A DNA stretch of 64,000 bases from Obrimoposthia wandeli. Taxonomy: Eukaryota. The notes under the pieces are model-generated. The model was not told the DNA's origin and ran no database searches. It saw only the letters and a program-made list of their open reading frames with translations. The stretch spans positions 124,001 through 188,000 of the forward strand of contig CDROCS010001542.1 in NCBI GenBank assembly GCA_977020255.1, given 5' to 3'. This document shows, piece by piece, positions 1 to 64,000 of the stretch; positions within the stretch are counted from its first letter, which is position 1; each line of letters starts with the position of its first letter. The translations under genes and the position numbers were made by a program.

Positions 1-490
1 CGAAAGTCATTTTGGTACCAAATTGTTACCAGTGACGGAAAGTAGATTTATTACGATAATCCAAAGAATTTATCATCACGGGTGAAAGCAGACCAGCCAT
101 CAGCACGAATGCCGAAACGAAATCTACGTGCAATTAAGATTATGTTGAGTATTTGGTATCAGAAAGACATTTAATATGAGCTGCTGGGACCGTCTGAAAC
201 TATCACTAGTGATTAAACATTTAATGCTAGAGTAAACATTGCAAAATGTGTCAAAGAAAAATTAAACTGCTTCGATGAAATGTGTTACTGTCTCCGCCGT
301 AATCGCCATCAGATTCCTATATATTTCGGTCGATGTACTATGGCCTTTAGAGCAGCACTTTAATTCTTATGGAGATATCAGAACTTGGTCTCATGAGTGG
401 ATTGCTTCACAAGTATCGTATTTCTTATATTTTGGAATCTATTAATTGCCTGAAAATGTCATAGCTATCAATGGAACATAGTTTGAATAA
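1..490 (+). pseudogene. Degenerate mariner (Mos1-like) transposase fragment, truncated by window start
   Basis: Broken translation KSFWYQIVTSDGK*IYYDNPK...KIMLSIWYQKDI*YELLGPSETIT...SPSDSYIFRSM...NGT*FE* follows the mariner pattern RIVTGDEKWIYYDN / KVMLCIWW..YELL.PGETI / APSDYHLFRSM / DGQYFE; many stops and frameshifts. Confidence 0.7.
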
Positions 491-2140
491 AATATTGTTT
501 ATTTTGAAAACGAGGGAAACTTAAACGAGTATCCATCATGATTTTATAGTCATTTTGTGATTATTATTTTTAATTAATAATACATTTAAGTGCTATTAAT
601 TGACAATCTTTTCGCTACTATGAGCATTTGTCAATAGTTGACTACATCCATGGCTTTAACAATCGAGTATTTTACGATAAAATAATCACCTGCTTCTGAC
701 AGCTTGTCTTTGACATTTGGATCTTTAATATATCAAATTCAGTGCTAAATAATAAATCCTCATTAATAACAAAATTCATCAGAAAAATAATTAATCATTT
801 AAAACTAATAGAAACACAAATTTAATAATTGTTGTCGATTTTCAAGATATTAATCTAAAGAATGATTAATGGTGGAAAAATAAATCTTTAAAAGGACCTT
901 ATAGGTTAAAATTTATATTTCTGTTAATTTTTCTATGTATTGCTGAAATATAAAAGGTGGCTCTCAAGATTTGGAGCAATCACAATTTTGCTTTGTAATT
1001 GTTTAATGAATGAAAAATGTGGAACAAAAACGAAATAATATTAGTATTAAAGTCGTTTGTTAACACACTCATTGAAAATTTGTTTCTATTTAAATATTGA
1101 TCGGAAATATTCATGTATTTGAACTGGGCATAAAGTTATAAAACACATTGTTACATGATTGACAAGTTTTTTGTCATTTGGATTTTATTACATAATTCCA
1201 GTTAATAAATGAAAAATTATAAAAATAAATCATATTTGTGTAAAATAATTTTGAAATCTTTAACGATATTGTAACATTGCCCTAATCAATAACTGTGAAG
1301 TTTCGATTATAATTTACAATTTCACATGACGAACAAGAAATGTCCGTCAAAGTTTATTTTTGTGACACATTGAAATGGCATTGGTTAGAAACGAAATTTC
1401 AAAATAAATTGTCAATCTTTGGTCGCTACAAATTATACACATGATACAAAAGTTGTGGCATATCTATCAAGAAATTAGTAACACTAGTATGTTCCGTTTG
1501 CCTTTCTTGTAATGATAACACTGGACAAGTATTGACAGAAGAGCTGCTAGAGCAAATCTGTTGTGTGGATTTTGTACTGTATGCGTCATGTAAATGCTCG
1601 CTCTTACGAAATGATTCATTACTGTTTGTGTGTTTATAAATTCCAACTGAATTTAATGACTTATAGCTTTCGGACAATAGCTTTATAATCTTGAAACTGA
1701 CTACAAAGGAGTGTAATGACTGTGGTTTACACACAATGAATTGTGTGAACTGGTGAAAGTCTTTCCAAAAATGTCTTTAGTTTAGAACTGTTTGAGAACG
1801 TAATCACACAGCAAAATGTGTCTATTTTTCACGAGAACAATTAATTTCGATGAAATTTTCGGTTTTACTGATAGATTTTTGTGTTTTAGAACAATAAAAT
1901 GGATCTTCAAGTATGTTAGTTTGCTTAAAATATTTAAATGTTAGATCTGATCAGGTGGTAGGAATATAGGATAGATGATTTGTCACGAAAATAATTCGTA
2001 TTTTCAGCGTTCAACCAATTAGATAATTAATTACTTTGTCTTTTGCAGATTTCTTTCTCCAGGTTTCTTTTTTCTCAGTTACTCTTAAAATTTTCAAACA
2101 TCTCCAATGATCTTTCCTTAATCTTAATCTTCCATATCAG

Positions 2141-2608
2141 CATCAACAGCCGTGGCCGGTCCAACAATCGTCGCCCTTCCTCGACTATAATCAGGAGCCT
2201 CAACAGCAGCAACACCACTCCTACGGCCAACAGCAGCACCACTACAGTCTCCAGCATATGCCGCCGCGAATTCTCTCGCCCATCGACTTTCTCGTCGCTG
2301 ATCCCCTCTTCGCAGCTGCGGCATCCTGCTCCTCATCCAAATCGGACTTCTGCTTCGCCTCTTCAGACCTGAGTCTACATATTGTAGCCGACACACCACT
2401 ACTATCCGACTACGGACCGTCATCCAACCACCATCCGCACCACCAAGGTCACCATATGCATCAGGTTGGTGCCAACAACAGCAGCAAGAACTTCTCCGTT
2501 GTGAATCTCATCAGCTCTGCGGCCGCCATCTCTGCCGCCGCTGCGGGCATTAATAAGGACTGCTCCGATGAACTGCTCTACTCCGAGACCGACGACAATC
2601 CTCTCTAG
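2141..2608 (+). CDS. Candidate terminal coding exon of a host gene (Q/H/P/A-rich, transcription-factor-like C-terminus)
   Basis: GC-rich island in AT-rich DNA; frame open from 2111 to TAG at 2606-2608; acceptor-like tcttccatatcag ends at 2140 in phase 0; peptide HQQPWPVQQ...QQHHSYGQQQHHY...HHPHHQGHHMHQ...KNFSVVNLISSAAAISAAAAG. No other exon identified. Confidence 0.4.
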   Translation, partial: HQQPWPVQQSSPFLDYNQEPQQQQHHSYGQQQHHYSLQHMPPRILSPIDFLVADPLFAAAASCSSSKSDFCFASSDLSLHIVADTPLLSDYGPSSNHHPHHQGHHMHQVGANNSSKNFSVVNLISSAAAISAAAAGINKDCSDELLYSETDDNPL

Positions 2609-4039
2609 GCCAGTTGAACCTCGTCGATACCTGTAATTAGCAGACACCATTATATTTTCTTGTTTTGTATTTTACCCCTTCTACAAATGGATGGGAAGGG
2701 TTAATTGGAGGAACCTTACGCTAGTCATGTATGTACCAATCGGCTCTTGTGACTTCGGTTAAATAGAATATAAATTCTCTAAATTTTGAGGTCTTGAAAA
2801 TTTTCATTCTAAACAGAAGTATGGTGTGTGTGCAATAATTATTATTATTCCATAATTAAATAGTCGTAGTATTGGTTGTTTTAAATCCACTCAAATAAAA
2901 TCTTTATAGATGAAATCTTCAGATTTTATTTTTATTGATTCCAACATATTTTGAAACAAACCTTCGTAATATGACCATGGCCAAATGAACAACAATTGAA
3001 TATGATAATCTTCCAGAATCGGACAATTAAATTATATTAAAAATGGCTAATATTTATAGTCCTGGTCAAGGACACGCTTGGGACCTTGAATTAAAATTAA
3101 ATCAAGGAGAAAATATGAGTTATTTAACTCTTAAAAGAATTCAATAAGCGCATGTGACCTATAAAGCTATTACTAATTACGTGAGTTGCAAAAAAGAAGT
3201 CATTATGAGGTAAGAATTCCATAGACATGAAAAGGCTGTGACCGGATTGGTCCTACAGATAATTCTATAAACCTAGGCAATAGGCCAGAGTTTTATTCGC
3301 AGAAACTGTCAATATCACACAAAACATTTCACTAATTTCATGACAAATAGCTCACGAATATCCGACGATAAAAAATCTCACTAATTTCCGATGAAAAATA
3401 GCACACACAAAAAAGGCGAATTCTCACCAACATTAACATGGAAAAACATTGTTATGTTGATCAATTCGAAAATAACCTCATATAATTTGCTAAAATCTTA
3501 TTGATATCATTTTAATTATTTTCAAAATTATCACGTTAATATTCTCTATTATAGTACCATCAGCATCAGTATTTTTGTTGAATAAAATAAAATCATTGAC
3601 TGGTAAAGGTTGTTGCATATAGCCCCACCAGAATGACTAGGGTAAAATGCCCCAGAGTAAAAAATGTGTGGTACCATTTCTGTACTTAAATGTTTTTAAA
3701 AATGCATTGATTAGTTTATATTGACCACATTAACTTGCTGTTTTAAAATTAAATATTGTTGAATCAACTTGTTTTCTATACAAGTATCTATAATTTTGTG
3801 TTACCCCTCTTAATTATTAAACTTTTTTCTGGATAAATATAGTTATGTTTTCTCTCGTAGACATAATTCAATATAGTTAGATTCAACAAACCTAATATAT
3901 ATATTTATACATGTATACAAGAGTCTTTATGAACAAGTATTGCCGGTAGGATATTTCCAGTTTCTGATTACATAACTATCCCCTTCACTATTCAAACTTG
4001 AATTTCTTCCGCCATTCGATTCTCCTGGCGTGGATTTCT

Positions 4040-4455
4040 CTTAGATACTGAATTGATACCTGTCGTGGACTCAAAAATTCTGTTATTCTATATGGACCTT
4101 CTTACTGGTCATTATTCTTTCTTCTTTTAATTGGGTCATTTTTAAAAATCACCTTTTCATTTACTTCTCTCATCTTTCATTATCTAATTTCTCTAACTTT
4201 TCAGCTGCGTTTTGTTGGTTCTTCCTTACGTCTTGAATGATGTATTGTTTGTTGTTGCACCTGGTGTTTTTATTTTTATTCCATAAATGATCTCAAACGG
4301 TAAATGTTTTGAAGAACTATTTGCTGTTGCATTTATAGTAAATTCAATTCGTGTCAATAAATTGTGTCAGCATTTTCCTGTTTTAGTAGACGCTATTGTC
4401 TTAACAATCATATCGCTTACCGTGTGTATAACTCTTTCTGTTAGACCGTTAGCTT
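4040..4455 (-). pseudogene. 3' half of an old Gypsy/Ginger-type integrase split by the giant element
   Basis: Reads (A)NGLTERVIHTVSDMI...RIEFTINAT...PFEIIYG...GPYRI; joins in frame through the GCTT TSD to ...TEPYQHQA at 30111. Confidence 0.8.
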
Positions 4456-5007
4456 TGTTGGGGTTTCTATATGAAACTTATAGATCCTCTTGAATGCGGA
4501 GGGCCCCAACGTGAGTTCTATAGAAGCAGGTCTTAGGGATGGTTGTGGCCTACTTAATGTTATAGTTGCCTGTCTCAATGCTTATCTGAAGGTGTTTGTT
4601 TTTTGATGTCTCTTAATCTGAAGGGTTTAGAACAATGCTTTCTAATGTAGGAAATCGTTTATTGTTAACACACTAGACTAAAACAAAACAATACGTTTAC
4701 GTACGTATTTCTAAAAAGTTGTAGTAAAATTCCTAAGACTTCTGAAAGTCTCTACACCAGTGGGGATGAACCACGTATCGATTTTAGGTTTTAGGGTTGG
4801 TTGACGCTAGAGTCTTCACTCTAAAATTGCGGCAAGTTCGCAGAGTGTTGCTCTAAAGTATAAGTAGTTTGCCGAGCTGTTGCTCTAACACGGGATGAAG
4901 TTCAGTAGAGTTGCTGCTCTAATTTATAGAGTCTTTCCGAAATTTCACTTTAATTACTAGATAAAAGTTTCCTCAGTAATTTAACAAATTCCAATACAAA
5001 TGTTTTA

Positions 5008-5225
5008 GTAAAATTTACGCGGTATTTTAACAATTTTTAATTCAAAGGCTTTACTAAAATGTACTCGGTATTTTAACAATTTTTAATTCAAAGACTTTAC
5101 TAAAATGTACTCGGTATTTTAACAATTTTTAATTCAAAGGCTTTACTAAAATGTACTCAGTATCTCAACAATTCTTTAATTCAAAGGCTTTACTAAAATG
5201 TACTCAGTATCTCAACAATCTTTAC
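5008..5225. repeat. ~46-bp tandem array in 3' LTR (~5 copies; ~12 copies at 26128-26660 in 5' LTR)
   Basis: Unit aaaatgtactcggtattttaacaatttttaattcaaagactttact counted directly. Confidence 0.9.
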
Positions 5226-5483
5226 TCTTTGTCGTGTGCGGCTCACCTTCCAATCTGCAGACAATTCCGGAGTGCAAGATCCGTGCGATGCGCTGTCCGC
5301 TTGCTAGTTCGGTAACGCAGTAGAGAGTTGTCGGATAGATGGCTCGATCCGAATCCTTTCTAGTAATTCGAATAATTCTGTTGGAAATTTTCGTGATTTA
5401 CCTCCTAGTTTCTTCTGTCTTTCTTCTAACGACTCTCGAAATTGGCGAGAGGAAAACTGCATGATTGAACTGCAAGACTGGAA

Positions 5484-5750
5484 ACTGCTAGATTTTCTGG
5501 TTCTCTGCAACAATGATTTTTCTCGTCTCGAAACTTGTCTGATGGCGAACTGCTTCTCGGAATTGGTGAACTGCTAGACTGAAACTGCTAGATTTCCTGG
5601 TTCTCTGCAACAATGATTTCTTTCGGCTCGAACTTGTCTGATGGCGAACTGCTTCTCGGAATTGGTGAACTGCTAGACTGAAACTGCTAGATTTCCTGGT
5701 TCTCTGCAACAATGATTTCTTTCGGCTCGAACTTGTCTGATGGCGAACTG
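5484..5750. repeat. ~99-bp tandem array in 3' LTR (~3 copies; ~2 in 5' LTR at ~26921-27085)
   Basis: actgctagattt..tggttctctgcaacaatgattt recurs at 5484, 5584 and 5683. Confidence 0.85.
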
Positions 5751-6218
5751 CGAATAACGGTAAGTGTGTTTGGCTTTATATTAAATTACCTCGTCAGTTG
5801 TCTCCCGTCTTCAATCGGTTCTGCGACAATTCTCCTGATTGATATTCTTCTGCTTCGCACTGTGGATAGCGGTAATTTAATTTGTGTGTCTCGATAATTT
5901 TACCTTTTCAGTTGTCTCCTGATCTGGTTCTGCTGGCGCGACGGTGATGGCTCGATTACGATGACTGTTGCTGCTGTGTTGCTGCTGCGACACTGTGGGA
6001 ACTTGTTGCGGCGCTGTGGAAATCTGTCCAAATATGACAGTTATTCTACTAATGACTTTTACTTACTTTGATGCTGTTTGATTGCTTGGCTGCAGCTGTT
6101 TTGGCTCCCACGCTATTTGGTAATTTATTCTTCGTCAATTAATTGATTGATTCGTTTATTTCTCGTTTTCTTATTTCTTGATTAATTCTTTGGGGCCCTT
6201 TAATTTAATTTCAACCTC

Positions 6219-6337
6219 CTTATATATAACACATTGAACATGACCTTTCAAGGTCCTAATATTTAATTTGCCTTTTACTCTCATCAATTTATTTTAAATA
6301 TTATTTTCTATTTAGTTTTATAACCTTGCTTTCAAGG
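6219..6337 (-). promoter_or_regulatory. Putative LTR (U3) promoter: TATA-like box plus two conserved short palindromes
   Basis: Element-sense TATATAAG at 6219-6228, preceded by GGACCTTGAAAGGTCA (6241-6256) and CCTTGAAAGCAAGG (6324-6337); same order and similar spacing in LTRs at 29900-30035 and 59321-59440. Confidence 0.55.
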
Positions 6338-6622
6338 ATTTTATTTTTATATAAATTAGATTAATTATTTAAATTTTATCAAATCCTAATCCTAACATAT
6401 CTCGGGGGTTCTAAAAAAGTTACGTCCCCGGAACATATCGATTTTACTTTGATTTTAAGTTCATCCCTACTAATTCAAGCATTCAACTCAACAAACATGC
6501 CCAATATTTAACAAAAGTCGGTATAGATTTTTTAGGAAAAATTCAGACGCAGTCACAAATTATTCAAATTTGTATTCTATACACAATAAAAATGTAGGAC
6601 ACGGATAAAGGGATGGATTAGG

Positions 6623-7141
6623 TTAATCAATTATGTCCGGCATGTTCTGATCGTCCAGGAAGAGCATAACTTGCTCCAGGAGCAGGTCCGGAAAGGACGG
6701 AATGTCCCCGATGTATAAGGCCGTCTGCTGTTCAGGGTTCAGATGTGGGCTTTCGACAATTAAGTCAAAGTCTGAGCCGTACAGCCGATGATTTTCGATC
6801 CAGAACCGTCTGGCCTGCTGCCACGAGCGGCAGTCGCGGCTAGACCGCCACCGTTCGCGGATGGTAATTTGCACGTCTCGACGGCGCGCCAGGCATACGG
6901 AGCATCTACAGTGTTGTCCGCCAATGCAGGTTGCCAGAGAGCGATTGCCCTTTAGACGTCCTCGGCACATGAGCGCCCATTCTGAGAAGGGGGTGCGGCA
7001 CATTGGGCAAGTGATGTGCCCTGCAGATAGGGCTAGGGATCTGGCCCACTTGTACAGGCACGGCTCGTGGAATTTGTGACCACACCCGGCAGGTTTTGCC
7101 GAAGCTTGCCGGATGGTCTCGAGGCAGATTGAGCAAATCAT
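6623..7141 (-). CDS. Element-borne RING-H2 protein 3 (172 aa; putative E3 ligase)
   Basis: ATG at 7141 directly after gtgcag; C-x2-C...C-x-H-x2-H-x2-C...C-x2-C (CSIC..GCGHKFHEPC..CPMC); intact ORF. The ORF track's TTG start at 7186 is probably not the real start. Confidence 0.85.
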   Translation of the reverse strand: MICSICLETIRQASAKPAGCGHKFHEPCLYKWARSLALSAGHITCPMCRTPFSEWALMCRGRLKGNRSLATCIGGQHCRCSVCLARRRDVQITIRERWRSSRDCRSWQQARRFWIENHRLYGSDFDLIVESPHLNPEQQTALYIGDIPSFPDLLLEQVMLFLDDQNMPDIID

Positions 7142-7492
7142 CTGCACAATAATTACTTTTTTAACTTGGGGTTCAACTGGGTTCAATATTAACTTATGAA
7201 TTTAATATTTTAATTTTAATATCATAAGCCTTAGTATTCCAATCCTACCGAGTTCTGTCTTGATTTTAGGCATGTTTTTCACATTCATACTAAGCATAAA
7301 AATTGTCTTTTGGAGTTTCAGTATAATAATTACAATTTCAAATAAACAACATACATAAAAATGGTAACGGTCATTTTACAGTTTCACAAGATTGTACAAT
7401 TATGATTACAATTATGGTAGCTAATTTATCGCGTTATGCGATACACAGGGGTAGTTCATGATGTCACGTTTTAAGTCAAAAGTTACCTTCGG

Positions 7493-7798
7493 TTACTGCT
7501 GAGTGTTGGGCTGGCCTGTGCGTCGCTCCTCCACGCAGAACGAACACCAGCAGTCGCAGATGTTCTTCCAGCAGTGTACAATGGGTACCACTGCTTGGAG
7601 GCTGTCCCGGTTGTAGACATAGTGCACCGAGAAGGTTGCTCTGCACATCGGGCAGTTTGGGTAGTCGAGGGGATTGTTGTTGTTGGCGATTGGGATCCAC
7701 GTCTCGAGGCATTCGACGTGGAACTGGTGGTCGCAGTTGTTGGGTTTGGTGTAGAGGTCCACGATGTTCTCGTAGCAGATGGAACATTCTCCAGACAT
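7493..7798 (-). CDS. Element-borne RING-H2 protein 2 (101 aa)
   Basis: CSIC..NCDHQFHVEC..CPMC plus C-terminal CWKNICDCWCSFC; intact. Confidence 0.88.
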   Translation of the reverse strand: MSGECSICYENIVDLYTKPNNCDHQFHVECLETWIPIANNNNPLDYPNCPMCRATFSVHYVYNRDSLQAVVPIVHCWKNICDCWCSFCVEERRTGQPNTQQ

Positions 7799-7858
7799 TA
7801 CTGTGAGAGGGTTGGTGTTGAATTTGGGCTCGATTGAGGACTGGTGGTTGTGTGATGT

Positions 7859-8158
7859 TTACACAAAAGTGGTCGGATTTTGTCGTTCCGACAGACAGTA
7901 GTAACACCAACACTCTCTGAAATTCTTCCAACAGAATACCACCTGTACATCTACATCCTCTTGGTTGGGTTCTATCATGATGAACTTTGTGAATTGTCTT
8001 CTGCATACAGGGCAACGAGGGTATGTTGGATGTACGAATTCTCCATAAGTTCTGATCCATTTTGATAAACATTCCTCGTGATGTAAATGGTTGCAGTTTT
8101 CGGGTCTTGTTCTTCGTTCGGTTAGATCTTCCAAACATATTGGGCATTCTTCGGACAT
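7859..8158 (-). CDS. Element-borne RING-H2 protein 1 (99 aa), paralog of RING 2
   Basis: CPIC..NCNHLHHEEC..CPVC plus C-terminal CWKNFRECWCYYC; intact. Confidence 0.88.
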   Translation of the reverse strand: MSEECPICLEDLTERRTRPENCNHLHHEECLSKWIRTYGEFVHPTYPRCPVCRRQFTKFIMIEPNQEDVDVQVVFCWKNFRECWCYYCLSERQNPTTFV

Positions 8159-8282
8159 TCTAAATACATGATGACAATTAATTTCTACATGAGTTTTACA
8201 TATTTCTACTTATTTGTACAATCGCTTCTAGATATTTCTACATTTTTCACACACTGATTTATCTACAACCTCCTCTGATTTA

Positions 8283-11070
8283 TCATGTCTTGATGGGAGG
8301 TGGAGGTAAAGGTCGCAATTCCACTTCCTCCATTGTGGGTGTGTTACAGCATCGCAGTCCTTCGCATTTTCGTCGTATTCTTGGGCATACTTGACTGCCT
8401 TTCACGCACACGACTGTCAATAGGACCACTGCTGTTGACACTACTGCCATTCCAATTAGAGCATTGACCGCTGTTATTCCGCTGTCTGACGATTGATAAT
8501 CGTATTTCATTTTGTTGTTTGTCGGTTTGAATGACGTTTCCATTGGTGTTGATCGGTTTCCATGTATTATGTCCGATTTTCTAATAACTCGCGGATTTGG
8601 GTATTTTGTTTCCGGTCTAACAGGTATTATTAATTGAGATTGGAAATGATGTTTGGGATCTAGTGGAATCGTTCCTTTCACTCTTGTCCTCTTAATGATT
8701 GTACTTTGGTTTCTGGGATTGAGCTCTTTTCCTTTCACTTCTGCCTTTGTTATGACTACTTTTGGCTTCTCGGAATGGCGTTTACTTCCGTTTACCTTTG
8801 CCTTCTTTTTGATTATGATTTGCATTTTGGAATGACGTTTACTTCCTTTCACCTTTTCCTTTTTTATGATCTTGATTGGTTTTCCGGAAATGATTTTCCT
8901 GGGTTTAATACTTATACCGAGTCCACGGAATCGACGTGTCTGGTATCTTAGGGTTATGTAGAATATTTCACCTGTTATTACCATGATTATGGTAGTGGTC
9001 TCTCTAGCATTGCTGGGAATTCAGTTACATAGACATTCTGCATCAAAATGTGGTATTAACATTTGGTTTTGAATTTCGAATCTGATTCCACCATCTGGAT
9101 TGGGACACGCCACTGTTGCCTGGTCAGTTTCTAACAATCTGAAGAATATTCTAACGGAATTCCACACGGTTTTACGTCGTCTACCTGTGATCATAATCCT
9201 GTCGACAACTTTCCATATGCGCTCATCTCTAGGCAATATTAATGACTTTGTTCGGATACTTTGAATGATCCGTTTCCTCTTTGATATCGTTATCCGTAGG
9301 TATAACACCCTTTCATGATATAATAATATCAGTCGGTAGTAAGGTGTATGTTGGTCAATCTTTATTCTGACCTGTCAGATGACATACAATTTCTGATCGA
9401 CATTGTCGGTTGCTGACGTTTGTAGGTGAATGTCTACTACGTGATTTGTTTTTAGTAGAGGAATTTCTATGTATAACGCACGTATTGTATCTTGTCTCCA
9501 TTTACTGATCATGATCTCATAACCAGCCTCGGTCGTGGTGATTTGCATGATCAGCATGATTCCGATGATCGTCCGGTTCCGAATCTCAGGAACTTCTCTG
9601 GAATAACTCAAGTTACTCATATAGTACGGTCTTTCCTCGATATGTTCATATATCGTTGGCTGGTACTCTGGTGCTGGTTCATTTAGGAATGCTGGTCTTG
9701 GTATACTTGTGTTGAATTTTTGTAAATTCATTTGACCTGCTTGTCTTGCGAGATCATGACGTTTCTTTTTTGATCTCAACTCTATCTTTGTACAACAAAA
9801 CAAGATGAGTAATATTAATATTATAAATCCAATGATCAATGCCAGTATTGGATTAACCAATTCTAGAATACCATAACGTATTGCTGGTATCCCTTTACTC
9901 TTGATGGTTAATATTTTAAATTTATGTACACTTTGGTTGGACATGTCACTGAGAAGTACTATTTTAGTTTGTCCAAATGTGTAATCTTCACATGTGACAA
10001 CACTAACTCCATAATGTCCATTAAGTGTTTTCATTTCGGTCGCTGGGACTATACACATTCGTCCTGGACATCCTTTCACACACATGATCATCACGGCTCT
10101 ACTGTGAGACGTCTTGATTATTTCTAGGGTGTTGTCTAGATTTCTCAAATGTAAATTATATTCGGATAGTGTCATCAATTCAGCTTTACTGGTTGGAATG
10201 GCTTGTAGTACCAATCCAATTACTACTCCGTAGATCAATCCTTGTGCAACAGTGCACAGGGCCTTGATTGTCCTTTTGCAAAGGGTTTTGATTATCATTC
10301 GTTTGAGAGATATCTGTTTCTGGTTAGGTCGTTTTGTTGTCTGTCGTTGTTTTGACATTTCTTCGATTCCAGTTTTTCCGATAATCAACTGTACCTGTTT
10401 ACCTTGTATCATCAACTTTCCGAATCCATTTTTGGCGGACAAGCATGTTTTATGTCCTTCCATCGTTTCGATTATCACTCTCTTGCTTCCATACTCACGT
10501 GTTTTGATGACATCGCCGTTGAATATATACGTCGTACCTTTTGTATCTGCATCTTTTTTTATCTCCTTTACAATTCGTTTTCTTCGCATGCATCCGGCGA
10601 ACGTTGCTGATATTCGGTCAAGTGTGCGCTGTCGGTCAACTTCGTAGTCCATTCGGAATTGATTCAGTACTCTGTTTTGTGGATAAAATATCGCTTCATT
10701 CACTATGTTATCCTCTATACTTTCGTCTAGATACACAAGTACTTGGTTTGTTGGTCCATTGGGTCTCTTCATTTTCACAAACTGGAATCTTTTACTATCG
10801 GTTCTCATAGATGGGAGACATTTTCGGATAACCCACACATCAATTAGTCCTATCAACACTAATAGCATTATCAGTGCCGGTGTATTGTACTGTATGATGT
10901 AGTTGTTGATTTCTTTGAACCATGAACTATTTCCGTGGTTGGAGCCTATCTCTTGTGCTCCCGTTATCGGCATTAGACAACTTAACAAGCCTAGTGCTAG
11001 CAATCTTTGGTATTGATAGCTGGGCACTGTTGTTGTGGCTTCATTTGTTTCTCGTTGTTGCTTCCTCTTT
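8283..11070 (-). pseudogene. C-terminal membrane-protein cassette of polyprotein (repeated signal-peptide-like and TM segments), function unknown
   Basis: Hydrophobic segments RLLALGLLSCLMPITGA, ALIMLLVLIGLIDVWVI, LIYGVVIGLVLQAIPTSKA, ILALIIGFIILILLILFCC, IIGIMLIMQITTTEA, ALIGMAVVSTAVVLLTVVCV; ORFs 9375-11213, 9021-9308 and 8283-8984 are one frame separated by TGA codons. Confidence 0.65.
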
Positions 11071-11079
11071 TCGGAGTAT

Positions 11080-11480
11080 TTTTCTATTTCTCGAACGAGT
11101 AACGGTTTGAATTCCGTATCTGGTCTATTCTGTTTGATATAAACCATCGCTTCTTCTGGTGTATGACCATGGTACTCTACCAACAAGGATACACCTATAA
11201 TTGGAGCTAACATTGTACCTTTTTTCTGATATATCAGAACGCCGTTTCTTCTGTGACTTCGGCTTGGATGGTTTGAGTCAACTTCATCAGGTGTTGTTGT
11301 GCATCGTTTATCTCTCGATTGGAAGCATGTATGTATCGAGTTGTGTCATCTTCAGTATTTTGACACAGACTGATTATCTCATTTCCGACTTCAACAATAT
11401 TAATTACTCGGTTGATACTGTGGAACTTTAATCCAGCAGTATCTATATCTCCTGGATGACATAGAAATACTTTTGGCATT
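11080..11480 (-). pseudogene. Second, catalytically dead DSP-fold domain
   Basis: KITQIMPKVFLC...INRVINIV...(frameshift)GVLIYQKKGTMLAPIIGVSLL...TPEEAMVYIKQNRP parallels DSP1 but has YQKKGTML in place of HCQKGISR. Confidence 0.65.
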
Positions 11481-11599
11481 ATCTGCGTAATTTTGTCGAC
11501 TCCGGCTAAGAATAAACCGGTCAACAATAGTGCTTGGATGAAATTCTTTTCCTTTGGATCCTCAGGGATGTCGTCCATCCGTCTCTGTTCTTGCAACAG

Positions 11600-12010
11600 G
11601 AGTTGGTAATTTGACAATTGTCCCAAAAAATTAAGGTTTGGGTTCGCAATACTTCTTCTTTCCTGCAGGTATTTCAGCGCTTCTAGTACCTGCATTCGTC
11701 TAGTCTTTATTAGATACGCCAATACTAGGGTTGCTGATCGGGAGATTCCTTTCTGACAATGTACCAACACTTTTCCTTGGTTTTGGAGTTCTCTGTGAAG
11801 TATCTCGTTTGTTTCTACGAACCATTCGAGAAGATTAGCCTCCATTGAGGTTTTTACTCTTGATGTCATAGCTCTGATCGTCTGATATTGCGATTTGTGA
11901 TTCATTGTAACATTAATCACGTATGTTATCCTTTGTTCCAACAGTTTCTTTTCGTCTGTTGCGTCTTCCACATTTCCGAGGTATAACTTACCTGGAATGA
12001 TCTCACTCAT
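11600..12010 (-). CDS. Dual-specificity protein phosphatase domain (VH1/MKP-like), active-site motif intact
   Basis: SEIIPGKLYLGN...VLVHCQKGISRSATLVLAYL...EALKYLQERRSIANPNLNFLGQL; HCxxGxSRS at 11735-11761. Confidence 0.93.
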
Positions 12011-12370
12011 TGGTGGCATTAATTCTGACTCTTCAAGTTTTAGTCTTTCTAATCTCTTCTCTATTTGTTCGTCGATGATGGATAATTTCGCCAGTTTCTT
12101 TCCTCTCAGCATTCGTATTGCTGGAGAGATATTCATCTTTGTCTCTGATGTCTGTTCCTTTGTTGGTTCCTCTTCCGACACGGTCTCTTCTGCGGATTTA
12201 ATTCGTCTTTCTTGTATATTTTGTTTCACGAATTCTATGTTTTGTCTTTTTCTACTCTCTTTAGCGAATTCAACCTCCATGGTTCTTCCGAATCGTTCTA
12301 TTATGTTATCTTCGGATTCTGTTGATTCTGGATCGCTACTTCCAGGTTCGCTGTCTTGACTAGACTCGCT

Positions 12371-14734
12371 CTAAGGGTATTCTGGTATGTCTGTCTGAAC
12401 TGAAATTAATGAAGGGGTTAGAATAATTGAATTGACTGGTCCTGCGTATCTGTGAATCGGATACGGTATTACACTATCTTTAAGTATCTCAACTTGGAAC
12501 TGTGCTCCATAGCACATGACAATTGTTTCCAATTTACCCATGATGGACAATACATCAAAATAGGTGACATTCAGCTTAGATATCGGTGTTTTCGCATAAT
12601 TAATTAAATTGACTCGTATCTCGGTTGATGACGGCCATCGATTTTTTAGTAAAATTATAATTTCGTCGTTTATCGATGTAATCACACTTGGCGCGAATGA
12701 TACTATTTCGGCATGATATTTTGGTTGGATTGAGGTTGTCACTTGTTCTCGGATCATATTGATTCTTTGTGGTTTATTTTTAGCTTCCCACTTCCGGTAT
12801 CCGCTGTCAATGCGTAACTCTGCCGTTGCTTTAATGATTTTATTGTTTGTTACTTCCGGTTGGGTTGGCGAATGAAATCCTTCTATTACGCTCAACCTTA
12901 CAGATACTTCCGTTTGATCTGTGTTTAATTGGTGAGATTCCGGTATACTACATACAATGGTCTTTCCGTCAAAGAATTTGGTGTCCATCTGACAGATTAT
13001 CTTTTCAGTGTCAGCGTCAATTAAATGAACTCTCATGATATCTCTTTGCCCATGTGAATTACGTAATACCATTATCACATCGTGGTATTCTTGTTTGAGT
13101 CTTTTTGGTGTACCATGAAGTATGTGACCACCGGCCGGTTCTTTTTCTTCCTGACTGGCTAGTCCTGCTTCAGTACTGTCATAGTTCTGCCATGCAACTA
13201 TGTTTGGTGTCAATGTGATTTCGATTATCACTTTCTCAGTCGTAAATACATTGGAGTTTTGATGTAGTTCTGCGACTAATGTATTTCCGTCGTAGTATGA
13301 CACTCTAAGTTCGCACAGAAATTCGTTTGTTAGTGCATCTTTCACAATAACTTCTTTCGCCACATCTGTTGGTTGTGTTCTTTCGAAAACAACTATTATC
13401 TCTTCGTCTTCTTCTAATATCTCTTGTGGTGCGATGTGTCGGATTACTTCTTTTTCCTCTTGGTGTTTCATTCTGAGCATACCAATTCTCGCTGGTTTTT
13501 TCTTGCTACCACTTGTCATCATATTTATGTAGTTTCGATCACTTACCATTCGTGTCAGTTTAATGGTATTGGTATTCGGCTTCAACTTCTGTGATCTTAA
13601 CTCATATCGTGACGCGTTATCTTTATTTGGTACTAATTTACATCGATTTGCATGTACAATCATCGGTTCCTTGTTCCGATTCTCTTCGTTGATTACTTTC
13701 AAATTTGTTGAGGTTGTCTGGATCACCTTGTATCGTCCTTTGTATGGTCTATGAAGTTTAAACGATAGACCTGGTTCGATGACTGGATAAAATATAATCA
13801 CTTGATCTCCGACTCTAAATTCATGTGGTTTTGCCTTTTTGTCATATTGTTCCTTGTAACCTTCTTGATTGAATTTCAGTTTCAATCCTGCTTTAGTCCA
13901 AGCATCTTGCAATCTTTCTTTCATAACGACAATGTATTGTTCAGTTTCTAGATACTGAGATGTTGGTTCGGTCCACTCCAGATCCATTGGCATATTGTTC
14001 TGTCTGAGATACATCAGATAGAATGGTGTGTGACCCGTCGCCTCTCGAACTGAATTCCTGTAAGCATATAAACATGAAGGTAAATATTTATCCCAATCCT
14101 CTTGCTTGTCTGAGCAATAGGATTGTACCATCATACATAAAGTTTTATTAAACCTTTCTACTAGACCATCGGTTTGTGGGTGATATGGTGAAGTTTGTAA
14201 CTTCATGATTCCGAATATCTTCGATACTGCTTTTATTACTTCTCCGGTGAAGTTCTTACCTTGATCCGTTAACAACTTTCTAGGCACTCCGTATCGAAAT
14301 ATTATCTCTTCCACTAAGATCTGCGCTATTGTTTCAGCCTTCTGGTTTTGCATGGGATATGCTTCTACCCATCTCGTCATGTAGTCCGTAAATACTATGA
14401 TGTACTTGTTTCCTTTACTTGATTCTCTCAATGGTCCCAATATATATATCGCTGTGAATTCCATTGGTGCCAAGGGAACTGGCATTGGTTTCAGTAGAAC
14501 TTTAGTACGAGTTCCAGTGTCTTTTCTGGTTAAACATACTCTACATTGTTTACACCATTGTTTTATGTCGTCTTCCATACCATCCCAATGGTACTTCTCT
14601 TTGATTCTGGCTATTGTCTTTCGTCCTGACAGATGTCCTCCTAGTGTTCCATCGTGGTACTGGATCATCACTGCTGTTTTCAATGACTTCGGAATTACTA
14701 CCACTATCTTTCCGACATTGTTAACAATATACAA
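12371..14734 (-). pseudogene. pol: Integrase (HHCC, D-D35-E, GPY-like) plus long C-terminal extension
   Basis: H..GGH..GRKT...CKQC; catalytic D1 mutated to Y (AIYILGP, codon 14444-14446); LTDQGKNF; GLVERFNKTL; PYKGRY. Confidence 0.93.
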
Positions 14735-14755
14735 GATTCCTTCTTTTATCGAGTA

Positions 14756-16230
14756 TTATTTCGTCATTTCATCGTTTAGATCTCCTTTCACCAACAGTTC
14801 TTTGATTAGACTCAGTTCTTCATCTTCTTTCTGTTCTTTGATGATCTCTTTGTCTATTTTACCCGTCTTCAGCAAAATCGTTAATAGATTTGCTTCTCCT
14901 TTTTGGTCGTTGGTTTCATCTTGTTCTTCTTCTGGAATTATGTTTCCTTTCTCGTCTACATTTGTCAACCTCGACAAACAATCTGCGTTGCCATTCGACT
15001 TTCCGGTTCTATAACGGATTTCTAGGTCAAATTCGGCCAATTTTAGAAACCATCTGTTTAATCTACTCATCTCATCTCTATGTTTATACAAGAACTGTAG
15101 TGGTTTGTGATCTGTATATAGGAATACTTTTTGTCCTAGCAAGTAGTGTCTGTACTGTCTACATGAATACACTATGGCTAGACATTCCTTTTCAATAACA
15201 GAGTATCCTCTTTCGGCTCTGTTTAATCCTCTACTCGCATACGCGATGACGTGTTCTCTTCCTTCATCATCCTCTTGTCCCAATACTGCTCCTACAGCAT
15301 AGTTACTTGCATCTGTCATTAGTATGAATTGTCGGTTTATATCTGGAAACGCTAATATTGGTGCTTTTATCAGTCTTTCTTTTAAATGTTCGAACGCTTG
15401 TTGTGCTTCTTCTTCCCATATGAACTTCTCATCTTTCCTCGTCAACTTTCTCAACGGTGTTGCTATATCTGAAAAATGTTCTACAAATCGTCTATAATAG
15501 TTCGCAAGACCTAAAAAACTATGTATTTCCTTAACAGTCTTTGGCGCTAAATGCGCTTTTACTTTGTCGATCTTTGCTGGATCAGGTCGGATGCCTTCTT
15601 TCGATACTATATGTCCTAAATATGTTACTCGCTCTTTGGCCCATTCGCATTTTGTAGGTTTAACTTTTAATTTAGCGTTTTCCAGTCTTTTAAATACAAC
15701 TTCAAGATTTTTTAAATGTTCTTCGAACGTTTTAGAGAATATTATTATGTCATCGATATAAACCATCGTGTTTGCACACGATGCGAGTACAAAATTCATG
15801 CAACGCTGAAATGTTGCTGGAGCTCCTGTCAGTCCGAATGGCATTTTTTCGCATTCGTACAGTCCATCTCCGCAGGAAAAGGCTGTTTTGTGTTTGTCCT
15901 CTTCCTCTATCTCGATTTGCCAGTATCCACTCTGCAAATCCATTGTCGTAAAATAATCTGAATTACCTAATTTATCGAGCATCTCTTCGATTCTAGGTAA
16001 TGGATACACATCTTTTCTTGTGATCTTGTTCAGTTCTCTGAAATCTATACAAAATCCTTCTTTTTTACCAACACCACAGGTGCTGAGAATGGTGAAAAAC
16101 TCGGTCTAATTACTCCTGTTTTAGACATATCTTCAATCTGACTTTTTACTTCATCTTGTAACTGTAATGGTACTCGATATGGTCTTCTTCTGACTACTTT
16201 GTCTTCTGTCAGCGGTATTGTGTGTTTTAT
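14756..16230 (-). pseudogene. pol: Reverse transcriptase and RNase H (Ty3/Gypsy)
   Basis: RRPYRVP...SPFSAPVVLVKKKD / FCIDFRELN (small deletion between them), DLQSGYWQI, MPFGL, YIDD (15749-15760), TDASNYAVGAVL, EKECLAIV, TDHKPL. Confidence 0.96.
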
Positions 16231-16699
16231 TACAGGTGTTTCTCCTATGTCATACGGATTTTTTGCAATTACTTTTGGAAATTTATGTATTAGATCGAGT
16301 AATTGTTTCTTTTCTCTGGTTGTCAGTCTTTCTGATTGGATTACTATTTCTTCGTAATCATTCGTATCTTTATCGAGTTTCATAGCACACACGGTGGAAT
16401 TATCCATCTGTGCTATCTTTCCCAACCTCATTCCTCTGTATAACAGGATGTCGTTGTTGGTTGTGTTCATCAGCCTAACTGGTATTTTGTGGTTTTCAAT
16501 CAGACATACTGTACTCACAACTGGTAATTCGTATTTCTCTATGAAATCCCGTGATGGTTCGAACACAACTGGTCCTTTATCTTCTGATAATGTGTGACCT
16601 TGAATGAGAAATTGTGATCTTTTACCGATTTTTATAGGATTTTCTATAATTACATCAATTTGGTTTATTTGTCTATTTGATGTACTATCTTTCTATCTT

Positions 16700-17030
16700 G
16701 GATCTTGTAAATCGATACTTATCCCTTTGAGTTGTGATAGTACATCCATTCCTAAAATTGTAGGTTCAGGACATTCTTTCATGATTCTAACTGGTATAGT
16801 GATCGTATTACGTCCAATTATAGATGTACATGGTAATATTCCCGTCACTTTTACAGGGTCTCCATTGACCGATACTAAGAATTCATCTGGTTCTGCCATT
16901 GTTCGTTTCTGTTCCTCTGTCAAACAATCTTCACTTACTATCGAAGCTACACCACCTGTATCAATTAAGGCTTTTACTCTTAAATTATTTACTCTAATGA
17001 TAGCTGCTGGTCGCTGTGCTCCATTTATAT
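16700..17030 (-). pseudogene. Retropepsin-type aspartic protease domain 2 (canonical position before RT)
   Basis: RVKALIDTGGVASIVS (D codon at 16962)...SVNGDPVKVTG...ILGMDVL. Confidence 0.88.
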
Positions 17031-17139
17031 TTCCCATGTGGTATATTGTATTTATCGAATTATTAAACTCTGTCGGTCCACTTCCTTTGTTTGGATAGTG
17101 AAATCTAATATTTCTCACTTGTCGATCTATTATCCTTCT

Positions 17140-18100
17140 ACAAATCGGACATGATACCATTTCCTTCGCACATCTCCGACATGTTCTTACATGTCCGCAT
17201 GGTAAAAAGGCAACTTATATTTTGTTGACCATGCAGACTGCGCATTCCGGATCTTCCAGTACGTATTCTAGTTCGTTTATGTACTCTTTCTCTTTTGTTT
17301 CAATTGTACTGTCATCTTTATCTCTCAATAATTCAAAAATTAATCCGTATCCGTTTCGCATAGTTTTTATTTTTAATTCTACCAAATCTCTGATTTTTTC
17401 TGCTTCCTACGGATATAGTCTTCTCACGAATGACACTACCGGTGTGTCTTGTTGATCCAAAATATCTTTCCGTGTGATTTGGTATTCGATTACACATTCG
17501 GTTTTCTGTTCTTTTTGCTTTATTTTGTTTTTAAAAATACAAAATTCATGATGTAAAGTTTTCTTAGGTAACTCAAGAGTATATCTGTCGATAATTCGTT
17601 CTTTTTTACACTTGTGGCATTTAATTACGTATTTACCATCCTTTTTTATAGCAAAAAGTCCCTTTTTTGCCAATTTTTTAAGTCTTGGGTCTTCGAAAGT
17701 TACTTCTCGATATTGTTCGTCACATTCGTTCACTTCTCGCATAACTTCGAATATGTCTTCAATTCGGCTATTTGTTATTACTCTACCTGTTATTAGAGCT
17801 GATTCTCCTTTTGGAATCCCGTCACTGTAATCGAAATCGGGTGCTTTTCCCGTTTGGATTTCTGGTACGTTTGAAGTTTTCAGTTTCAAAAGAAATGGAC
17901 AATTTGGTGCATCTCTTTTATGACGTCTCATTGGGTTTTCATTCTTCTCCCACTTTCTAAAATTTACTCTTCACCATACGCATCGTACTACTTCCTCATG
18001 ACCATAACTACTTGTCGCGTTTAACATTTCTAAACCTGATCTTGCCATTTTACGTGCCATTCCTTTTGAATAGTACAGTTCTAGTGATCTTCGTCTATTT
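17140..18100 (-). pseudogene. Inhibitor-of-apoptosis module: BIR1 (17890-18100), degenerate BIR2 (17535-17715), C3HC4 RING (17140-17244)
   Basis: Repaired BIR1 RCVW[C]KSKFRKWEKNENPMRRHKRDAPNCPFL fits C-x2-C-x16-H-x6-C exactly (TGA at the 2nd Cys, +1 T); BIR2 REVTF..KLAKKGLF..CHKC..HHEFC; RING CAVCMVNKI*VAFLPCGHVRTCRRCAKEMVSCPICR is IAP-type. Confidence 0.88.
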
Positions 18101-18339
18101 TTCTCGATTCTCAAGGGATCTTTTTCTGACAGATTCACATATGTTATTTTCCTCCTCGTCGTAGCTTGTGGTCCGGAGTTTACATCTTTGTAGTGAAGAA
18201 TCGACTTTACTAGCGCTTCCTGTTTCCTATCTTGGTACGGATTTCCCATACGGAACATAGTGTATTTTTCCTTTTCGACTATAGGTCCTCTCAACATTTT
18301 TAACTCTCTCGCTGAACTGTCGTTCTTAAAACTCTTGTT

Positions 18340-18660
18340 GTTTGGTAATATAATTATTCCTTCAAACATCCGTATTACATCCATCCCAATCATGACTGGA
18401 CTACCACAATCTGTGAATATTCTAGCATTTAACTGCAATGCTCTTCCATCGATATTTAACGAACATTTCAGTGTTCCTTCTGACACTACATCTGTACCAT
18501 TCACGTTAACAAATGTCTGTTTTCTAGGACATACTTCTCTTAATTCTTTTGATGACAAGATTTCTTTACTCAGTACTGATACTGCAGATCCAGTATCGAC
18601 TTCGGCAAGATATTCTCTTCTGTTCAGTGTTACTGCTACTTGTGGTGGAGCATTTGGATT
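18340..18660 (-). pseudogene. Retropepsin-type aspartic protease domain 1 (extra copy)
   Basis: EYLAEVDTGSAVSVLS (D codon at 18597)...NVNGTDVVSEG...VMIGMDVI. Confidence 0.87.
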
Positions 18661-18984
18661 CTCATTGGATATCCTAGACTTTAGAATTCTTCTGGAATTA
18701 TCTTTTTTGTCTTTTTCCTCTGCTTGTGGGATCTCACTGTAGTTCACTTTAGGCCATCTTATCATTAAAATGCCTCTCTTGAACTTTTCCTTCTCTTCCT
18801 TTAGTTCCTTCATTGGATATAGGTTTAGCGCCACTTCTTCCTTGTCTGGTAACGGAATCTTTGGTTTTCCTGGTATCTTTGCATATTCTCCTGGGTTATC
18901 ATTATCGTCGTCGTTGTCGTCTCGATAGTTTCTTGGTTCTCGCATCATGGTTCTCGTTTGATGTTGCTTCTTCTTGAGGGCTCG

Positions 18985-20866
18985 CTACTCGTTCTCGTGA
19001 TGATGGTGCATTAGATATTTTGCTAAAAATGGAAAACATCCAATTATAAGTTGCCAGGTGATTCCGGTTATCCTGTATAAACTATACGTAGACAACACCT
19101 GGGCTATAATTACCTGCACAAATTTAATTATAACATAAATACCTATGATACCCGAAAATAATTGTCCTAAAACAAGGAATTTCCCCCACATCTTTCTAAG
19201 TGTCTGATGTGCTGCTTCCTTGAAATGACTTGGCGATAATAACATATCAAAATTCGCATATCTAGCTCCTGGCGGTAATGCTCGATGTACCATCTCCGTA
19301 AGTACTCTGGCCCTTTTTACTGGAAACATTATTTCGTTCCAGGCCGCTTTTAAGTCTTTTTCATTGTACAAACCTGCGTTCTCCATATTTTCTACCGCTT
19401 CGAATTTCATTTTTCCTTTAAGATTCGTCATTTTTATCATCTCTGGAGTTTTCGTTGGCTTTCGGTCAGGTAGCGTTATTCAAAGATCATTCGTCATCTG
19501 ATATTCAGGTGCCATTATATTAGAGCAGCTGATTTCTTTAGTTGGAGTGTCTTTTGGAAGTATCATTCTCGTGATTGGTTCAACAAAGAGTTATTTTAAA
19601 TTATGCGTTACTGCCAATTCACTCGTACATCGGTTTGTTGTTCTCAACTGTACTTCTACTTTATTACACTTGTAAGTATACAATACTTCTCCCATGGTTT
19701 TAGCAAATACTCCTTCATCTAAGGGTAATAATGGTGCTACCATGTCTGGATTTGTAATAGCTAATGCTAACTTTGTTCTTACGATCTCTTTGTTTAGCTG
19801 GCAATCTCTCTCAATCATCATCCGATATAACTGTTCCATTTGCATCAATCCTTTATGATAATAAAAATAAATTTTATTATTAAAATACGTATGTAGCTGC
19901 ATATCTCTAGGTTTTAGCTTGGTTTCTGCCAATGCTATTAATTCTCTGGACAAAACTATTCCAGGATAGTTTGTAGTACTAACAGTCATTCCGCATAGCG
20001 CTTTATTTCTCTTTTTAATAAATATCAATCCTTCTTCTGTTGATGTTGCCATTAACAGTGTAGGTGTCGCCGTCATAGGAATTGATCTTGTTTCATTTTG
20101 AAATCCTTCTCCAACTTTATTATACAGGAACCCTTCTCCATCTTTATTATACAGGAACCCTTTTATTTTATTAAAGCTAATTTCTTTCAAAAATACTAAA
20201 GAGAATTGTTTCGGATTCACGTGATACACAATTGTGGATTCGCCTGTAAAACAAGATGCATCTGTCATTCTACATTCCGGATACTTCATCATTCGTTGTG
20301 TCTTTTTATCAAAATTGGCGGTCCATGTTTGTAATTCGATTTTATAAGTTACGTCCATTACTAACTCTGTTACTTTGGTACCACGCACGTTTTTTTGTTC
20401 CTCCGTCACAAGATCCATCAGGCCATCGTTGTCCTACTCTCGTGACTGTTTCGTATCGTCTCACCCCAACTTTTACATCAGGTTTGTAATTCTTGTCTAT
20501 TTATATTGTTCCTGTTCGAAATGCGTCTTCGCAATCTCTCGGAAAAACCTCATGTGGTTTGTACGGTGTGGTAGGTGTGATTTCCGACATAAAACTTCTA
20601 TGGCCACAATAGAATTCGTGATAACTTGAATGGACTGAACATTCTTTCACTTCTACTTGTATTTTATCAACATCCTGATACACAAAGTAGTTTTCAATAC
20701 CTTTAACTTCTAATTTTGACGGTTGTGATTCTGGACAGTCTTCGCTGTCAAGCAGTGAATACTTTTGTCCCATCTTTGGTATGCTACAGTCGTATGCTAT
20801 CAACCCTGATGCCTGTTGCATTCCCATAAACATTACTAGCATCATCATCATCATCGTTGTGGACAT
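18985..20866 (-). pseudogene. env: Env-like glycoprotein resembling chuvirus/Jingchuvirales (class III) fusion proteins
   Basis: Internal signal MSTTMMMMMLVMFMGMQQASG then LIAYDC (20786-20803), DGSCDG, DCQLNKEI..TKLALA..NPD, MGEVLYTYKC..VEV..R.T..C..EL.V, and C-terminal WGKFLVLGQLFSGIIGIYVIIK..TM; these match remembered chuviral G motifs. Confidence 0.8.
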
Positions 20867-20964
20867 ATTTGGTTGATTGTTTCTTTCTTTCGGACGGTAT
20901 TGTTTATTTTCCCTTTGACGATTCTCGTGACATTGCTCGTCATCGTCTTCGTTCATTTCCACAA

Positions 20965-21360
20965 TGGTTTTAGCGTAGTCACTTAATTTTGCCCAACCTC
21001 CGTTTTCGTCAATTCGTCTCTGCAATACATTCTCGATCAAATACATCGCTTCATTTATTCCTTGTTTGACTTCGTGAGGTTGGCTCGTTCGTTCCGTCAA
21101 TTTGAAACATAGATATGTGATCGCTGTAATTAACTTTTTATTTGTAGTCTGGTTTCCACATAATCTCGCTAAAACTTCACCATCGTAAAATCTATCTATT
21201 GATGCATGGTATACATGATTCGCAGTCATTCTCTTCACTGCAGACATTTGTGATCTGACTGCTTTAGTCAAATTGTCTGTTATATCGGTTGTTTCATCTT
21301 TGTACATTTTGAACAACTTCGGCTTCACTTGCCTGAGAATTCCCGATAGTATATCTTTAC
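20965..21360 (-). CDS. Bcl-2-like helical domain inside the Gag-Env ORF
   Basis: ILRQVKPKLFKMYKDETTDITDNL (BH3/alpha2-3-like), VLARLCGNQTTNKKLITAITY (divergent BH1), LQRRIDENGGWAKL (BH2-like; ENGGW at 20993-21007). Confidence 0.65.
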
Positions 21361-21511
21361 TACTTGGAGCTTCCGAATTCATATCACCTCTGATATCTTC
21401 ATTTCGCTCCGTACTATACTGCTCTAATGACGCTGCTAACTGCCCAATGCTTAGGTGTCTCTCCTCATCAGTCTGAGGTGTAGTTAGAACATTTCGTAAT
21501 ATACTTCCGTC

Positions 21512-21539
21512 CTTTCTAGGTCTTCCAGGTCCTCTTCGA
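21512..21539 (-). other. AT-hook-like motif RRGPGRPRK
   Basis: GRP core flanked by basic residues in ORF 20501-24163. Confidence 0.6.
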
Positions 21540-22044
21540 AAATACTGATACTCAGTTTGATTCTCTCCTGGATCATATGGTTCACCATTATACTGTATCT
21601 CTTGACTTGGTCCTTCTTCATGGCCAATCTCTTCGTTTTGTCGCATCATCTGCTCTGCTTGTCTATCTCTGTATGCAGCATGCCAAATTGGTGAATCCAA
21701 ATCTACAATCTCGGAGATTTCGTCTTCTCCTACTAGTTGGGTTACGTTTTCGTTTTGTCTCACTTGGTTAGCTATATCCGTGACTTCATCTTGTCTGGTT
21801 TGAATTATCTCTGGTTCTGGTGGTACTTCGACCACCGGAGTCGTCAACTCATTTTCTAGTTCCACGTCTTGTAATTCAGCTACGTACGGTTCTGGTGTGG
21901 ATGTCTTGTTCCAAGCTTCAGCTACATCATTATCTCCACTTTCGCTTGAACTGTCTAAAATTTCTATAGGCGTTTTTATCATTTCCAACGCAGAGTTTAA
22001 TATCTCAGTTAATCCTTCATTATCTACTAACTCTTGACGTTCTA

Positions 22045-22270
22045 CAGTAATGACATCAATTTTTTCCTCTAATTCATTTCCTATAGGATATCCGCACTCG
22101 ACTGGTACGTCTTCGTCATCTAGTGATCTTCCTTTATAATGGAATAACATATTCATTCCGTCTATTTCAAGTTTCTCGGCCAACTTTTTCCGAATAGTTT
22201 TCATTGTTTGGTATACGTTAAGTTTTTCATGTATGATCTGTCCGAAAATTAATCGAATCGAAATTTTCAT
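22045..22270 (-). CDS. SUMO/ubiquitin-like domain inside the Gag ORF
   Basis: MKISIRLIFGQ...TMKTIRKKLAEKLEIDGMNMLFHYKGRSLDDEDVPVECG...IDVIT resembles SUMO/Ubl beta-grasp (F.F.G..L.D.DTP...IDV); no C-terminal GG. Confidence 0.6.
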
Positions 22271-22799
22271 CGTTCCTTTTTGGTTTGATCTCTGTATGTA
22301 ACGACCATATCCCTTCAATAATCCTCGTGATACTTCTTTGTAACCCAAGTTATCATGACTATGTTTAACCAATTCTGCTTGCACTTCTTCCAATCTATGC
22401 ACTTTAATTGTTTGCAATTTGGCCAAAACTTCTGGAGCTTCACTCGTTTCATCTAACGGTTGATTCAACGTCTTCTTAGCTTCACTAATTATTTTTTTCA
22501 CATTTTCCATACTCGTAGCATTTCTTGCGACTTCTATGTGATCAGTCATAGGTTGTGCGTTACACGTTTTCTCTATTGGTGTCTCATACGCTTCTAGTAT
22601 TCGGTTCATTAAATCATTCATCTCTTCTCTCGAATGTAGACTTTTTTCGTGTTTCGACAACGTAGATGAATTCGCCATCTTTGTGTGTGGGGAATCTTTA
22701 ATTATTCCCAACATTCGTTCAAATTTACTATCACTATCTTCAAAATCTATTTCGCGTCGAAGCTCGGTCTCGCGATTCCTATCGCTGTCATCGTTTACG

Positions 22800-24822
22800 T
22801 AACTAAAATTTCCTTTCGGTTTCGGCGAACTCTCATGACTATTTGTCTTGTCAATATTATTATTATTATATCTACCGGAATTATTATATCTCTCAGCTCC
22901 TTGCTGTCCTACGTAATTATTGTATCTCTCAGCTCCTTGCTGTCTGTCTGTATAGTTATTGTATCTACCTGGTGACTGTTGTCTATCTGTATACTGATTA
23001 TTCGGTCTCCGTTGCTGCGGAGTATATCCACCACCTCTATTCCATGGCGGGGGTGAATTATATCCTCTATAATTATTTCCAAAATTATTATTACCGAAAT
23101 TATTATTTCCAAATCTGTTAGTTCCGAACTCTTTACTTCTCGTACAGTCTCTCGAATAGTGACCCATTTGTTTACACGTATAACACATTATTCTCCCTCG
23201 AATATCGATCTTATTCTGTTCATCTTCGGACTGCACTCGACGACTATTCTGTCTATTGTCGTAGCGTCCTCTAAAATCATTTCTTCGGAAGTTCGATTCA
23301 AAACCACTTCCTCGATTATTGAATCTTCCGTCACTACTTCCTGTATTATTTCCAAATCGAGAGTCACTTCGCTCTCCTCTGTTTGCGTTGTAATTCCTAT
23401 CGTCCCCTCTCCAAGGTTGGCGATTTCCTGAATTATCTCTACTAAATCTATTCCTGGAATCATCTCTATTTCTATTCCACGAATCATTACTATTTCTACC
23501 TCTTGAATCATCTCGATTCCTGTTCCAAGACTCACTATTATTTCTACCTCTCGAATCATCTCGATTCCTATTTCGGAAATTATCTCTGTTTCCGTTACTG
23601 GATTCATCTCCTTTTTCAAACTTATTTTGTCCATAATTTCGATTCTGAAAATTACTCGGTTCTGTTTTATTCACAAATACCTTTGTCTTATCGTCATCAC
23701 CTGCGGTCATTGCGTAAATTGCCAATGCTGCGTTATTTTTTATATTTTTCTCAATTTCTCTCGCCTTTCGTACGGCGTTATCAAAATCGTTTGTGTCCGA
23801 TACTGCCAATAACACTTTAATATCTTTTTTCAGTCCTCCTCTAAATATGTCTAACAAAACTTCTGCCATTTCATTTTGGTTCCGGTTATTTTCCGCTGCT
23901 TGTGCTTCTGGAGCTACAGGGTTACCTTCTAGATTTATCATTATTCTTCTTGGGTACGCTCTTGCGGCTAAGGTTCTCAGAACATACGCGTATTCATTCA
24001 CGCCTTCGTCATGTTTCTGTTTCCGTTCTCTCATGATTCGCTTGTTTACTTTTGCAAAGTCTCCCAATACCAATTTTCCAATAAAAGCATTTTCCAACGT
24101 TTCCCAATTAAAACGTTCTGCTTCTGTCAAATGTTTATACACTTCAAGTGCTAATCCGGTCAAATGTGCCTGTACACGGACACATTTTCTCTATCGTTCC
24201 ATCCTTGAACATCTGCGCAACTCGAATATTCTGCGAGGAAGTCACAAATACTTTCCTCATCTCCTTTAAACTTTGTAATCTGCAATGATCCCGAAAAGTT
24301 GGGTCTCAACGTCGCATTTAAGGCTAGTGCCAACTGTTCTGCATTCATGTCACCTACATTATTTCCTGCATTGTTATCTGCTTGAGCTCCTGGTTGAGCC
24401 ATATTTTCAACTATATCCTCCTCAACTATTTCTTCAATATTAATCACTTGAACTTCCTCAACCGCTACTGGATTGTCAATTTCAATTTCTTCTGGGTTTT
24501 GAACTTCAATAATATCAATTTCTTCTGGGTTTTGAACTTCAATAATATCAATTTCTTTTGGGTTTATTTCACCAAACAACTCAGTCAGATCAAAACTGTC
24601 GGTTGAAACTGCTGATTGATTTACGTCTCTTTCTGATACGTTTTCTTCGATTCTAGTCTTTTCTATTACTTTGTTATCTGTTTGGGAAACCTGTTCAATT
24701 CGGTTAAATTTATTATTATTTATCTCTTCCTGGGGAATCTGACTTTGTCTTGTAGTATTAAACGCGGGTCCTTTTCTATTATCCGTTGTCTTATCAATTA
24801 TGTATTCGTTTACGATATCAAT
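22800..24822 (-). pseudogene. gag: Gag (acidic leader, capsid-like region, R/D/N-rich nucleocapsid with one CCHC knuckle)
   Basis: First ATG at 24402 (MAQPG..); QITKFKGDEESICDFL..Y...GWNDRE; one-A deletion near 24190; CYTCKQMGHYSRDC at 23144-23185. Confidence 0.9.
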
Positions 24823-24921
24823 TTACTTATTACTTTATCTTATTTCACAATTCTTATTTTACGATTTCTTATATCAATTTAATTAGTTCGAGGAGGCGTC
24901 TCTAACCTATTCAATTAATTA

Positions 24922-25350
24922 CCTCGAGTAACAATCCACTCGATTCGCAAACTTTATTCAAACTACTTAATTCGAGGAACAAATCTATTCGATTTTACAA
25001 CTTTATCAAATTACTGAATCCGAGGAACAAATCCACTCGATTTTACAAACTTTATCAATTTACTGAACTCGAGGAACAAATCTACTCGATTTTACAAACT
25101 TTATCAAATTACTTAATTCGAGGAACAAATCTACTCGATTCTCAAACTTTATCAAATTACTTAATTCGAGGAACAAATCTACTCGATTTTACAAACTTTA
25201 TCAATTTACAAAACTCGAGGAACAAATCCACTCGATTTTACAAACTTTATCAATTTACTGAACTCGAGGAACAAATCTACTCGATTTTACAAACTTTATC
25301 AAATTACTTAATTCGAGGAACAAATCCACTCGATTCTCAAAACTTATCAA
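24922..25350 (-). repeat. 48-49-bp tandem array (~9 copies) in the 5' leader, each with a TCGAG-N11-CTCGA inverted repeat
   Basis: cgagg recurs at 25021, 25070, 25119, 25167, 25216, 25265, 25314; homologous array at 60935-61390. Confidence 0.9.
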
Positions 25351-25547
25351 TTATCTTATCTCAATTTGCTGATATCTTCTTCTTCTGAAACTTATTCTCA
25401 ATTTGCTTATATTTTCTTCTTCTGAAACTTATTCTCAATTTGCTTATATTTTCTTCTTCTGAAACTTATTCTCAATTTGCTTATATCTTCTGTAAGTTAT
25501 TCTCAATTTGCTTATATTCTATGGGAAGTCGCTGTGTCCGACGAGCT

Positions 25548-25566
25548 ATCCTCACTCGGGGCACAA
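25548..25566 (-). other. Primer-binding site, probably elongator tRNA-Met
   Basis: Element-sense TTGTGCCCCGAGTGAGGAT, 8 nt after the LTR; complement matches the remembered animal tRNA-Met(e) 3' end ATCCTCACACGGGGCACCA; here TGG is mutated to TTG. Confidence 0.7.
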
Positions 25567-25574
25567 ATTTAATA

Positions 25575-27722
25575 TGTTGGGGTTTCTATATGAAACTTAT
25601 AGATCCTCTTGAATGCGGAGGGCCCCAACGTGAGTCTATAGAAGCAGGTCTTAGGGATGGTTGTGGCCTACTTAATGTTATAGTTGCCTGTCTCAATGCT
25701 TATCTGAAGGTGTTTGTTTTTTGATGTCTCTTAATCTGAAGGGTTTAGAACAATGCTTTCTAATGTAGGAAATCGTTTATTGTTAACACACTAGACTAAA
25801 ACAAAACAATACGTTTACGTACGTATTTCTAAAAAGTTGTAGTAAAATTCCTAAGACTTCTGAAAGTCTCTACACCAGTGGGGATGAACCACGTATCGAT
25901 TTTAGGTTTTAGGGTTGGTTGACGCTAGAGTCTTCACTCTAAAATTGCGGCAAGTTCGCAGAGTGTTGCTCTAAAGTATAAGTAGTTTGCCGAGCTGTTG
26001 CTCTAACACGGGATGAAGTTCAGTAGAGTTGCTGCTCTAATTTATAGAGTCTTTCCGAAATTTCACTTTAATTACTAGATAAAAGTTTCCTCAGTAATTT
26101 AACAAATTCCAATACAAATGTTTTAGTAAAATTTACGCGGTATTTTAACAATTTTTTAATTCAAATGCTTTAGTAAAATATACTCGGTATTTTAACAATT
26201 TTTAATTCAAAGACTTCAAAATATACTCGGTATTTTAACAATTTTTTAATTCAAAGACTTTACTAAAATGTACTCGGTATTTCAACAATTTTTAATTCAA
26301 AGACTTTAAAATATACTCGGTATTTTAACAATTTTTTAATTCAAAGGCTTTAGTAAAATATACTCGGTATTTTAACAATTTTTTAATTCAAAGACTTTAC
26401 TAAAATGTACTCGGTATTTCAACAATTTTTAATTCAAAGACTTTAAAATATACTCGGTATTTTAACAATTTTTTAATTCAAAGACTTTACTAAAATGTAC
26501 TCGGTATTTTAACAAATTTTAATTCAAAGGCTTTACTAAAATGTACTCAGTATCTCAACAATTCTTTAATTCAAAGGCTTTACTAAAATGTACTCAGTAT
26601 CTCAACAATTCTTTAATTCAAAGGCTTTACTAAAATGTACTCAGTATCTCAACAATCTTTACTCTTTGTCGTGTGCGGCTCACCTTCCAATCTGCAGACA
26701 ATTCCGGAGTGCAAGATCCGTGCGATGCGCTGTCCGCTTGCTGGTTCGGTAGCGCAGTAGAGAGTTGTCGGATAGATGGCTCGATCCGAATCCTTTCTAG
26801 TAATTCGAATAATTCTGTTGAAAATTTTCGTGATTTATCTCCTAGTTTCTTCTGTCTTTCTTCTAACGACTCTCGAAATTGGCGAGAGGAAAACTGCTTG
26901 ATTGAACTGCAAGACTGGAAACTGCTAGATTTTCTGGTTCTCTGCAACAATGATTTTTCTCGTCTCGAAACTTGTCTGATGGCGAACTGCTTCTCGGAAT
27001 TGGCGAACTGCTAGACTGAAACTGCTAGATTTCCTGGTTCTCTGCAACAATGATTTCTTTCGGCTCGAACTTGTCTGATGGCGAACAGCGAATAACGGTA
27101 AGTGTGTTTGGCTTTATATTAAATTACCTCGTCAGTTGTCTCCCGTCTTCAATCGGTTCTGCGACAATTCTCCTGATTGATATTCTTCTGCTTCGCACTG
27201 TGGATAGCGGTAATTTAATTTGTGTGTCTCGATAATTTTACCTTTTCAGTTGTCTCCTGATCTGGTTCTGCTGGCGCGACGGTGATGGCTCGATTACGAT
27301 GACTGTTGCTGCTGTGTTGCTGCTGCGACACTGTGGGAACTTGTTGCGGCGCTGTGGAAATCTGTCCAAATATGACAGTTATTCTACTAATGACTTTTAC
27401 TTACTTTGATGCTGTTTGATTGCTTGGCTGCAGCTGTTTTGGCTCCCACGCTATTTGGTAATTTATTCTTCGTCAATTAATTGATTGATTCGTTTATTTC
27501 TCGTTTTCTTATTTCTTGATTAATTCTTTGGGGCCCTTTAATTTAATTTCAACCTCCTTATATATAACACATTGAACATGACCTTTCAAGGTCCTAATAT
27601 TTAATTTGCCTTTTACTCTCATCAATTTATTTTAAATATTATTTTCTATTTAGTTTTATAACCTTGCTTTCAAGGATTTTATTTTTATATAAATTAGATT
27701 AATTATTTAAATTTTATCAAAT
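25575..27722 (-). repeat. 5' LTR of giant element (last 13 bp displaced to 30098-30110 by nested solo LTR)
   Basis: Matches 4456-6384; continues as aaat-cctaatcctaaca after 30093. Confidence 0.95.
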
Positions 27723-28149
27723 TGTTGGGGTTTCTATACGAAACTTGGTACAGATCCTCTTAATGTGCGGAGGGCCCCAACGTGAGTTCGATTAGAAGCA
27801 GGTCTTAAAGTTGGTCGTGGCCTACTTAGTGTTATGGTTGCCTAATCTCTTGTACTATCTGAAGGTATTTGATTTGGTGTCTCTCTATTTCTGAAGGGTG
27901 CAAAACAACTTGTTCTAATGTAGGAAATTGTTTATTGGTAATTCACGTAATTAAACACAACAATACGTTTATGTACGTATTTCTAAAAAGTATGGTAAAA
28001 TTCCTAAGACTTCTGTAAGTCTCTACAAGAAGTGGGGATGAACCACGTATCGATTTTACGTTCGGGTGATCGAGATTTTAGAGTCGTTCCTCTAACTCAC
28101 GAATAGACTCAAGTTATAGATTTTTCGAATCAATGTGACTTTAATGTCA

Positions 28150-29120
28150 AACTTAACGTTATAAATTCCTTACGTTATATAAAAACTTAACGTTATAAAT
28201 TCCTTTAATATGAAAACGTTATATAAAACTTAACGTTATAAATTCCTTTTATATGAAAACGTTATATAAAAACTTAACGTTATTAAATTCCTTTAATATG
28301 AAAACGTTATATAAAACTTAACGTTATAAATTCCTTTTATATGAAAACGTTATATAAAAACTTAACGTTATTAAATTCCTTTAATATGAAAACGTTATAT
28401 AAAACTTAGCGTTATAAATTCCTTTTATATGAAAACGTTATATAAAAACTTAACGTTATAAATTTCTTTAATATGAAAACGTTATATAAGACTTAACGTT
28501 ATAAATTTCTTTAATATGAAAACGTTATATAAGACTTAACGTTATAAATTCCTTTAATATGAAAACGTTATATAAAACTTAGCGTTATAAATTCCTTTTA
28601 TATGAAAACGTTATATAAAAACTTAACGTTATAAATTTCTTTAATATGAAAACGTTATATAAGACTTAACGTTATAAATTTCTTTAATATGAAAACGTTA
28701 TATAAGACTTAACGTTATAAATTCCTTTTATATGAAACGTTATATAAAACTTAGCGTGATAAATTCCTTTAATATGAAAACGTTATATAAAAACTTAACG
28801 TTATAAATTTCTTTAATACGAAAACGTTATATAAAAACTTAACGTTATAAATTTCTTTAATATGAAAACGTTATATAAGACTTAACGTTATAAATTTCTT
28901 TAATATGAAAACGTTATATAAGACTTAGCGTTATAAATTCCTTTTATATGAAAACGTTATATAAAAACTTAACGTTATAAATTTCTTAATATGAAAACGT
29001 TATATAAGACTTAACGTTATAAATTCCTTTTATATGAAACGTTATATAAAACTTAACGTTATTAAATTCCTTTTATATGAAACGTTATATAAAACTTAGC
29101 GTTATAAATTCCTTTTATAT
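28150..29120. repeat. ~43-bp AT-rich tandem array (~22 copies) in solo LTR
   Basis: Unit aacttaacgttataaattcctttaatatgaaaacgttatataa with two AACGTT palindromes. Confidence 0.9.
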
Positions 29121-29187
29121 GGTGTTTATACCTTTATTGTTTTGACTTGGTATATTGACGATCTCTGGAGATGGTCACTTGACGATC

Positions 29188-29549
29188 TCTTGTAACTCTG
29201 GCGAAGGATTGTTCGGAATAATTTAGATTGTAGGTCTCTTGTAATTCTGGCGAGGTATTGTGTCGGGATTATTTAGATCGCAGAGAGTCTCTTGTAATTC
29301 TGGTGAGGTATTGTTCGGGATAATTCAGATCGCAGAGAGTCTCTTGTAATTCTGGCGAGGTATTGTTCAGGATAATTCAGATCGCAGAGAGTCTCTTGTA
29401 ATTCTGGCGAGGTATTGTTCGGGATAATTCAGATCGCAGAGAGTCTCTTGTAATTCTGGCGAGGTATTGTTCAGGATAATTCAGATCGCAGAGAGTCTCT
29501 TGTAATTCTGGCGAGGTATTGTTCAGGATAATTCAGATCGCAGAGAGTC
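29188..29549. repeat. 52-bp tandem array (~7 copies) in solo LTR
   Basis: Unit ctcttgtaattctggcgaggtattgttcaggataattcagatcgcagagagt. Confidence 0.9.
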
Positions 29550-30110
29550 GCCGTCCACTTCTGTAGCGTGTAATTTATATAGACTCAATTTTAGGAATAC
29601 TTACTAAGTTTGTTTCGCTGACTGTGTGTCTTGGCGCGACAATGATTTCTCTTCGTGTGTAGGTATGTTCTCTTCAGTGACTTATATAGTCGATTGAGAT
29701 CAGGCAATTTTCACCTGGCTTCTTGAATATCGGAGGCAATTTTCACCTGGCTCTTAAAGTCGGTGAAATTAAAATTTTCAAATAAAAATAATATGCCTAC
29801 GTTTTGCTGACTCTTGACTTCTTCTTCTTAAATTTTCCTTGCTTAATTTTCTTAATTAGTTTTGCTTATTTGTCTTTTTGCACTTTTAGGTTAATTAACT
29901 TTAAACTTATATACACATTTCACACTATACACGACCTTCGTGGTCCTCCTAATTTTTACCCTAAATTCCACTAATTTTAATTCTAAAACTAAAATTAATA
30001 TTTTAATTTAATTTTCAACCTTGCTTTCAAGGATTTTTATTTTAGTATTTAATCGACTAAAATATTTAAATTTCTTAATTCTCAAACCTAACAAAATCCT
30101 AATCCTAACA

Positions 30111-30733
30111 GCTTGATGTTGATAAGGTTCTGTAAGTTCATGTTCAATACCAAATTTTCGTAGCCAATTCTGAAAACAATTTCCCGTAAATATTCTTCTA
30201 TCTGTTAAAATGCTCTTAGGTTTCCCAAATTTATATATTCAATTTATCTCAAAAAATAGTAATTGTTATTTCCTCTTCTTTGTAGTTGCTGAGAGTGATA
30301 CCAGTTTATTACATCAACATACATTTTTAAAGATCTTCCTTCTTTCATGTGGTCTATATCGACAACTATTTTATCTAAAAAAATTATTTGACTATAGGAA
30401 TATATATTTCTTTTGTTCAGCCTGTTTCAATTTTTTGGTACAATAAACGCATTTTGATATGCATATTTTTATTTTTTGAATCATTCCTTTCAAATAGAAG
30501 TTATTTTTCATATAGTTATAAATCTTTTACATTCTTAGGTGACAAAGATATTGGTGACTTTCATTATTAATTTCACTAGCGTTATTCAGAGGTATGACAA
30601 TTAAATCTGTAAAATTTTGTTCAAAATAAAGAATATTATTGCAGAGTTTAAGTTTTTCTTTTATCTGATAAATCCAACTTATTTTACATTCATCTAATAA
30701 ATCTTTACTTTCTAGTTGTAAGAAAAATTTCAT
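30111..30733 (-). pseudogene. 5' half of the old integrase split by the giant element
   Basis: SHQYLCH..KIYNYMKNNFYLKGM...C..C zinc finger and IYKFGKPKSILTDR.RIFTGNCFQNWLRKFGIEHELTEPYQHQA core, with stops and frameshifts. Confidence 0.8.
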
Positions 30734-31473
30734 TTCTTTTACGTGAATGCAATTTTCTTATCTCACTCAAGAAGTTGTCTTCATTTAGTTAGTGAATATA
30801 TCGAATTTTAGATCTCTTCTCTTGTGTGTCTATATATTTAGTTTCACACTGAGCACAGACTGTTTCATTCAATCTTGACATGCCATCGGCATTACCATGG
30901 TCAATACCTTTACGATGTTCTAATTTAAAATTAAATTCTGATAAACTTGCTATCCATGTTTGAAATTGAGGACTGATTGTTTTTTGTTTTCCTTAAAAAC
31001 AATGATGCTGTATATATATATATATATGTTCAAAAATGAAACTTTAAATAAAAATCAAACAAATTACTTTACTCAAATATGTATAAAATATTATAAAAAT
31101 TAAATATAGCATATTGAAATGGTTTTAGTATAAAGAGTTTAAAACTCTAGTTTTCAATATACACTTTCAGTTTAATAATATTTTATCATACGACAATTAT
31201 GAAAACTTTTAATGCATTAGACCATTTAGAATATTTAAGAATATATCTACTGTACATAAATTATATTTTTAAAACTGCTAGACTGCTTGATTTCACTAAA
31301 TATATAATATTGAAGTGCGAAATTGTTAATTATTGAAAATAATCGAATCGTAATTTAATTAAGTGTAAGAAGTGAAAGCGTTGCTGTAACGTTAATAATT
31401 GAATAGTTATAGCTCTGAGTATAACTTAAGTTGCGTATCTTACCTAAGGAGTCCTGTGAGAAAGGAGTAATAT

Positions 31474-32340
31474 TGTTAGAATTAGGAATTTGAATAGTGA
31501 AATAAAAATTAAACTATTTATAAGAAAAAAATAAAACCTTGAATAAAAGGTTAGATTAATAAAATGTAAAATTAAAAAAAATAATTTAGGACCTTGAAGA
31601 GGTCATGTATGTTGCGGGGTGTGTAAGAGAGTTTAGGATGTGGGATATTCGCAAGTAATTCCCAACTAATTAATTTAATACAAAGGGCACAAGAAAATAA
31701 TATATCAAGAAATCAATTAAGAACGCGAAATACGAAAAAGGCCAAAGGTTCCAGATTGTGAAGAAAATTAATTAAGAAACAAAAATCAATTATGACGACA
31801 AACGTTCGCTGGGAATCAAACCAGCTGCCAGGACGAGCGAAGGTAAAATTCACTTAAACTAAGTGGTGTTTATTTAACATTTTTCCTAATTTCAGAAACC
31901 TGGGAATTAGCAACAGGAGAGTATCAAAGTTTGTCAAGAAATTCCCATACAAAACAGAAACGTGTTTATTCGCACAGCTAGGAAACTTTTCGCTCCTATT
32001 AGTCGGTTTTCAGAGTATAGTTTTCTTGAAATTGCACACAAACATATTAGTAGCAATAGACATAGAGACATATCGGAAAAAAACTTATTGAACAGCATAA
32101 AATATAAATATCGAAAAAATTGAATTATCAAAGATTTATCAAATCGGAAAAATAAATAGATCAACCGTGAACCCTGGGAGGCAATCAAACCATCAGAGGT
32201 CAAGCTGTGGAACCAAAAACTGACAAATCGTTGAGCAGAGGAGGAAAACCAGACAGTCGGCGATCGCAACAGTCCGGAGACCGGGAGACGAGTCACTTGG
32301 GGAACAGACAGCGAGATAAATATTTGAGTTAGGTAACGAA
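31474..32340 (+). mobile_element. Truncated LTR (U3/R part) of the same family
   Basis: Starts tgttagaattagg; has ccttgaataaaagg and ggaccttgaagaggtcatg at the expected spacing; no CA terminus found; right boundary approximate. Confidence 0.6.
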
Positions 32341-34034
32341 TTCGTAAGTAAGAATAATAATAAACAAATTTAGTTGATTTAATATATGTAACTGATCTGA
32401 AAATAAATTTTAAAAATTATAAATTTAAAACGGAATAAAATCATAATTTTTGAAAGTGCAAATATAAATAAAACCTTCAAGTTGTTAAGTTAACACATGT
32501 AAAAATTAATATGAATGTAATGGTTTATTTGATATGTTAAAAGGACAAGTTAAGTACGATTACTAGCGAGAAAACAATTTATCAGTGGCGACTGATAGTT
32601 CAGCACGATTCACTATCAACTGAAGGCTACCATATATCTTAACAAATGAACAGGTGTTGTAGACTCGCAGGTATAGACAAAAATATTTACGAAGTATAAA
32701 AATTTCTTTACGACTAACATTTATGCATTTAAGCAGGTTTCACACACTAAAATATATCCATAATGTACATCAATTCAATTACGATTATAAAACTGATGAA
32801 TTACCATTGTGCTGAAAGCAAGCAAATTGTAAATGCAAATCATCTCAAAGGCACAACCAAAAGTCACTATAATAGTCAGGGTGTAAGGGTTGATAGCAAG
32901 ATAGGTAATGCAGATAAATCAGATAGAAAACATGGACTAAGTTGGAATGATGTAGTCACCGTTATCGATTCGTTGCATCTGAAAAGTCTTCATATGTTGC
33001 GGTGTGGTCTTCGGCTTTTCCAGACAAAGTGCGAGACTTCACTCGACTTTGTTGATCTATGCGTATTCAATACGTCTTACGTACCTCAATGCTATAAAAA
33101 AGTCTAATATCTTTAAAAGAAAATATTGAAAGATTTTCATAAATAAAATATAGTGACATTCGAAAATATATATTTTATTTAATATAGAGTTTAATTTTAA
33201 GTTATAATAACAACTAAAGTAAACGTCAAAATAATTTTCAAGAAAACATCATGTTATATCATCTATCAGACATTGTCTATAAATCTAATTTTAAATTGTT
33301 TCAAAAAATCATCTTTTAATAATTTTAGAAATGGCTTTTGATTGCTTTTACATGTTATGAACAATACTCTGTATTTATGTATGAATATCAGGAAAAGTAA
33401 ACTATTTAATTCAAAAGGTTTTTTAAATTTTTATAGGTTAGATTACAGATTTATTATTATATGAAAATATATTCAAAGTTTTATTTAAAATTAATAATGT
33501 TTGCTAATATATTATATATTTTATTTATAATAAAATTTTATTTATTTGGTTATTTGTATCTCAATATTTGTTTTAAAAAATATTTAAATTATACGAATGT
33601 TTTTGATTAATAATAGTTACATTTGTATAATAAAAATTTAAATATGTCAACTTTATAAAATTTAATTGAATAATATTCATATGATAACTGATTTTTTGTA
33701 TTAATTTTAATATGACCGATTTCATATCAAAAAGTTGTCAGTGAAAACTCGAGTCCTGTCTACCTTTTTTATTTTTCACATTTCAAAATATCACTAAACA
33801 TTAGGATAAAATTTAAAATCATTTTGAATTTACATATAATATATAGTGTTATTTTATAATTTACACTTTCTAAATTTGTATTTCCAGAAGTATTTAAATA
33901 TTATAAGTTATAATATGATTAGATTATATTTTATTCGCTATAATGTTTTATTATAATGTTTTAATTAAATTTAAAATATTCTAATGTAGGTTTTATCTGA
34001 TTTGTCTTTTATTAACATTTAATTTAGAACAAAT

Positions 34035-34367
34035 ATGAGTTCTAAAGGATTTTTAAAGTTTGTTACAGTAGGTGTTGCATGTATTGGTTCTGCAACAGTC
34101 GCATTTTTAGGTTATAAAAATTATTGTCTTCAATTAGAAGGACGTAAAACCAATGTAATTTCAAATGATGTACGAGTTGATGCAACGGTTGCAAGGAATT
34201 CAAATAAAGAGGATAATCTGTCTGATATAATTAGTAGAATTGATCCATCGTCTGTTTCTATCGAAGAAATGTCTTCAGTTTCAGAACTTTTAATGATGGT
34301 TACCGAGACTTCTAGGACAGATATTTTAAATTTTATTTTAGGAGTTGCATCATTTTCTCATAATATT
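34035..34367 (+). CDS. ARMC10/ARMCX-like host gene, exon 1 (N-terminal TM anchor)
   Basis: MSSKGFLKFVTVGVACIGSATVAFLGYK signal anchor; ...ILGVASFSHNI; phase-0 donor GTAATA at 34368; 41-nt intron ending tttag at 34408. Confidence 0.65.
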
Positions 34368-34408
34368 GTAATAATAATGTTAAATTACATGATTTAAATT
34401 TAATTTAG

Positions 34409-34561
34409 TCAGCCATTACGGAATCGGGATGTTTAGAAAATATGCTAACGGAAATGAACAGACTTTCAAGAGATTCGACTTCAAATGAAAACTATGTCAA
34501 GTGTCTATTTAATTGTTTGAAAACCATATCCTGTTGTGAGAGTAGTTCGTCCAAATTTCTA
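34409..34561 (+). CDS. ARMC10-like host gene, exon 2
   Basis: SAITESGCLENM...LFNCLKTISCCESSSSKFL, in phase with exon 1; donor GTGAGT at 34562. Confidence 0.65.
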
Positions 34562-35819
34562 GTGAGTGCCTTTTTGAAATTATACTTTCGATTCTATCTT
34601 TACAGTATAAGAATTTATTCTTATATTCTTTACTTTATGCTATTTATTATCCGGTAACCTTACACTTTATCACACCATCGACATATAAACAGACATGAGT
34701 TTTGTTCTGTATAACTATTTTAATTGCATTTTCATAATTTTATATTATAGAAGACATTTTGAATTTTGCTTATTAAATTAAATAAATTCTACGTTCATAG
34801 ATTAATTTTTTAGTAGTTGAAAATCGGAAAAAATTCCAATAATAAAAATAGCTGCTTGAGTCTAAATTTTATTTGTCAAACATTGGATCCAACAGATTGA
34901 TTTAGAAATGTAATTTAAATGTACCCTCATCGAATTATAGATCAACTTCATTTGTTAAAGGTGTTTGAGATTGATGTTAGTCCTCGTCTCACTGAGTGGT
35001 GATGTTTGTAGTTTAGCATTTGTGATATTAAAGTACAATCCTATAATCAAATTGTCTAATTGAAGAATTAAATACAAACACTATCATTCAAAGTTTTTGT
35101 GGTTGTTAATTTGGAGATTTGTGAATTTCTTAACTGTGAGCAATGTTGAGTATGTATGAAACCGGTCAACTTTGTTATACTATCTTTTTTACTGGTCTGA
35201 AAATAAATTCTATGCAGTTTCAGATCGGTTAATTTATTGTATCACTTTATTGTTCAATTATAATCTTTTTACTAAAAATCCATTTTTCTCTATCGGTATT
35301 CTAAATATAATTCTTTCTTTACAACTTCTTTTTGACTCAATTATTGCCACTGTCAAAATCAGATTTTTTTAAAGAAAAGTGTGCAATAAAAGTAAATGTA
35401 CAACGCATGTACAGTTATATCGTTGCCTTTTGATTATTTTTGTACACTAAAATTAAACATATCTTAATTTTTAAAATTTAGATATTTAATTGATCTTTCA
35501 TTACTTTATTTGATTAATATTAAATATATTTTTTCTTTTAAAGCTAGTATTTATTTAAAGAAAAAAAAATACTGTCTTATTTTTAGTGAATTTGAATGGT
35601 ATAAATAAGCATAAAAACCGGACAAATTCAAACACTAGACAAAACTAATTGAAACACAGCTAAAAATAATAAACAATATCATAATTATAACAGAAATGTA
35701 AAAGTATGCTTGTGTAATTCTGTAAACAGATATCCAGCCTTCATAATCGGGGTAATGTGTTAGAGAAGACAAAATGATAAATAACAGTCTACTTAAAGGT
35801 AGCGTATACTTGTTACGTA

Positions 35820-36707
35820 TTTTGGGTTTTCTAATGAAACCTGATTAGAATCCTCGTATGGTGGCCCCCAACATGAGTTCTGTAGCGATGGGGCTTACAG
35901 ATTGATGTGGCCTACCTATTCTCACTTATCTGAAGATTTTTTTATCAATCTAAAAGTTCGTAGTATTGTTTTTATTGTTTTGCAGAAACTGTGTTCAGGA
36001 TAACTGGAGGGTCCCTAAAACTATTGTTGTGTTGTGTGGTGCTGATGTATTGAGCCAGTTAGGCCGATTGAGATTTTGGATTAAAAATGGTCTGTGTTAC
36101 ACAAGACTTTGAAAATAACCAAAACTAAGCCGGAACCAATCGACTTTGACGATACTTCTCTCTATATATCAGAGTTTTGACTAGTGTCTCGTTGGTTAAT
36201 TCTCGGTCAACCTGTATGTGAGTCGTCATCAGTCTTTCTCTAATTTTTCCTATTACGGTATTGGGAATAGTCGTTAGTCTGAATTTATATTCCAAAAACA
36301 TTCGAAAACTATATTGATTAATACACTAGCTTTAAACACCAAATAAACTAAAAATTACCACGTAGCAGGGTAACATTCTACAATGGATGAACCCAATTTA
36401 TCTACTAAGAATATTACTTCAATCGATTTAAAATTTCACGACTATATTTTATGATAATTCCCTATAAAATACGCAACTATACAATTACAGATTGTTTTAA
36501 TACAATACTTTCCAATGCAATTAACTAAATACTTTTCCCAAATACAAATTACTTTAATTCAATATTTTTCAATACAAATAATTCAATATTTTCCTCACCG
36601 ATTAAAATTCCGAGCGATATTTCCAAGTATGGTGATAACCTCCGTTTAGCTTTTTTGCTCGCTCCGATCACAAAGTCAACTGAGGAAATTACTGTCCTAA
36701 TCTAACA
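35820..36707 (-). mobile_element. Older degenerate solo LTR of the same family
   Basis: ttttgggttttctaatgaaac...cctaatctaaca termini; 4-bp TSD CGTA at 35816-35819 and 36708-36711. Confidence 0.75.
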
Positions 36708-36849
36708 CGTATATGGGAACATCACTATAATTTTCAAAATACAAATCTCAAGATTTCAAATGATATATTTTTCCTATTTGACTATACTGGATATAAAGAT
36801 AAAACATTTGAACAGCAGCAACTATTTATCTTCATTAAATCTTCCCACT

Positions 36850-38000
36850 TCCACAAAGTAGTCATTCAGATATTTCTATGGATGGGTCGATTTTCATTTT
36901 AAAACAAAATCCCGACTCATCGAAAATTCCTCAAAGACCATAGTCACAAATGACAGTCTTCGGCATTGTCTTACAAAAACTTTTTTATTTTAAAGAGTAA
37001 ATTTTCTGCTTAAGTATTTTCAAAAACTTTTTTATTTTAAAGAGTAAATTTTCTGCTTAAGTATTTTCAGTAACTGATCTTTGGGAAATTTGAAAAATAG
37101 TCAATAATAATCACATAATATTTTTTCACGTACAGTAAATAAGTCTATGTCAACTTTCTCAAATTGATAATTTCCGGTGCAATGACTTTTAAATGGTTTA
37201 CCTGGCAGTTTATTTTGATAATCTCGCGTTGTTTAACAGTGTCCTCAATTTCTCAACTCGTTCCTGGCAATAATGCAATAGCCAATTGTTTCTTCACTTT
37301 ACATATAGCAACTTATTATTTCGTCCTCACCATTATTCTCTTGACAATGAATAATCAACTACAAATAGTTTCCCATGACAAAAGAAAACATTGAAGTCAT
37401 TGTCCATTAACATTCCATTTCAAAATTTTGACCATAAAGATATTTTTGGAATTTTAATGCCCCAAAATATAGAGACATTCTTTTTTTTGCATCGTTTTGC
37501 TCAGACTGGTTGAGAGGGGGACTAGAATATGCTGAAGACTTTTTCAACTTAAGCACATATTTTTACTTGATAGTGTGACCTTTTTAGGTTTCTATTTAAA
37601 TCCCGAGAATCCATACACTATTATTGCTACATTTGCTTTACGCAAAATAATTAAGCAGGACATCCATGATCTACAACGTTCTTCCTTAACCACACCTAGC
37701 CTTTCCATTCTATTAAGTTTTGGCTTACCCATTTGAATTCAAGACGGAAGTCCAATTTGTATATATATATATATATATATATATTCATTTCTTTTGACCA
37801 ACAAGCAACATTTCCCAAAATTGATTTGATTGTTCTATTATAAGCTTGAGTGAAGGCATAATTTTGGGGAGAGGAACGAAGTCTAATGTATGTGGCAAAA
37901 TTGACATTGACCTGAAACCCAGTATTTACTGTGAACATTTCCATTTTATTGTTAATAATGAGCTCAATCAACCACGTGTTTCTCTCTTCCACAATTAGTA
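36850..38000 (-). pseudogene. Highly deleted Gypsy (Mag-like) pol remnant
   Basis: Fragments in PR-RT-RH-IN order: FTVNTGFQVNV, CMDSRDLNRNLKRSHY, KECL..KFQKYLYGQNF, FEKVDIDLF. Boundaries approximate. Confidence 0.55.
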
Positions 38001-38469
38001 AAATGTATAAAATTCATCTGTACATTTATATTGAATTGACTTGTTCCTCACATTTATATTCACTTACCAATTCTACACTATGAATAATCTTACACTTGCC
38101 TACTTTTGCCTACCTTCCAATTTCTTCTTTGATCCATAAAATTTGCATTGATTTATCATGCTTGCTGAATGGCTTATTTATTTTGTAACTGCATTAATAT
38201 TGTTAGTATTAACACCCAAAGATGCATTAGTGGTCATTTGCTCTAAATGTCTTTTAGATATTTCAGCACCTCAGCATATTTCCTATGCTCTCAAGTGTGA
38301 AAGGATCAAATGTTCAACGAATGAGCCAAATAGAGTATGTAATCAGACAGTTCATTTACATTTTTGATCTAGGCTTGCATTCCTTCGTACCCCCGACATA
38401 TTTTGTCCCCTACATAGTTAAATGTTCACCTGTGTAACTTGATATGTTGATAAAAGAAGGAAAACGTTC

Positions 38470-39250
38470 AACAGGAACTAGAGATAAAACATGTCATAAA
38501 ATGATAGTAATCTGGAAATGAGTTCTTTTAATTTCTTCTATAATGATTTCCAGTGTTTTATTTCCATAAGGAACATCTGGATTGCATCAGTAATTGTATT
38601 TGACAACTAAGGAGTGTGTCCTTTCCTTGATTTGTTTCGATAGAAATGATCAAATTTGAAGATTAATCACAAATGCTAAACCATCTTCAGCAATAAATAT
38701 AATTGTTTCAACTACATGTTGAAAACATTTTTCAGTATGTGTTTTTAAAAAGTGACTTTCTGATTCAGTATCAATTCTTACATATTTATTTCGTTTTGCA
38801 TTATATATACCAACAGCAAAAGTATGCTGTCCACTTGTAGCATGTAAAGGGATGTATGTAGAATTATGAATAATCCTGCCTTTATGAAATTGTCCTTTCT
38901 TATCTCCTGACATAGACAACAGTAGTTTGAAACATTGTTTGAAGATGTTAAATAAAGCAGCCAGTCATGCTTACACATCTGCTTGTTCAGAATAGTTTAA
39001 CATAGATTTGTTTAGGTTTCGCCTTTGTTTGCTGTAATCACGCTTTGAAGTAGAAAAATCAGCATCCAATGCTGGTTTTATTCTGGTTCTTTTTCACACC
39101 AGTATGTATCATACGATCATACGAAAATTGTTTACTTTGAAATTTGACCTCAAGTGGTTCGTCAAAAGTTGGCTTAGGTGTAAGGAATGTTCCTGAGACA
39201 CGGGGAATATTTGTATCTGCTACTGTATCAGTCTCTCCATCTGGAGAGTG
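38470..39250 (-). pseudogene. hAT (ZMYM1/TTF-zinc-finger type) transposase remnant
   Basis: HDWLLYLTSSNNVSNYCCLC..FIKAG (TTF-like finger), VVETIIFIAEDGLAF, IIEEIK..F.I; many lesions. Confidence 0.5.
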
Positions 39251-39782
39251 GTTGGGTTTTGCTATAAAATATTAAAATATAAATGGTTCAGTTAAATTCA
39301 CTTTCCTTTTTTTCTGTTTAACTTCTTAAAATTCTCCCGTATTCTTGGGTATCTAGATGTATATTTAGGTTAAAATAAAAATGAGAATTTTTGTATGTAA
39401 TCGGTATACGTAGATTTTCAGTCAGATAAGTTATATATTTCCAGACATTAAAAAGTCAAATTCAATCAATTAAAATAATTATATTTGACTTACATAATGA
39501 ATAGTCATTAACGATATATTATTTACTCGTGCACAGTTTGCACTACAAGGTTGGCTTGCCAAGCTACACTGTTTTGAGAAATCTTGACATAACGTTATTA
39601 GCCTACTCGTTAATCCAGCTCTGCTATATTTGGAAAATTTTACTTGTTACCAAAAATCAAAATAAGTTTGCATAATATTACTTTCTAAATGCATTATATT
39701 GTAGATATTAGGTTTAAAACATTGTTAGGTAATAAAATAATAATACAAATTGGTATTAAAAACATGTACAAATAGGTAAAAG

Positions 39783-40200
39783 TTATTCATAAGAATCACA
39801 AGCCTCAATTAAATTTCTCTCTACTTTCCCAATGCTATCATCATAGAACAAGACGTCATCGTTGGCCTCTTCATTGGGTATCAATTTGTCAATTTCATCC
39901 TCCCAGAAAGCATCGTCTTGTGTACCATCTCTAGTATTGCTGAAACAACACTTCATAAGCCCTCTACGAATGACGCCCAATGATCCATTCCCGCAGCTTT
40001 GTCTCCAGAGGTATGTGTGAGGCTGTTTCATCTGTTTGCACAATTTGATCTAGGAGCTTTTCTTACTCTCTTGGGTTTTTTATCATTCTCTAATATTTGT
40101 TTCCTCAATGCTCAAGTGACGGGAATCAGCTATGTTTCCATGCTCTTCTATAAATTTTACCACTGCTTACTAACACCGTTGACTCATGCCAACTCTGTTT
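39783..40200 (-). pseudogene. Internally deleted pogo-like transposase remnant
   Basis: N-terminal VVKFIEEHGNIA.SRHLSIEETNIRE (Brinker-type HTH) close to C-terminal KCCFSNTRDGTQDDAFWE. Confidence 0.55.
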
Positions 40201-41129
40201 CTTATGAAGATATGCTAATGGAATACTGCTGTTGATATTTTATTTCAGTGAATTATTATATCCTATTTGAATATCTCTGTAAGTTAATGTGCCGTGAATC
40301 AATGAATGTGAGTATCCATTGATAATTTAGTCAAAACATCGACTAGGTACCTACAACAATTTGTTTATGAGCTAAGAAATCACTTTCTACATTGATAGCC
40401 TTGCTATTTGGAGAGAAAGATACGCATACATCAATAACCACTGTCACACGTAAAAATTCTTCAATAATTACCCATGACATGAAGTTGAGTACGCCGTTGT
40501 ACGCAAATGTAAAAAATACAAACATTTTTTGTTTTTCTATGAACGAATTGCCAGTCTTTTATCCTTATTTCTTCTTAAATTAAATGAAATCATGAGCTTC
40601 AGATTTTAGTATTTTATACATATAGGAAGGTGGTCTTAAATTAAAACTTGTTTTAATCATTAAAATTACTTTATAATCTATTCGAGGATGTATCGGAAGC
40701 CAAAGCAGCTCAAACAAATAACTTTTCAGTCATCTTTGTGTTGTAGATAAATGAAAGAGGAGCATCCTTGTCTCATTCATTAAAACCTGTAATTGATCAG
40801 AGTAAATTTTATAACAGTGAGTTGTGAAAGTCAAGTTTAGAATGGAAATGGCATTCATAATCTTTTGATAAACATTTCCTGCTTATACCTATTTTTCGTA
40901 TTTGGTAGTTACAGCTTCTAGCAATATTGTTAACTAGTTGATTCTGCTAACAATCATTTATTCTATAAATGTAAAAAATATAAATTTAAAACTAAATTAC
41001 TTTTGACACGTAATTACTTTATATAGCACAATCAAACTAGGCCCCATTGGCCAATCCAATTCAATCCAATACTCACACTTATCGTTATTGATACATACAT
41101 TAAATTCTTGTAGTCTGATTTGTACTTAC

Positions 41130-42180
41130 TTTAGATACATATCATGTTGTGTGTTCGCAAAAATTAAAATATCATATACATAGCATAAAACACCTTCTAA
41201 TCCTGTGAGAACATGCTCCATGCATTTATGGAACACATCAGGCGCTGAGCTTAGTCCAAAAGGCAATCGTTTATACCAGTATCATCCAAACGGAGAACAA
41301 AATACCACAAATTTTCGCCTTTTATTTAACAATACCTGGTAATAACCTTTCTTGGCATCAAGCACCGAACATATTTTTGCGCCATTTAATCTCACCATGA
41401 CTTCCTGATACGATGGGATCTGGAATGGTTTTCGTTTTACCGCTGTATTGAGATGCCTAAAGTCAATACATAATCGAATGTCGCCATTTTCTTGACAATG
41501 GGTACTAATGGCAAACACCACTCATAGATATCTACTTCTTCAAAAATATCTGCCTCCAATAATTTCTATCTTCACTTTGTCCTTTACTGCCGGTACTATC
41601 CTTCTCGGTATACAGCATTTTGGTATCATACCCTGAATCCTATATGATATATTTTTCACATCTAATACTTGATATTCATGTTCATTTAAAGAAATTGACC
41701 ACATGGGCATGATAACAAGATTTAAAGCTAGACATATCTCAACACTTATTAAAATTTTATCATTAATAATATCTACCCCATCAAATATAGCTTCAATACA
41801 TTTATCTCTAAACTGTACCTTAAAAACATTAGATCCTAGTATTTTTAAATTTGAGTTATTATAAGTTGACAAACGTAAATTTACATGCGTATTCGTTAAT
41901 ATTTTTATTGGCCTTTTGCCTTATGTTAAAAAATAATTTGCGTGTTAATAATATTGACGTACTATCCGGAAAATATTCTTGGAACCTCTCAAAAGCATCT
42001 TTATAGGTATTTTGGGCTCCTTGAGACTATCAAATATTTGTAACCCATCTTTCCCTAATGCATTTAAAAAAAGACCAACATTTTTTCTTCCTTTTTTAAT
42101 GTCATTTAAGACCTTGGTGTTTTCAAACGCCCTACTAAAATGTTTAAAATCATCTCTTTTGGGATTTGTTACGAGCATGG
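41130..42180 (-). pseudogene. Degenerate Gypsy (Mag-like) gag-pol remnant
   Basis: LFLNALGKDGLQIFDSL (gag), IRLCIDFRHLNTAVKR, LDAKKGYYQV, KRLPFGLSSAPDVF. Confidence 0.75.
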
Positions 42181-42476
42181 GGAATATGCAATTTAATCTC
42201 GTTATTTAATCTAATTTTATCCTAATATGAAGATAAAGTCTACTAAAATTCACTTAATTTATACTACCATTTTTATTCACGCAGGGAGATACGCATTTAA
42301 AAATGGGATAATGGACTTTTTTGTCACTTTAAATCACCCTTATTATCTAATAATATGTAAAGATATTATTCACTCATACAATATCAACTATGACTATATA
42401 TAAATAAATTACTTCACAAAGTAGTTGAGTTTTCCTTGAATTAGAGGGTTATCTTCTCTAGAGTTCCAATTGCATT

Positions 42477-42730
42477 TGTTGGGGTTTCTATATGAAATGC
42501 TTTTATTCAGATAGATCCTCGTATGGAGGCCCCCGACGTAAGTTTTGTAGCGATAGGGCTTACAGCTGTTTGTGGCCTACCTATTATATTACAAAATTCG
42601 AGTCTCAATCTGAAGGTTTTCTTTTTATGTTTTGGTCTGAGTGATGTATAAAGAGTTGTGTGCAATATAACTGGGAGGGCCTTAAAACTAATGTAGTGTG
42701 GTGTAGGTTTAGAGTAGTTTGAATTTAAGT
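42477..42730 (-). mobile_element. Truncated LTR end (U5) of the same family
   Basis: tgttggggtttctatatgaaa...gtggcctacctatt, closest to the 35820 copy; other terminus not found. Confidence 0.65.
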
Positions 42731-43749
42731 TTATAGAACGTCTGGTAAAAAAACTTAAACTAATTTCCAAAGAAAATAAAACTTTATGCAAAAATATCTT
42801 CGGTATTTTCTCTTAAATAATGATATTATTCCTTGATCTAAAGGTCGTATAATATAAGTTTTATTAAAAGGTATACAACATAATTTCACGTAATTTCTAA
42901 ATCGACACGAACGGTGAAATTATCTAACAAGAGTAATATTTTTCAATTTTGGTTAGAAATTTCTGCACATTTGATACCTAACCCGAAAGACAACTCTAAA
43001 AATAATATTTTGCGACAGCCTAATTTACATTCTTATGTAATGAGAAACATGAAGTCTCGCATTAGTATGTTCGTCAATTAAGGTTCGTTCAAACATACGA
43101 TTCTCGGTCAGAATATTTGCATCATATCTATACTAAATATTAATTCTTTATCAGGGTAATCTTTTGTTGAATCGTTTTGGTATTCGTGAGCCTTCTGGCA
43201 ATTAAATGTCAATAAAATTGTTGTATATTGGGTGAATAATGTCTACATAACTGCATCCGTATTGACAACTTATGAGTTACCCATTTGTCTTGAACTGATT
43301 TTAGCTTTGTCTTCAGTGGTATCAGATAAAATTCTTTGGTTTGTATTAAAGATCTCAGCAAGTTCATAATAAGTTAATAATTTGTAATTTGATAATTCAT
43401 CTGCTACAAGACAGATCAAATCTAATCTAATTTGTGACTGAGTAGTGACCACTTCCATCTATTCTTTCAAAGATTTCCAGAGTTTCAATTCTAAATTCTG
43501 AAATAAACTGCTGGGACCCTCCTGCCATTATACGATCTTTTAAAATAACCGGAGCACACTGTTTTATTTCAGTTTAACTTGCGGTACCATTTCATTCTAG
43601 CCTTGCCCATATAATAATAACACTGCGTATTTTCATTATAAAGTACAGTTTGCATTCACATAGCGGAGTAAACTGACACACATAGCGGAGTAAACTGACA
43701 CACCTAATGAGGTAAATTGACACACCACGAAACAACAAATATCAATATC

Positions 43750-44130
43750 ATCAATTACTGTACAATATCAACCATGAAATTTAATACTTACATACTCAAA
43801 ATACTTACCAAAAGAAACCTTCCAAAGCTTCCATCTTTAAATTGCGGTTTTGGATTCTTTAATTGTTCAAAAAGAAGTCGAAGGAGAATGTATATATTCA
43901 GATTCATTTGCCACAAGCCATCAATAAACGAAGGAAATACCTGAACAAATGATATTTGAATTTACAAATGTGCAACTTTAGAATAATTTTAATAAATCTG
44001 AAAACCCTAATTAGCGCATTAATTTCTTTTAATATTTTCATAACAATCACCATTCTTTGAATATACATAAAATTAAAAGATACTTTTCTACCACAAATGT
44101 TTCTTATCAAAACATTGACTACTAAATATA
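43750..44130 (-). repeat. ~380-bp segment present again in inverted orientation at 52935-53310
   Basis: Direct comparison with the reverse complement shows high identity with small indels. Confidence 0.85.
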
Positions 44131-46038
44131 TTCGGTTTAATAATGTCACGCTATTGCTAAACACAAAGGTTTGTACAATCCTAATGTAAATAAGGTTCTC
44201 TCTTAATTCAATGTTGAAGAGACCGAATAAATAATATTGAGTTTCGCGTTAAGAGGGCAGTAGAATATGTATAGTAAAATAAGAGATAAAACGATATATT
44301 TATAAATAATTTGATATTTTTGTCTGTTTGAACTGTTTCTGATTTTTTTTCTTGAATATTTATGATATATACAATCAAGCGAGTTATGTCCTGCAGATTA
44401 TCTGCATTCTGAGTTTGAGGCCTGACAAAGCTTCGCTTTTCGAATAAATATTCATTTCAACTTCTTCGCTCTCCAACTCATCTTCTACATTTTGCATTTT
44501 CTCATTCATATTATTTTTATGATTAAGTCAGATGCTGTATCAGTAGATAAAAAACCAAGAAATTATGAAATCAAATTACTAGAGCTTTATCTATTTGTGG
44601 ATATTTAGAATATTTAATTTTTCACATTTAACTCAGACTAAAAACATTTTAAAAATAATTACCAGAATATTTGACGGATTTTTCTTCTTTTACAATATAT
44701 ATTACTGCAAAATATTTCGTTTCCAAAGACATCGAATTTTAATTTTTGCTTCGTGTCAGATATTCAATTAGTGGATAATCATCTTGGGACTTATTTAGGA
44801 AATTGCAACGTTTTAAAATTATTGAAAATGTATAATTATTTGAAATCAAATCATAAATGTTAAAATATCGAATTAAGTGATTAAATTTGAAAATAATCAA
44901 TACAAATAATCGTAGGCGATATCAACTTATCCGGGGTTTCTTTAAATACTAAAATTATAGTCCAAACAAGTTCCTAAAATTACATCGAGTTTACGGATAA
45001 ATCAAGTTAAGTGGGGAATTCTGTACCTAGATTGTTAAAGTGGCTTGTCTGTAGTGTGCGTTCTTTAGTACAGATCTGGCTGGTATGACTTGTCTGTACT
45101 GCCTATATGAGGGTTGTCTTTACTTTTTCTCTGCACTGGTGCACAATAGATCAGAGAATGGCTAAAAATGAAAAAATATTTGACGATTCTCTAACAATCA
45201 CATTAAATTTGAATAATTTTTATAATATATATCGTAAAACTGTAATTTCTTGATTAAATATTTTCCAAACACCTATCTAAATAATAGTCTCCGACAATGC
45301 AGTAATGTCATAGTTGTGCAAAAAATATTGCTTTTTCTAAACAATATTTCCTACATGTATAAAAACATTTGTTTTAACACAACCTTTGTGTATTTTGCTA
45401 TGTTAATGTTTTGTTAATGAAAACAATTACATAAATTATTTTACATTTTGCTTATTGTTTATTATTTATAAATAATTAAGCTTAATATATTCAATTTTTG
45501 GTTCTGAAAGTTATTTGAAATGGTTAAAAACACTTTTAATAATAATATATTTTGTTTTCATAAATGACTGATAAAATTTAAGTAATTTATACTGAGCCGA
45601 GCCCTTCATAACCAATGGAGTATCTTGAGGATAATTTTGTCTGAGATACATTGACTAAGATAACCTTTATTTGTAATCTTTCGCAATCGATTTTCTAATA
45701 ATTCCTAATTTTTCCTAATTATACATTTAACTATAGAAACTCAACACAAGTGATGAACCACTTTAAAATATAACCCAAAGACCTCTCTCTGTAAAAGCAC
45801 AAGTGAGAAACAAATATTTTCAACATTTTCGAGAAAGATGTGCACGTAAATGAGCAGAATTAAAACTAACAGTGACTTGATTATTAGGATTTTGGTTACT
45901 TCTGATACTGTTACTTCCAACTGAAGTTCAATTAAATGTTCTGATTTTTGATATTTATTTTGTATAATATTCATGTTGGGACCAGAGTTGTACACTTCTT
46001 AAGAAAGGGTCTGGTTATTTAGAGTAATATGACTTGTA

Positions 46039-47625
46039 CAGTATACGCCAAAATTAATGCACATTTTGTTAAAAAAAATAAAAATATGATTTTATAATTA
46101 TAAGTATATTTTATTTTCAAATTTTATCAAGAAATTTTATTATATGTAACTTAATAAAGTTATTAAATAATTATTAGTAGTTATATAATAATATTTCATT
46201 TAATAATTTTAGGTTATTTGTTTCACTATAATCTGAATGACGTCATAAAAAACCCACAAAACTTTATAAATAACAAAAATGAATTATGCAATTACATATA
46301 TTACAAAATTTGCATAATACAACAATGAAAATCAATATATATTAATACTTATTCACCTTTATTTGATAAAATTGTAGCAATTCTCAATGGTAGACTTTTA
46401 TATAATTTATCAATTACATTTAGAGAAACATTATGGAATTCTTCATTTACAATTGCTTTCAAGTGAATTAAATTTCTTGGATATCTCTTTCTAACTGAGT
46501 CTTTTACAATGCTCCAAACATTTTCAATCACATTAATGTCTGGAGATCTTGGAGGGTAATTTTCAACTATTCTTATATTGTGGTTATTAAAGAATTGCCT
46601 CGTATAGCGAGATGTATGACTTGAGGCGTTATCTTGAAGCATTATATTATTACCAAAATCATATAAATAATGTTCATTTAATAAATTGCAATAAGAAATG
46701 CTATTAATCCGAGATCCAGTAGGTACAATTATTCTCCTGCCGTCAGAACAAATACAACCCCAGAACATAATGCCTTTTTTCTCCTGATAACGAAATTTTA
46801 TGCAATATTTTAAACGATTTCTTAGCCCAATGGGTCTCCTAACATACATTATTCTTTTAGATTCTAATTCGAATCGTACTTCATCAGTGAAATTTATATT
46901 TTTCCAAGTATCTAAATTCCAATTGTTGACACTTTTACAAAAGTCTATTCGTTTCTTTCGCGATGCTTTAGTTTGGAGATTAATCCTTTTAGCTATGCGC
47001 CCAAAAAGTTTCATTCTGTTGAGTTAACGCTGCATTGATCGAATTGATATGATATCGGTCAGATTAGCTCTTCTTCTTACATCATTCGCACTCAGGAATG
47101 GCTCGTGATTCGTAATTCGCTTTACCATAAGCTTTTGAAACCTTGTAAGCTTCTGTTTTCGACCTCTCTCTTTCTTTTCATCCATATAATTTGGATTATT
47201 TAATCTTTGAACCAATCTTGAAATGGTAGTATGGCTCCTACCAAAGATTAAACCGATATGTGTAAACGTGCGCCCCTCGTTTACCAAATTAATTATAGCA
47301 TTAGTTTCTTCTTTTGTCAATTGTTTCGACATGGTTAATTTCAATTTGACCTATAATAAATATGATTAATTATAAAGATATGCAATAATACCTAATAATT
47401 TGAATTGTGCGTTTTTTATGACGTCATTCAGATTATAGTGAAACAAATAACCTAAAATTATTAAATGAAATATTATTATATAACTACTAATAATTATTTA
47501 ATAACTTTATTAAGTTACATATAATAAAATTTCTTGATAAAATTTGAAATTAAAATATACTTATAATTATAAAATCATATTTTTATTTTTTTTAACAAAA
47601 TGTGCATTAATTTTGGCGTATACTA
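46039..47625 (-). mobile_element. Tc1-like DNA transposon with ~215-bp TIRs
   Basis: TIRs 46039-46253 and 47411-47625 (CAGTATACGCCAAAATT...); TA on both sides; last base of right TIR is G>A. Confidence 0.93.
46349..47332 (-). pseudogene. Tc1-like transposase (327 codons) with one premature TAA at 47024-47026
   Basis: HTH with GRK linker; FTDE, QDNA, SPDINVIENVW; the two track ORFs are in the same frame, 9 nt apart. Confidence 0.92.
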
Positions 47626-48539
47626 TATGTAAAAATATCTGAAGGTAATCTATTTTACTGGGACAAATTTCTTAAGGTTACTTTGTGTATTTGGATTTTT
47701 TTATTTGTATATCAGACAATAATTCACTTGGGCGTTAGTTCTCTCTTCTTTAATGGTCTTTACTTAATCTGAGACACAATTGTGTGAAGAGTTACTTATG
47801 TAGAGTATTGGCCATCCTTTAGACATATAGGAGTCAGAATTGAGTCCCTTCGACACTATCGGTTTATAATTACTATGAACTGTAAAACAAACCACTTTAT
47901 CTCCGTTTACAGTAAATATGAAGTTACTAGTAATGCCTTATTTCAAACGAACTTTTGCTTCATAATATAACACTTTAAAATATCAAAATATTTTTGAGGA
48001 CAGAATAAATAAACAAATTACTCGTTAATTAACAGACAAAAAAATATAATAAATTGGTTTTTAGAATTGTCTTAAGAAAATTTATTTATTATATACATAA
48101 CATAAAATATATAATTTATCCATAATTATGGCTGCTCCTAAAGTGAAAAAAAGAGGCTTGGATAGCCATCAGCCTAAAAACAAAATTAGAGGTATTAAAT
48201 CGTTTTAGACAATGAGAACATGCAGTCGATATAGCAAGTATATTAGGCCCACCTTCTACTACTGTTGTAAAATAAAGGTTTCTGTTGAAGCAGTGCTCCT
48301 AGAAATTCCCTAGAATTTCTAAACGACGCAATAAATTATTGGAAGATATGAAACATAAATAAACGTATGGATAGAGAATAAAAATCAATTTCTTCCTGCT
48401 TGAGTATCTTTGGTGTGTCAGCTCTTCCTGTACATTTACGCGTCACACTTGACTCTAATTTCTTTATGTTCATGTACAAGTCTCAACAATCTACGGGTTT
48501 TTCTCACACTGTGTTCAGATTGATTTTGAATTTTATCTT

Positions 48540-49010
48540 TTGCTGTCGATCATTTCAACTTTAATCATGTGTTTCAAACGTATTATTACCAATGAGAATT
48601 TTAATAGACTCGGTGAGGTTGTAGATAGTTTCAATTCTGAAGATGCCACGTGTATTGCGACACTTCAAGAGCTTATGCACAATGACAATATAAAACAATG
48701 TATCGGAACTCTATACAAGTACTTTAAAATCGTTGCATTCATCAAACGAATTGAGAGTCGCAAAGTAACTGGTGTTAATACAATTGTTGATTTAACTTTG
48801 ATGCTGAGATTGCAGCTAATCTGGACATTATTAAACAAGAACGTGGGACTAAATTCTGTGATTGTCGTGGTCCTACAATTGCTGCAATTTTGTGATTGCC
48901 AATTATTTCATCCGAGTTGAAGACATTTTCATCTTTAAAGAACATTTTGATCGATAACAAATGTTGTCTTGCGGTGGAAAGCCTCAATCAACAGGCCTTG
49001 TTATTATTAG
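48540..49010 (+). pseudogene. hAT-like transposase C-terminal remnant
   Basis: NFNRLGEVVDSFNSEDA...LLNKNVGL and PIISSELKTFSSLKNILIDN resemble the hAT dimerisation region (PITS..VERSFS..KNIL.D). Confidence 0.45.
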
Positions 49011-50951
49011 TTTTAGTGTGATTTTTCTTTGTTATTTTAATTCATTTTATATTTAGTTTTAACGATTTTTTTCCTCTATTTTTACAACTCTGTTGAGTTT
49101 TGAAGAACTTATCTTGCTAATTATGAATTTAGGTTATCCTTAAACATAATCATGGGTATTTTCCATCATAAATTATAATTAAAATTCATCGATGATGTAA
49201 AATAACTTGTGTGTAATAATACAAATATTGTGTCATAAAGAACAGTTATGTAGTTAGTAAATCTTAAAAAATTTCAAAAATCATTAAAAGTATTATTAAA
49301 GTAGATATTTGCAAAGAAAAATTCAAGATGATAAAAAATTTAGCAAAGAATGAAAATTCTTAAAATTTATGGGAGATAAATGTATTTCATGCTTCTATCA
49401 GACCTGCTCCAGTTTTTTTTAAATATACATAAATCTTTTGTGATTATTTATTTTGTGTATGTGTTATGTTATAATTTTGTGGTTGAAATTATGTGAAATG
49501 AGCAAGGGAAATAGTGGGACTTGGGTAATTTTGATGAAAATCATGAAAAAGTTTTTATTTATTATTCTTGAAATTAGTGTTCTCAATTACTTATTAAAAG
49601 TTCAGTTATAAAAAATTGAAGGAAACTTTTTTCGAGTATATTTATGTTAATGAATAATTGTGGTTTAAGCAGTTTACTTAATCAGCAATTAGTAAAATTA
49701 ATTTGGCCAATTAGAGGCTGGGATTTGAGAAATATGTTGCACTTTAGATTGCTTGTTATTGTGTGTCTGCCTATATATTAGTCAGATATTATGTTATAAA
49801 GTAAAGTTTGATTTAGTGGTAGATGTGAATTTACAGATCAGTGGTTTTTGTGATAGTAAAGTGATGAATATAATTTCAAAGACTTGAAATGGCTTTTAGT
49901 AGACAGAATAAGATTCTGAATGAACATTTCAGAAAACAACGGATGCATAGAGTTAAAACTAACTTTAATCAACCTGCCTGTAAATTTGAGAAGATTTTGT
50001 GTTTCTGAAATTAGTAAAAATCATTTAAAATTTAATAATTATACTCTTAAAAGGGATGATTACTAATATGATATTGCTATCTGAATGTCAAATGGGAATA
50101 TAAATTTCTATTAAAAACGTGACGGCAAAAAATGTATTAAAATGCAATAACTCGTTTTACTATAAAAATGTGAATAATAATGGAACAATATTGAAGAATA
50201 CGCTCCAAATCATCTTATTAAATAGTAATATAAATTTATATTCTTGTTTAATCCTATTTTAATCTAAAAAATATAATATTAGCATACTTTTTGAATAAAA
50301 TGCAATGTATATAAAATCAATTTTTAAATTATGAATAAACAAAATTATTGCCCGTTATTTACAAAACTAAAACATAAAAGCACAGAGTTATTAATATATA
50401 TACAAAATACGTGGTCGGGTCCATAATTTGATATTGTTACTTTGCAAGTATAATTTCTTTCAATAAATGTAAATAATCGTTTTTTTCTTTTATTTAAATG
50501 TAATTCAGAGTTTCGGTACAAGTAAATGAGATTTTCTTTCAATCAAATCTTTTTCAGATATTTTTTGTTTATTTGGTAATAGGCTGCAGTTTTATAGTTG
50601 CCAGCTAAGACATGAGGATGTAGAGAAATAGTAGCATGGTACAGGAGAAAGACGATGGGAGAGAGGAAAGATATTGCTGCCACTAGATAATGCGGCACAT
50701 CTGAATTACGCACGAATTTCATCAGGTTGTTTGACTTGTAATTCCTCATTAAGTTTTGATTACCACCAACTTATTTTTACTGATGAGTTAACTGAATGGA
50801 TCATAAAAATCAGACAGTTGTTGGATTTGAACCTGTACATTGTAACCACATCAATATTTACAAAAAATTACTTATTTGAGTATAAAATAATTATTGATTT
50901 TATAAATAATTCTGAAAAGCAATTTTAGTACAATTTCCTCCTTTATTATAG

Positions 50952-51191
50952 GTACATTTTTCCGATCTGATCCGGTGCGTGGACCATCCGCAGCTGCAAT
51001 TTGGTGCACTCGGCGTCCTTGGTAACCTGACGTTACTAGGGCCAGCGTGTGAGGTGCTGATGGAGCACACGGACACCGTGTTTGGCTGGTGTGCTGATCA
51101 ACGCAAGGCCTGTGCTGTCAAAGTAATCTTGCATTTGGCGCACAACGGACCCCAGCAGAGACTACGGATCCTTCAATCTCGATGCAGCACG
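50952..51191 (+). CDS. ARMC10-like host gene, exon 3 (ARM repeat)
   Basis: Acceptor tattatag ends at 50951, donor GTATTG at 51192, both phase 0; QLQFGALGVLGNLT...AVKVILHLAHN aligns by eye to ARMC10 VQLAGLTLLTNMT...VLKLLLNLSEN and continues exon 2. Confidence 0.62.
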
Positions 51192-52934
51192 GTATTGGGC
51201 TTCATATACACTTCATTTACAATAATGAGTAATGTGTTATTTTCTATAGGAAAATAGAGTGGACTTTCTATCTAATCTGCATATTAGCCACTGTAAACTA
51301 AAATTGTCTACTTTTACAGAAAAACAGTCCGTAAGAAATCGAATTAATATTTTGTATCAAACGCATAATATTACACATTGTTTTTATTCTCCAGAATCCT
51401 CAAAATAATCGATCCACTCAAGTTGTTAAGTTGTCAACCGTCGGATCAGCGTCCTATAGGTCCGGGTTGATTTTGTTGTCATCATTGCATTTAGCCATTC
51501 TCGAAATTGCGTAATCATACTCCCTTATAGTCATGTTGCCTTATTACCATTTTCTTTCACTTTTCAATAACTTGAAGCTTGAAACTAACATGAAAGACGA
51601 ATCGAGAATACAGGATAATACCCGGTTTATAGATGAGTCATACGAAAATCTAGTGAGGTTTGAAAAACGTTCTGGGTGACTTATTCATGAAGAAATATTA
51701 CCACTGTTGATTCATTTTGTCTCTTTTGTTTAACGTAAAAAATTATAAACTATAAATTACAATTTGTCCCTTCGTCCATCCAATATTTGAACATAAGAAC
51801 CTAATTAATTTCGACAACACTTTCAGGAGATGTCTTTATTTTCATTAAAATTACCCATAAATAATGGGACTGACTGCATAAAACTGAAATAAAATTGAAT
51901 TTTTTAACCATTTCAATAATATATATTGAAAATTATTCAATTAGTATTCGATTCATGTTTTATTTAGTCAACCGTGAGTTTCGAACAATATAAAAGGGGT
52001 AAAATGGAAATATATTATCAACTAAAATAGGTTTGGAATACCGAAGCATCAAGCAGATCCACAGTCTATAGATAGTGCAATGATTTCAAGAACGAAATAA
52101 GAAGTTCATTTGATGAAAAATATATTCCAAAACAAAATTCCAATAATAATATTAAAAGAATCAAAAAAGTTAATATCAGTGTTTATGCAATATCTAGTAT
52201 TCTAGATATTTCTCTGGAAACTACACGTAGAACTGGAGATTCATCGGTCCTACATCAAATTTGAAAGAACATTGGATTTATTGACATGTTTCCTAAAAAA
52301 AGACACAACATGACTATAAAGTGTGGCTAAGGGAAAATGGAAATCGTCCACATGCTCTACAGATGACTCCAAGGGTTCCGAAAACGATGTTATTGATTTG
52401 TTTGTACTCATGTTGGTAAGTTTAATATTGAAGGACTGGCGAAGCAGTAAATAGCCAAAGTTAATGTCAGTTTCTATAAAATGCTTTCCTCCGACCTATC
52501 AGAGGAATCTGCTGCTTCTTCTGGTTCAGGGGGAAACAGAGATTGCTGTAGCATTTGTGCTTGATTAATATATCTTTAAATTGCTTTTTTAAAAAGTTCA
52601 AACGAAGACCATTTTACTCGAAAACACACCATAAATACCCAAGAAGCAATGATAAAGAAAAGTATACATATCAAAATCAGATACTAATTCTTGTGACTGA
52701 AATGTATAAAAACGAGATTTAATCGAATGGTTCTACCGGATTTGGAAGTAAAGATTATTATTAGCTAAAGGAAACGCACAAAAGTTTAAGGAACAATCCA
52801 AAAAAATGCTTTGGAAAGAATATAAAATGTTAAATGACCAAATGAACCACATCATATAATTAAATATAAATTATATTCCATACTAATATCTACATTTGTC
52901 TTTGTGAAATATGAAATACAAATTTTTTTTTAAA

Positions 52935-53310
52935 GATTTTGAAATTAATTTTATGTTTATTCAAAGAATGGTGATTGTTATGAAAATATTAAAAGAAATT
53001 ATGAAAGTGAATGCGCTAAGTAGGGTTTTCAGATTTATTAAAATTATTCTAAAGTTGCACATTTTTAAATTCAAATATCATATTTTCAGGTATTTCCTTC
53101 GTTTATTGATGGCTTGTGGCAAATGAATCTGAATATCTACATTCTCCTTCGACTTCTTTTCGAACAATTAAAGAATCCAGAACCGCAATTTAAAAATGGA
53201 AGCTTTGGAAGATTTCTTTTGGTAAGTATTTTGAGGATAAAATGTAACACTTGTATGCAATAAAGAATAAAATTTAAATTTCATGGTTGATATTGTACTG
53301 TAATTGATCA
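52935..53310 (+). repeat. Inverted copy of 43750-44130, containing an exon-like unit
   Basis: ttttcag|GTATTTCC...AAAATGGAAGCTTTGGAAGATTTCTTTTG|gtaagt. Confidence 0.8.
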
Positions 53311-53639
53311 TAAAGTAGATTCATGTGATAGTAGCTGATTATTTAAAATAACATTTAATCCTAAATATTAGAGAGATTTAACATAGCCGATATTCCATTT
53401 TAGAATTGAAATTTGAGTGATTTTAGCAAACTGATTTAATAAATGTTATGAGACTTGGCATAATTTTTAATTCAAAATTTAACATTTCGTATAAAACAAA
53501 ATCCCGTGCTGAATACACTCAGCGACAACACAAAAATTGGTACACCTAGCTTATACGCTAATATAATGTTATTTCACCTGAATACTTATATTTTAATGTA
53601 ACGAAAACTATTAAAAAAAATTAATCACTAATTTAAAAA

Positions 53640-53900
53640 TGGCAAATATATCGGATTTTGAAAAAAGTAGGATGTATTGGTGAACTAGAGATGTTCATTT
53701 CATTTGGAGAAGCATAGAGGAGATTTAATGTCTCAAAATTGACAGTACGAAGAAGATGGAAGGGATATTGTGTAGAAGAGATTAATCTTCTTAGTTTTCA
53801 TAACGTTTTCAGGAATTATTAATAGAAAACTCGGCAGTGGAAGACCCAGCGTTTTATTAGAAGAAAATTATCTTAAAGAGATCATCCATCTCATATCTGT
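53640..53900 (+). pseudogene. Tc1-like transposase N-terminal (HTH) remnant
   Basis: MANISDFEKSR...RRFNVSKLTVRR...RKLGSGRPS with frameshifts. Confidence 0.55.
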
Positions 53901-54465
53901 GATCACCTGAAACAATGGTCTATCCCTTTTTGTTGTTTCGTGTATCTCTGAATGGCATGCATGCTAAACTTGAATATCTACTATGTCAAACCTTTGCAGT
54001 GTATTTTAATAATAAACATCATAAATATATCGGTACTAATAATGTGTCTGTATTGGATACTGATTTTACAGTATTTGTACTCAACCTGACTTTGATCATA
54101 ACTAATCTTGACAAATCGGACTGACCTTTACAGTAGATCCAATCAAATATAAAAAAATATGAAATATTGACTTGTGAATTGATATTATGATATCCAATTT
54201 TGATGTGATATGTATTTCTATTCACTATTTTAATATTTTATTTTGATTTAATTACAGTTTTATCTTAATTTGATGAAATTTTCGTGTGTTACATATAAAT
54301 TACACCTGAATTCTTCAGTAGAAATATAATTAAAGTGGATATGTAAGTAAAGCCATTGCCGTAGATTTGTTTGACTAATTAATTTTTAAAGACTGTTCAC
54401 TATAATTCGTCAAAATATGCTTATAAAATATATAACGGTGGGGATATTGACTCTTTGTCACCCAG

Positions 54466-54567
54466 ATGGAGAAGCGCAATATCGAGGTTGCGGTGCAAAC
54501 AAAGGCCCAAAACGAACCAGGTCATCTCGAGGTCATTCTTGGTCTGCAGAAGATCGTCGCCGATTAG
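54466..54567 (+). CDS. Possible last coding exon of the ARMC10-like gene
   Basis: GC-rich patch after ttgtcacccag, phase 0, MEKRNIEVAVQTKAQNEPGHLEVILGLQKIVAD*; no clear homology. Confidence 0.25.
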   Translation: MEKRNIEVAVQTKAQNEPGHLEVILGLQKIVAD

Positions 54568-55904
54568 AACTACGGTGCTAATTTGTTGACTCTGTCTAGT
54601 TAGGTTCATTTGATCTCGACCACGCTTGATTTATACTACGTGTTAATTTTATAGTCTTCTATGTCGTTGACTTTTCGATCTCTATTTATATTTGTACCCT
54701 GAGTAGTACACTTCGATGGCCTGTCTTTTTGTTTATGAAATATTCTATGTCATACTGAATTATATGACGACAATGTTAACGACATTTTAGATATTATGCT
54801 TTATTTTCAATAATTTTTTATTGTTGAATTGTGTTTTTCTTCAAAATTAACATTGAAAGAACTAATAATAGTTATTTTAAAGTATCATGGGTAGGGTAAC
54901 TCAAGTTAAATTAAATTATGTTACCCGTTATAAGTGTAATGTGTCGGTTCTAAAACAATAGCACACAAGGTACACACACTCTCCTTAGAACAAGGAACCC
55001 AGTACATCTGGATGCGCTTCGTGTTTGCAGATGTACTTTGTTATTCGTTCCTTGGGAGAGGGGTGTGCTGTTGTTTTTGAAACGACACTACGTATTCAAT
55101 CCTACAGATTGGCCTTATGCGCCAATTACGATTATGTAGGTTAAATTAACGTAGATTTTTAAAATGTGGAAATTAAAATATCAAATTTGTTAAGATTATT
55201 TCAAATATATATTTTATGATTTTTACACAATTGACCGCCTCAAGTTTTTATTTACAATTTTAATTTACTTATTACGGCGACCGACTCCATTCCAAAAGTT
55301 AGACTGTCTCGCATAACCGGACAGTTCGCAGTTTTAATCTTGCAAAGGTTATTGTTTATAATAGCAAACTAGATAAAAAAGAGTATGTTTATACATAATT
55401 ATATTCCATATCATTATAACATGTATCTTCATAATCCATACTTTCTTCTTTTTCTACTTTAATGATTGTTGCAACTTTAGACTTCAAGCCTCTATTAAGC
55501 AGGTGGTACATATAAAGTTCTTCAATCCTTTAGATAAAAAGTTCTGGTGTAACAAATATATGAAAGTATATTTCAGCATTCTTCACCATTTTGAGGTTGG
55601 GCTCAGGTTATAGAGAGCTTGCAATTTATCTTTAAAATTAGTCATTTGAAATAATGCGAAATTGGTTTAAAGGGGTATATATTTATAGAAAATTCGTTGA
55701 AATTATCCAATGAGTAGCTAGTAGGAAGTCAAGACATGGTTATGATACATACAATCTATTAGAAATTAACATCAATAAAAATATATACATACTATCGTTT
55801 AAATAGGATATATACAATAGTCTGTTTATTACAATAAGAAAGAAGAATATTAGTCAATACTTTAAAGAGGTTACCGCAGATTTTATACACCTATCTTAGA
55901 CTAT

Positions 55905-58100
55905 AGTGTCCATATGTGACGGATTTGTTTTTCTCATTCTAAACCATTTTATCATCATAACACCGTAAGGCAATTTTATCATTAAACATTGTAAACAATT
56001 GATGATTACTCGATAAAATACGTGTTTGACCGGAAGTTATAATTTTATCATCAATATAACACTTGATGTAATGTTTATGTCTGATTTAGGTTTGTAATAC
56101 GGAGATACCCTTAGTCCTCATACTCGTTTTCAATGAGTATAATTTAGGTTTCAGAAATACCCTTTCATCATAAAGCACTGTCTTCTTGCTTTCCCATTTA
56201 AACTTTCCAATCACATTTCGATGAGAATCGTTAAATAACTCATGATGTAGTAATTGAAGATTTACTGCCTGATTATAATTTACCATTAAACGAAGAGAGA
56301 AGAGACGACTATAAAACTGTTTTACTTCTAACTAAAGCTTTAAAATATTATAGAATAAATAGAAAACAGTAAAAATTAAATTTACTTCAAATCCTCCAAA
56401 TAAATGTCAAGCTAGGTGGAACTCTTTAGCTTAATACTGTTTATTGTATGAACTTTTCACTAACATCAAATTGGAAATAAATGATTTTATAATATATATT
56501 TTATCGTTTACTTGGTTAATGTGAGAAAATTAATTGATTAGGAAAAGTTAAAAGAATATAAAACATTATGTCAAGCAGCCACAAATTCTTTGATATTTTT
56601 TTATAAAAAGTAAACAGTCTACTGTATAGTGATAATTACCGTTCTGTTCCAACAACAACAAGTTTACTACTTTTTCGTGCTACATTTTTTATAAATAACT
56701 TTCACATCTGGATTTTTAAGCACTAGATGACTACTATGAGGCTCTACCTTTATCACAGTATTATTTAGTTTTTCAAACCTGTTGATCCAGAATTTTTTCA
56801 TAGGACCAGGTTCACATATTAGTTCATTTAAATACTGATTATAGTTTTCAACTCTATGTCTCTTTCGATTGTGATCTTTATAGTGTAGGATACTGAGAAC
56901 AGCGTTTTTAAAACATTGGTCATCAGTTTTATTTACATTCAGAATAGAGAGTGTTTTAGCAAGCGCAACGGGGGTTTTATAAATGATGACCCTGCTACGC
57001 TTGACAGTGCAGTAAATTTAAAGGATAACTGTAGTATTTTAAATTCTGACAATCCCGAGCTTATATCCTTATAAATTTCAATTTTATTGTTGAGATCAAC
57101 TCTTCTCAGTGTAATAAAATATTGTTCAAACATATTTGCTTTACAGCTTACGTGCCATGATTTATAATGGCCCAAATTATTGAAAAATTCAGTTTCTTAC
57201 AGGGTACAAACATATCTATACTATTAGTAAATTCAGTTAGCATAGTATCGTTAATGAATAGTTTAAGCATGTTTAACCCACTAACATCGAAAACAAGGTT
57301 TGATTGAATTGCACATCCTGTTTGATTGTTACAATTTAATGTATTATCTGCATTAATTGTAACAATATTATCAAAGTCATAATTTTTAATAGTTAGAAGC
57401 GAGTCGTAAAAATCATTTTCAGTTATAAACTCGTCCTGATCTATAATTTCATCAATACTATTATTTATGATTTCCTTAGTAATTTTATTAGGGGTGGAAG
57501 GCTCATTAATTACAACTTCAGCATTAGTAATAATTTTTTAAACACTATCAGGTTCCCATGAATCTACCAAAACAAACTCTCAAAATCGTAATTATTAATG
57601 TTTGAATTATGTAATATATTAGTTTACTATTTTGCTGTTGTTTAGGGATTTACGTTTATACGCTGAAATTTTCTACTGGAAATACGTCAGATAATCTTTA
57701 TGATCATTTATAAATGTTTGATAATCAATACAATATAACAAATCACATTGAGGACAAATAAAACCGTTTTTATATTTATAATCTTTAAGCATTACACTAT
57801 GACTTTCGATTCCATGATTAACGTTACTGCAATACTTGTAAAATGTACATAAGTTACTTCCTCCACGAAGTCTAGGGCATACATGGATATTAGCCCCCTC
57901 ATGTAGAACATTGCCTATAGTAGTATCCCTTTCAAGGGCATACCGTTACGGTTAAAATATATTTGGTCAGTCCTTAAGACTTCATATAATTTATTTGTTA
58001 GATCTGTAATTTTCAGTCCAGGACTGATATTAATGGGTTTGCAAGACCCTAATAATTTTGCAAATATTGTTATATCAGCTGGCAGTTTGCTCAAACTACG
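55905..58100 (-). pseudogene. Polinton/Maverick (adintovirus-type) protein-primed DNA polymerase relic, internally deleted, with upstream ubiquitin-like domain
   Basis: GSSFIKPP..NVNKTDDQCFKNAVLSILH, VVNLLLLEQNGNYHY, VIGKFKWE..FLKPKLYSLK..TKGI, ILSSNHQLFT..KIALRCYDDK..TYGHY in the correct order. Confidence 0.75.
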
Positions 58101-59259
58101 CAGCTTCTGTCGAAATTGTTTACCCCACTTACCGTCGTTTTAAGTTTACTTAAATCAATATATTGATTTTTAACCTTCTTAAGTTGATTAAAATATTTAT
58201 TAAATGGAACATTTTCATAACCCGAGTATAACTCGTTTACGTTAAAATTTTCTATTGCATTTACAGGTGACCCTGGTTAAAAAAGTAAGGGTAACCTCTT
58301 GATTTATTTGGCTTACTCTGCGACCACATTCTAGGATTTAGACTTCCCGCGTTATTGGGCAGCTATCGCATTCGGGATAATTATTATTTAGAGATTTTGA
58401 GTAATAATTATCCTCAAAAAGCTGATGTAAAAGAGCCGAATGAGGAGACAGAACAGAAGAAGATGTAGAAGGAAGAGGTGAATGAGACGGAGCCAATTGC
58501 TCAGAAGGCATAAAAACGTTTCGGATATCATTCTTCTTTTCCGACTATCATTTGTTGGCATCCATGGCATTTTCCGACTATCATTTGTTGCCATCCATGG
58601 CGCGATAGAAATTAGAGCTGTGGAACTGGTCATTGCTAGATTAAAATTTTAAAAACAAAACATCAAAAGTTACCTTTCTTAACCTGTGGGCATCCAAGTC
58701 CACATCATCCACATCGTCCACAGGAGGAGCCTTTGTGTCCACCTTTGTGAACTGTTTTTCGCAAATATATATTTGTCATCTAAAAGAAATATTAATTACA
58801 TTAAATAATAAAAATAATACACTTTATTTTGAGATTATAGAGAGAGAATGAATGTATTAAAACTGATTGTTTATATATAGTTTACAATCAGTGCTAGAAC
58901 AGTTGCTGCCCTTTCTTTATGACAAACAAGAACAGTGTGATAAAGACACTTTGTTCTCTAGTTGTTATACACGTGGTCACTTAATCCAAAAGTTAATTAT
59001 GGTTAAATAACCAGTTGATATTTTTCATAACCACTTTTCATACTGTTAGATCCTGAATATTTATAAAATAATTCTCACCATTAATTTTCTCTTAATTAGT
59101 AGATTTTAAATCTATTTTTAAATTTATCAAAATTTAAAAAATTTAAATGTTGACTGGTTAGTAAAGGTTTATAAAACAATTACGATTTTGAATACAAATT
59201 TTTATTATCAATCAACACAAATAAAAAGGTTTGACATTTATATGGTTTGATCATACAAC

Positions 59260-60802
59260 TGTTAGGATTAGGTTTTGAGTAAATTTAAATAATTAATTGA
59301 TTTTATACTAAAATAAAAATCCTTGAAAGCAAGGTTATATTTAAAAAAAACTCATTTAAAATTAAAATTGTTAAAATTAAGACGGGAATTAAATATTAGG
59401 ATCACGAAGGTCATGTGTAAACGTGTGCTGTATTTAAGGGATTTTAAACTTTACCAAAAGGCCCCAAAAAGAAGTTAGCCAAGAATTTAGGAATTAAGTG
59501 GACAAGAGAAGAAGCTAGAAGAATAATTAAAGACAGAAGAAAGAAGCAGAAAATAGGCAGTGAGAGAAACGACGGCTGTTCCATTAGACAGGCCATTAAA
59601 TTCAGACGGATTCCGTTGTAAGCAGGCCTCGACTTCACGGTAAGAGCACTTAATTTTAAGTGCAATCATCTACATTTTAGGAACATGGGAGTCCATTAGT
59701 AGACGCTCAGAGCCAGCCGGATCTGAGACAGATTCATATAGAAACCGCACAGACAGAATTCCATTAGTGTCTTGAAAAGAAGATAATTAGGAAATTGTGT
59801 ATAAAAGCAAAATTAAGTGTTAAATTTCGCCAGAGAAAAGAGAACCGAGTCACAGAAACGCGAGCCCTCAGAGAAACGAGAACCGATTCACAGAAACGCG
59901 AGCCGCTCAGAGAAACGAGAACCGATTCACAGAAACGCGAGCCGCTCAAAGAAACGAGAACCGATTCACAGAAACGCGAGCCGCTCAGAGAAACGAGAAC
60001 CGATTCACAGAAACGCGAGCCGCTCAAAGAAACGAGAACCGATTCACAGAAACGCGAACCGGCCAGAGAAACGCGAACCGATCAGGGAAACGGGAACCGA
60101 TTCAGAGGAACGCGAACCGATCCGAGAAACTAGAGGACCGACACCAACAATCCACGAGTAAGGACAACTTCGCAAGGATTTGGACTTGGACTTGACGACG
60201 TCCAGAATTATTGGTGAGGCGAGAGGTGGATCTATTTATCGTAATTTTATTTATCATTATTGAACTGAAGTTATATTGAAAATTGTGTAGTTGATCCGTA
60301 TTAGATAAAGTAAAACTTGAAATAACCCTATATTTTGATCGTTGAATTTTGAGAAAGAAGTTAAAGTAAAACTTGAAATTGCCCTATATTTTGATCGTTG
60401 AAATTTGATAAAGAAGCTAAAGTAAAAACCTTAAACTGCCCATATATTTAGAGTAAAGACTCTAGTTAACAAACGACCCTCAATTAAAATCGATATGTGG
60501 ACCATCCCCACTTGTGTAGAGACTTGTGAAAGTATTAGGAATAGTATTGTCATTTTTAGCACGTAATTAGAACGTGTTCAAATTAGTGTGTTTAGTAATA
60601 AACGATTTCCTACAACTAGACATCGTTGTTATAGACCCTTCAAATTTAGAAATTACAAACCTTCAGATAAGAATTGAGACAGACAAGCATAACATTAAGT
60701 AGGCCACAAACATCTACAAGTCCTGCTTCTATAGAACTCACGTTGGGGTCCTCCATTTAGAGGTTCTATATTAGAAAACAGTTTCATATAGAAACCCCAA
60801 CA
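59260..60802 (+). repeat. 5' LTR (1543 bp) of element 2
   Basis: tgttaggattagg...gaaaccccaaca; contains a 39-bp array (~6 copies, ~59830-60120, cagagaaacgagaaccgattcacagaaacgcgagccgct). Confidence 0.92.
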
Positions 60803-60810
60803 TATTAAAT

Positions 60811-60829
60811 TGGTGCCCAGAGTGAGGAT
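60811..60829 (+). other. Primer-binding site (elongator tRNA-Met-like)
   Basis: TGGTGCCCAGAGTGAGGAT after the same 8-nt spacer TATTAAAT. Confidence 0.72.
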
Positions 60830-60934
60830 AGCTCGTCGGACACAGCGACTTCACGTAGAATAAGAAAGCAAATTGAGAATAAGTTACAGAAGAAGAAGAT
60901 ATAAGCAAATTGAGATAAAAGAATTGAATAAGTT

Positions 60935-61390
60935 GAATCGAGTCGATGTATTCCTCGAAGTAATTTGATAAAGTTTGAATCGAGTAGATTTGTTCCTCGA
61001 ATTAAGCAATTTGATCAAGTTTGTAAAATCGAGTAGATTTGTTCCTCGAATTAAGTAATTTGATAAAGTTTGTAAAATCGAGTAGATTTGTTCCTCGAAT
61101 TAACCAATTTGATAAATTTTAAAAATCGAGTAGATTTGTTCCTCGAATTAACCAATTTGATAAAGTTTGAAAATCGAGTAGATTTGTTCCTCGAATTAAG
61201 CAATTTGATAAAGTTTGTAAAATCGAGTAGATTTGTTCCTTGAATTAAGTAATTTGGATAAATTTGTGAATCAAGTGGATTTGTTCCTCGAATTAAGTAA
61301 TTTGGATAAATTTGTGAATCGAGTGAATTTGTTCCTCGAAGTAAATAAATTGAATAAGTTAAGTCGAGTCGACTAAGTCCTCGAATTAAA
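60935..61390 (+). repeat. ~49-bp leader array (~10 copies) with TCGAG-N11-CTCGA
   Basis: aatcgagtagatttgttcctcgaatt repeated. Confidence 0.9.
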
Positions 61391-61450
61391 TAAATTGATA
61401 TAAGAAATCGTAAAATAAGAATTGTGAAATAAGATAAAAGTAATAAGTAA

Positions 61451-64000
61451 ATTGATATCGTAAACGAATACATAATTGATAAGACAACGAATACTAAAAA
61501 GGGACACGTGTTTAATACTAGAAAACGAAGCCAGATTCCACAGGGAAGAGATAAATAATAATAGTTTTTGCCGAGTCGAACAGGTTCTCCGAACAGATAA
61601 AGAAGTAATAGAAGAGACTAGAATCGAAGAAAACGTATTAGAAAGAGACGTTAATCAATCAGCAGTTTCAACCGACAGTTTTGATTTGACTGATTTGTTT
61701 GGTGAAGTAAACCAAGAAGAAATTGAAGTTATTGAAGTTCCAAACCCAGAAGAGATTGAAATTGCCAATCCAGTAGAGGTTGAGGAAGTTCATTTGGGTA
61801 ATATTGAAGAAATAGCTGAGAATATAGTTGAAAATATGGCTCAAGCAGGAGCTCAACCAGGAAATAATGTAGGTGGAATGAATGCAGAACAGTTGGCACA
61901 AGCCTTGAATGCGATGTTGAGACCCAACTTTTTGGGATCATTGCAGATTACAAAGTTTAAAGGAGATGAGGAAAGTATTTGTGACTTCCTCGCAGAATAT
62001 TCGAGTTGCACAGATGTTCAAGGATGGAACGATAGAGAAAAATGTGTCTGCAAAACATTTGACCGGATTGGCACTTGAAGTGTATAAACATTTGACAGAA
62101 GCAGAACGTTTAAATTGGGAAACGTTGGAAAGTGCTTTTATTAGAAAATTGGTATTGGGAGACTTAGCAAAAGCGAATAAGAGAATCATGAGAGAACGGA
62201 AACAGAAACATGACGAAAGCGTGAATGAATACGCGTATGTTTTGATAACCTTGGCCGCACGAGCGCACTCAAGAAGAATAGTGAGAAATTTGGCAGGTGA
62301 ACCTGTAGCTCCAGAAGCACAAACAGCGGAAGATGAACGGAACCAAAATGAAATGGCAGAAGTTTTGTTAGATATATTCAGAGGAGGACTGAAAAAAGAC
62401 ATTAAAGTGTTATTGGCAGTATCGGATACAAATGATTTTGATAACGCCGTGCGAAAGGCGAGAAAAATTGAGAAAAATATAAAAAATAACGCAGCATTGG
62501 CAATTTACGCAATGGCCGCAGGTGATGACGATAAGACAAAGGTATTTGTGAATAAGACAGAACCGAGTAATTTTCAGAATCGAAATTATGGACAAAATAA
62601 GTTCGAATAAGGAGATGAATAGAGATAATTTCCTCAGTAGAAATAGAGATGATTCGAGAGGTAGAAATAATAGCGAGCCTTGGAACAGGAATGGAGACGA
62701 TTCAAGAGGTAGAAGTAGTAATGATTCGTGGAACCGAAATAGAGATGATTCCAGAAATAGATTTAGTAGAGATAATTCAGGAAATCGCCAACCGTGGAGA
62801 GGAGACGATAGGAATTATAACGCAAACAGAGGAGAGCGAAATGACTCTCGATTTAGAAATAATACAGGAAGTAGTGACGGAAGATTCAATAATCGAGGAA
62901 GTGGTTTTGAATCAAATTTCCGAAGAAATGATTTTAGAGGACGCTATGACAATAGACAGAATAGTCGTCGAGTACAATTCGAAGATGAACAAAATAAGAT
63001 AGATATTCGAGGGAGACTAATGTGTTATACGTGTAAACAAATGGGTCACTACTCGAGAGATTGTACGAGAAGTAAAGAATTCGGAACTAACAGATTTGGA
63101 AATAATAACTTCGGAAATAATAATTTTGTAAATAATTATAAAGGATATAATTCACCCCCGCCGTGGAATAGAGGTGGTGGGTATACTCCACCGCAATGGA
63201 GACCGAATAATCAGTATACAGATAGACAACTGTCACCAGGCAGATACAATAATTATGCAGACAGACAGCAAGGAGCTGAGAGATACAATAATTACGTAGG
63301 ACAGCAAAGAGCTGAGAGATATAATAATTACGTAAGACAGCAAGGAGCTGAGAGATATAATAATTCCGGAAGATATAATAACAATAATGTTGACAAGACA
63401 AACAGTCATGAGGGTTCACCAAAACCGAAGTGAAATTTTAGTTACGTAAATGATGACAGCGATAGGAATCGCGAGACCGAACTTCGACGCGAAATAGATT
63501 TTGAAGATAGTGATAGTAAATTTGAACGAATGTTGGGAATAATTAAAGATTCACCGCTTACAAAGATGGCGAATTCATATACGATGTCGAAACAAGGAAA
63601 AAATCTGCACTCGAGAAAAGAGATGAATGGTCTAATGAACCGCATACTAGAAGCGCATGAGACACCAATCGAGAAAACGTGTAACGCACAACCTATGACT
63701 GATCACATAGAAGCAGCAAAAAATGCTAAGAGTATGGAAAATGTGAAAAAGATAATTAGTGAAGCTAAATAGACATTGAATCAACCGCTAGACGAAGCGA
63801 GTGAAGCTCCAGAAGTTTTGGCCAAACTACAAACAATTAAAGTGAACAGATTGGAAGAAGTGCGAGCAGAATTGGTTAAACATGGTCATGATAACTTGAC
63901 TTATAAAGACGTATCACGAGGATTATTGAAAGGATATCGTTACGTACAGAGATCAAATCAAAAAGGAACGATGAAAATTTCACTTCGATTAATTTCCGGA
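61451..64000 (+). pseudogene. gag: gag of element 2, multiple lesions
   Basis: First ATG at 61836; 5-nt deletion near 62050, TAA at 62608, TGA at 63431, TAG near 63770; CYTCKQMGHYSRDC knuckle; reaches the start of the Ubl domain (GTMKISLRLI) at the window end. Confidence 0.9.

Follow-up and report, generated by a model that had tools for sequence, protein, structure and literature searches.

Giant gypsy elements of flatworms that carry apoptosis and ubiquitin domains are already known: the Burro elements of planarians are described as giant gypsy-like LTR retrotransposons (PMC6431247), and a RING-BIR protein of Burro1 is reported, second-hand, to protect stem cells (PMC13465017). In their available parts the Burro accounts are domain lists and not transcript maps, and the available text of two further papers (PMC13238120 and PMC8532177) adds nothing on splicing. 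At issue is by what route giant retrotransposons manage to express genes located 16 kb downstream of the promoter. Literature searches, outside which most subscription papers fell, returned no matching description of LTR retrotransposons whose accessory ORFs are spliced or whose copies have lost an intron; nor, in a search that missed the primary Burro papers, was there any account of such elements having a triple-RING cassette that is separate and spliced, or LTR leaders that contain introns. The element described here lies in a window of 64,000 nt (the whole stretch of DNA that was analysed), and genomic copies of its family prove directly that internal splicing occurs, with exact junctions.

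Layout of the element and its three RING genes

The element, at 27722-4456 on the minus strand, is a 23.3-kb Ty3/gypsy LTR retrotransposon with paired LTRs and gag-PR-RT-RH-IN order (Table 1). Its best RT-RH relatives share 55% identity or less, and in layout and domains it resembles a Burro-like gypsy retrotransposon, Burro being compared by its description. Immediately next to the 5' LTR is the end of a different LTR (27723-28062), which suggests that one element was inserted in tandem with, or nested in, another. A second copy, diverged, shorter, with a different LTR and 88% alike in gag, occupies 59260-64000 on the plus strand and runs on into the neighboring loci L104-L105; its RING2 has no start codon and its RING3 contains stops. 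Transposase pieces between 223-nt inverted repeats at 46037-47627 are presumably Tc1/mariner-like. Exact start-site patterns in the assembly number 4,153 (RING1), 6,033 (RING2), and 953 (RING3, which varies more), counts that include haplotype twins. Part of the cassette has been amplified in tandem at G000:C82:76681-80301, where the RING2 donor pattern is repeated five times at intervals of ~900 nt, and long (ATG)n runs have expanded inside the polyprotein of one copy (L050) and at the RING3 start of another (L244, G000:C2759).

Table 1. Features of the element; positions are those of the window.
Feature	Position	Strand	Description
5' LTR	25575..27722	-	first ~13 nt missing; 95-99% block identity to 3' LTR
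Leader (inferred R/U5 plus the stretch up to gag)	24403..27540	-	0 ATG in 3,138 nt
Three putative 42-44-nt mini-introns, 5' LTR	27404-27362, 27241-27198, 27127-27086	-	donor-acceptor pairs
Giant polyprotein	8283..24402	-	~14 pieces in this copy; Pfam and frames of other copies
Candidate acceptor 1	AG 8161-8160, within 8160..8175	-	lies past the fourth and last upstream ATG of the spacer
RING1, 99 aa	7859..8158	-	RING-H2 plus C-terminal Cys motif; Pfam zf-RING_2; omega 0.41
RING1-RING2 spacer, 60 nt	7799..7858	-	C/A-rich; ends in candidate acceptor 2, AG 7802-7801
RING2, 101 aa	7493..7798	-	Pfam zf-RING_2; omega 0.04 (biased low)
345-nt GT..AG intron	7142..7486	-	exactly absent in 5 copies, L188-L192
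RING3, 172 aa	6623..7141	-	diverged among subfamilies; Pfam zf-RING_2; omega 0.14 (aa 1-95), 0.26 (aa 96-172)
3' LTR, TGTT...AACA	4456..6397	-	comparison with 5' LTR
Same three putative mini-introns, 3' LTR	6066-6024, 5903-5860, 5789-5748	-	

The polyprotein is organized, by Pfam, in the order gag/CCHC, ubiquitin-like, Bcl-2-like, Monjiviricetes-type fusion protein, protease, BIR, and a second protease, followed by RT, RNase H, integrase, a dual-specificity phosphatase, and a hydrophobic C-terminal region. The fusion glycoprotein (PF24664) is in three pieces in the 20504-18988 region, in frame between gag and pol. The BIR (E 1.7e-7, above the cut-off) is part of a region that two aspartyl-protease domains flank (all within 18948-16693), and the phosphatase together with a long hydrophobic stretch of ~57-nt repeat units (12280-8283) makes up the polyprotein C terminus after integrase. 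The ubiquitin (E 0.003) and Bcl-2 (E 0.065) matches are both weak and below the cut-off, and Pfam profiles gave no match for MATH, ankyrin, or dUTPase-like motifs in the pieces scanned. The frame breaks fall at different places among the five copies compared, whereas the last frame ends at the 8283 stop in all five; their frames overlap continuously from gag to that stop over ~5,370 codons (~5,400 aa). Gag to stop thus reads as one polyprotein, leaving RING1-3 as the sole ORFs that need a separate route of expression.

All three RING genes have the C-x-H-x2-H-x2-C core of RING-H2 proteins (C3H2C3 ligand pattern), and RING2 and RING3 are paralogues of RING1, with 39% and 30% identity. Omega, calculated from variants common to at least 3 of 79 copies, is below 1 for all three ORFs, and these coding-sequence comparisons show purifying selection on each of them; the RING2 value is biased low because 46 of the 79 copies were picked on RING2 protein identity. 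The preliminary description had noted that the RING ORFs are intact where the polyprotein is broken, and so they are in this copy, but this is an effect of length: RING ORFs break at ~0.5-0.9 per kb and this copy's polyprotein ~13 times in 16.5 kb, which are similar rates. Among 29 copies picked on DNA likeness, RING1 is intact in 22, RING2 in 24, RING3 in 23, and all three in 15.

Each RING start follows an AG by 0-2 nt, and the minus-strand contexts first reported are exact: catgtatttag/aATG (ATG at 8158), ccctctcacag/taATG (7798), and ttattgtgcag/ATG (7141). It had been argued that three of three is unlikely by chance. AG lies 0-2 nt upstream of 112 (26%) of the element's 436 sense ATGs, and YAG of 45, so the probability is 0.017 (AG) or 0.001 (YAG) if the three events are independent, which they may not be because the genes are paralogous.

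The RING2-RING3 intron in spliced genomic copies

The intron between RING2 and RING3 has its donor (gaag/gtaact) 6 nt past the RING2 stop, a distance kept in 69/69 copies measured, and its acceptor (gtgcag/) abuts the RING3 ATG; nine ATGs lie inside. A genome-wide pattern finds five copies that lack exactly 7486-7142 as against 1,467 exact unspliced donors (5/1,472 spliced), the first two having been found among 37 copies fetched for diversity. L188 and L191 are near-identical twins, and the five represent four independent lineages. Apart from these twins, the closest relative of each intron-less copy among the 79 is an intron-bearing one (RING3 identity 0.92-0.98), and more distant from it is the next intron-less one (0.75-0.87); RING3 identity between intron-less lineages is 72-87%, indicating four separate losses. 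Only 2 nt (AG) are common to both sides of the junction, and longer microhomologies within 50 nt of both ends (35 four-mers, nine five-mers, and one six-mer, as overlapping counts) went unused. The simplest cause of these losses would be reverse transcription of spliced genomic RNA. As read from these genomic copies, the exact absence of a GT..AG interval shows that the AG before RING3 functions in cis as a 3' splice site with a local donor, one that the preliminary description did not propose, and that this donor at the rear of RING2, neither an LTR donor nor a spliced leader (SL), has been joined to the RING3 acceptor in a small share of packaged RNAs. Splice sites can thereby be read from intron-less copies of a high-copy element, without RNA.

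The intron-bearing copies keep an invariant acceptor CAG (71/71) and donor GT (73/73), whereas in the last 80 intron columns the invariant share is just 31%, and both sites are retained in the diverged neighboring element (L105, the plus-strand copy). RING3 starts read CAG/ATG at 953 sites and have another base at -3 at 19; these 19 comprise four intron-less copies, 11 that on examination are local changes, and four with TAG outside the examined set. Removal of the intron drops the nine ATGs, sets the RING3 ATG 6 nt past the RING2 stop, and brings RING1, RING2, and RING3 into one frame. In four sequencing runs over 4400-9400 (type unstated, and silent on expression), no splice was seen among 15 of 61 joints. 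A subfamily (L011-L013, L015, and L016) has an extra in-frame ATG inside the intron, 9 nt upstream of the acceptor-proximal RING3 ATG. Several other variants were considered and rejected: large internal deletions in C745, C1768, C552, and C1817 are not GT..AG; AAG/ATG starts at C487, C2285, C2397, C4730, and C5311 are local changes; and neither the ATG/ATG RING3 starts (C565, C2759) nor the ATG/CA RING2 starts (C70, C463) are SL joins.

A spliced or trans-spliced accessory operon had been proposed for all three genes, and the use of the RING3 AG, in five copies and four lineages, bears this out for one of them; for the other two, use of the AG is plausible at RING1 and doubtful at RING2, with no spliced copy among the variants examined. 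A host acceptor matrix built from 34 host sites, placed by hand from DNA alone, ranks the RING3 acceptor 17th, the RING1 candidate 54th, and the RING2 candidate 1,116th among the element's 1,938 AGs. The RING1 score (2.5) is inside the host range and makes use of this acceptor plausible, whereas that of RING2 (-7.2) is below all 34 training sites (minimum -4.5), which makes its use doubtful. No spliced copy was seen among 10 RING1 variants examined, with 10 further variant sites outside the sample, or at RING2 among 41 examined of 56 variant sites, which are 38 local changes, two deletions with filler, and one break into unrelated DNA. The two deletions (L217, L220) remove ~104 nt before RING2 and are not GT-bounded, and the break (L237), from the RING2 exon start into unrelated sequence, is within chance, so none of these is taken for a spliced copy. 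AAG is the reading at 15/56 RING2 variant sites, 13 of which differ by a point change or a small indel of similar form. Conservation across copies, proposed as a check on the acceptors, is telling at RING3, where CAG is invariant in the aligned intron-bearing copies, and less so at the other two: AG is kept before RING1 in 75/76 and before RING2 in 79/79 aligned copies, but this is weak evidence because 50-57% of spacer columns are invariant anyway.

A proposed LTR leader and the expression of the RING genes

The leader is free of ATGs, where 44-62 are expected and the opposite strand has 32; for contrast, there are four in the spacer before RING1 and nine in the RING2-RING3 intron. Transcription probably starts in the 5' LTR, to judge by a TATA-like box near 27570. 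Both LTRs contain three putative mini-introns, the acceptor of the third reading TG in the 5' LTR and AG in the 3' LTR, and their size is close to that of minimal host introns (37-48 nt, read by eye in CCT genes). Across 26 LTR types there are 54 donor-acceptor pairs of 40-47 nt in sense and five in antisense; shuffles give 12 (at most 23 among 200) and other length bins 10-29, and the ATG counts of these types are 40 versus 298. LTR interiors are hypervariable, with 27 types among 35 LTRs that are 48-76% identical to those of this element. In the LTRs at 27540-25575 and 6200-4456 and in L002-L030, L036, L088, L094, and L243, this hypervariability accompanies internal genes that are 90-99% alike, and these LTRs keep two to four mini-introns and are nearly ATG-free; the pattern may be the outcome of evading host silencing while RNA processing imposes a fixed constraint.

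One genomic site (G000:C1397:210319) is an exact exon-exon join of the third mini-intron type (one match to a 30-letter pattern, and 1/23 non-G matches), showing, on this single genomic join, that an LTR mini-intron has been spliced out at least once; 99 of the 100 listed of 281 third-type sites are unspliced, and ~21 LTR matches carry other sequence after the exon of the third donor. For the last U5 donor no spliced form was seen, and only two point mutants were found. Mini-introns and an ATG-free leader imply that the LTR supplies donors and that any RING ATG spliced onto it becomes the first AUG. The suggestion of alternative splicing from an LTR donor is thus supported indirectly by the AUG-free leader, the mini-introns, and one LTR join, although the one RING donor found is local, and no leader-RING junction was seen in any genomic evidence examined.

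The reading we favor, at somewhat better than even confidence, is that RING1-3 are expressed by alternative cis-splicing from the LTR leader, and the data suggest expression by splicing much like that of complex retroviruses. Transcripts would start in the 5' LTR, and AUG-free leader exons would be joined to one acceptor at a time, placing a RING ATG first for the scanning ribosome. RING2, alone or with RING1, would be an internal exon, opened by an acceptor upstream and closed by the strong donor at 7486, and its message would be expected to escape junction-dependent decay, the stop lying merely 6 nt before the junction. The full-length RNA would stay nearly all unspliced and go on to packaging. 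The primer-binding site is presumably just inside the 5' LTR, downstream of the LTR donors, so leader-RING messages would lose it and leave no genomic copies, whereas the RING2-RING3 splice would keep it and be copied; absence of leader-RING joins from DNA is therefore expected under leader and SL models alike. Exon definition from the donor at 7486 could prop up the weak RING2 acceptor, as in the available account of HIV-1 A1/A2 (PMC7912102). The RING proteins are probably small E3 ubiquitin ligases that would act against host defense or cell-death factors, judging from the RING, BIR, and Bcl-2-like domains.

The strongest alternative, possible though clearly less probable, is a single polycistronic RNA with the leader joined at RING1 and the 345-nt intron removed, ribosomes reinitiating first at RING2, beyond the 60-nt spacer, and then at RING3, 6 nt past the RING2 stop, with the RING2 AG incidental; in a variant, stop readthrough would give tandem RING fusions, since the spliced RING1-3 share one frame. 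The poor RING2 acceptor score suits this scheme, as does the RING1-RING2 spacer, which is 60 nt in 69/70 copies measured, unstructured (-1.1 kcal/mol), ATG-free, and in frame with both genes; the spacer ahead of RING1, by contrast, is of variable length. The 60-nt spacer, however, gives no clear sign of being constrained as coding sequence in the RING frame (two synonymous and four nonsynonymous shared variants), and the AG 2 nt before the RING2 ATG is present in every aligned copy. Downstream, the fixed stop-to-donor distance and a splice that discards nine ATGs and leaves the RING3 ATG just past a stop are also in keeping with reinitiation. LINE-1 ORF2 reinitiation over a spacer of ~63 nt is a precedent, although reinitiation after a 99-codon ORF is usually inefficient.

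SL trans-splicing, raised earlier on condition that the host is a flatworm, depends on the host. The codon usage of a multi-copy COX1 (AAA mostly at Asn, AAG at Lys, and ATA at Ile/Val) is that of mitochondrial table 9, and LTRs of the family are found in loci of host CCT genes and beside this COX1; the assembly also has many bacterial contigs, several nuclear copies of host mtDNA, and a second animal's mitochondrial contig (C5352, COX1). An SL-RNA-like gene (L137/L179, G000:C1071 near 1393400), single copy by the pattern used, has a leader ending TTGCATG, a GTAAG donor, the Sm-like AATTTTTGA, and a 3' hairpin; it was picked by eye from 100 listed of the 137 matches to a search pattern that its control outnumbered (280); L138 and L139, candidates as well, were set aside for having no clear Sm site. 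Six loci (L177, L180, L181, L184, L187, and L178) carry the same leader ending at its terminal codon and then nonintron sequence, and all but the last are one repeat family, with the leader carried as if retrocopied. These leader-ended loci suggest that the host uses a spliced leader, and the COX1 code and SL-RNA-like gene make it probably a flatworm with trans-splicing. CTAGAA upstream of host CCT starts was rejected as a trans-splice acceptor, as it sits in GAA-NN-TTC repeats. Such repeats are typical of heat-shock elements.

That trans-splicing resolves the cassette as an operon, at acceptors common with cis-splicing and most plausibly at RING3, is nonetheless quite unlikely. Beyond the SL-RNA-like gene and the leader-ended loci, it draws on the use of common acceptors for cis and trans splicing by parasitic flatworms (available text of PMC12582326) and on the SL AUG, which in flatworms is able to initiate (available text of PMC9851317) and here is in frame with RING3, and RING3 only. 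At RING1 this AUG would instead open an overlapping 227-codon frame, whose omega of 1.8-2.3 rules it out as a protein under selection, and at RING2 the result would be AUG-stop or an ORF in the wrong frame. ATTTAG, TCACAG, and GTGCAG, the sequences at the three sites, all depart from UUNYAG (PMC12582326) and YTNCAG (PMC8629364), the motifs given in the available parts of those papers, from which the host's motif may differ. The SL proposal is therefore upheld in its premise, an apparent flatworm host with an SL RNA, whereas motif and frame disfavor it at RING1 and RING2. No SL-RING join was seen among 11 SL-pattern matches or the variant starts examined, and an AUG-free, intron-bearing leader points to cis use. 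It is unlikely, too, that the cassette uses both routes, cis-splicing from the AUG-free multi-exon LTR leader and the host SL at the common RING3 acceptor; if it did, this would be a retroelement resolving its own operon with host trans-splicing and a retrovirus-like program evolved independently.

Cryptic splicing could also account for the 5/1,472 spliced copies, but the view that the RING2-RING3 splice is merely cryptic and the genes come from internal promoters in AT-rich spacers or by another route, with an AG-ATG pattern owed in part to descent from one ancestral gene and in part to chance (the genes being paralogous and AG so common before ATGs), is highly improbable, given four independent losses at one junction, a CAG that is invariant amid varying columns, splice sites kept in the plus-strand copy, and no room in 60 nt for a promoter outside RING1.

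Comparison with known systems

Cis-splicing from the LTR leader, the favored reading, has its closest parallel in HIV-1 vif/vpr-type mRNAs, for which the available text (PMC7912102) describes one leader and several acceptors just before accessory starts, weak acceptors paired with downstream donors, and a genomic RNA that is mostly unspliced, all as proposed here. The two differ in that this element is of Ty3/gypsy type with its env inside the polyprotein, and the leader-acceptor joins are inferred; no Rev-like exporter was identified in the element. The family points to a Ty3/gypsy element with an accessory-gene program resembling the one that complex retroviruses have. Flatworm SL operons, in the available parts of the reports on Macrostomum lignano (PMC8629364) and parasitic flatworms (PMC12582326), share the close codirectional genes and the AG before the start, and their hosts resemble this one in its candidate for an AUG-ending SL RNA. 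The RING cassette departs from them in acceptors that are off the published motif, an SL AUG out of frame in two of three genes, and a cis donor at the third. Stand-alone RINGs of ~100 aa occur in large DNA viruses, and the look-alike clusters in the ESM Atlas are mostly viral (Nucleocytoviricota, Preplasmiviricota), with best feature scores of 0.92-0.94 that are leads only, without alignment; a word-index search among proteins of 54-174 aa returned no RING1 homologue.

In overall design the element is closest to Burro as described in the available text (PMC6431247), for both are giant, number thousands of copies, and have accessory ORFs and one polyprotein of ~5,000 aa, which includes a BIR and, set in frame between gag and protease, a fusion protein of mononegavirus type; perhaps also in common are ubiquitin-like and Bcl-2-like regions (weak Pfam matches here) and a flatworm host (probable here). 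It differs from those descriptions in having three RING-H2 genes downstream, each separate, with an intron that is demonstrated, in a dual-specificity phosphatase and hydrophobic tail after integrase, in having two protease domains, in giving no MATH or ankyrin match in the pieces scanned with Pfam, and in its intron-bearing hypervariable LTRs. In Burro1, by a second-hand account available in part (PMC13465017), the RING is joined with a BIR in the B-IAP region, unlike the separate RINGs here. With at least ~6,000 RING2 sites, a ubiquitin-ligase cassette under selection could matter to host cell death or defense, as the Burro1 IAP is reported, second-hand, to do.

Follow-up and report, generated by a model that had tools for sequence, protein, structure and literature searches.

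The window, a stretch of 64,000 nucleotides from Obrimoposthia wandeli (assembly GCA_977020255.1, contig CDROCS010001542.1, positions 124,001 to 188,000), contains a giant Ty3/Gypsy element with an IAP fused into its polyprotein. The LTR element lies at 4456-30110, has TG...CA ends, and is about 23.3 kb long once an inserted LTR is subtracted. A target-site duplication, GCTT, is found at 4452-4455 and 30111-30114. The LTR pair has 1819 matches and 10 mismatches outside gaps, or 99.45% identity. The domain order is Gag (CCHC), a weak ubiquitin-like region, a weak Bcl-2-like region, a Monjiviricetes-type fusion glycoprotein, protease, IAP, protease, spacer, RT, RNase H, integrase, phosphatase, and three RING ORFs. 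In-frame stops number at least ten in the element, and its frame changes about four times. Its parts are listed here by window position.

4456..6397, minus strand: 3' LTR (TG...CA), 99.45% identical to the 5' LTR
6623..12370, minus strand: accessory tail with a dual-specificity phosphatase (DSPc, E=9.5e-33), a region without assignment, and three RING-finger ORFs (zf-RING_2, E=5.7e-10, 7.7e-9, and 2.2e-8)
12371..16692, minus strand: conserved spacer (dUTPase-like position), RT (RVT_1, 7.6e-36), RNase H (RT_RNaseH, 3.2e-39), and integrase (rve, 4.9e-11) with an extension; contains stops and a frame change
16723..17016, minus strand: aspartyl protease 2, DTG at 16962 (PF13975, E=3.7e-7; RVP, E=9.9e-6)
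17092..17097, minus strand: candidate protease cut, a Tyr-Pro bond 15 residues past the last RING Cys (predicted from sequence)
17140..17244, minus strand: IAP-type RING (C3HC4) with a stop at 17217-17215 (PF13920, E=4.8e-13 with X at the stop; best solved relative cIAP1; pN/pS 0.14-0.15)
17322..17475, minus strand: UBA-like three-helix bundle with a stop at 17409-17407 (XIAP UBA 2kna, Z 5.5; profile-profile 94.0%)
17539..17740, minus strand: divergent second BIR-like repeat, C-x2-C-x18-H-x3-C (profile-profile 89.4%, E=2.1e-6; pN/pS 0.23-0.34)
17888..18105, minus strand: BIR1 (PF00653, E=2.2e-8 with X at the stop), with a stop at 17973-17971 within the zinc motif
18370..18636, minus strand: aspartyl protease 1, DTG at 18597 (PF13975, E=2.1e-5); siblings also show two protease stretches
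18985..20433, minus strand: C-terminal part of the envelope, Monjiviricetes-type fusion glycoprotein, in the IAP frame and broken by stops (PF24664, E=4.9e-30 and 3.5e-27)
20501..24822, minus strand: Gag with a CCHC knuckle (zf-CCHC, E=6.8e-6), ubiquitin-like region, weak Bcl-2-like region, and start of the envelope (fusion glycoprotein, E=3.2e-14); frame change near 24190
25575..27722, minus strand: main part of the 5' LTR (LTR alignment)
30098..30110, minus strand: outer tip of the 5' LTR, separated from the main part by an inserted related LTR (27723-30093, AAAT duplicated)

The LTRs and the interior of the element give different impressions of its age. With LTRs that are 99.45% identical and an interior that holds at least ten stops, the damage exceeds what so young an insertion should show. 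This hints at a copy of an already broken template or at homogenisation of the LTRs. The inserted LTR at 27723-30093 is related (83% over the first 340 bp) and looks like a solo LTR; it entered the 5' LTR 13 bp from the outer end and is accompanied by a duplicated AAAT. In the tail, the best solved relative of the phosphatase is DUSP10.

The IAP module of the window copy reads in a single frame and is interrupted by three stops. It occupies about 18100-17100 of the minus strand, where a BIR is followed by a divergent second BIR, then by a UBA-like helical bundle, and finally by an IAP-type RING. The frame of the module spans the envelope tail, protease 1, the IAP, and protease 2 with no frameshift, so the removal of an extra T that the initial annotation had proposed is unnecessary. 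In BIR1, the place of the second zinc ligand is taken by the TGA at 17973-17971, behind which the x16-H-x6-C spacing is exact; this bears out the earlier reading of a BIR with a stop in place of a Cys. The TAG at 17409-17407 sits in the helical linker and the TAA at 17217-17215 in the RING. The linker and the RING with its TAA were found where that annotation had placed them; the TAG had been overlooked, and with three stops the module cannot be called complete, as it had been. With X at the stops, the BIR (PF00653, E=2.2e-8) and the RING (zf-C3HC4_3, PF13920, E=4.8e-13) both pass the curated cut-off in the HMMER check that had been suggested. The second repeat has the zinc pattern C-x2-C-x18-H-x3-C, and alone it is below the Pfam cut-off (E=0.011). 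At the gene level the RING is not at a free C-terminus, as it is fused onward to protease 2. The module had also been described as in frame with protease and RT. This holds for the protease, of which there are two flanking the IAP, and for RT in the siblings; in the window copy the IAP frame meets a stop at 16695 and changes near 16050, so that RT lies outside it. With its stops, the window copy is dead and makes no IAP.

The sibling copies show that the IAP fusion is the normal state of the family. Of 4,728 candidates in the genome, 40 were scored, and all 40 have an identity of 94-100%. Among the 29 siblings fetched, 27 keep the BIR zinc motif in full, including the Cys lost at 17971. Seven of the 29 are open from protease 1 through protease 2, and two of these seven are open over the whole 5-kb stretch from envelope to RNase H. 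The longest open frames that hold the IAP have 5,026 aa (103 matches) and 5,262 aa (111 matches), and all 12 loci fetched from the 103-match set belong to the family of the window element. Two of the window's three module stops occur in none of the 29 siblings and the third in two of them. Since the stops are mostly private and siblings are open, the fusion is normal for the family and the window copy has decayed. The proposal that the IAP is made along with Pol thus suits the open siblings and fails for the broken window copy. Near 17540, at the end of the second repeat, there is a length polymorphism of three codons, with the longer form in 16 of the 29 siblings. The shorter spacing of the window copy also occurs in distant homologues.

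Selection has acted differently on the two ends of the module. By pN/pS, which was obtained from pairwise counts among three subfamily groups, the RING (0.14-0.15), the UBA-like domain (0.16-0.19), and the second repeat (0.23-0.34) are under purifying selection, with bootstrap intervals all below 1. The protease values of 0.10-0.30 are similar to those of these three domains. In contrast, BIR1 has a pN/pS of 0.67-0.78 with intervals that include 1, and by this measure it is fast-evolving. The same trend is seen in a set with fewer copies.

The layout of BIR, BIR-like repeat, UBA-like domain, and RING is that of cellular IAPs. The structure model is of an unbroken sibling; it has a mean pLDDT of 53.8 and three confident islands, and its RING part is of low confidence. 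BIR1 of this model matches BIR folds with Z up to 11.2 (rmsd 2.6, 81 aligned), and Foldseek also finds a match. The best structural row for the helical part is the XIAP UBA domain (2kna; Z 5.5, rmsd 2.5, 58 aligned), on a scale where unrelated bundles reach Z 5.0. The family profile of the helical part matches a profile of 36 motif-picked cellular UBA segments at 94.0%, and 20 shuffles stay at or below 1.5%. Single element sequences give E values of 1-2 against the UBA profile, which is no score, and PF21290 (UBA) is uninformative, as it matched nothing anywhere, controls included. The helical part is called UBA-like from the family profile and a middling Z score. The divergent second BIR that had been noticed after the first is upheld by its profile, which matches the cellular BIR profile at 89.4% (E=2.1e-6; 20 column shuffles at or below 0.8%, RING control 0.5%). 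Its compact zinc motif recurs in homologues. The single-sequence fold of this repeat has a pLDDT of 37.8, and in the full sibling model the listed structural rows do not span it. The best solved relative of the RING is cIAP1 (E=2.1e-15).

The binding groove of BIR1 is altered. The Trp and the first acid are kept, and there is an Arg directly before the zinc His and an Asp three residues after it. In most BIRs of the comparison table, the first of these two positions is an acid or Gln and the second is aromatic. The Arg presumably occupies the groove position at which interfering residues have been described, and it is doubtful that BIR1 binds the N-termini of caspases or their antagonists. The residues named as interfering with the binding of caspase and antagonist termini are K, R, L, and V, according to the available portion of PMC13159474.

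The element resembles the Burro elements of planarians. In Burro/GYPSM1, which are giant Gypsy elements of planarians, a single ORF of about 4,900-5,100 aa contains Gag, SUMO-like and BCL2-like regions, an in-frame envelope, BIR, protease, a dUTPase-like domain, and RT, as far as they are described in the available text of PMC6431247. The same text gives the envelope as mononegavirus-like, located between gag and pol, and the copy number as very high. The BIR of these elements was described in 2007-2019. Burro elements are also abundant and expressed in the model species, according to the parts of PMC8532177 and PMC11410931 that are available. Like Burro1/GYPSM1 and Burro2-4, the element described here is a many-copy giant LTR element with one huge ORF, an in-frame envelope, BIR, protease, spacer, RT, RNase H, and integrase. 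The ubiquitin-like (E=0.009-0.02) and Bcl-2-like (E=0.07) regions follow each other in the same order as in Burro; both are below the Pfam cut-off, and the Bcl-2-like part is without PDB support. The spacer between protease 2 and RT is present, with 27-41% identity in relatives and no Pfam match. Unlike Burro1, the window ORFs have no match to MATH/TRAF or ankyrin domains (Pfam, 20 window pieces scanned). The twin proteases around the IAP, the phosphatase, and the three RING ORFs of the tail differ as well; none of these is mentioned in the available text of PMC6431247. As judged from descriptions, and with no named Burro sequence among the long polyproteins listed, the element is Burro-like by architecture and is not equated with Burro1.

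An IAP in the polyprotein of a flatworm retroelement is already known and has recently been tied to stem-cell survival. Lee et al. 2026 (Dev Cell) found that the BIR-RING region of Burro1 protects stem cells from caspase-mediated death, as reported in the available part of PMC13465017. This B-IAP, like the one described here, consists of a BIR and a RING inside a giant planarian retroelement. The second BIR-like repeat, the UBA-like domain, and the kinship with Polintons are not found in that part of PMC13465017, and the original paper may cover them. What is added by the present analysis is the Polinton kinship, a twin-protease slot with different cargo in relatives, and the contrast in selection between BIR1 and the ligase half.

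The slot between the proteases holds other content in related polyproteins. The envelope family is found in 13 of the 120 long polyproteins listed, and eight of these 13 have two proteases before RT. In those eight, about 180-490 residues lie between the proteases, and their content is different, C2H2 fingers being one example. A precomputed BIR is present in none of the 120, and a BIR scored in none of the 13 giant polyproteins with the envelope in frame. The occurrence of twin proteases without an IAP in relatives suggests that the proteases are older than the IAP, which would have filled a variable slot. A third protease domain follows the integrase in six of the 13 envelope-in-frame polyproteins (P0328, P0330, P0337, P0341, P0342, and P0344).

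The closest relatives of the element's IAP are carried by Polintons in the same genome. A BIR search of the genome, in which 150 of 12,110 candidates were scored, led for the most part to IAP ORFs that stand alone and are open over 341 or 301 codons. Among the best-scoring 50 BIR loci, all of which were fetched, 48 match one of two stand-alone IAP types at 71-100%. A Polinton gene lies within the 3-kb locus in 18 of these 48, and all four of the long contexts have a packaging ATPase, integrase, capsid, and protein-primed polymerase, which identifies them as Polintons. The genes were recognized as DNA_pol_B_2, Pox_A32, and rve, and the capsid by a neighbour cluster at 0.98 that has a DJR-like family on 30% of its members. 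The element IAP matches a Polinton IAP end to end (E=4e-42, 31% over 344 columns), and its match to a baculovirus IAP is E=5e-13 at 24%. The similarity to the Polinton IAPs takes in the whole module and adjoining residues and stops where the free gene ends. The leader, the UBA-like region, and the tail of the RING are common to both kinds. The Polinton IAPs differ in being free ORFs of about 300-340 codons that end after the RING, and in one Polinton family most of the second repeat is gone. Polinton IAPs and the retroelement family occur on common contigs. IAP genes in Polinton-type elements (adintovirus) have been noted before, as given in the available part of PMC8502044. No report of a link between Burro and Polinton IAPs was found in the literature searched, a weak negative that does not cover Lee et al. 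2026.

Several other features concern both kinds of element or the Polintons alone. A phosphatase lies beside the IAP in one Polinton family too, and it is 28-32% identical to the tail phosphatase of the element. A Polinton extending from L065:7755 to L067:2039 is bounded by inverted terminal repeats that are about 4 kb long and 99.8-99.9% identical, each with the IAP gene, and it is nested in a Polinton of the other IAP-bearing family. Within the window, 55894-57297 is a decayed fragment of a Polinton polymerase, up to 85% identical to one IAP-bearing Polinton family.

Phylogenetic analysis separates the element and Polinton IAPs from other IAPs. In the BIR+RING tree (30 rows, 153 columns), the element IAPs, the Polinton IAPs, and four database proteins are on one side of a branch with support of 100/99. 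Ten of the 40 rows were dropped from this tree by the motif filter (eight insect IAPs missed and two host frames without a RING). The grouping of element and Polinton IAPs has support of 90 in the BIR-only tree. In a quick tree of the RING only (120 rows, 68 columns, with 45 rows dropped by the motif filter), the clade has an SH-aLRT of 99 and a long stem. By alignment and tree, the element and the Polintons of this genome are shown to share a common IAP lineage. The inner forks of the clade are weak, and the four database proteins (P0001, P0002, P0004, and P0060) lie within it. The phylogeny that had been suggested for finding the donor speaks against a baculovirus, as detailed below, and gives the Polinton IAPs as nearest. 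Elsewhere, viral contigs contain three distant IAP loci. Two metagenome scans recovered no context for P0001 or for the Polinton IAP. A word-indexed protein search with the module gave no match among 1,164 candidates, but the full HMMER library search did match.

The IAP may have passed directly between the two kinds of element, the retroelement having received it from a co-resident Polinton or having passed it to one. We rate this as only a little short of an even chance. The predominance of the two stand-alone types (48 of the best-scoring 50 BIR loci), the Polinton nature of all four long contexts, and the similarity over the whole module up to the end of the free gene all point this way. 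Related elements are without an IAP, suggesting that the retroelement gained it late. RING-bearing IAPs are reported as lost in the flatworms sampled in PMC13159474, but in the portion available these flatworms may not include planarians, since neither 'planarian' nor 'Schmidtea' is named. With just 31% identity between element and Polinton IAPs, any transfer must be old. The weak inner forks and the four additional members of the clade mean that the tree does not settle nesting or direction.

Alternatively, the retroelement and the Polintons could each have captured the gene independently from a RING-IAP of the flatworm host that has since disappeared, has diverged, or is concealed by its introns. 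This is a serious possibility that we hold at below even odds. The presence of a UBA-like domain suggests that the ancestor was a cellular gene, and within the clade it is P0002, the deepest member, whose BIR groove is the most ordinary and whose UBA score is the best. Cellular RING-IAPs (cIAP1, XIAP, mollusc, and insect) have the same BIR-BIR-UBA-RING order; the element IAP differs from them in being intronless, fused at both ends, and placed in a separate long-stemmed clade, with a compacted second BIR and an altered BIR1 groove. A host gene could have been passed over, as the genome searches scored 150 of 12,110, 98 of 20,270, and 88 of 20,171 candidates, and split exons score poorly. Against this, no host-like RING-IAP surfaced: the best matches to a cellular IAP and to P0002 (best 98 of 20,270 and 88 of 20,171) are 31-43% identical and element-borne where checked. 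Two non-element BIR loci were found among the 50 checked, and both are single-BIR frames. These frames, L031:1381-1872 and L032:1450-1686, are unlike the element IAPs; we take them to be survivin-like and BIRC6-like, and they are probably host IAP genes.

The initial annotation had called the module baculovirus-style, and an origin from a baculovirus or insect IAP would fit the two BIR-type repeats with a RING and the language-model neighbours, which include arthropod IAP clusters at 0.91-0.93, but it is very improbable given that a grouping with two baculovirus IAPs fails the AU test (p=8.3e-5), the BIR-only tree keeps 9 insect and 3 insect-virus IAPs apart, the linker is UBA-like as in cellular IAPs, and the host is not an insect, judged by its mitochondrial code. 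Baculovirus IAPs do share the virus-like carrier and the domain pair; they differ in being free genes of another clade, with no UBA signal in the two tested. On these comparisons the IAP of the element is not of baculoviral origin.

Overall, the favored reading is that the window holds a decayed member of a Burro-like giant Ty3/Gypsy family with a high copy number, and that intact members of this family make a polyprotein with a protease-released, ligase-active, cell-sparing IAP (probability roughly 0.7). Working members of the family, judged by the open frames in siblings, would translate a single polyprotein of more than 5,000 residues, from Gag through integrase and beyond. Its order would be Gag, ubiquitin-like, Bcl-2-like, envelope, protease 1, IAP, protease 2, spacer, RT, RNase H, and integrase, with the IAP in the variable slot between twin proteases that, to judge from the relatives, predate it. 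Release would leave the RING with a free end. IAP RINGs need a free C-terminal tail, and proteases of the retroviral type cleave at aromatic-Pro bonds. The element has a Tyr-Pro bond 15 residues past the last RING Cys; free homologues end 11-29 residues past this Cys, with 13 residues in most of the cellular ones and 18 in the two Polinton IAPs. We infer that the element's protease would excise the IAP at this bond. The freed IAP would then act mainly as a ubiquitin ligase on death-pathway proteins and keep the expressing cell alive, as its domain content and the case of Burro1 suggest. By analogy, it may work like the IAP of Burro1.

A different use of the same ligase is conceivable. The module could direct ubiquitination against other host defences, such as signalling or silencing proteins, with the fast-changing BIR1 as the target binder and no block of apoptosis. 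The altered BIR1 groove and the compacted second repeat are consistent with this idea, as is the distribution of constraint, which is strongest on the RING and UBA-like domain and weakest on BIR1. The element also has three further RING ORFs, a phosphatase, and a ubiquitin-like region. We consider this use unlikely, because the IAP of Burro1 is reported as a guard against caspase-mediated death (PMC13465017, available part) and the same polyprotein contains a weak Bcl-2-like region.

The favored reading of a released, cell-sparing IAP can be extended to a broader scenario that we regard as rather unlikely in its entirety. In this scenario the IAP was swapped between a giant enveloped retroelement and Polintons within one flatworm lineage, and was slotted between twin proteases for release as a free ligase. 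The whole RING-IAP supply of the animal might then come from mobile elements, because no cellular RING-IAP surfaced. If the exchange is real, a gene has moved between a retroelement and an element resembling a DNA virus, and it would become possible to test directly, across triclad genomes, where the Burro IAP came from.

The assembly mixes the host with other organisms. Two of three stretches of mitochondrial-type COX1 read AAA as Asn and ATA as Ile, which is the flatworm/echinoderm code, and the third reads the common invertebrate code. The assembly holds many stop-free, bacterial-looking COX1 genes along with a second mitochondrial type that has another code.

Other repeats are found elsewhere in the window. 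A second, inverted member of the family begins at 60447-64000 and continues into L061-L062. Over RT-integrase (16000-14500) its identity to the window element is about 99%, and in other parts it is mostly 74-94%. Candidate readings of this patchy identity are recombination, gene conversion, or the spread of defective copies. The two members have a common stop between RNase H and integrase that is found in 4 of 30 loci. A programmed stop at this point is ruled out, as 25 of the 30 loci are open and one is unreadable. At 46037-47627 there is a small DNA transposon, presumably Tc1/mariner-like, with inverted repeats of 223 nt (99%) and ORFs for DDE_3 and a helix-turn-helix protein.

Follow-up and report, generated by a model that had tools for sequence, protein, structure and literature searches.

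Does the env gene that lies between gag and protease at this locus share a reading frame with both neighbours, and how would a polyprotein built in this way sit in a membrane? The window (the whole stretch of DNA analysed, 64,000 nucleotides of an Obrimoposthia wandeli contig) holds a long retroelement in which an earlier sequence-only reading had recognised a chuvirus-like class III fusion glycoprotein at this position.

The element and its family frame

The element is a 23.3-kb Ty3/gypsy LTR element on the minus strand (Table 1). Its two LTRs differ by 10 mismatches in 1829 aligned columns, and the closest solved relative of its RT is the Ty3 RT (E = 4.5e-78), which bears out the Gypsy assignment made earlier. 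Neither a target-site duplication nor a tRNA primer-binding site was recognised at the element. The outer end of the 5' LTR adjoins another LTR-like start (27722-28062, 84%). Elsewhere in the window, we observed a second, more diverged copy of the family on the opposite strand (60434-64000, plus strand; LTR and gag, 78-92%), which runs off the window, a Tc1/mariner-like DNA transposon remnant (46037-47627) with 223-nt terminal inverted repeats and matches to DDE_3 and HTH_38, and tandem arrays at 28100-29600 and 59828-60180 with units of 43, 52, and 39 nt.

Table 1. Features of the element, listed in its own reading direction; positions are those of the window.
Feature	Position	Strand	Evidence
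5' LTR (outer end approximate)	25575..27722	-	aligns with 3' LTR
Gag: capsid-like core, one CCHC knuckle (23141-23185)	23141..24402	-	zf-CCHC E 7e-6; window copy has a frameshift near 24190
Ubiquitin-like domain (weak)	22091..22240	-	PF00240 E 0.004, 17.3 bits against a cut-off of 25.4
BCL2-like domain, directly upstream of env	20966..21328	-	PF00452 E 0.04 (weak); model and VIA ranking
Internal signal-peptide-like segment	20804..20866	-	poly-Met core; small residues at -3/-1 before LIAYDC; KD19 1.45
Class III (gB/chuvirus G type) ectodomain	19200..20803	-	window copy: three stops, one frameshift
Membrane-proximal WGKF helix, TM anchor (peak 19149-19093), and weaker second hydrophobic segment	18988..19199	-	KD19 2.32 (anchor) and 1.26 (second segment, copy L017)
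TAG private to the window copy	18985..18987	-	0/29 other copies
Aspartic protease 1	18370..18636	-	PF13975 E 2e-5, slightly below cut-off; DTGS motif
BIR (C-terminal half matched, 17890-17964) and RING (17122-17214)	17122..17964	-	PF00653 E 2e-7; PF13920 E 1e-8
Aspartic protease 2	16723..17016	-	PF13975 E 4e-7; PF00077 E 1e-5
RT, RNase H, and integrase in Ty3/gypsy order	14177..16048	-	Pfam; solved-structure search
Dual-specificity phosphatase in the family frame	11603..11986	-	PF00782 E 1e-32; stop 12373 in 0/24 other copies
3' end of the long frame, hydrophobic segments	8286..11030	-	readable as three signal/ectodomain/anchor modules
Conserved stop ending the long frame	8283..8285	-	present in 24/24 other copies
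Three small separate RING ORFs (8158-7859, 7798-7493, 7141-6623)	6623..8158	-	tandem, before 3' LTR
3' LTR (inner end approximate)	4456..6384	-	aligns with 5' LTR

The env region of the window copy (20866-18988, minus strand) is placed between gag and protease. The gag ORF 20504-24190 (minus strand) shares its frame with the Met at 20866, and a 21-residue hydrophobic stretch lies directly ahead of LIAYDC, which starts at 20803. WGKF and a TM segment at ~19190-19090 (minus strand) are followed by a short tail and then by the TAG at 18985-18987, whose frame is that of the protease ORF 17974-18984. The sequence-only reading had described this LIAYDC start, the cysteine pattern, the WGKF...TM tail, the position upstream of protease, and the frame running through the TAG into protease 1, and we found each of them, the gene order being confirmed by Pfam along the minus strand. 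It did not mention that the window copy of env is interrupted by three stops (20503, 19593, and 19482) and by a frameshift near 20,400, so that gag and pol are in different frames there; its claim that env is in frame with both is thus true of the family and not of this copy. The fusion to Gag through an internal signal was also correct as a fusion, but env follows the BCL2-like domain and not Gag proper. Env has a single N-glycosylation sequon, and a furin-like site is absent. The core of the signal-like segment (20866-20840, minus strand) is an ATG microsatellite encoding a Met run of 2-15 residues over 30 copies.

Every copy was aligned to the window individually. Established site by site across copies and not in one copy, the family frame extends from ~24402 to 8283 (~5,370 codons) and encodes gag, ubiquitin-like, BCL2-like, env, protease, BIR, RING, protease, RT, RNase H, integrase, phosphatase, and membrane modules, in this order. 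The window copy is broken at 16 places, 12 of which are stops, each present in at most about one-eighth of the other copies examined. The stops at 18987 and 19593 occurred in none of 29 other copies, that at 19482 in two, and that at 20503 in three; further downstream, the counts were 0/27 (17973), 0/25 (17409), 3/25 (17217), and 0/24 each for 16695, 14758, 12373, 9377, and 9023. At the frameshift near 24190, the frame was unlike the window's in 23/24 copies; near 20,400, one frame was kept in 27 of the 29 other copies; and the window was contradicted by 23/24 copies near 16050 and by 24/24 near 11250. Because these breaks are private or nearly so, we conclude that the family keeps one frame over this entire length.

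The gag/env junction (21226-20777) was fully open in 17/29 other copies, while 7 had one stop and 5 a frameshift; of the 29 env/protease junctions (19200-18571), 20 were fully open, 6 carried one stop, and 3 a frameshift. No shared stop was found at either junction, the breaks being scattered, and these sister copies settle the env/pol junction as open. Env itself was without a stop in 15/29 other copies. Among the 70 env protein candidates scored, 45 lacked an internal stop, and all 45 lay within frames of 800-3106 aa, longer than env. At position 18986, more than 99% of the contig depth differed from the window in 4/4 runs, which derive from one sample, possibly the assembly's own.

The genome contains at least 70 near-identical copies. 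All 40 DNA candidates scored matched at 94-100% and all 70 protein candidates at 95-100%; since only the best candidates were scored, these counts are lower bounds that lean to well-kept copies. Pairwise pN/pS was 0.27 for env (both halves), 0.22 for gag/Ubl/BCL2, 0.19 for the linker plus protease, and 0.45 for BIR/RING, compared with 0.53 for a non-coding control, a contrast that is indicative only because this sole control spans 36 codons. Private substitutions amounted to 0.56-1.05 per 100 nt over the sampled copies, which have decayed to a similar degree. The copy in the window is dead, and the family to which it belongs is large and young. The LTRs differ by 0.55% and the interior carries 0.78% private substitutions, while plain post-insertion decay predicts ~1.6% between LTRs; LTR conversion or in-trans copying after decay could possibly account for this mismatch.

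Env and its relatives

Three separate stop-to-stop pieces of env each scored above the Pfam cut-off for PF24664 (Monjiviricetes_fusion; E = 3e-14, 5e-30, and 3.5e-27). The open env of L017, a natural copy (626 aa), matched the same family with 312.7 bits (E = 5e-93; cut-off 27 bits). A search among 1.84 billion representatives yielded 1261 relatives at E 0.001, and an alignment of 102 sequences (env and 101 relatives) showed twelve cysteines that are at least 90% conserved. The fold comparisons rest on an AlphaFold model of the L017 env (mean pLDDT 89.9). In Foldseek against BFVD, chuvirus-like glycoproteins ranked first (E = 3e-40, TM up to 0.67); against the PDB, herpes gB was matched with E = 4e-13 and a TM of 0.3-0.4, a low value that is expected when conformations differ. 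VIA placed HSV gB at the top (Z 10.6, rmsd 7.8, 395 aligned), followed by other gBs, thogotovirus Gp, and rhabdovirus G. When solved structures were searched with the env sequence alone, no match was returned, and in a profile search gB occupied 29 of 32 rows, none better than E 0.1. Judged from the profiles and the predicted fold, the identity of env as a class III fusogen of the chuvirus G/herpes gB type is secure. The glycoprotein class named in the sequence-only reading thus stands, and the three counterparts it had pointed to, chuvirus G, herpes gB, and rhabdovirus G, were all recovered as structural matches.

That reading had also likened env to the chuviral G proteins of BEL/Pao elements. 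The Pfam family is the same, but the nearest kin are different. The top env matches (29-42% identity) are polyproteins: among the 14 longer ones scanned, a retroviral protease follows env in the same chain in 10, and RT is also present in 5 of those. The relative P0151 (4844 aa) carries env and then protease in one chain, together with integrase, ankyrin, and seven D[TS]G motifs. We built a quick env tree of 41 rows, comprising 10 top matches, one BEL/Pao-type protein, and 30 random draws from the remainder. The ten top-ranked envs fell on one side of a branch with an SH-aLRT of 100, apart from the 30 free-standing proteins and P0021; two of the ten, P0012 and P0013, are fragments whose polyprotein status is not established. 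P0021, the sole BEL/Pao-type match (DUF5641 then G), is 26% identical and lies outside the group holding this env. The top-match identities and the quick tree thus indicate other gypsy polyproteins, and not the mosquito BEL/Pao elements, as the nearest kin. Another relative, P0006, is an env-protease-RT-integrase polyprotein that its source assigns to a Flavobacteriaceae MAG, under the label of hypothetical protein; it is probably animal DNA placed in a bacterial bin.

Accessory domains and predicted topology

The first gag ATG lies near 24402 in 19/24 other copies, and the Gag core aligns with P0011 74-200, assigned to Retrotrans_gag by Pfam. A model of the BCL2-like domain, built from 5 sequences, had a pLDDT of 65. 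In VIA, rows 1-29 were all Bcl-2 family members (best Z 9.3, rmsd 2.9, 115 aligned), and Foldseek gave mostly Bcl-2 family rows (best E 0.02, none under E 0.001); a sequence search with this stretch gave no Bcl-2 match. The GGW motif was invariant in 5/5 aligned sequences. With a Z that is modest (<13, helical domain), the assignment to the Bcl-2 family is a weak match with which Pfam, the structural ranking, the GGW motif, and the expected position concur. A homologue search with the Ubl/BCL2 region was blank, and this result, like the blank searches with the 3' membrane region described below, implies neither novelty nor absence.

Several D[TS]G motifs per chain occur in relatives (7 in P0151, 6 in P0003, 3 in P0001), suggesting repeated protease duplication in the lineage. 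The spacer between protease and RT, where Burro has a dUTPase-like domain, has no dUTPase-like Pfam match and is conserved in 5 relatives. After integrase, the stretch 13300-12374 (minus strand), with a barely detectable internal repeat, reached a score of 0.80 with IPT/TIG clusters in the Atlas; we treat this as a lead only, and the stretch may hold IPT/TIG-like domains. The phosphatase has an HCQKGISRS active-site motif and a pN/pS of 0.17. It is followed by ~900 codons with hydrophobic segments at 11003, 10883, 10262, 9848, ~9600 (weak, by eye), and 8459, which alternate between signal-like and anchor-like, the anchor-like ones being trailed by basic residues. This 3' membrane region was open in at least 4/24 copies, with a pN/pS of 0.24-0.29, and searches for homologues, Pfam matches, and Atlas matches were each blank. 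The Tyr-rich tail of the second module bears a TxYxxI motif, which we take to be ITSM-like and which may be due to chance. The stops of the separate RING ORFs were found at 7861 and 7495 in 24/24 copies and at 6625 in 18/21.

Hydropathy was computed on the Kyte-Doolittle scale (KD19). Env has a weak segment at 20854-20798 (1.45) and a strong one at 19149-19093 (2.32). In free G proteins, AYDC is preceded by a signal, and in this env LIAYDC is preceded by the weak segment; among 12 relatives with the motif, a segment of KD19 at least 1.6 lies 20-30 residues ahead of it in 8 and falls below 1.6 in 4. The second segment, after the anchor, has a median of 1.38 in polyprotein-type envs (n = 8) and 1.25 in other envs (n = 91), and the anchor has a median of 2.20; the second segment reaches 1.6 in 1/8 of the former and 11% of the latter. 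From hydropathy, a topology with Gag and Pol in the cytosol is plausible.

This Burro-like Ty3/gypsy element has a class III fusogen as its env, read in one family frame from Gag-Ubl-BCL2 to Pol, and we consider it likely that the product is a single ER-threaded polyprotein with Gag and Pol on the cytosolic side. One mRNA would give one polyprotein of ~5,370 residues, the Gag-Ubl-BCL2 part of which would emerge in the cytosol. The internal signal would start ER translocation, signal peptidase would cleave before LIAYDC, and the ectodomain would fold and form its disulfides in the lumen. The TM segment would act as a stop-transfer sequence, keeping the proteases, BIR/RING, RT, RNase H, and integrase cytosolic, and proteases of the element itself would free these cytosolic parts. 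The ratio of Gag, Env, and Pol would be 1:1:1, with no need for splicing or a programmed frameshift. The cleaved env signal may stay as a tail anchor of the BCL2-like domain, and a tail anchor is typical of the Bcl-2 family. HCV core and the E1 signal, according to the available text of PMC5402940, provide an analogy for a cleaved signal that stays on the upstream product. Env would most likely mediate the fusion of enveloped particles with other cells of the same host.

Env might instead be mainly a stand-alone type I membrane protein, made from a spliced or internally started message (poly-Met start), with the fusion merely carrying translation to Pol. Its signal opens with a run of 2-15 Met codons, and the part from 20866 onward has the appearance of an entire free G protein, its ~626 aa matching the length of most free homologues. 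We nevertheless judge this quite unlikely: no splice-acceptor-like tract lies within 600 nt upstream (best 8/15 pyrimidines, element mean 6.1), a free Env with no stop after its tail would still be attached to Pol, and read-through to Pol would pass the same signal and anchor anyway. An Env that ends with two membrane passes would place the downstream chain in the lumen and require Pol to be made by another route. Such an arrangement could draw on the second hydrophobic segment (P0011 reaches 1.71, against the median of 1.38) and on the Gly at 601, conserved in at least 90%. It is highly improbable in our view, given that this segment is much weaker than the anchor, that no other strong hydrophobic segment occurs between it and the protease, and that RT and integrase, by textbook knowledge, must be in the cytosol. 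In the single-pass polyprotein that we favour, the conserved second hydrophobic segment of chuvirus-like G would not cross the membrane, since the fused Pol must be cytosolic.

The TAG at 18985 has almost no claim to be a real env/pol boundary or a read-through signal. In the window copy it does close the env tail, but it is one among the 12 stops of that copy, and its absence from 29/29 other copies refutes the boundary. A broader question is whether the element moves solely inside cells, in which case the Env fold would have been kept not for entry but as a membrane scaffold that supports Gag/Pol assembly at the ER, or budding into the ER. The similar decay of the sampled copies fits a burst in one lineage, and particle data were not found in the accessible portions of the Burro literature (PMC6431247, PMC8532177). 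This explanation is unlikely, however, because the whole ectodomain, and not the anchor alone, is constrained with its cysteine frame kept, and because it is retained across relatives that are only 29-42% alike.

Beyond the preferred single polyprotein, it is possible, and we offer it tentatively, that the 5,370-residue chain threads the ER several times and is cut by host signal peptidase like a flavivirus/hepacivirus polyprotein. Its products would be the fusogen, a tail-anchored BCL2-like protein with env's signal as anchor, and another three type I membrane proteins that belong to no known family; together with the IAP-like BIR/RING, the phosphatase, and the three RING ligases, they would form a large-virus-style kit to control death and signalling of the host cell. 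Should the 3' membrane modules prove to be real proteins, they would represent an undescribed class of retroelement cargo bearing on host cell survival. What most deserves follow-up here is the phosphatase together with the 3' membrane modules.

Comparison with known systems

The placement of env between gag and pol is an already known arrangement, and, being in print, it is not a discovery, contrary to what the sequence-only reading had implied. In the available text of PMC6431247 (2019), Burro (GYPSM1, Burro1-4), a group of planarian giant gypsy-like elements, has env in frame between gag and pol; GAG-ENV-POL elements of the gB type were described by Chary and Hayashi in 2026 from Nematoda, Bryozoa, and Platyhelminthes (PMC13524379, available sections). 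The 2019 review related the Burro env both to the Env of gypsy and to the fusion proteins of baculoviruses and paramyxoviruses, in addition to its mononegavirus matches (PMC6431247). Our fold comparison lends structural support, at the level of a predicted model, to a class III nature of the Burro-type env.

As far as the published description available to us goes (PMC6431247), Burro and this element share one ORF of ~5,000 codons, a CCHC Gag, and the order BCL2, env, PR, in which env continues the frame of BCL2 and leads on to protease (here read site by site across copies); both also have BIR and RING, accessory ORFs, and very many copies. The ubiquitin/SUMO-like domain that precedes BCL2 in Burro may have its counterpart here in the expected place, with a PF00240 match below the cut-off, which would complete the order Ubl, BCL2, env, PR. 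Burro exceeds 30 kb and has two or three knuckles, whereas this element measures 23.3 kb and one knuckle was found. Ankyrin repeats and a MATH domain are listed for Burro1-4 of S. mediterranea in the same text; neither was matched at E 0.01 in the element frames scanned, while ankyrin is present in the relative P0151. We therefore call the element Burro-like and not Burro, the comparison being one with a published description. Two proteases, the phosphatase, and the 3' membrane modules are features of this element that the consulted part of the Burro description does not mention (PMC6431247). The second protease, the phosphatase, and the three 3' signal/anchor modules were likewise not found in the incompletely covered key papers on Burro and gB-type elements, nor was a dual-specificity phosphatase in gypsy polyproteins mentioned in the published literature as far as it was covered. 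A protective effect on stem cells is reported for the BIR/RING region of Burro1 (cited in PMC13465017, partial text), and Burro1 expression is covered in PMC8532177 (partial text).

Anakin, from the accessible text of Dezordi 2020 (PMC7642597), is a chuvirus G in mosquito BEL/Pao elements; it belongs to the same Pfam glycoprotein family as this env but has a BEL/Pao host element, and the RT and integrase found here are Ty3/gypsy and not BEL/Pao. Chuvirus/Monjiviricetes G and herpesvirus gB share with this env the class III fold, a signal before AYDC, the cysteine frame, and the membrane-proximal WG.F helix. They are free type I proteins from genes of their own, and env is 21-27% identical to chuvirus-like proteins and ~10-13% to gB. 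The nematode NERVs come from another host group than this element. They reportedly have a continuous gag-env-pro-pol ORF, and we know of no BCL2/BIR cargo in them. According to Sacco et al. 2022, as cited in the available part of PMC13524379, they are a metavirus with env before pol.

The GAG-ENV-POL HSV/gB-type errantiviruses, in the sections of PMC13524379 at hand, combine a Ty3/gypsy Pol (PR-RT-RH-IN) with a gB-type env before pol, as this element does. Those sections describe gB-type env ectodomains as flanked by two hydrophobic segments, as here, with a furin site that is not always retained, and also tie the gB-type env to a mosquito chuvirus-like gene. They do not discuss single-ORF fusion or cargo domains, and their selection needed intact ORFs, unlike the window copy. 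Six Schmidtea rows of env domain I-II (PMC13524379, supplement 2) carry, by eye, the motifs of this env in order, namely YQ, EC, CG, C..AF.T, G.C.G, C.TG.S, TP, and C...V..TNY.G. This element showed every tested feature of the GAG-ENV-POL gB-type kind, that is, a Ty3/gypsy Pol, the gag-env-pol order between LTRs, and a multicopy state.

Follow-up and report, generated by a model that had tools for sequence, protein, structure and literature searches.

A probable captured and strongly diverged Bcl-2 domain within the polyprotein encoded by a Burro-like giant gypsy LTR retroelement from the flatworm Obrimoposthia wandeli

The closest described counterparts of the locus analyzed here are the Burro elements of planarians, giant gypsy LTR elements (Burro1/GYPSM1 and Burro2-4) with a very high copy number (Grohme et al. 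2018, in PMC6431247). Burro1 is longer than 30 kb including its LTRs, has an internal region of up to 25 kb, and encodes MATH/TRAF, ankyrin, and dUTPase-like domains, some of which were detected only by HHpred (PMC6431247). A Ubi2/SUMO-like motif is located upstream of a BCL2-like motif in Burro elements, a BIR domain is present, and an Env with matches to mononegavirus fusion glycoproteins lies between BCL2 and the protease, in frame between gag and pol (PMC6431247). Burro1 is transcribed upon loss of PIWI control (PMC8532177), and its BIR-RING module (B-IAP) is reported to shield stem cells from apoptosis mediated by caspases (Lee et al. 2026, in PMC13465017). As cited there, the reported function concerns the IAP and not the BCL2 domain. 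Within the literature found, a BCL2 motif in Burro was mentioned only in PMC6431247, and the figures and supplements of Grohme 2018 and Lee 2026 may cover the domain as well. An earlier note on the present sequence knew of no Bcl-2 homolog among LTR retroelements, a view that PMC6431247 contradicts. Since it is thus published that Burro elements have a BCL2-like domain, and where it lies, the locus does not open a new category. What is added here is support at the level of the fold, evidence from two subfamilies of purifying selection, the observation that the NWGR motif is replaced, and a reading of the junction to Env. Retrotransposons that carry a chuviral glycoprotein also occur in mosquitoes and are BEL/Pao-type elements ("Anakin"). 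The capture of a chuvirus-like glycoprotein is common to these elements and the one described here, and no Bcl-2 domain was seen for the mosquito elements in what was found on them (PMC7642597, PMC10084718).

The window, a stretch of 64,000 nucleotides, contains a gypsy LTR element of approximately 23.3 kb on the minus strand (4456-27722) with an internal region of 19.2 kb (Table 1). Its two LTRs are 95-99% identical across three long blocks. The 5' LTR is adjoined on its outer side by part of an older LTR copy (27723-28062, 84% identical), because of which a target-site duplication is unreadable. Beyond this fragment, 43-bp and 52-bp tandem arrays are found, and further tandem repeats with units of 46, 49, and 37 bp are located in the LTRs and the leader (4933-5222, 24950-25522, and 26051-26659). 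At least 150 matches with 98-100% identity to the element were obtained in the 1.35-Gb assembly when the best 150 of 11,788 candidates were scored. A second copy, about 90% identical and in the opposite orientation, starts within the window (~60650-64000, plus strand) and continues past its end.

Table 1. Features of the element in the window (positions as in the 64,000-nucleotide stretch)
Feature	Position	Strand	Evidence or remark
5' LTR	25575..27722	-	pair with 3' LTR; LTR lengths ~2.1 and ~1.9 kb
Gag CCHC zinc knuckle	23141..23185	-	PF00098, E=6.8e-6
Ubiquitin-like domain, preceding the Bcl-2 domain	22091..22237	-	PF00240, E=0.0036, below the Pfam cut-off
Bcl-2-fold domain, ~138 aa, residues 943-1080	20951..21364	-	AlphaFold, Foldseek, VIA-align, profile against PDB, dN/dS
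TNKK, BH1 position, residues 1016-1019	21134..21145	-	HMM alignment to Bcl-xL; counts in copies
RRIDENGGW, BH2 position (QWINDNGGW-type in subfamily B)	20993..21019	-	alignment and copy counts
Polar spacer, ~32 aa, from the domain to the hydrophobic segment	20855..20950	-	ends with in-frame Met, residue 1109
Predicted internal Env signal peptide: 12-aa Met-rich core, then QQASG	20804..20854	-	sequence, hydropathy, junctions in both subfamilies
Env, Monjiviricetes (chuvirus-like) fusion glycoprotein	18985..20803	-	three stop-free pieces
Aspartic protease-like 1, BIR, RING (IAP module), aspartic protease-like 2	16693..18984	-	Pfam
RT, RNase H, integrase (gypsy order)	12371..16692	-	Pfam
Dual-specificity phosphatase and C-terminal region without confident family	8283..12370	-	PF00782, E=9.5e-33
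Three small RING-finger ORFs, between polyprotein end and 3' LTR	6623..8209	-	zf-RING_2
3' LTR	4456..6397	-	minus-strand ends TG...CA

A stop-free frame of 1229 amino acids (20501-24190, minus strand) comprises the Gag zinc knuckle (residues 336-350), the ubiquitin-like domain (652-700), the Bcl-2 segment (943-1080), the beginning of Env, and, between these two, a stretch rich in methionine (1113-1124). The PDB matches of the ubiquitin-like domain are mostly chains of the ubiquitin, ISG15, or SUMO type. The pieces of Env match PF24664 with E-values of 3e-14, 5e-30, and 4e-27. Several stops and frame changes interrupt the coding region of the window copy and also break its protease/BIR/RING/protease section, in which the BIR and RING domains cover 16693-17970; the same order is unbroken in two further copies. 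One of these (L091) has a single stop-free frame that runs from the ubiquitin-like domain through Bcl-2, Env, protease, BIR, RING, and the second protease to RT, and in the other (L093) a single frame extends from the CCHC knuckle through RNase H. The position of the two aspartic-protease-like domains on either side of the BIR-RING module suggests that the IAP might be excisable from the polyprotein. The PDB matches of the RT-RNase H-integrase region are Pol proteins of Ty3, caulimoviruses, and foamy virus. Two stretches of the dual-specificity phosphatase were found in the copy L092, and the small RING ORFs match zf-RING_2 with E-values of 2e-8, 6e-10, and 8e-9. Neither MATH, ankyrin, and dUTPase domains nor a retrotrans_gag domain were detected in the element by Pfam and PDB sequence searches.

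Like Burro, the element encodes a single huge polyprotein with Gag-CCHC, a Ubi/SUMO-like domain (here below the Pfam cut-off), a BCL2-like domain directly before an Env that is in frame between Gag and Pol, a BIR, and RT-RNase H-integrase in gypsy order between paired LTRs; a very high copy number and a flatworm-type host are likewise common to both. The in-frame position of Env is evident from the PF24664 matches and from L091 and L093. In contrast to the two or three CCHC knuckles of Burro, one was detected here; MATH, ankyrin, and dUTPase were not detected by Pfam and PDB sequence search, and the IAP is flanked by two protease-like domains. Because of its smaller total and internal lengths, the element is filed as Burro-like and not as Burro1, and this membership rests on architecture and host, compared by description. 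No named Burro was among the 120 RT relatives listed. The relatives P0037, P0042, and P0061 (ENA/JGI data) combine a chuvirus-like Env with RT in one chain, and P0043 (ENA/JGI data) combines ankyrin with RT.

The Bcl-2 domain is hardly recognizable from the single sequence. Against Pfam PF00452, it scored 14.1-14.4 bits (E 0.06-0.07) and therefore stays below the cut-off of 31.4 bits. A PDB search returned four matches at E≤10, with Bcl-2 absent among them; word-index protein searches yielded 0 of 326 candidates among longer proteins and, with the region 920-1229, 0 of 1109 candidates; the ESM Atlas, with low recognition, gave nothing significant (best 0.89), and the AlphaFold model from this sequence was unusable (pLDDT 41.8). 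A blind scan of the genome with PF00452 resulted in 30 matches, the weakest 15 of which (E 0.6-9) were all copies of the element, one of them a member of a diverged subfamily B with 36% identity. The remaining fifteen, non-element matches (L031-L045), 10 of which are over the cut-off, probably represent host Bcl-2-family genes or exons. An alignment (hhalign) to the host paralog L031 covered BH2 alone, with 7.8% identity over 21 columns, so that the donor gene was not identified.

The picture changed when relatives were included. A profile of 22 stop-free stretches of element copies (A1), whose best member reached E=6.8e-4 against PF00452, had a best PDB match at E 0.39 to an unrelated enzyme, and 27 of its 37 PDB matches belonged to the Bcl-2 family. 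Among 1.84e9 proteins, A1 found three at E≤0.001, all of them singletons on contigs shorter than 1 kb; one (P0003) is at the Pfam Bcl-2 cut-off (31.4 bits). Another distant relative of the domain, P0002, showed a weak match (E=0.01) to the Bcl-2-fold protein A49R of Orthopoxvirus. Sixteen element rows and the three proteins were combined to an alignment of 19 rows without any canonical Bcl-2 (A2), which matched Bcl-xL in the PDB with E=3.4e-4; the best 60 of the 103 matches (E≤1) were all Bcl-xL or Bcl-2 constructs. The AlphaFold model based on A2, to which P0003 contributed as part of the alignment, had a pLDDT of 86.8 and a pTM of 0.85, with four of five models above 84. All 42 Foldseek matches listed belonged to the Bcl-2 family with a probability of 1.00; the lowest E-value was 3.3e-3, and no match reached E≤0.001. 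In VIA-align, ranks 1 to 36 among 48,161 chains were Bcl-2-fold proteins and the first unrelated chain followed at Z 5.2; the top match was Hydra Bcl-2-4 (Z 13.4, rmsd 2.8, 132 aligned residues), a value close to the Z near 13 that helical bundles can reach by chance. The Bcl-2-like fold proposed in the earlier note was thus recovered as a Bcl-2 helical bundle, provided that the model was built with relatives, and, judged by profile and model, the segment is very probably a strongly diverged domain of the Bcl-2 family. That a Burro-like giant gypsy element of a flatworm carries such a domain as captured cargo within its polyprotein is likely.

The peptides quoted in the earlier note are all located in the 1229-amino-acid frame, with SSKDIL beginning at residue 943 (nt 21364) and NGGW at residues 1063-1066 (nt 20993-21004). 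The model contains six DSSP helical segments that match helices 1-8. The proposed correspondence to Bcl-2 helices was therefore retained, but the range of helices 2-7 was not: ILRQV, for which the helix-2 register was rejected, would form the end of helix 1 at the BH4 position, so that the domain probably spans about helices 1-8. This register was derived from where the helices lie and which ranges align. Where the long central helix begins (model residue 81), TNKK, or SNKK in subfamily B, takes the place of NWGR, and in the HMM alignment to Bcl-xL lysines occupy the positions of the BH1 glycine and arginine. The loss of NWGR noticed before was hence borne out by the alignment and by the counts in other copies: (T/S)NKK is present in 42 of 44 subfamily A loci and also in most B loci. 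I-x-x-NGGW was found in 44/44 subfamily A loci, and NGGW is retained in subfamily B at about 40% identity. In the 30 loci of subfamily B, which were retrieved with the diverged copy from the PF00452 scan and are decayed copies with stops (L061 is the locus L048, and L089 and L090 look identical), the four BH2 residues N, G, G, and W are present in 24, 20, 22, and 20 loci, respectively. An additional, upstream BH2 tryptophan occurs in 22 of these 30 loci and is absent from subfamily A.

Compared with cellular and herpesviral Bcl-2 proteins (HyBcl-2-4, Trichuris BCL-2, Bcl-xL, KsBcl-2, and BHRF1), the domain has the same predicted fold (Z 12.6-13.4), the BH2 NGGW, and a hydrophobic segment downstream. 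It differs in its low identity (10-17%), in (T/S)NKK instead of NWGR, in being embedded in a polyprotein, and in the shortness of the hydrophobic segment, behind which lie a predicted cleavage site and Env. With the poxviral proteins A52, B14, A46, and A49, which have no anti-apoptotic role, it shares the Bcl-2 fold and the loss of the BH1 motif; their structural scores, however, are lower (Z 5.7-7.7, as opposed to 12-13.4 for cellular and herpesviral Bcl-2), and BH2 is kept in the domain described here.

Within subfamily A, dN/dS was 0.12 for the Bcl-2 domain, 0.12 for the ubiquitin-like domain, 0.17 for the start of Env, and 0.28 for the upstream linker, as calculated from 14 diverged loci after removal of HSPs with less than 70% identity; since these loci were chosen by a Bcl-2 search, the values are biased toward conservation. 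Against subfamily B, synonymous sites were saturated in 11 of 11 pairs, and pN was 0.32-0.39. The identity between the subfamilies is 35-41% over residues 960-1079, 21-39% in bins of the linker, and 39-57% in Env, which indicates that the Bcl-2 domain is constrained, but not exceptionally so. Taken at the level of the sequences, this is evidence of purifying selection on the domain across two subfamilies.

The Met-rich hydrophobic segment (nt 20819-20854) is located 32 residues past the last predicted helix, and its core is built on an (ATG)n repeat (20840-20854). The methionine run comprises 4-6 residues in 37 of the 41 measurable loci (44 examined), and runs of 11, 17, 52, and 210 in the other four (L012, L050, L055, and L057) reflect either expansion or assembly errors. 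Signal peptidase sites are characterized by small residues at positions -3 and -1. In both subfamilies, the Met-rich core is followed by small residues at -3/-1 and then by the Env start [LI]-x-A-Y-D-C, a pattern that fits a predicted signal peptidase site. The same type of junction is found in P0061, a single-chain relative with Gag, signal, Env, and Pol and no Bcl-2 match, so the hydrophobic segment belongs to the Env module. From hydropathy, from the junctions of both subfamilies, and from that of P0061, the suggestion that the segment acts as the Env signal peptide is well supported.

The same suggestion had extended to a second use of the segment as the tail anchor of the Bcl-2 domain, which is topologically plausible. 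Canonical pro-survival Bcl-2 proteins end in a C-terminal membrane anchor of about 18-20 amino acids. In comparison, the segment is short, with a core of 12 amino acids and a best 19-residue Kyte-Doolittle mean of 1.45, and no basic residues follow directly. These properties, together with the Bcl-2-free junction of P0061 and the in-frame Met at residue 1109, are in line with a segment that serves Env only, being removed or degraded after use, or with an Env that starts from its own upstream Met; the Bcl-2 domain would then be soluble or remain on Gag. We consider this nearly an even call, falling slightly on the side of doubt, because the long frames keep domain and signal in one chain, where cleavage leaves the signal attached to the domain by default, and because the spacer evolves under constraint in subfamily A (residues 1078-1108, dN/dS 0.05, at 28% identity to subfamily B). 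Since domain and segment share one chain, the segment would stay on the Bcl-2 domain after cleavage, and membrane tethering may be only a by-product of this topology. The fuller proposal, in which the Env signal peptide doubles as a Bcl-2 tail anchor and the (T/S)NKK groove acts in a non-canonical manner as a second survival module, is regarded as rather doubtful. If true, a single cut by signal peptidase would free a lumenal Env and yield an ER-anchored protein of the Bcl-2 fold. The literature found contains neither a test nor a statement of such dual use of a signal peptide and tail anchor.

Read in the order Gag-CCHC, ubiquitin-like, Bcl-2, signal peptide, Env, protease, BIR-RING, protease, RT-RNase H-integrase, and phosphatase, the polyprotein would be processed as follows. 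During translation, the Met-rich segment would direct Env into the lumen of the ER, with a cut by signal peptidase ahead of the Env start L-I-A-Y-D-C. The Bcl-2 domain, probably released from Gag by the proteases of the element, would stay on the cytosolic side, where the spent signal would hold it for at least a short time. There, it might aid the survival of the host cell during expression of the element, beside the IAP and by a route other than the standard NWGR/BH3 contact. A pro-survival role is the likeliest function, though in our judgment its chances are only even; it is the best guess because the modeled fold is nearer to cellular and herpesviral Bcl-2 and because an IAP is encoded in the same polyprotein. 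That the domain represents a second anti-death module, as put forward before, is plausible. Canonical BH3 binding is doubtful due to the replacement of NWGR: the glycine and the arginine of BH1 are important for interactions in the Bcl-2 family, and the binding of Puma by ORFV125, which has SPGR, is weaker by a factor of about 250 (PMC9027176). As the Burro1 IAP reportedly supports regeneration in planarians, it is a testable question whether the BCL2 domain constitutes another survival module, independent of the first.

Alternatively, the fold may have been kept while its role in apoptosis was lost, the domain being a scaffold similar to A52 or B14 that blocks innate-immune or stress signaling in concert with the cargo of ubiquitin-like, RING, and phosphatase domains. 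Bcl-2 folds without a groove that inhibit NF-kB instead are known (PMC2494871), the prevalent (T/S)NKK would be compatible with such a change, and the element is rich in signaling and ubiquitin cargo. The model, however, lies closer to the groove-bearing Bcl-2 proteins than to A52, B14, A46, and A49, BH2 is retained, and the IAP is part of the same polyprotein; we therefore rate the scaffold as fairly improbable. Less probable still is a structural role in the cycle of the element, for instance a matrix-like tie of Gag to the membrane of Env insertion. Lying on one chain with Gag before it and the Env signal after it, and being conserved across two subfamilies, the domain would suit this role, but in P0061 Gag and Env are in frame without such a domain, which is thus not generally needed. 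A search of the 120 RT relatives listed with A2 revealed no Bcl-2-like domain (best E 0.24), although the majority are fragmentary and may end short of the region. Finally, a chance likeness, that is, a helical linker with an NGGW word forced into a Bcl-2 shape by the alignment, would account for the non-significant single-sequence tests (Pfam, PDB, Atlas, AlphaFold), for the PDB matches of A1 alone at E≥0.39, and for the short alignment to L031, but is very improbable in view of the confident model from 19 rows lacking canonical Bcl-2, the match over the whole domain with a gap in Z from 13.4 to 5.2, the motifs at the correct helix positions, and the independent annotation of BCL2 at the same spot in Burro (PMC6431247).

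The mitochondrial code of the host was deduced from COX1. In two of the three loci examined, AAA occurs where Asn is invariant, and ATA at positions of Ile, which corresponds to table 9, the code of flatworms and echinoderms. The size of the assembly (1.35 Gb) and the AT-richness of the window would be in keeping with a planarian. The third locus, on a small contig, does not show this codon use and looks foreign. Many COX1 matches in the assembly contigs are devoid of TGA codons and look bacterial, and L100 uses a different mitochondrial code; from the COX1 matches, the assembly seems to contain foreign DNA. Near-identical COX1 copies of the host type were also present in several large contigs.
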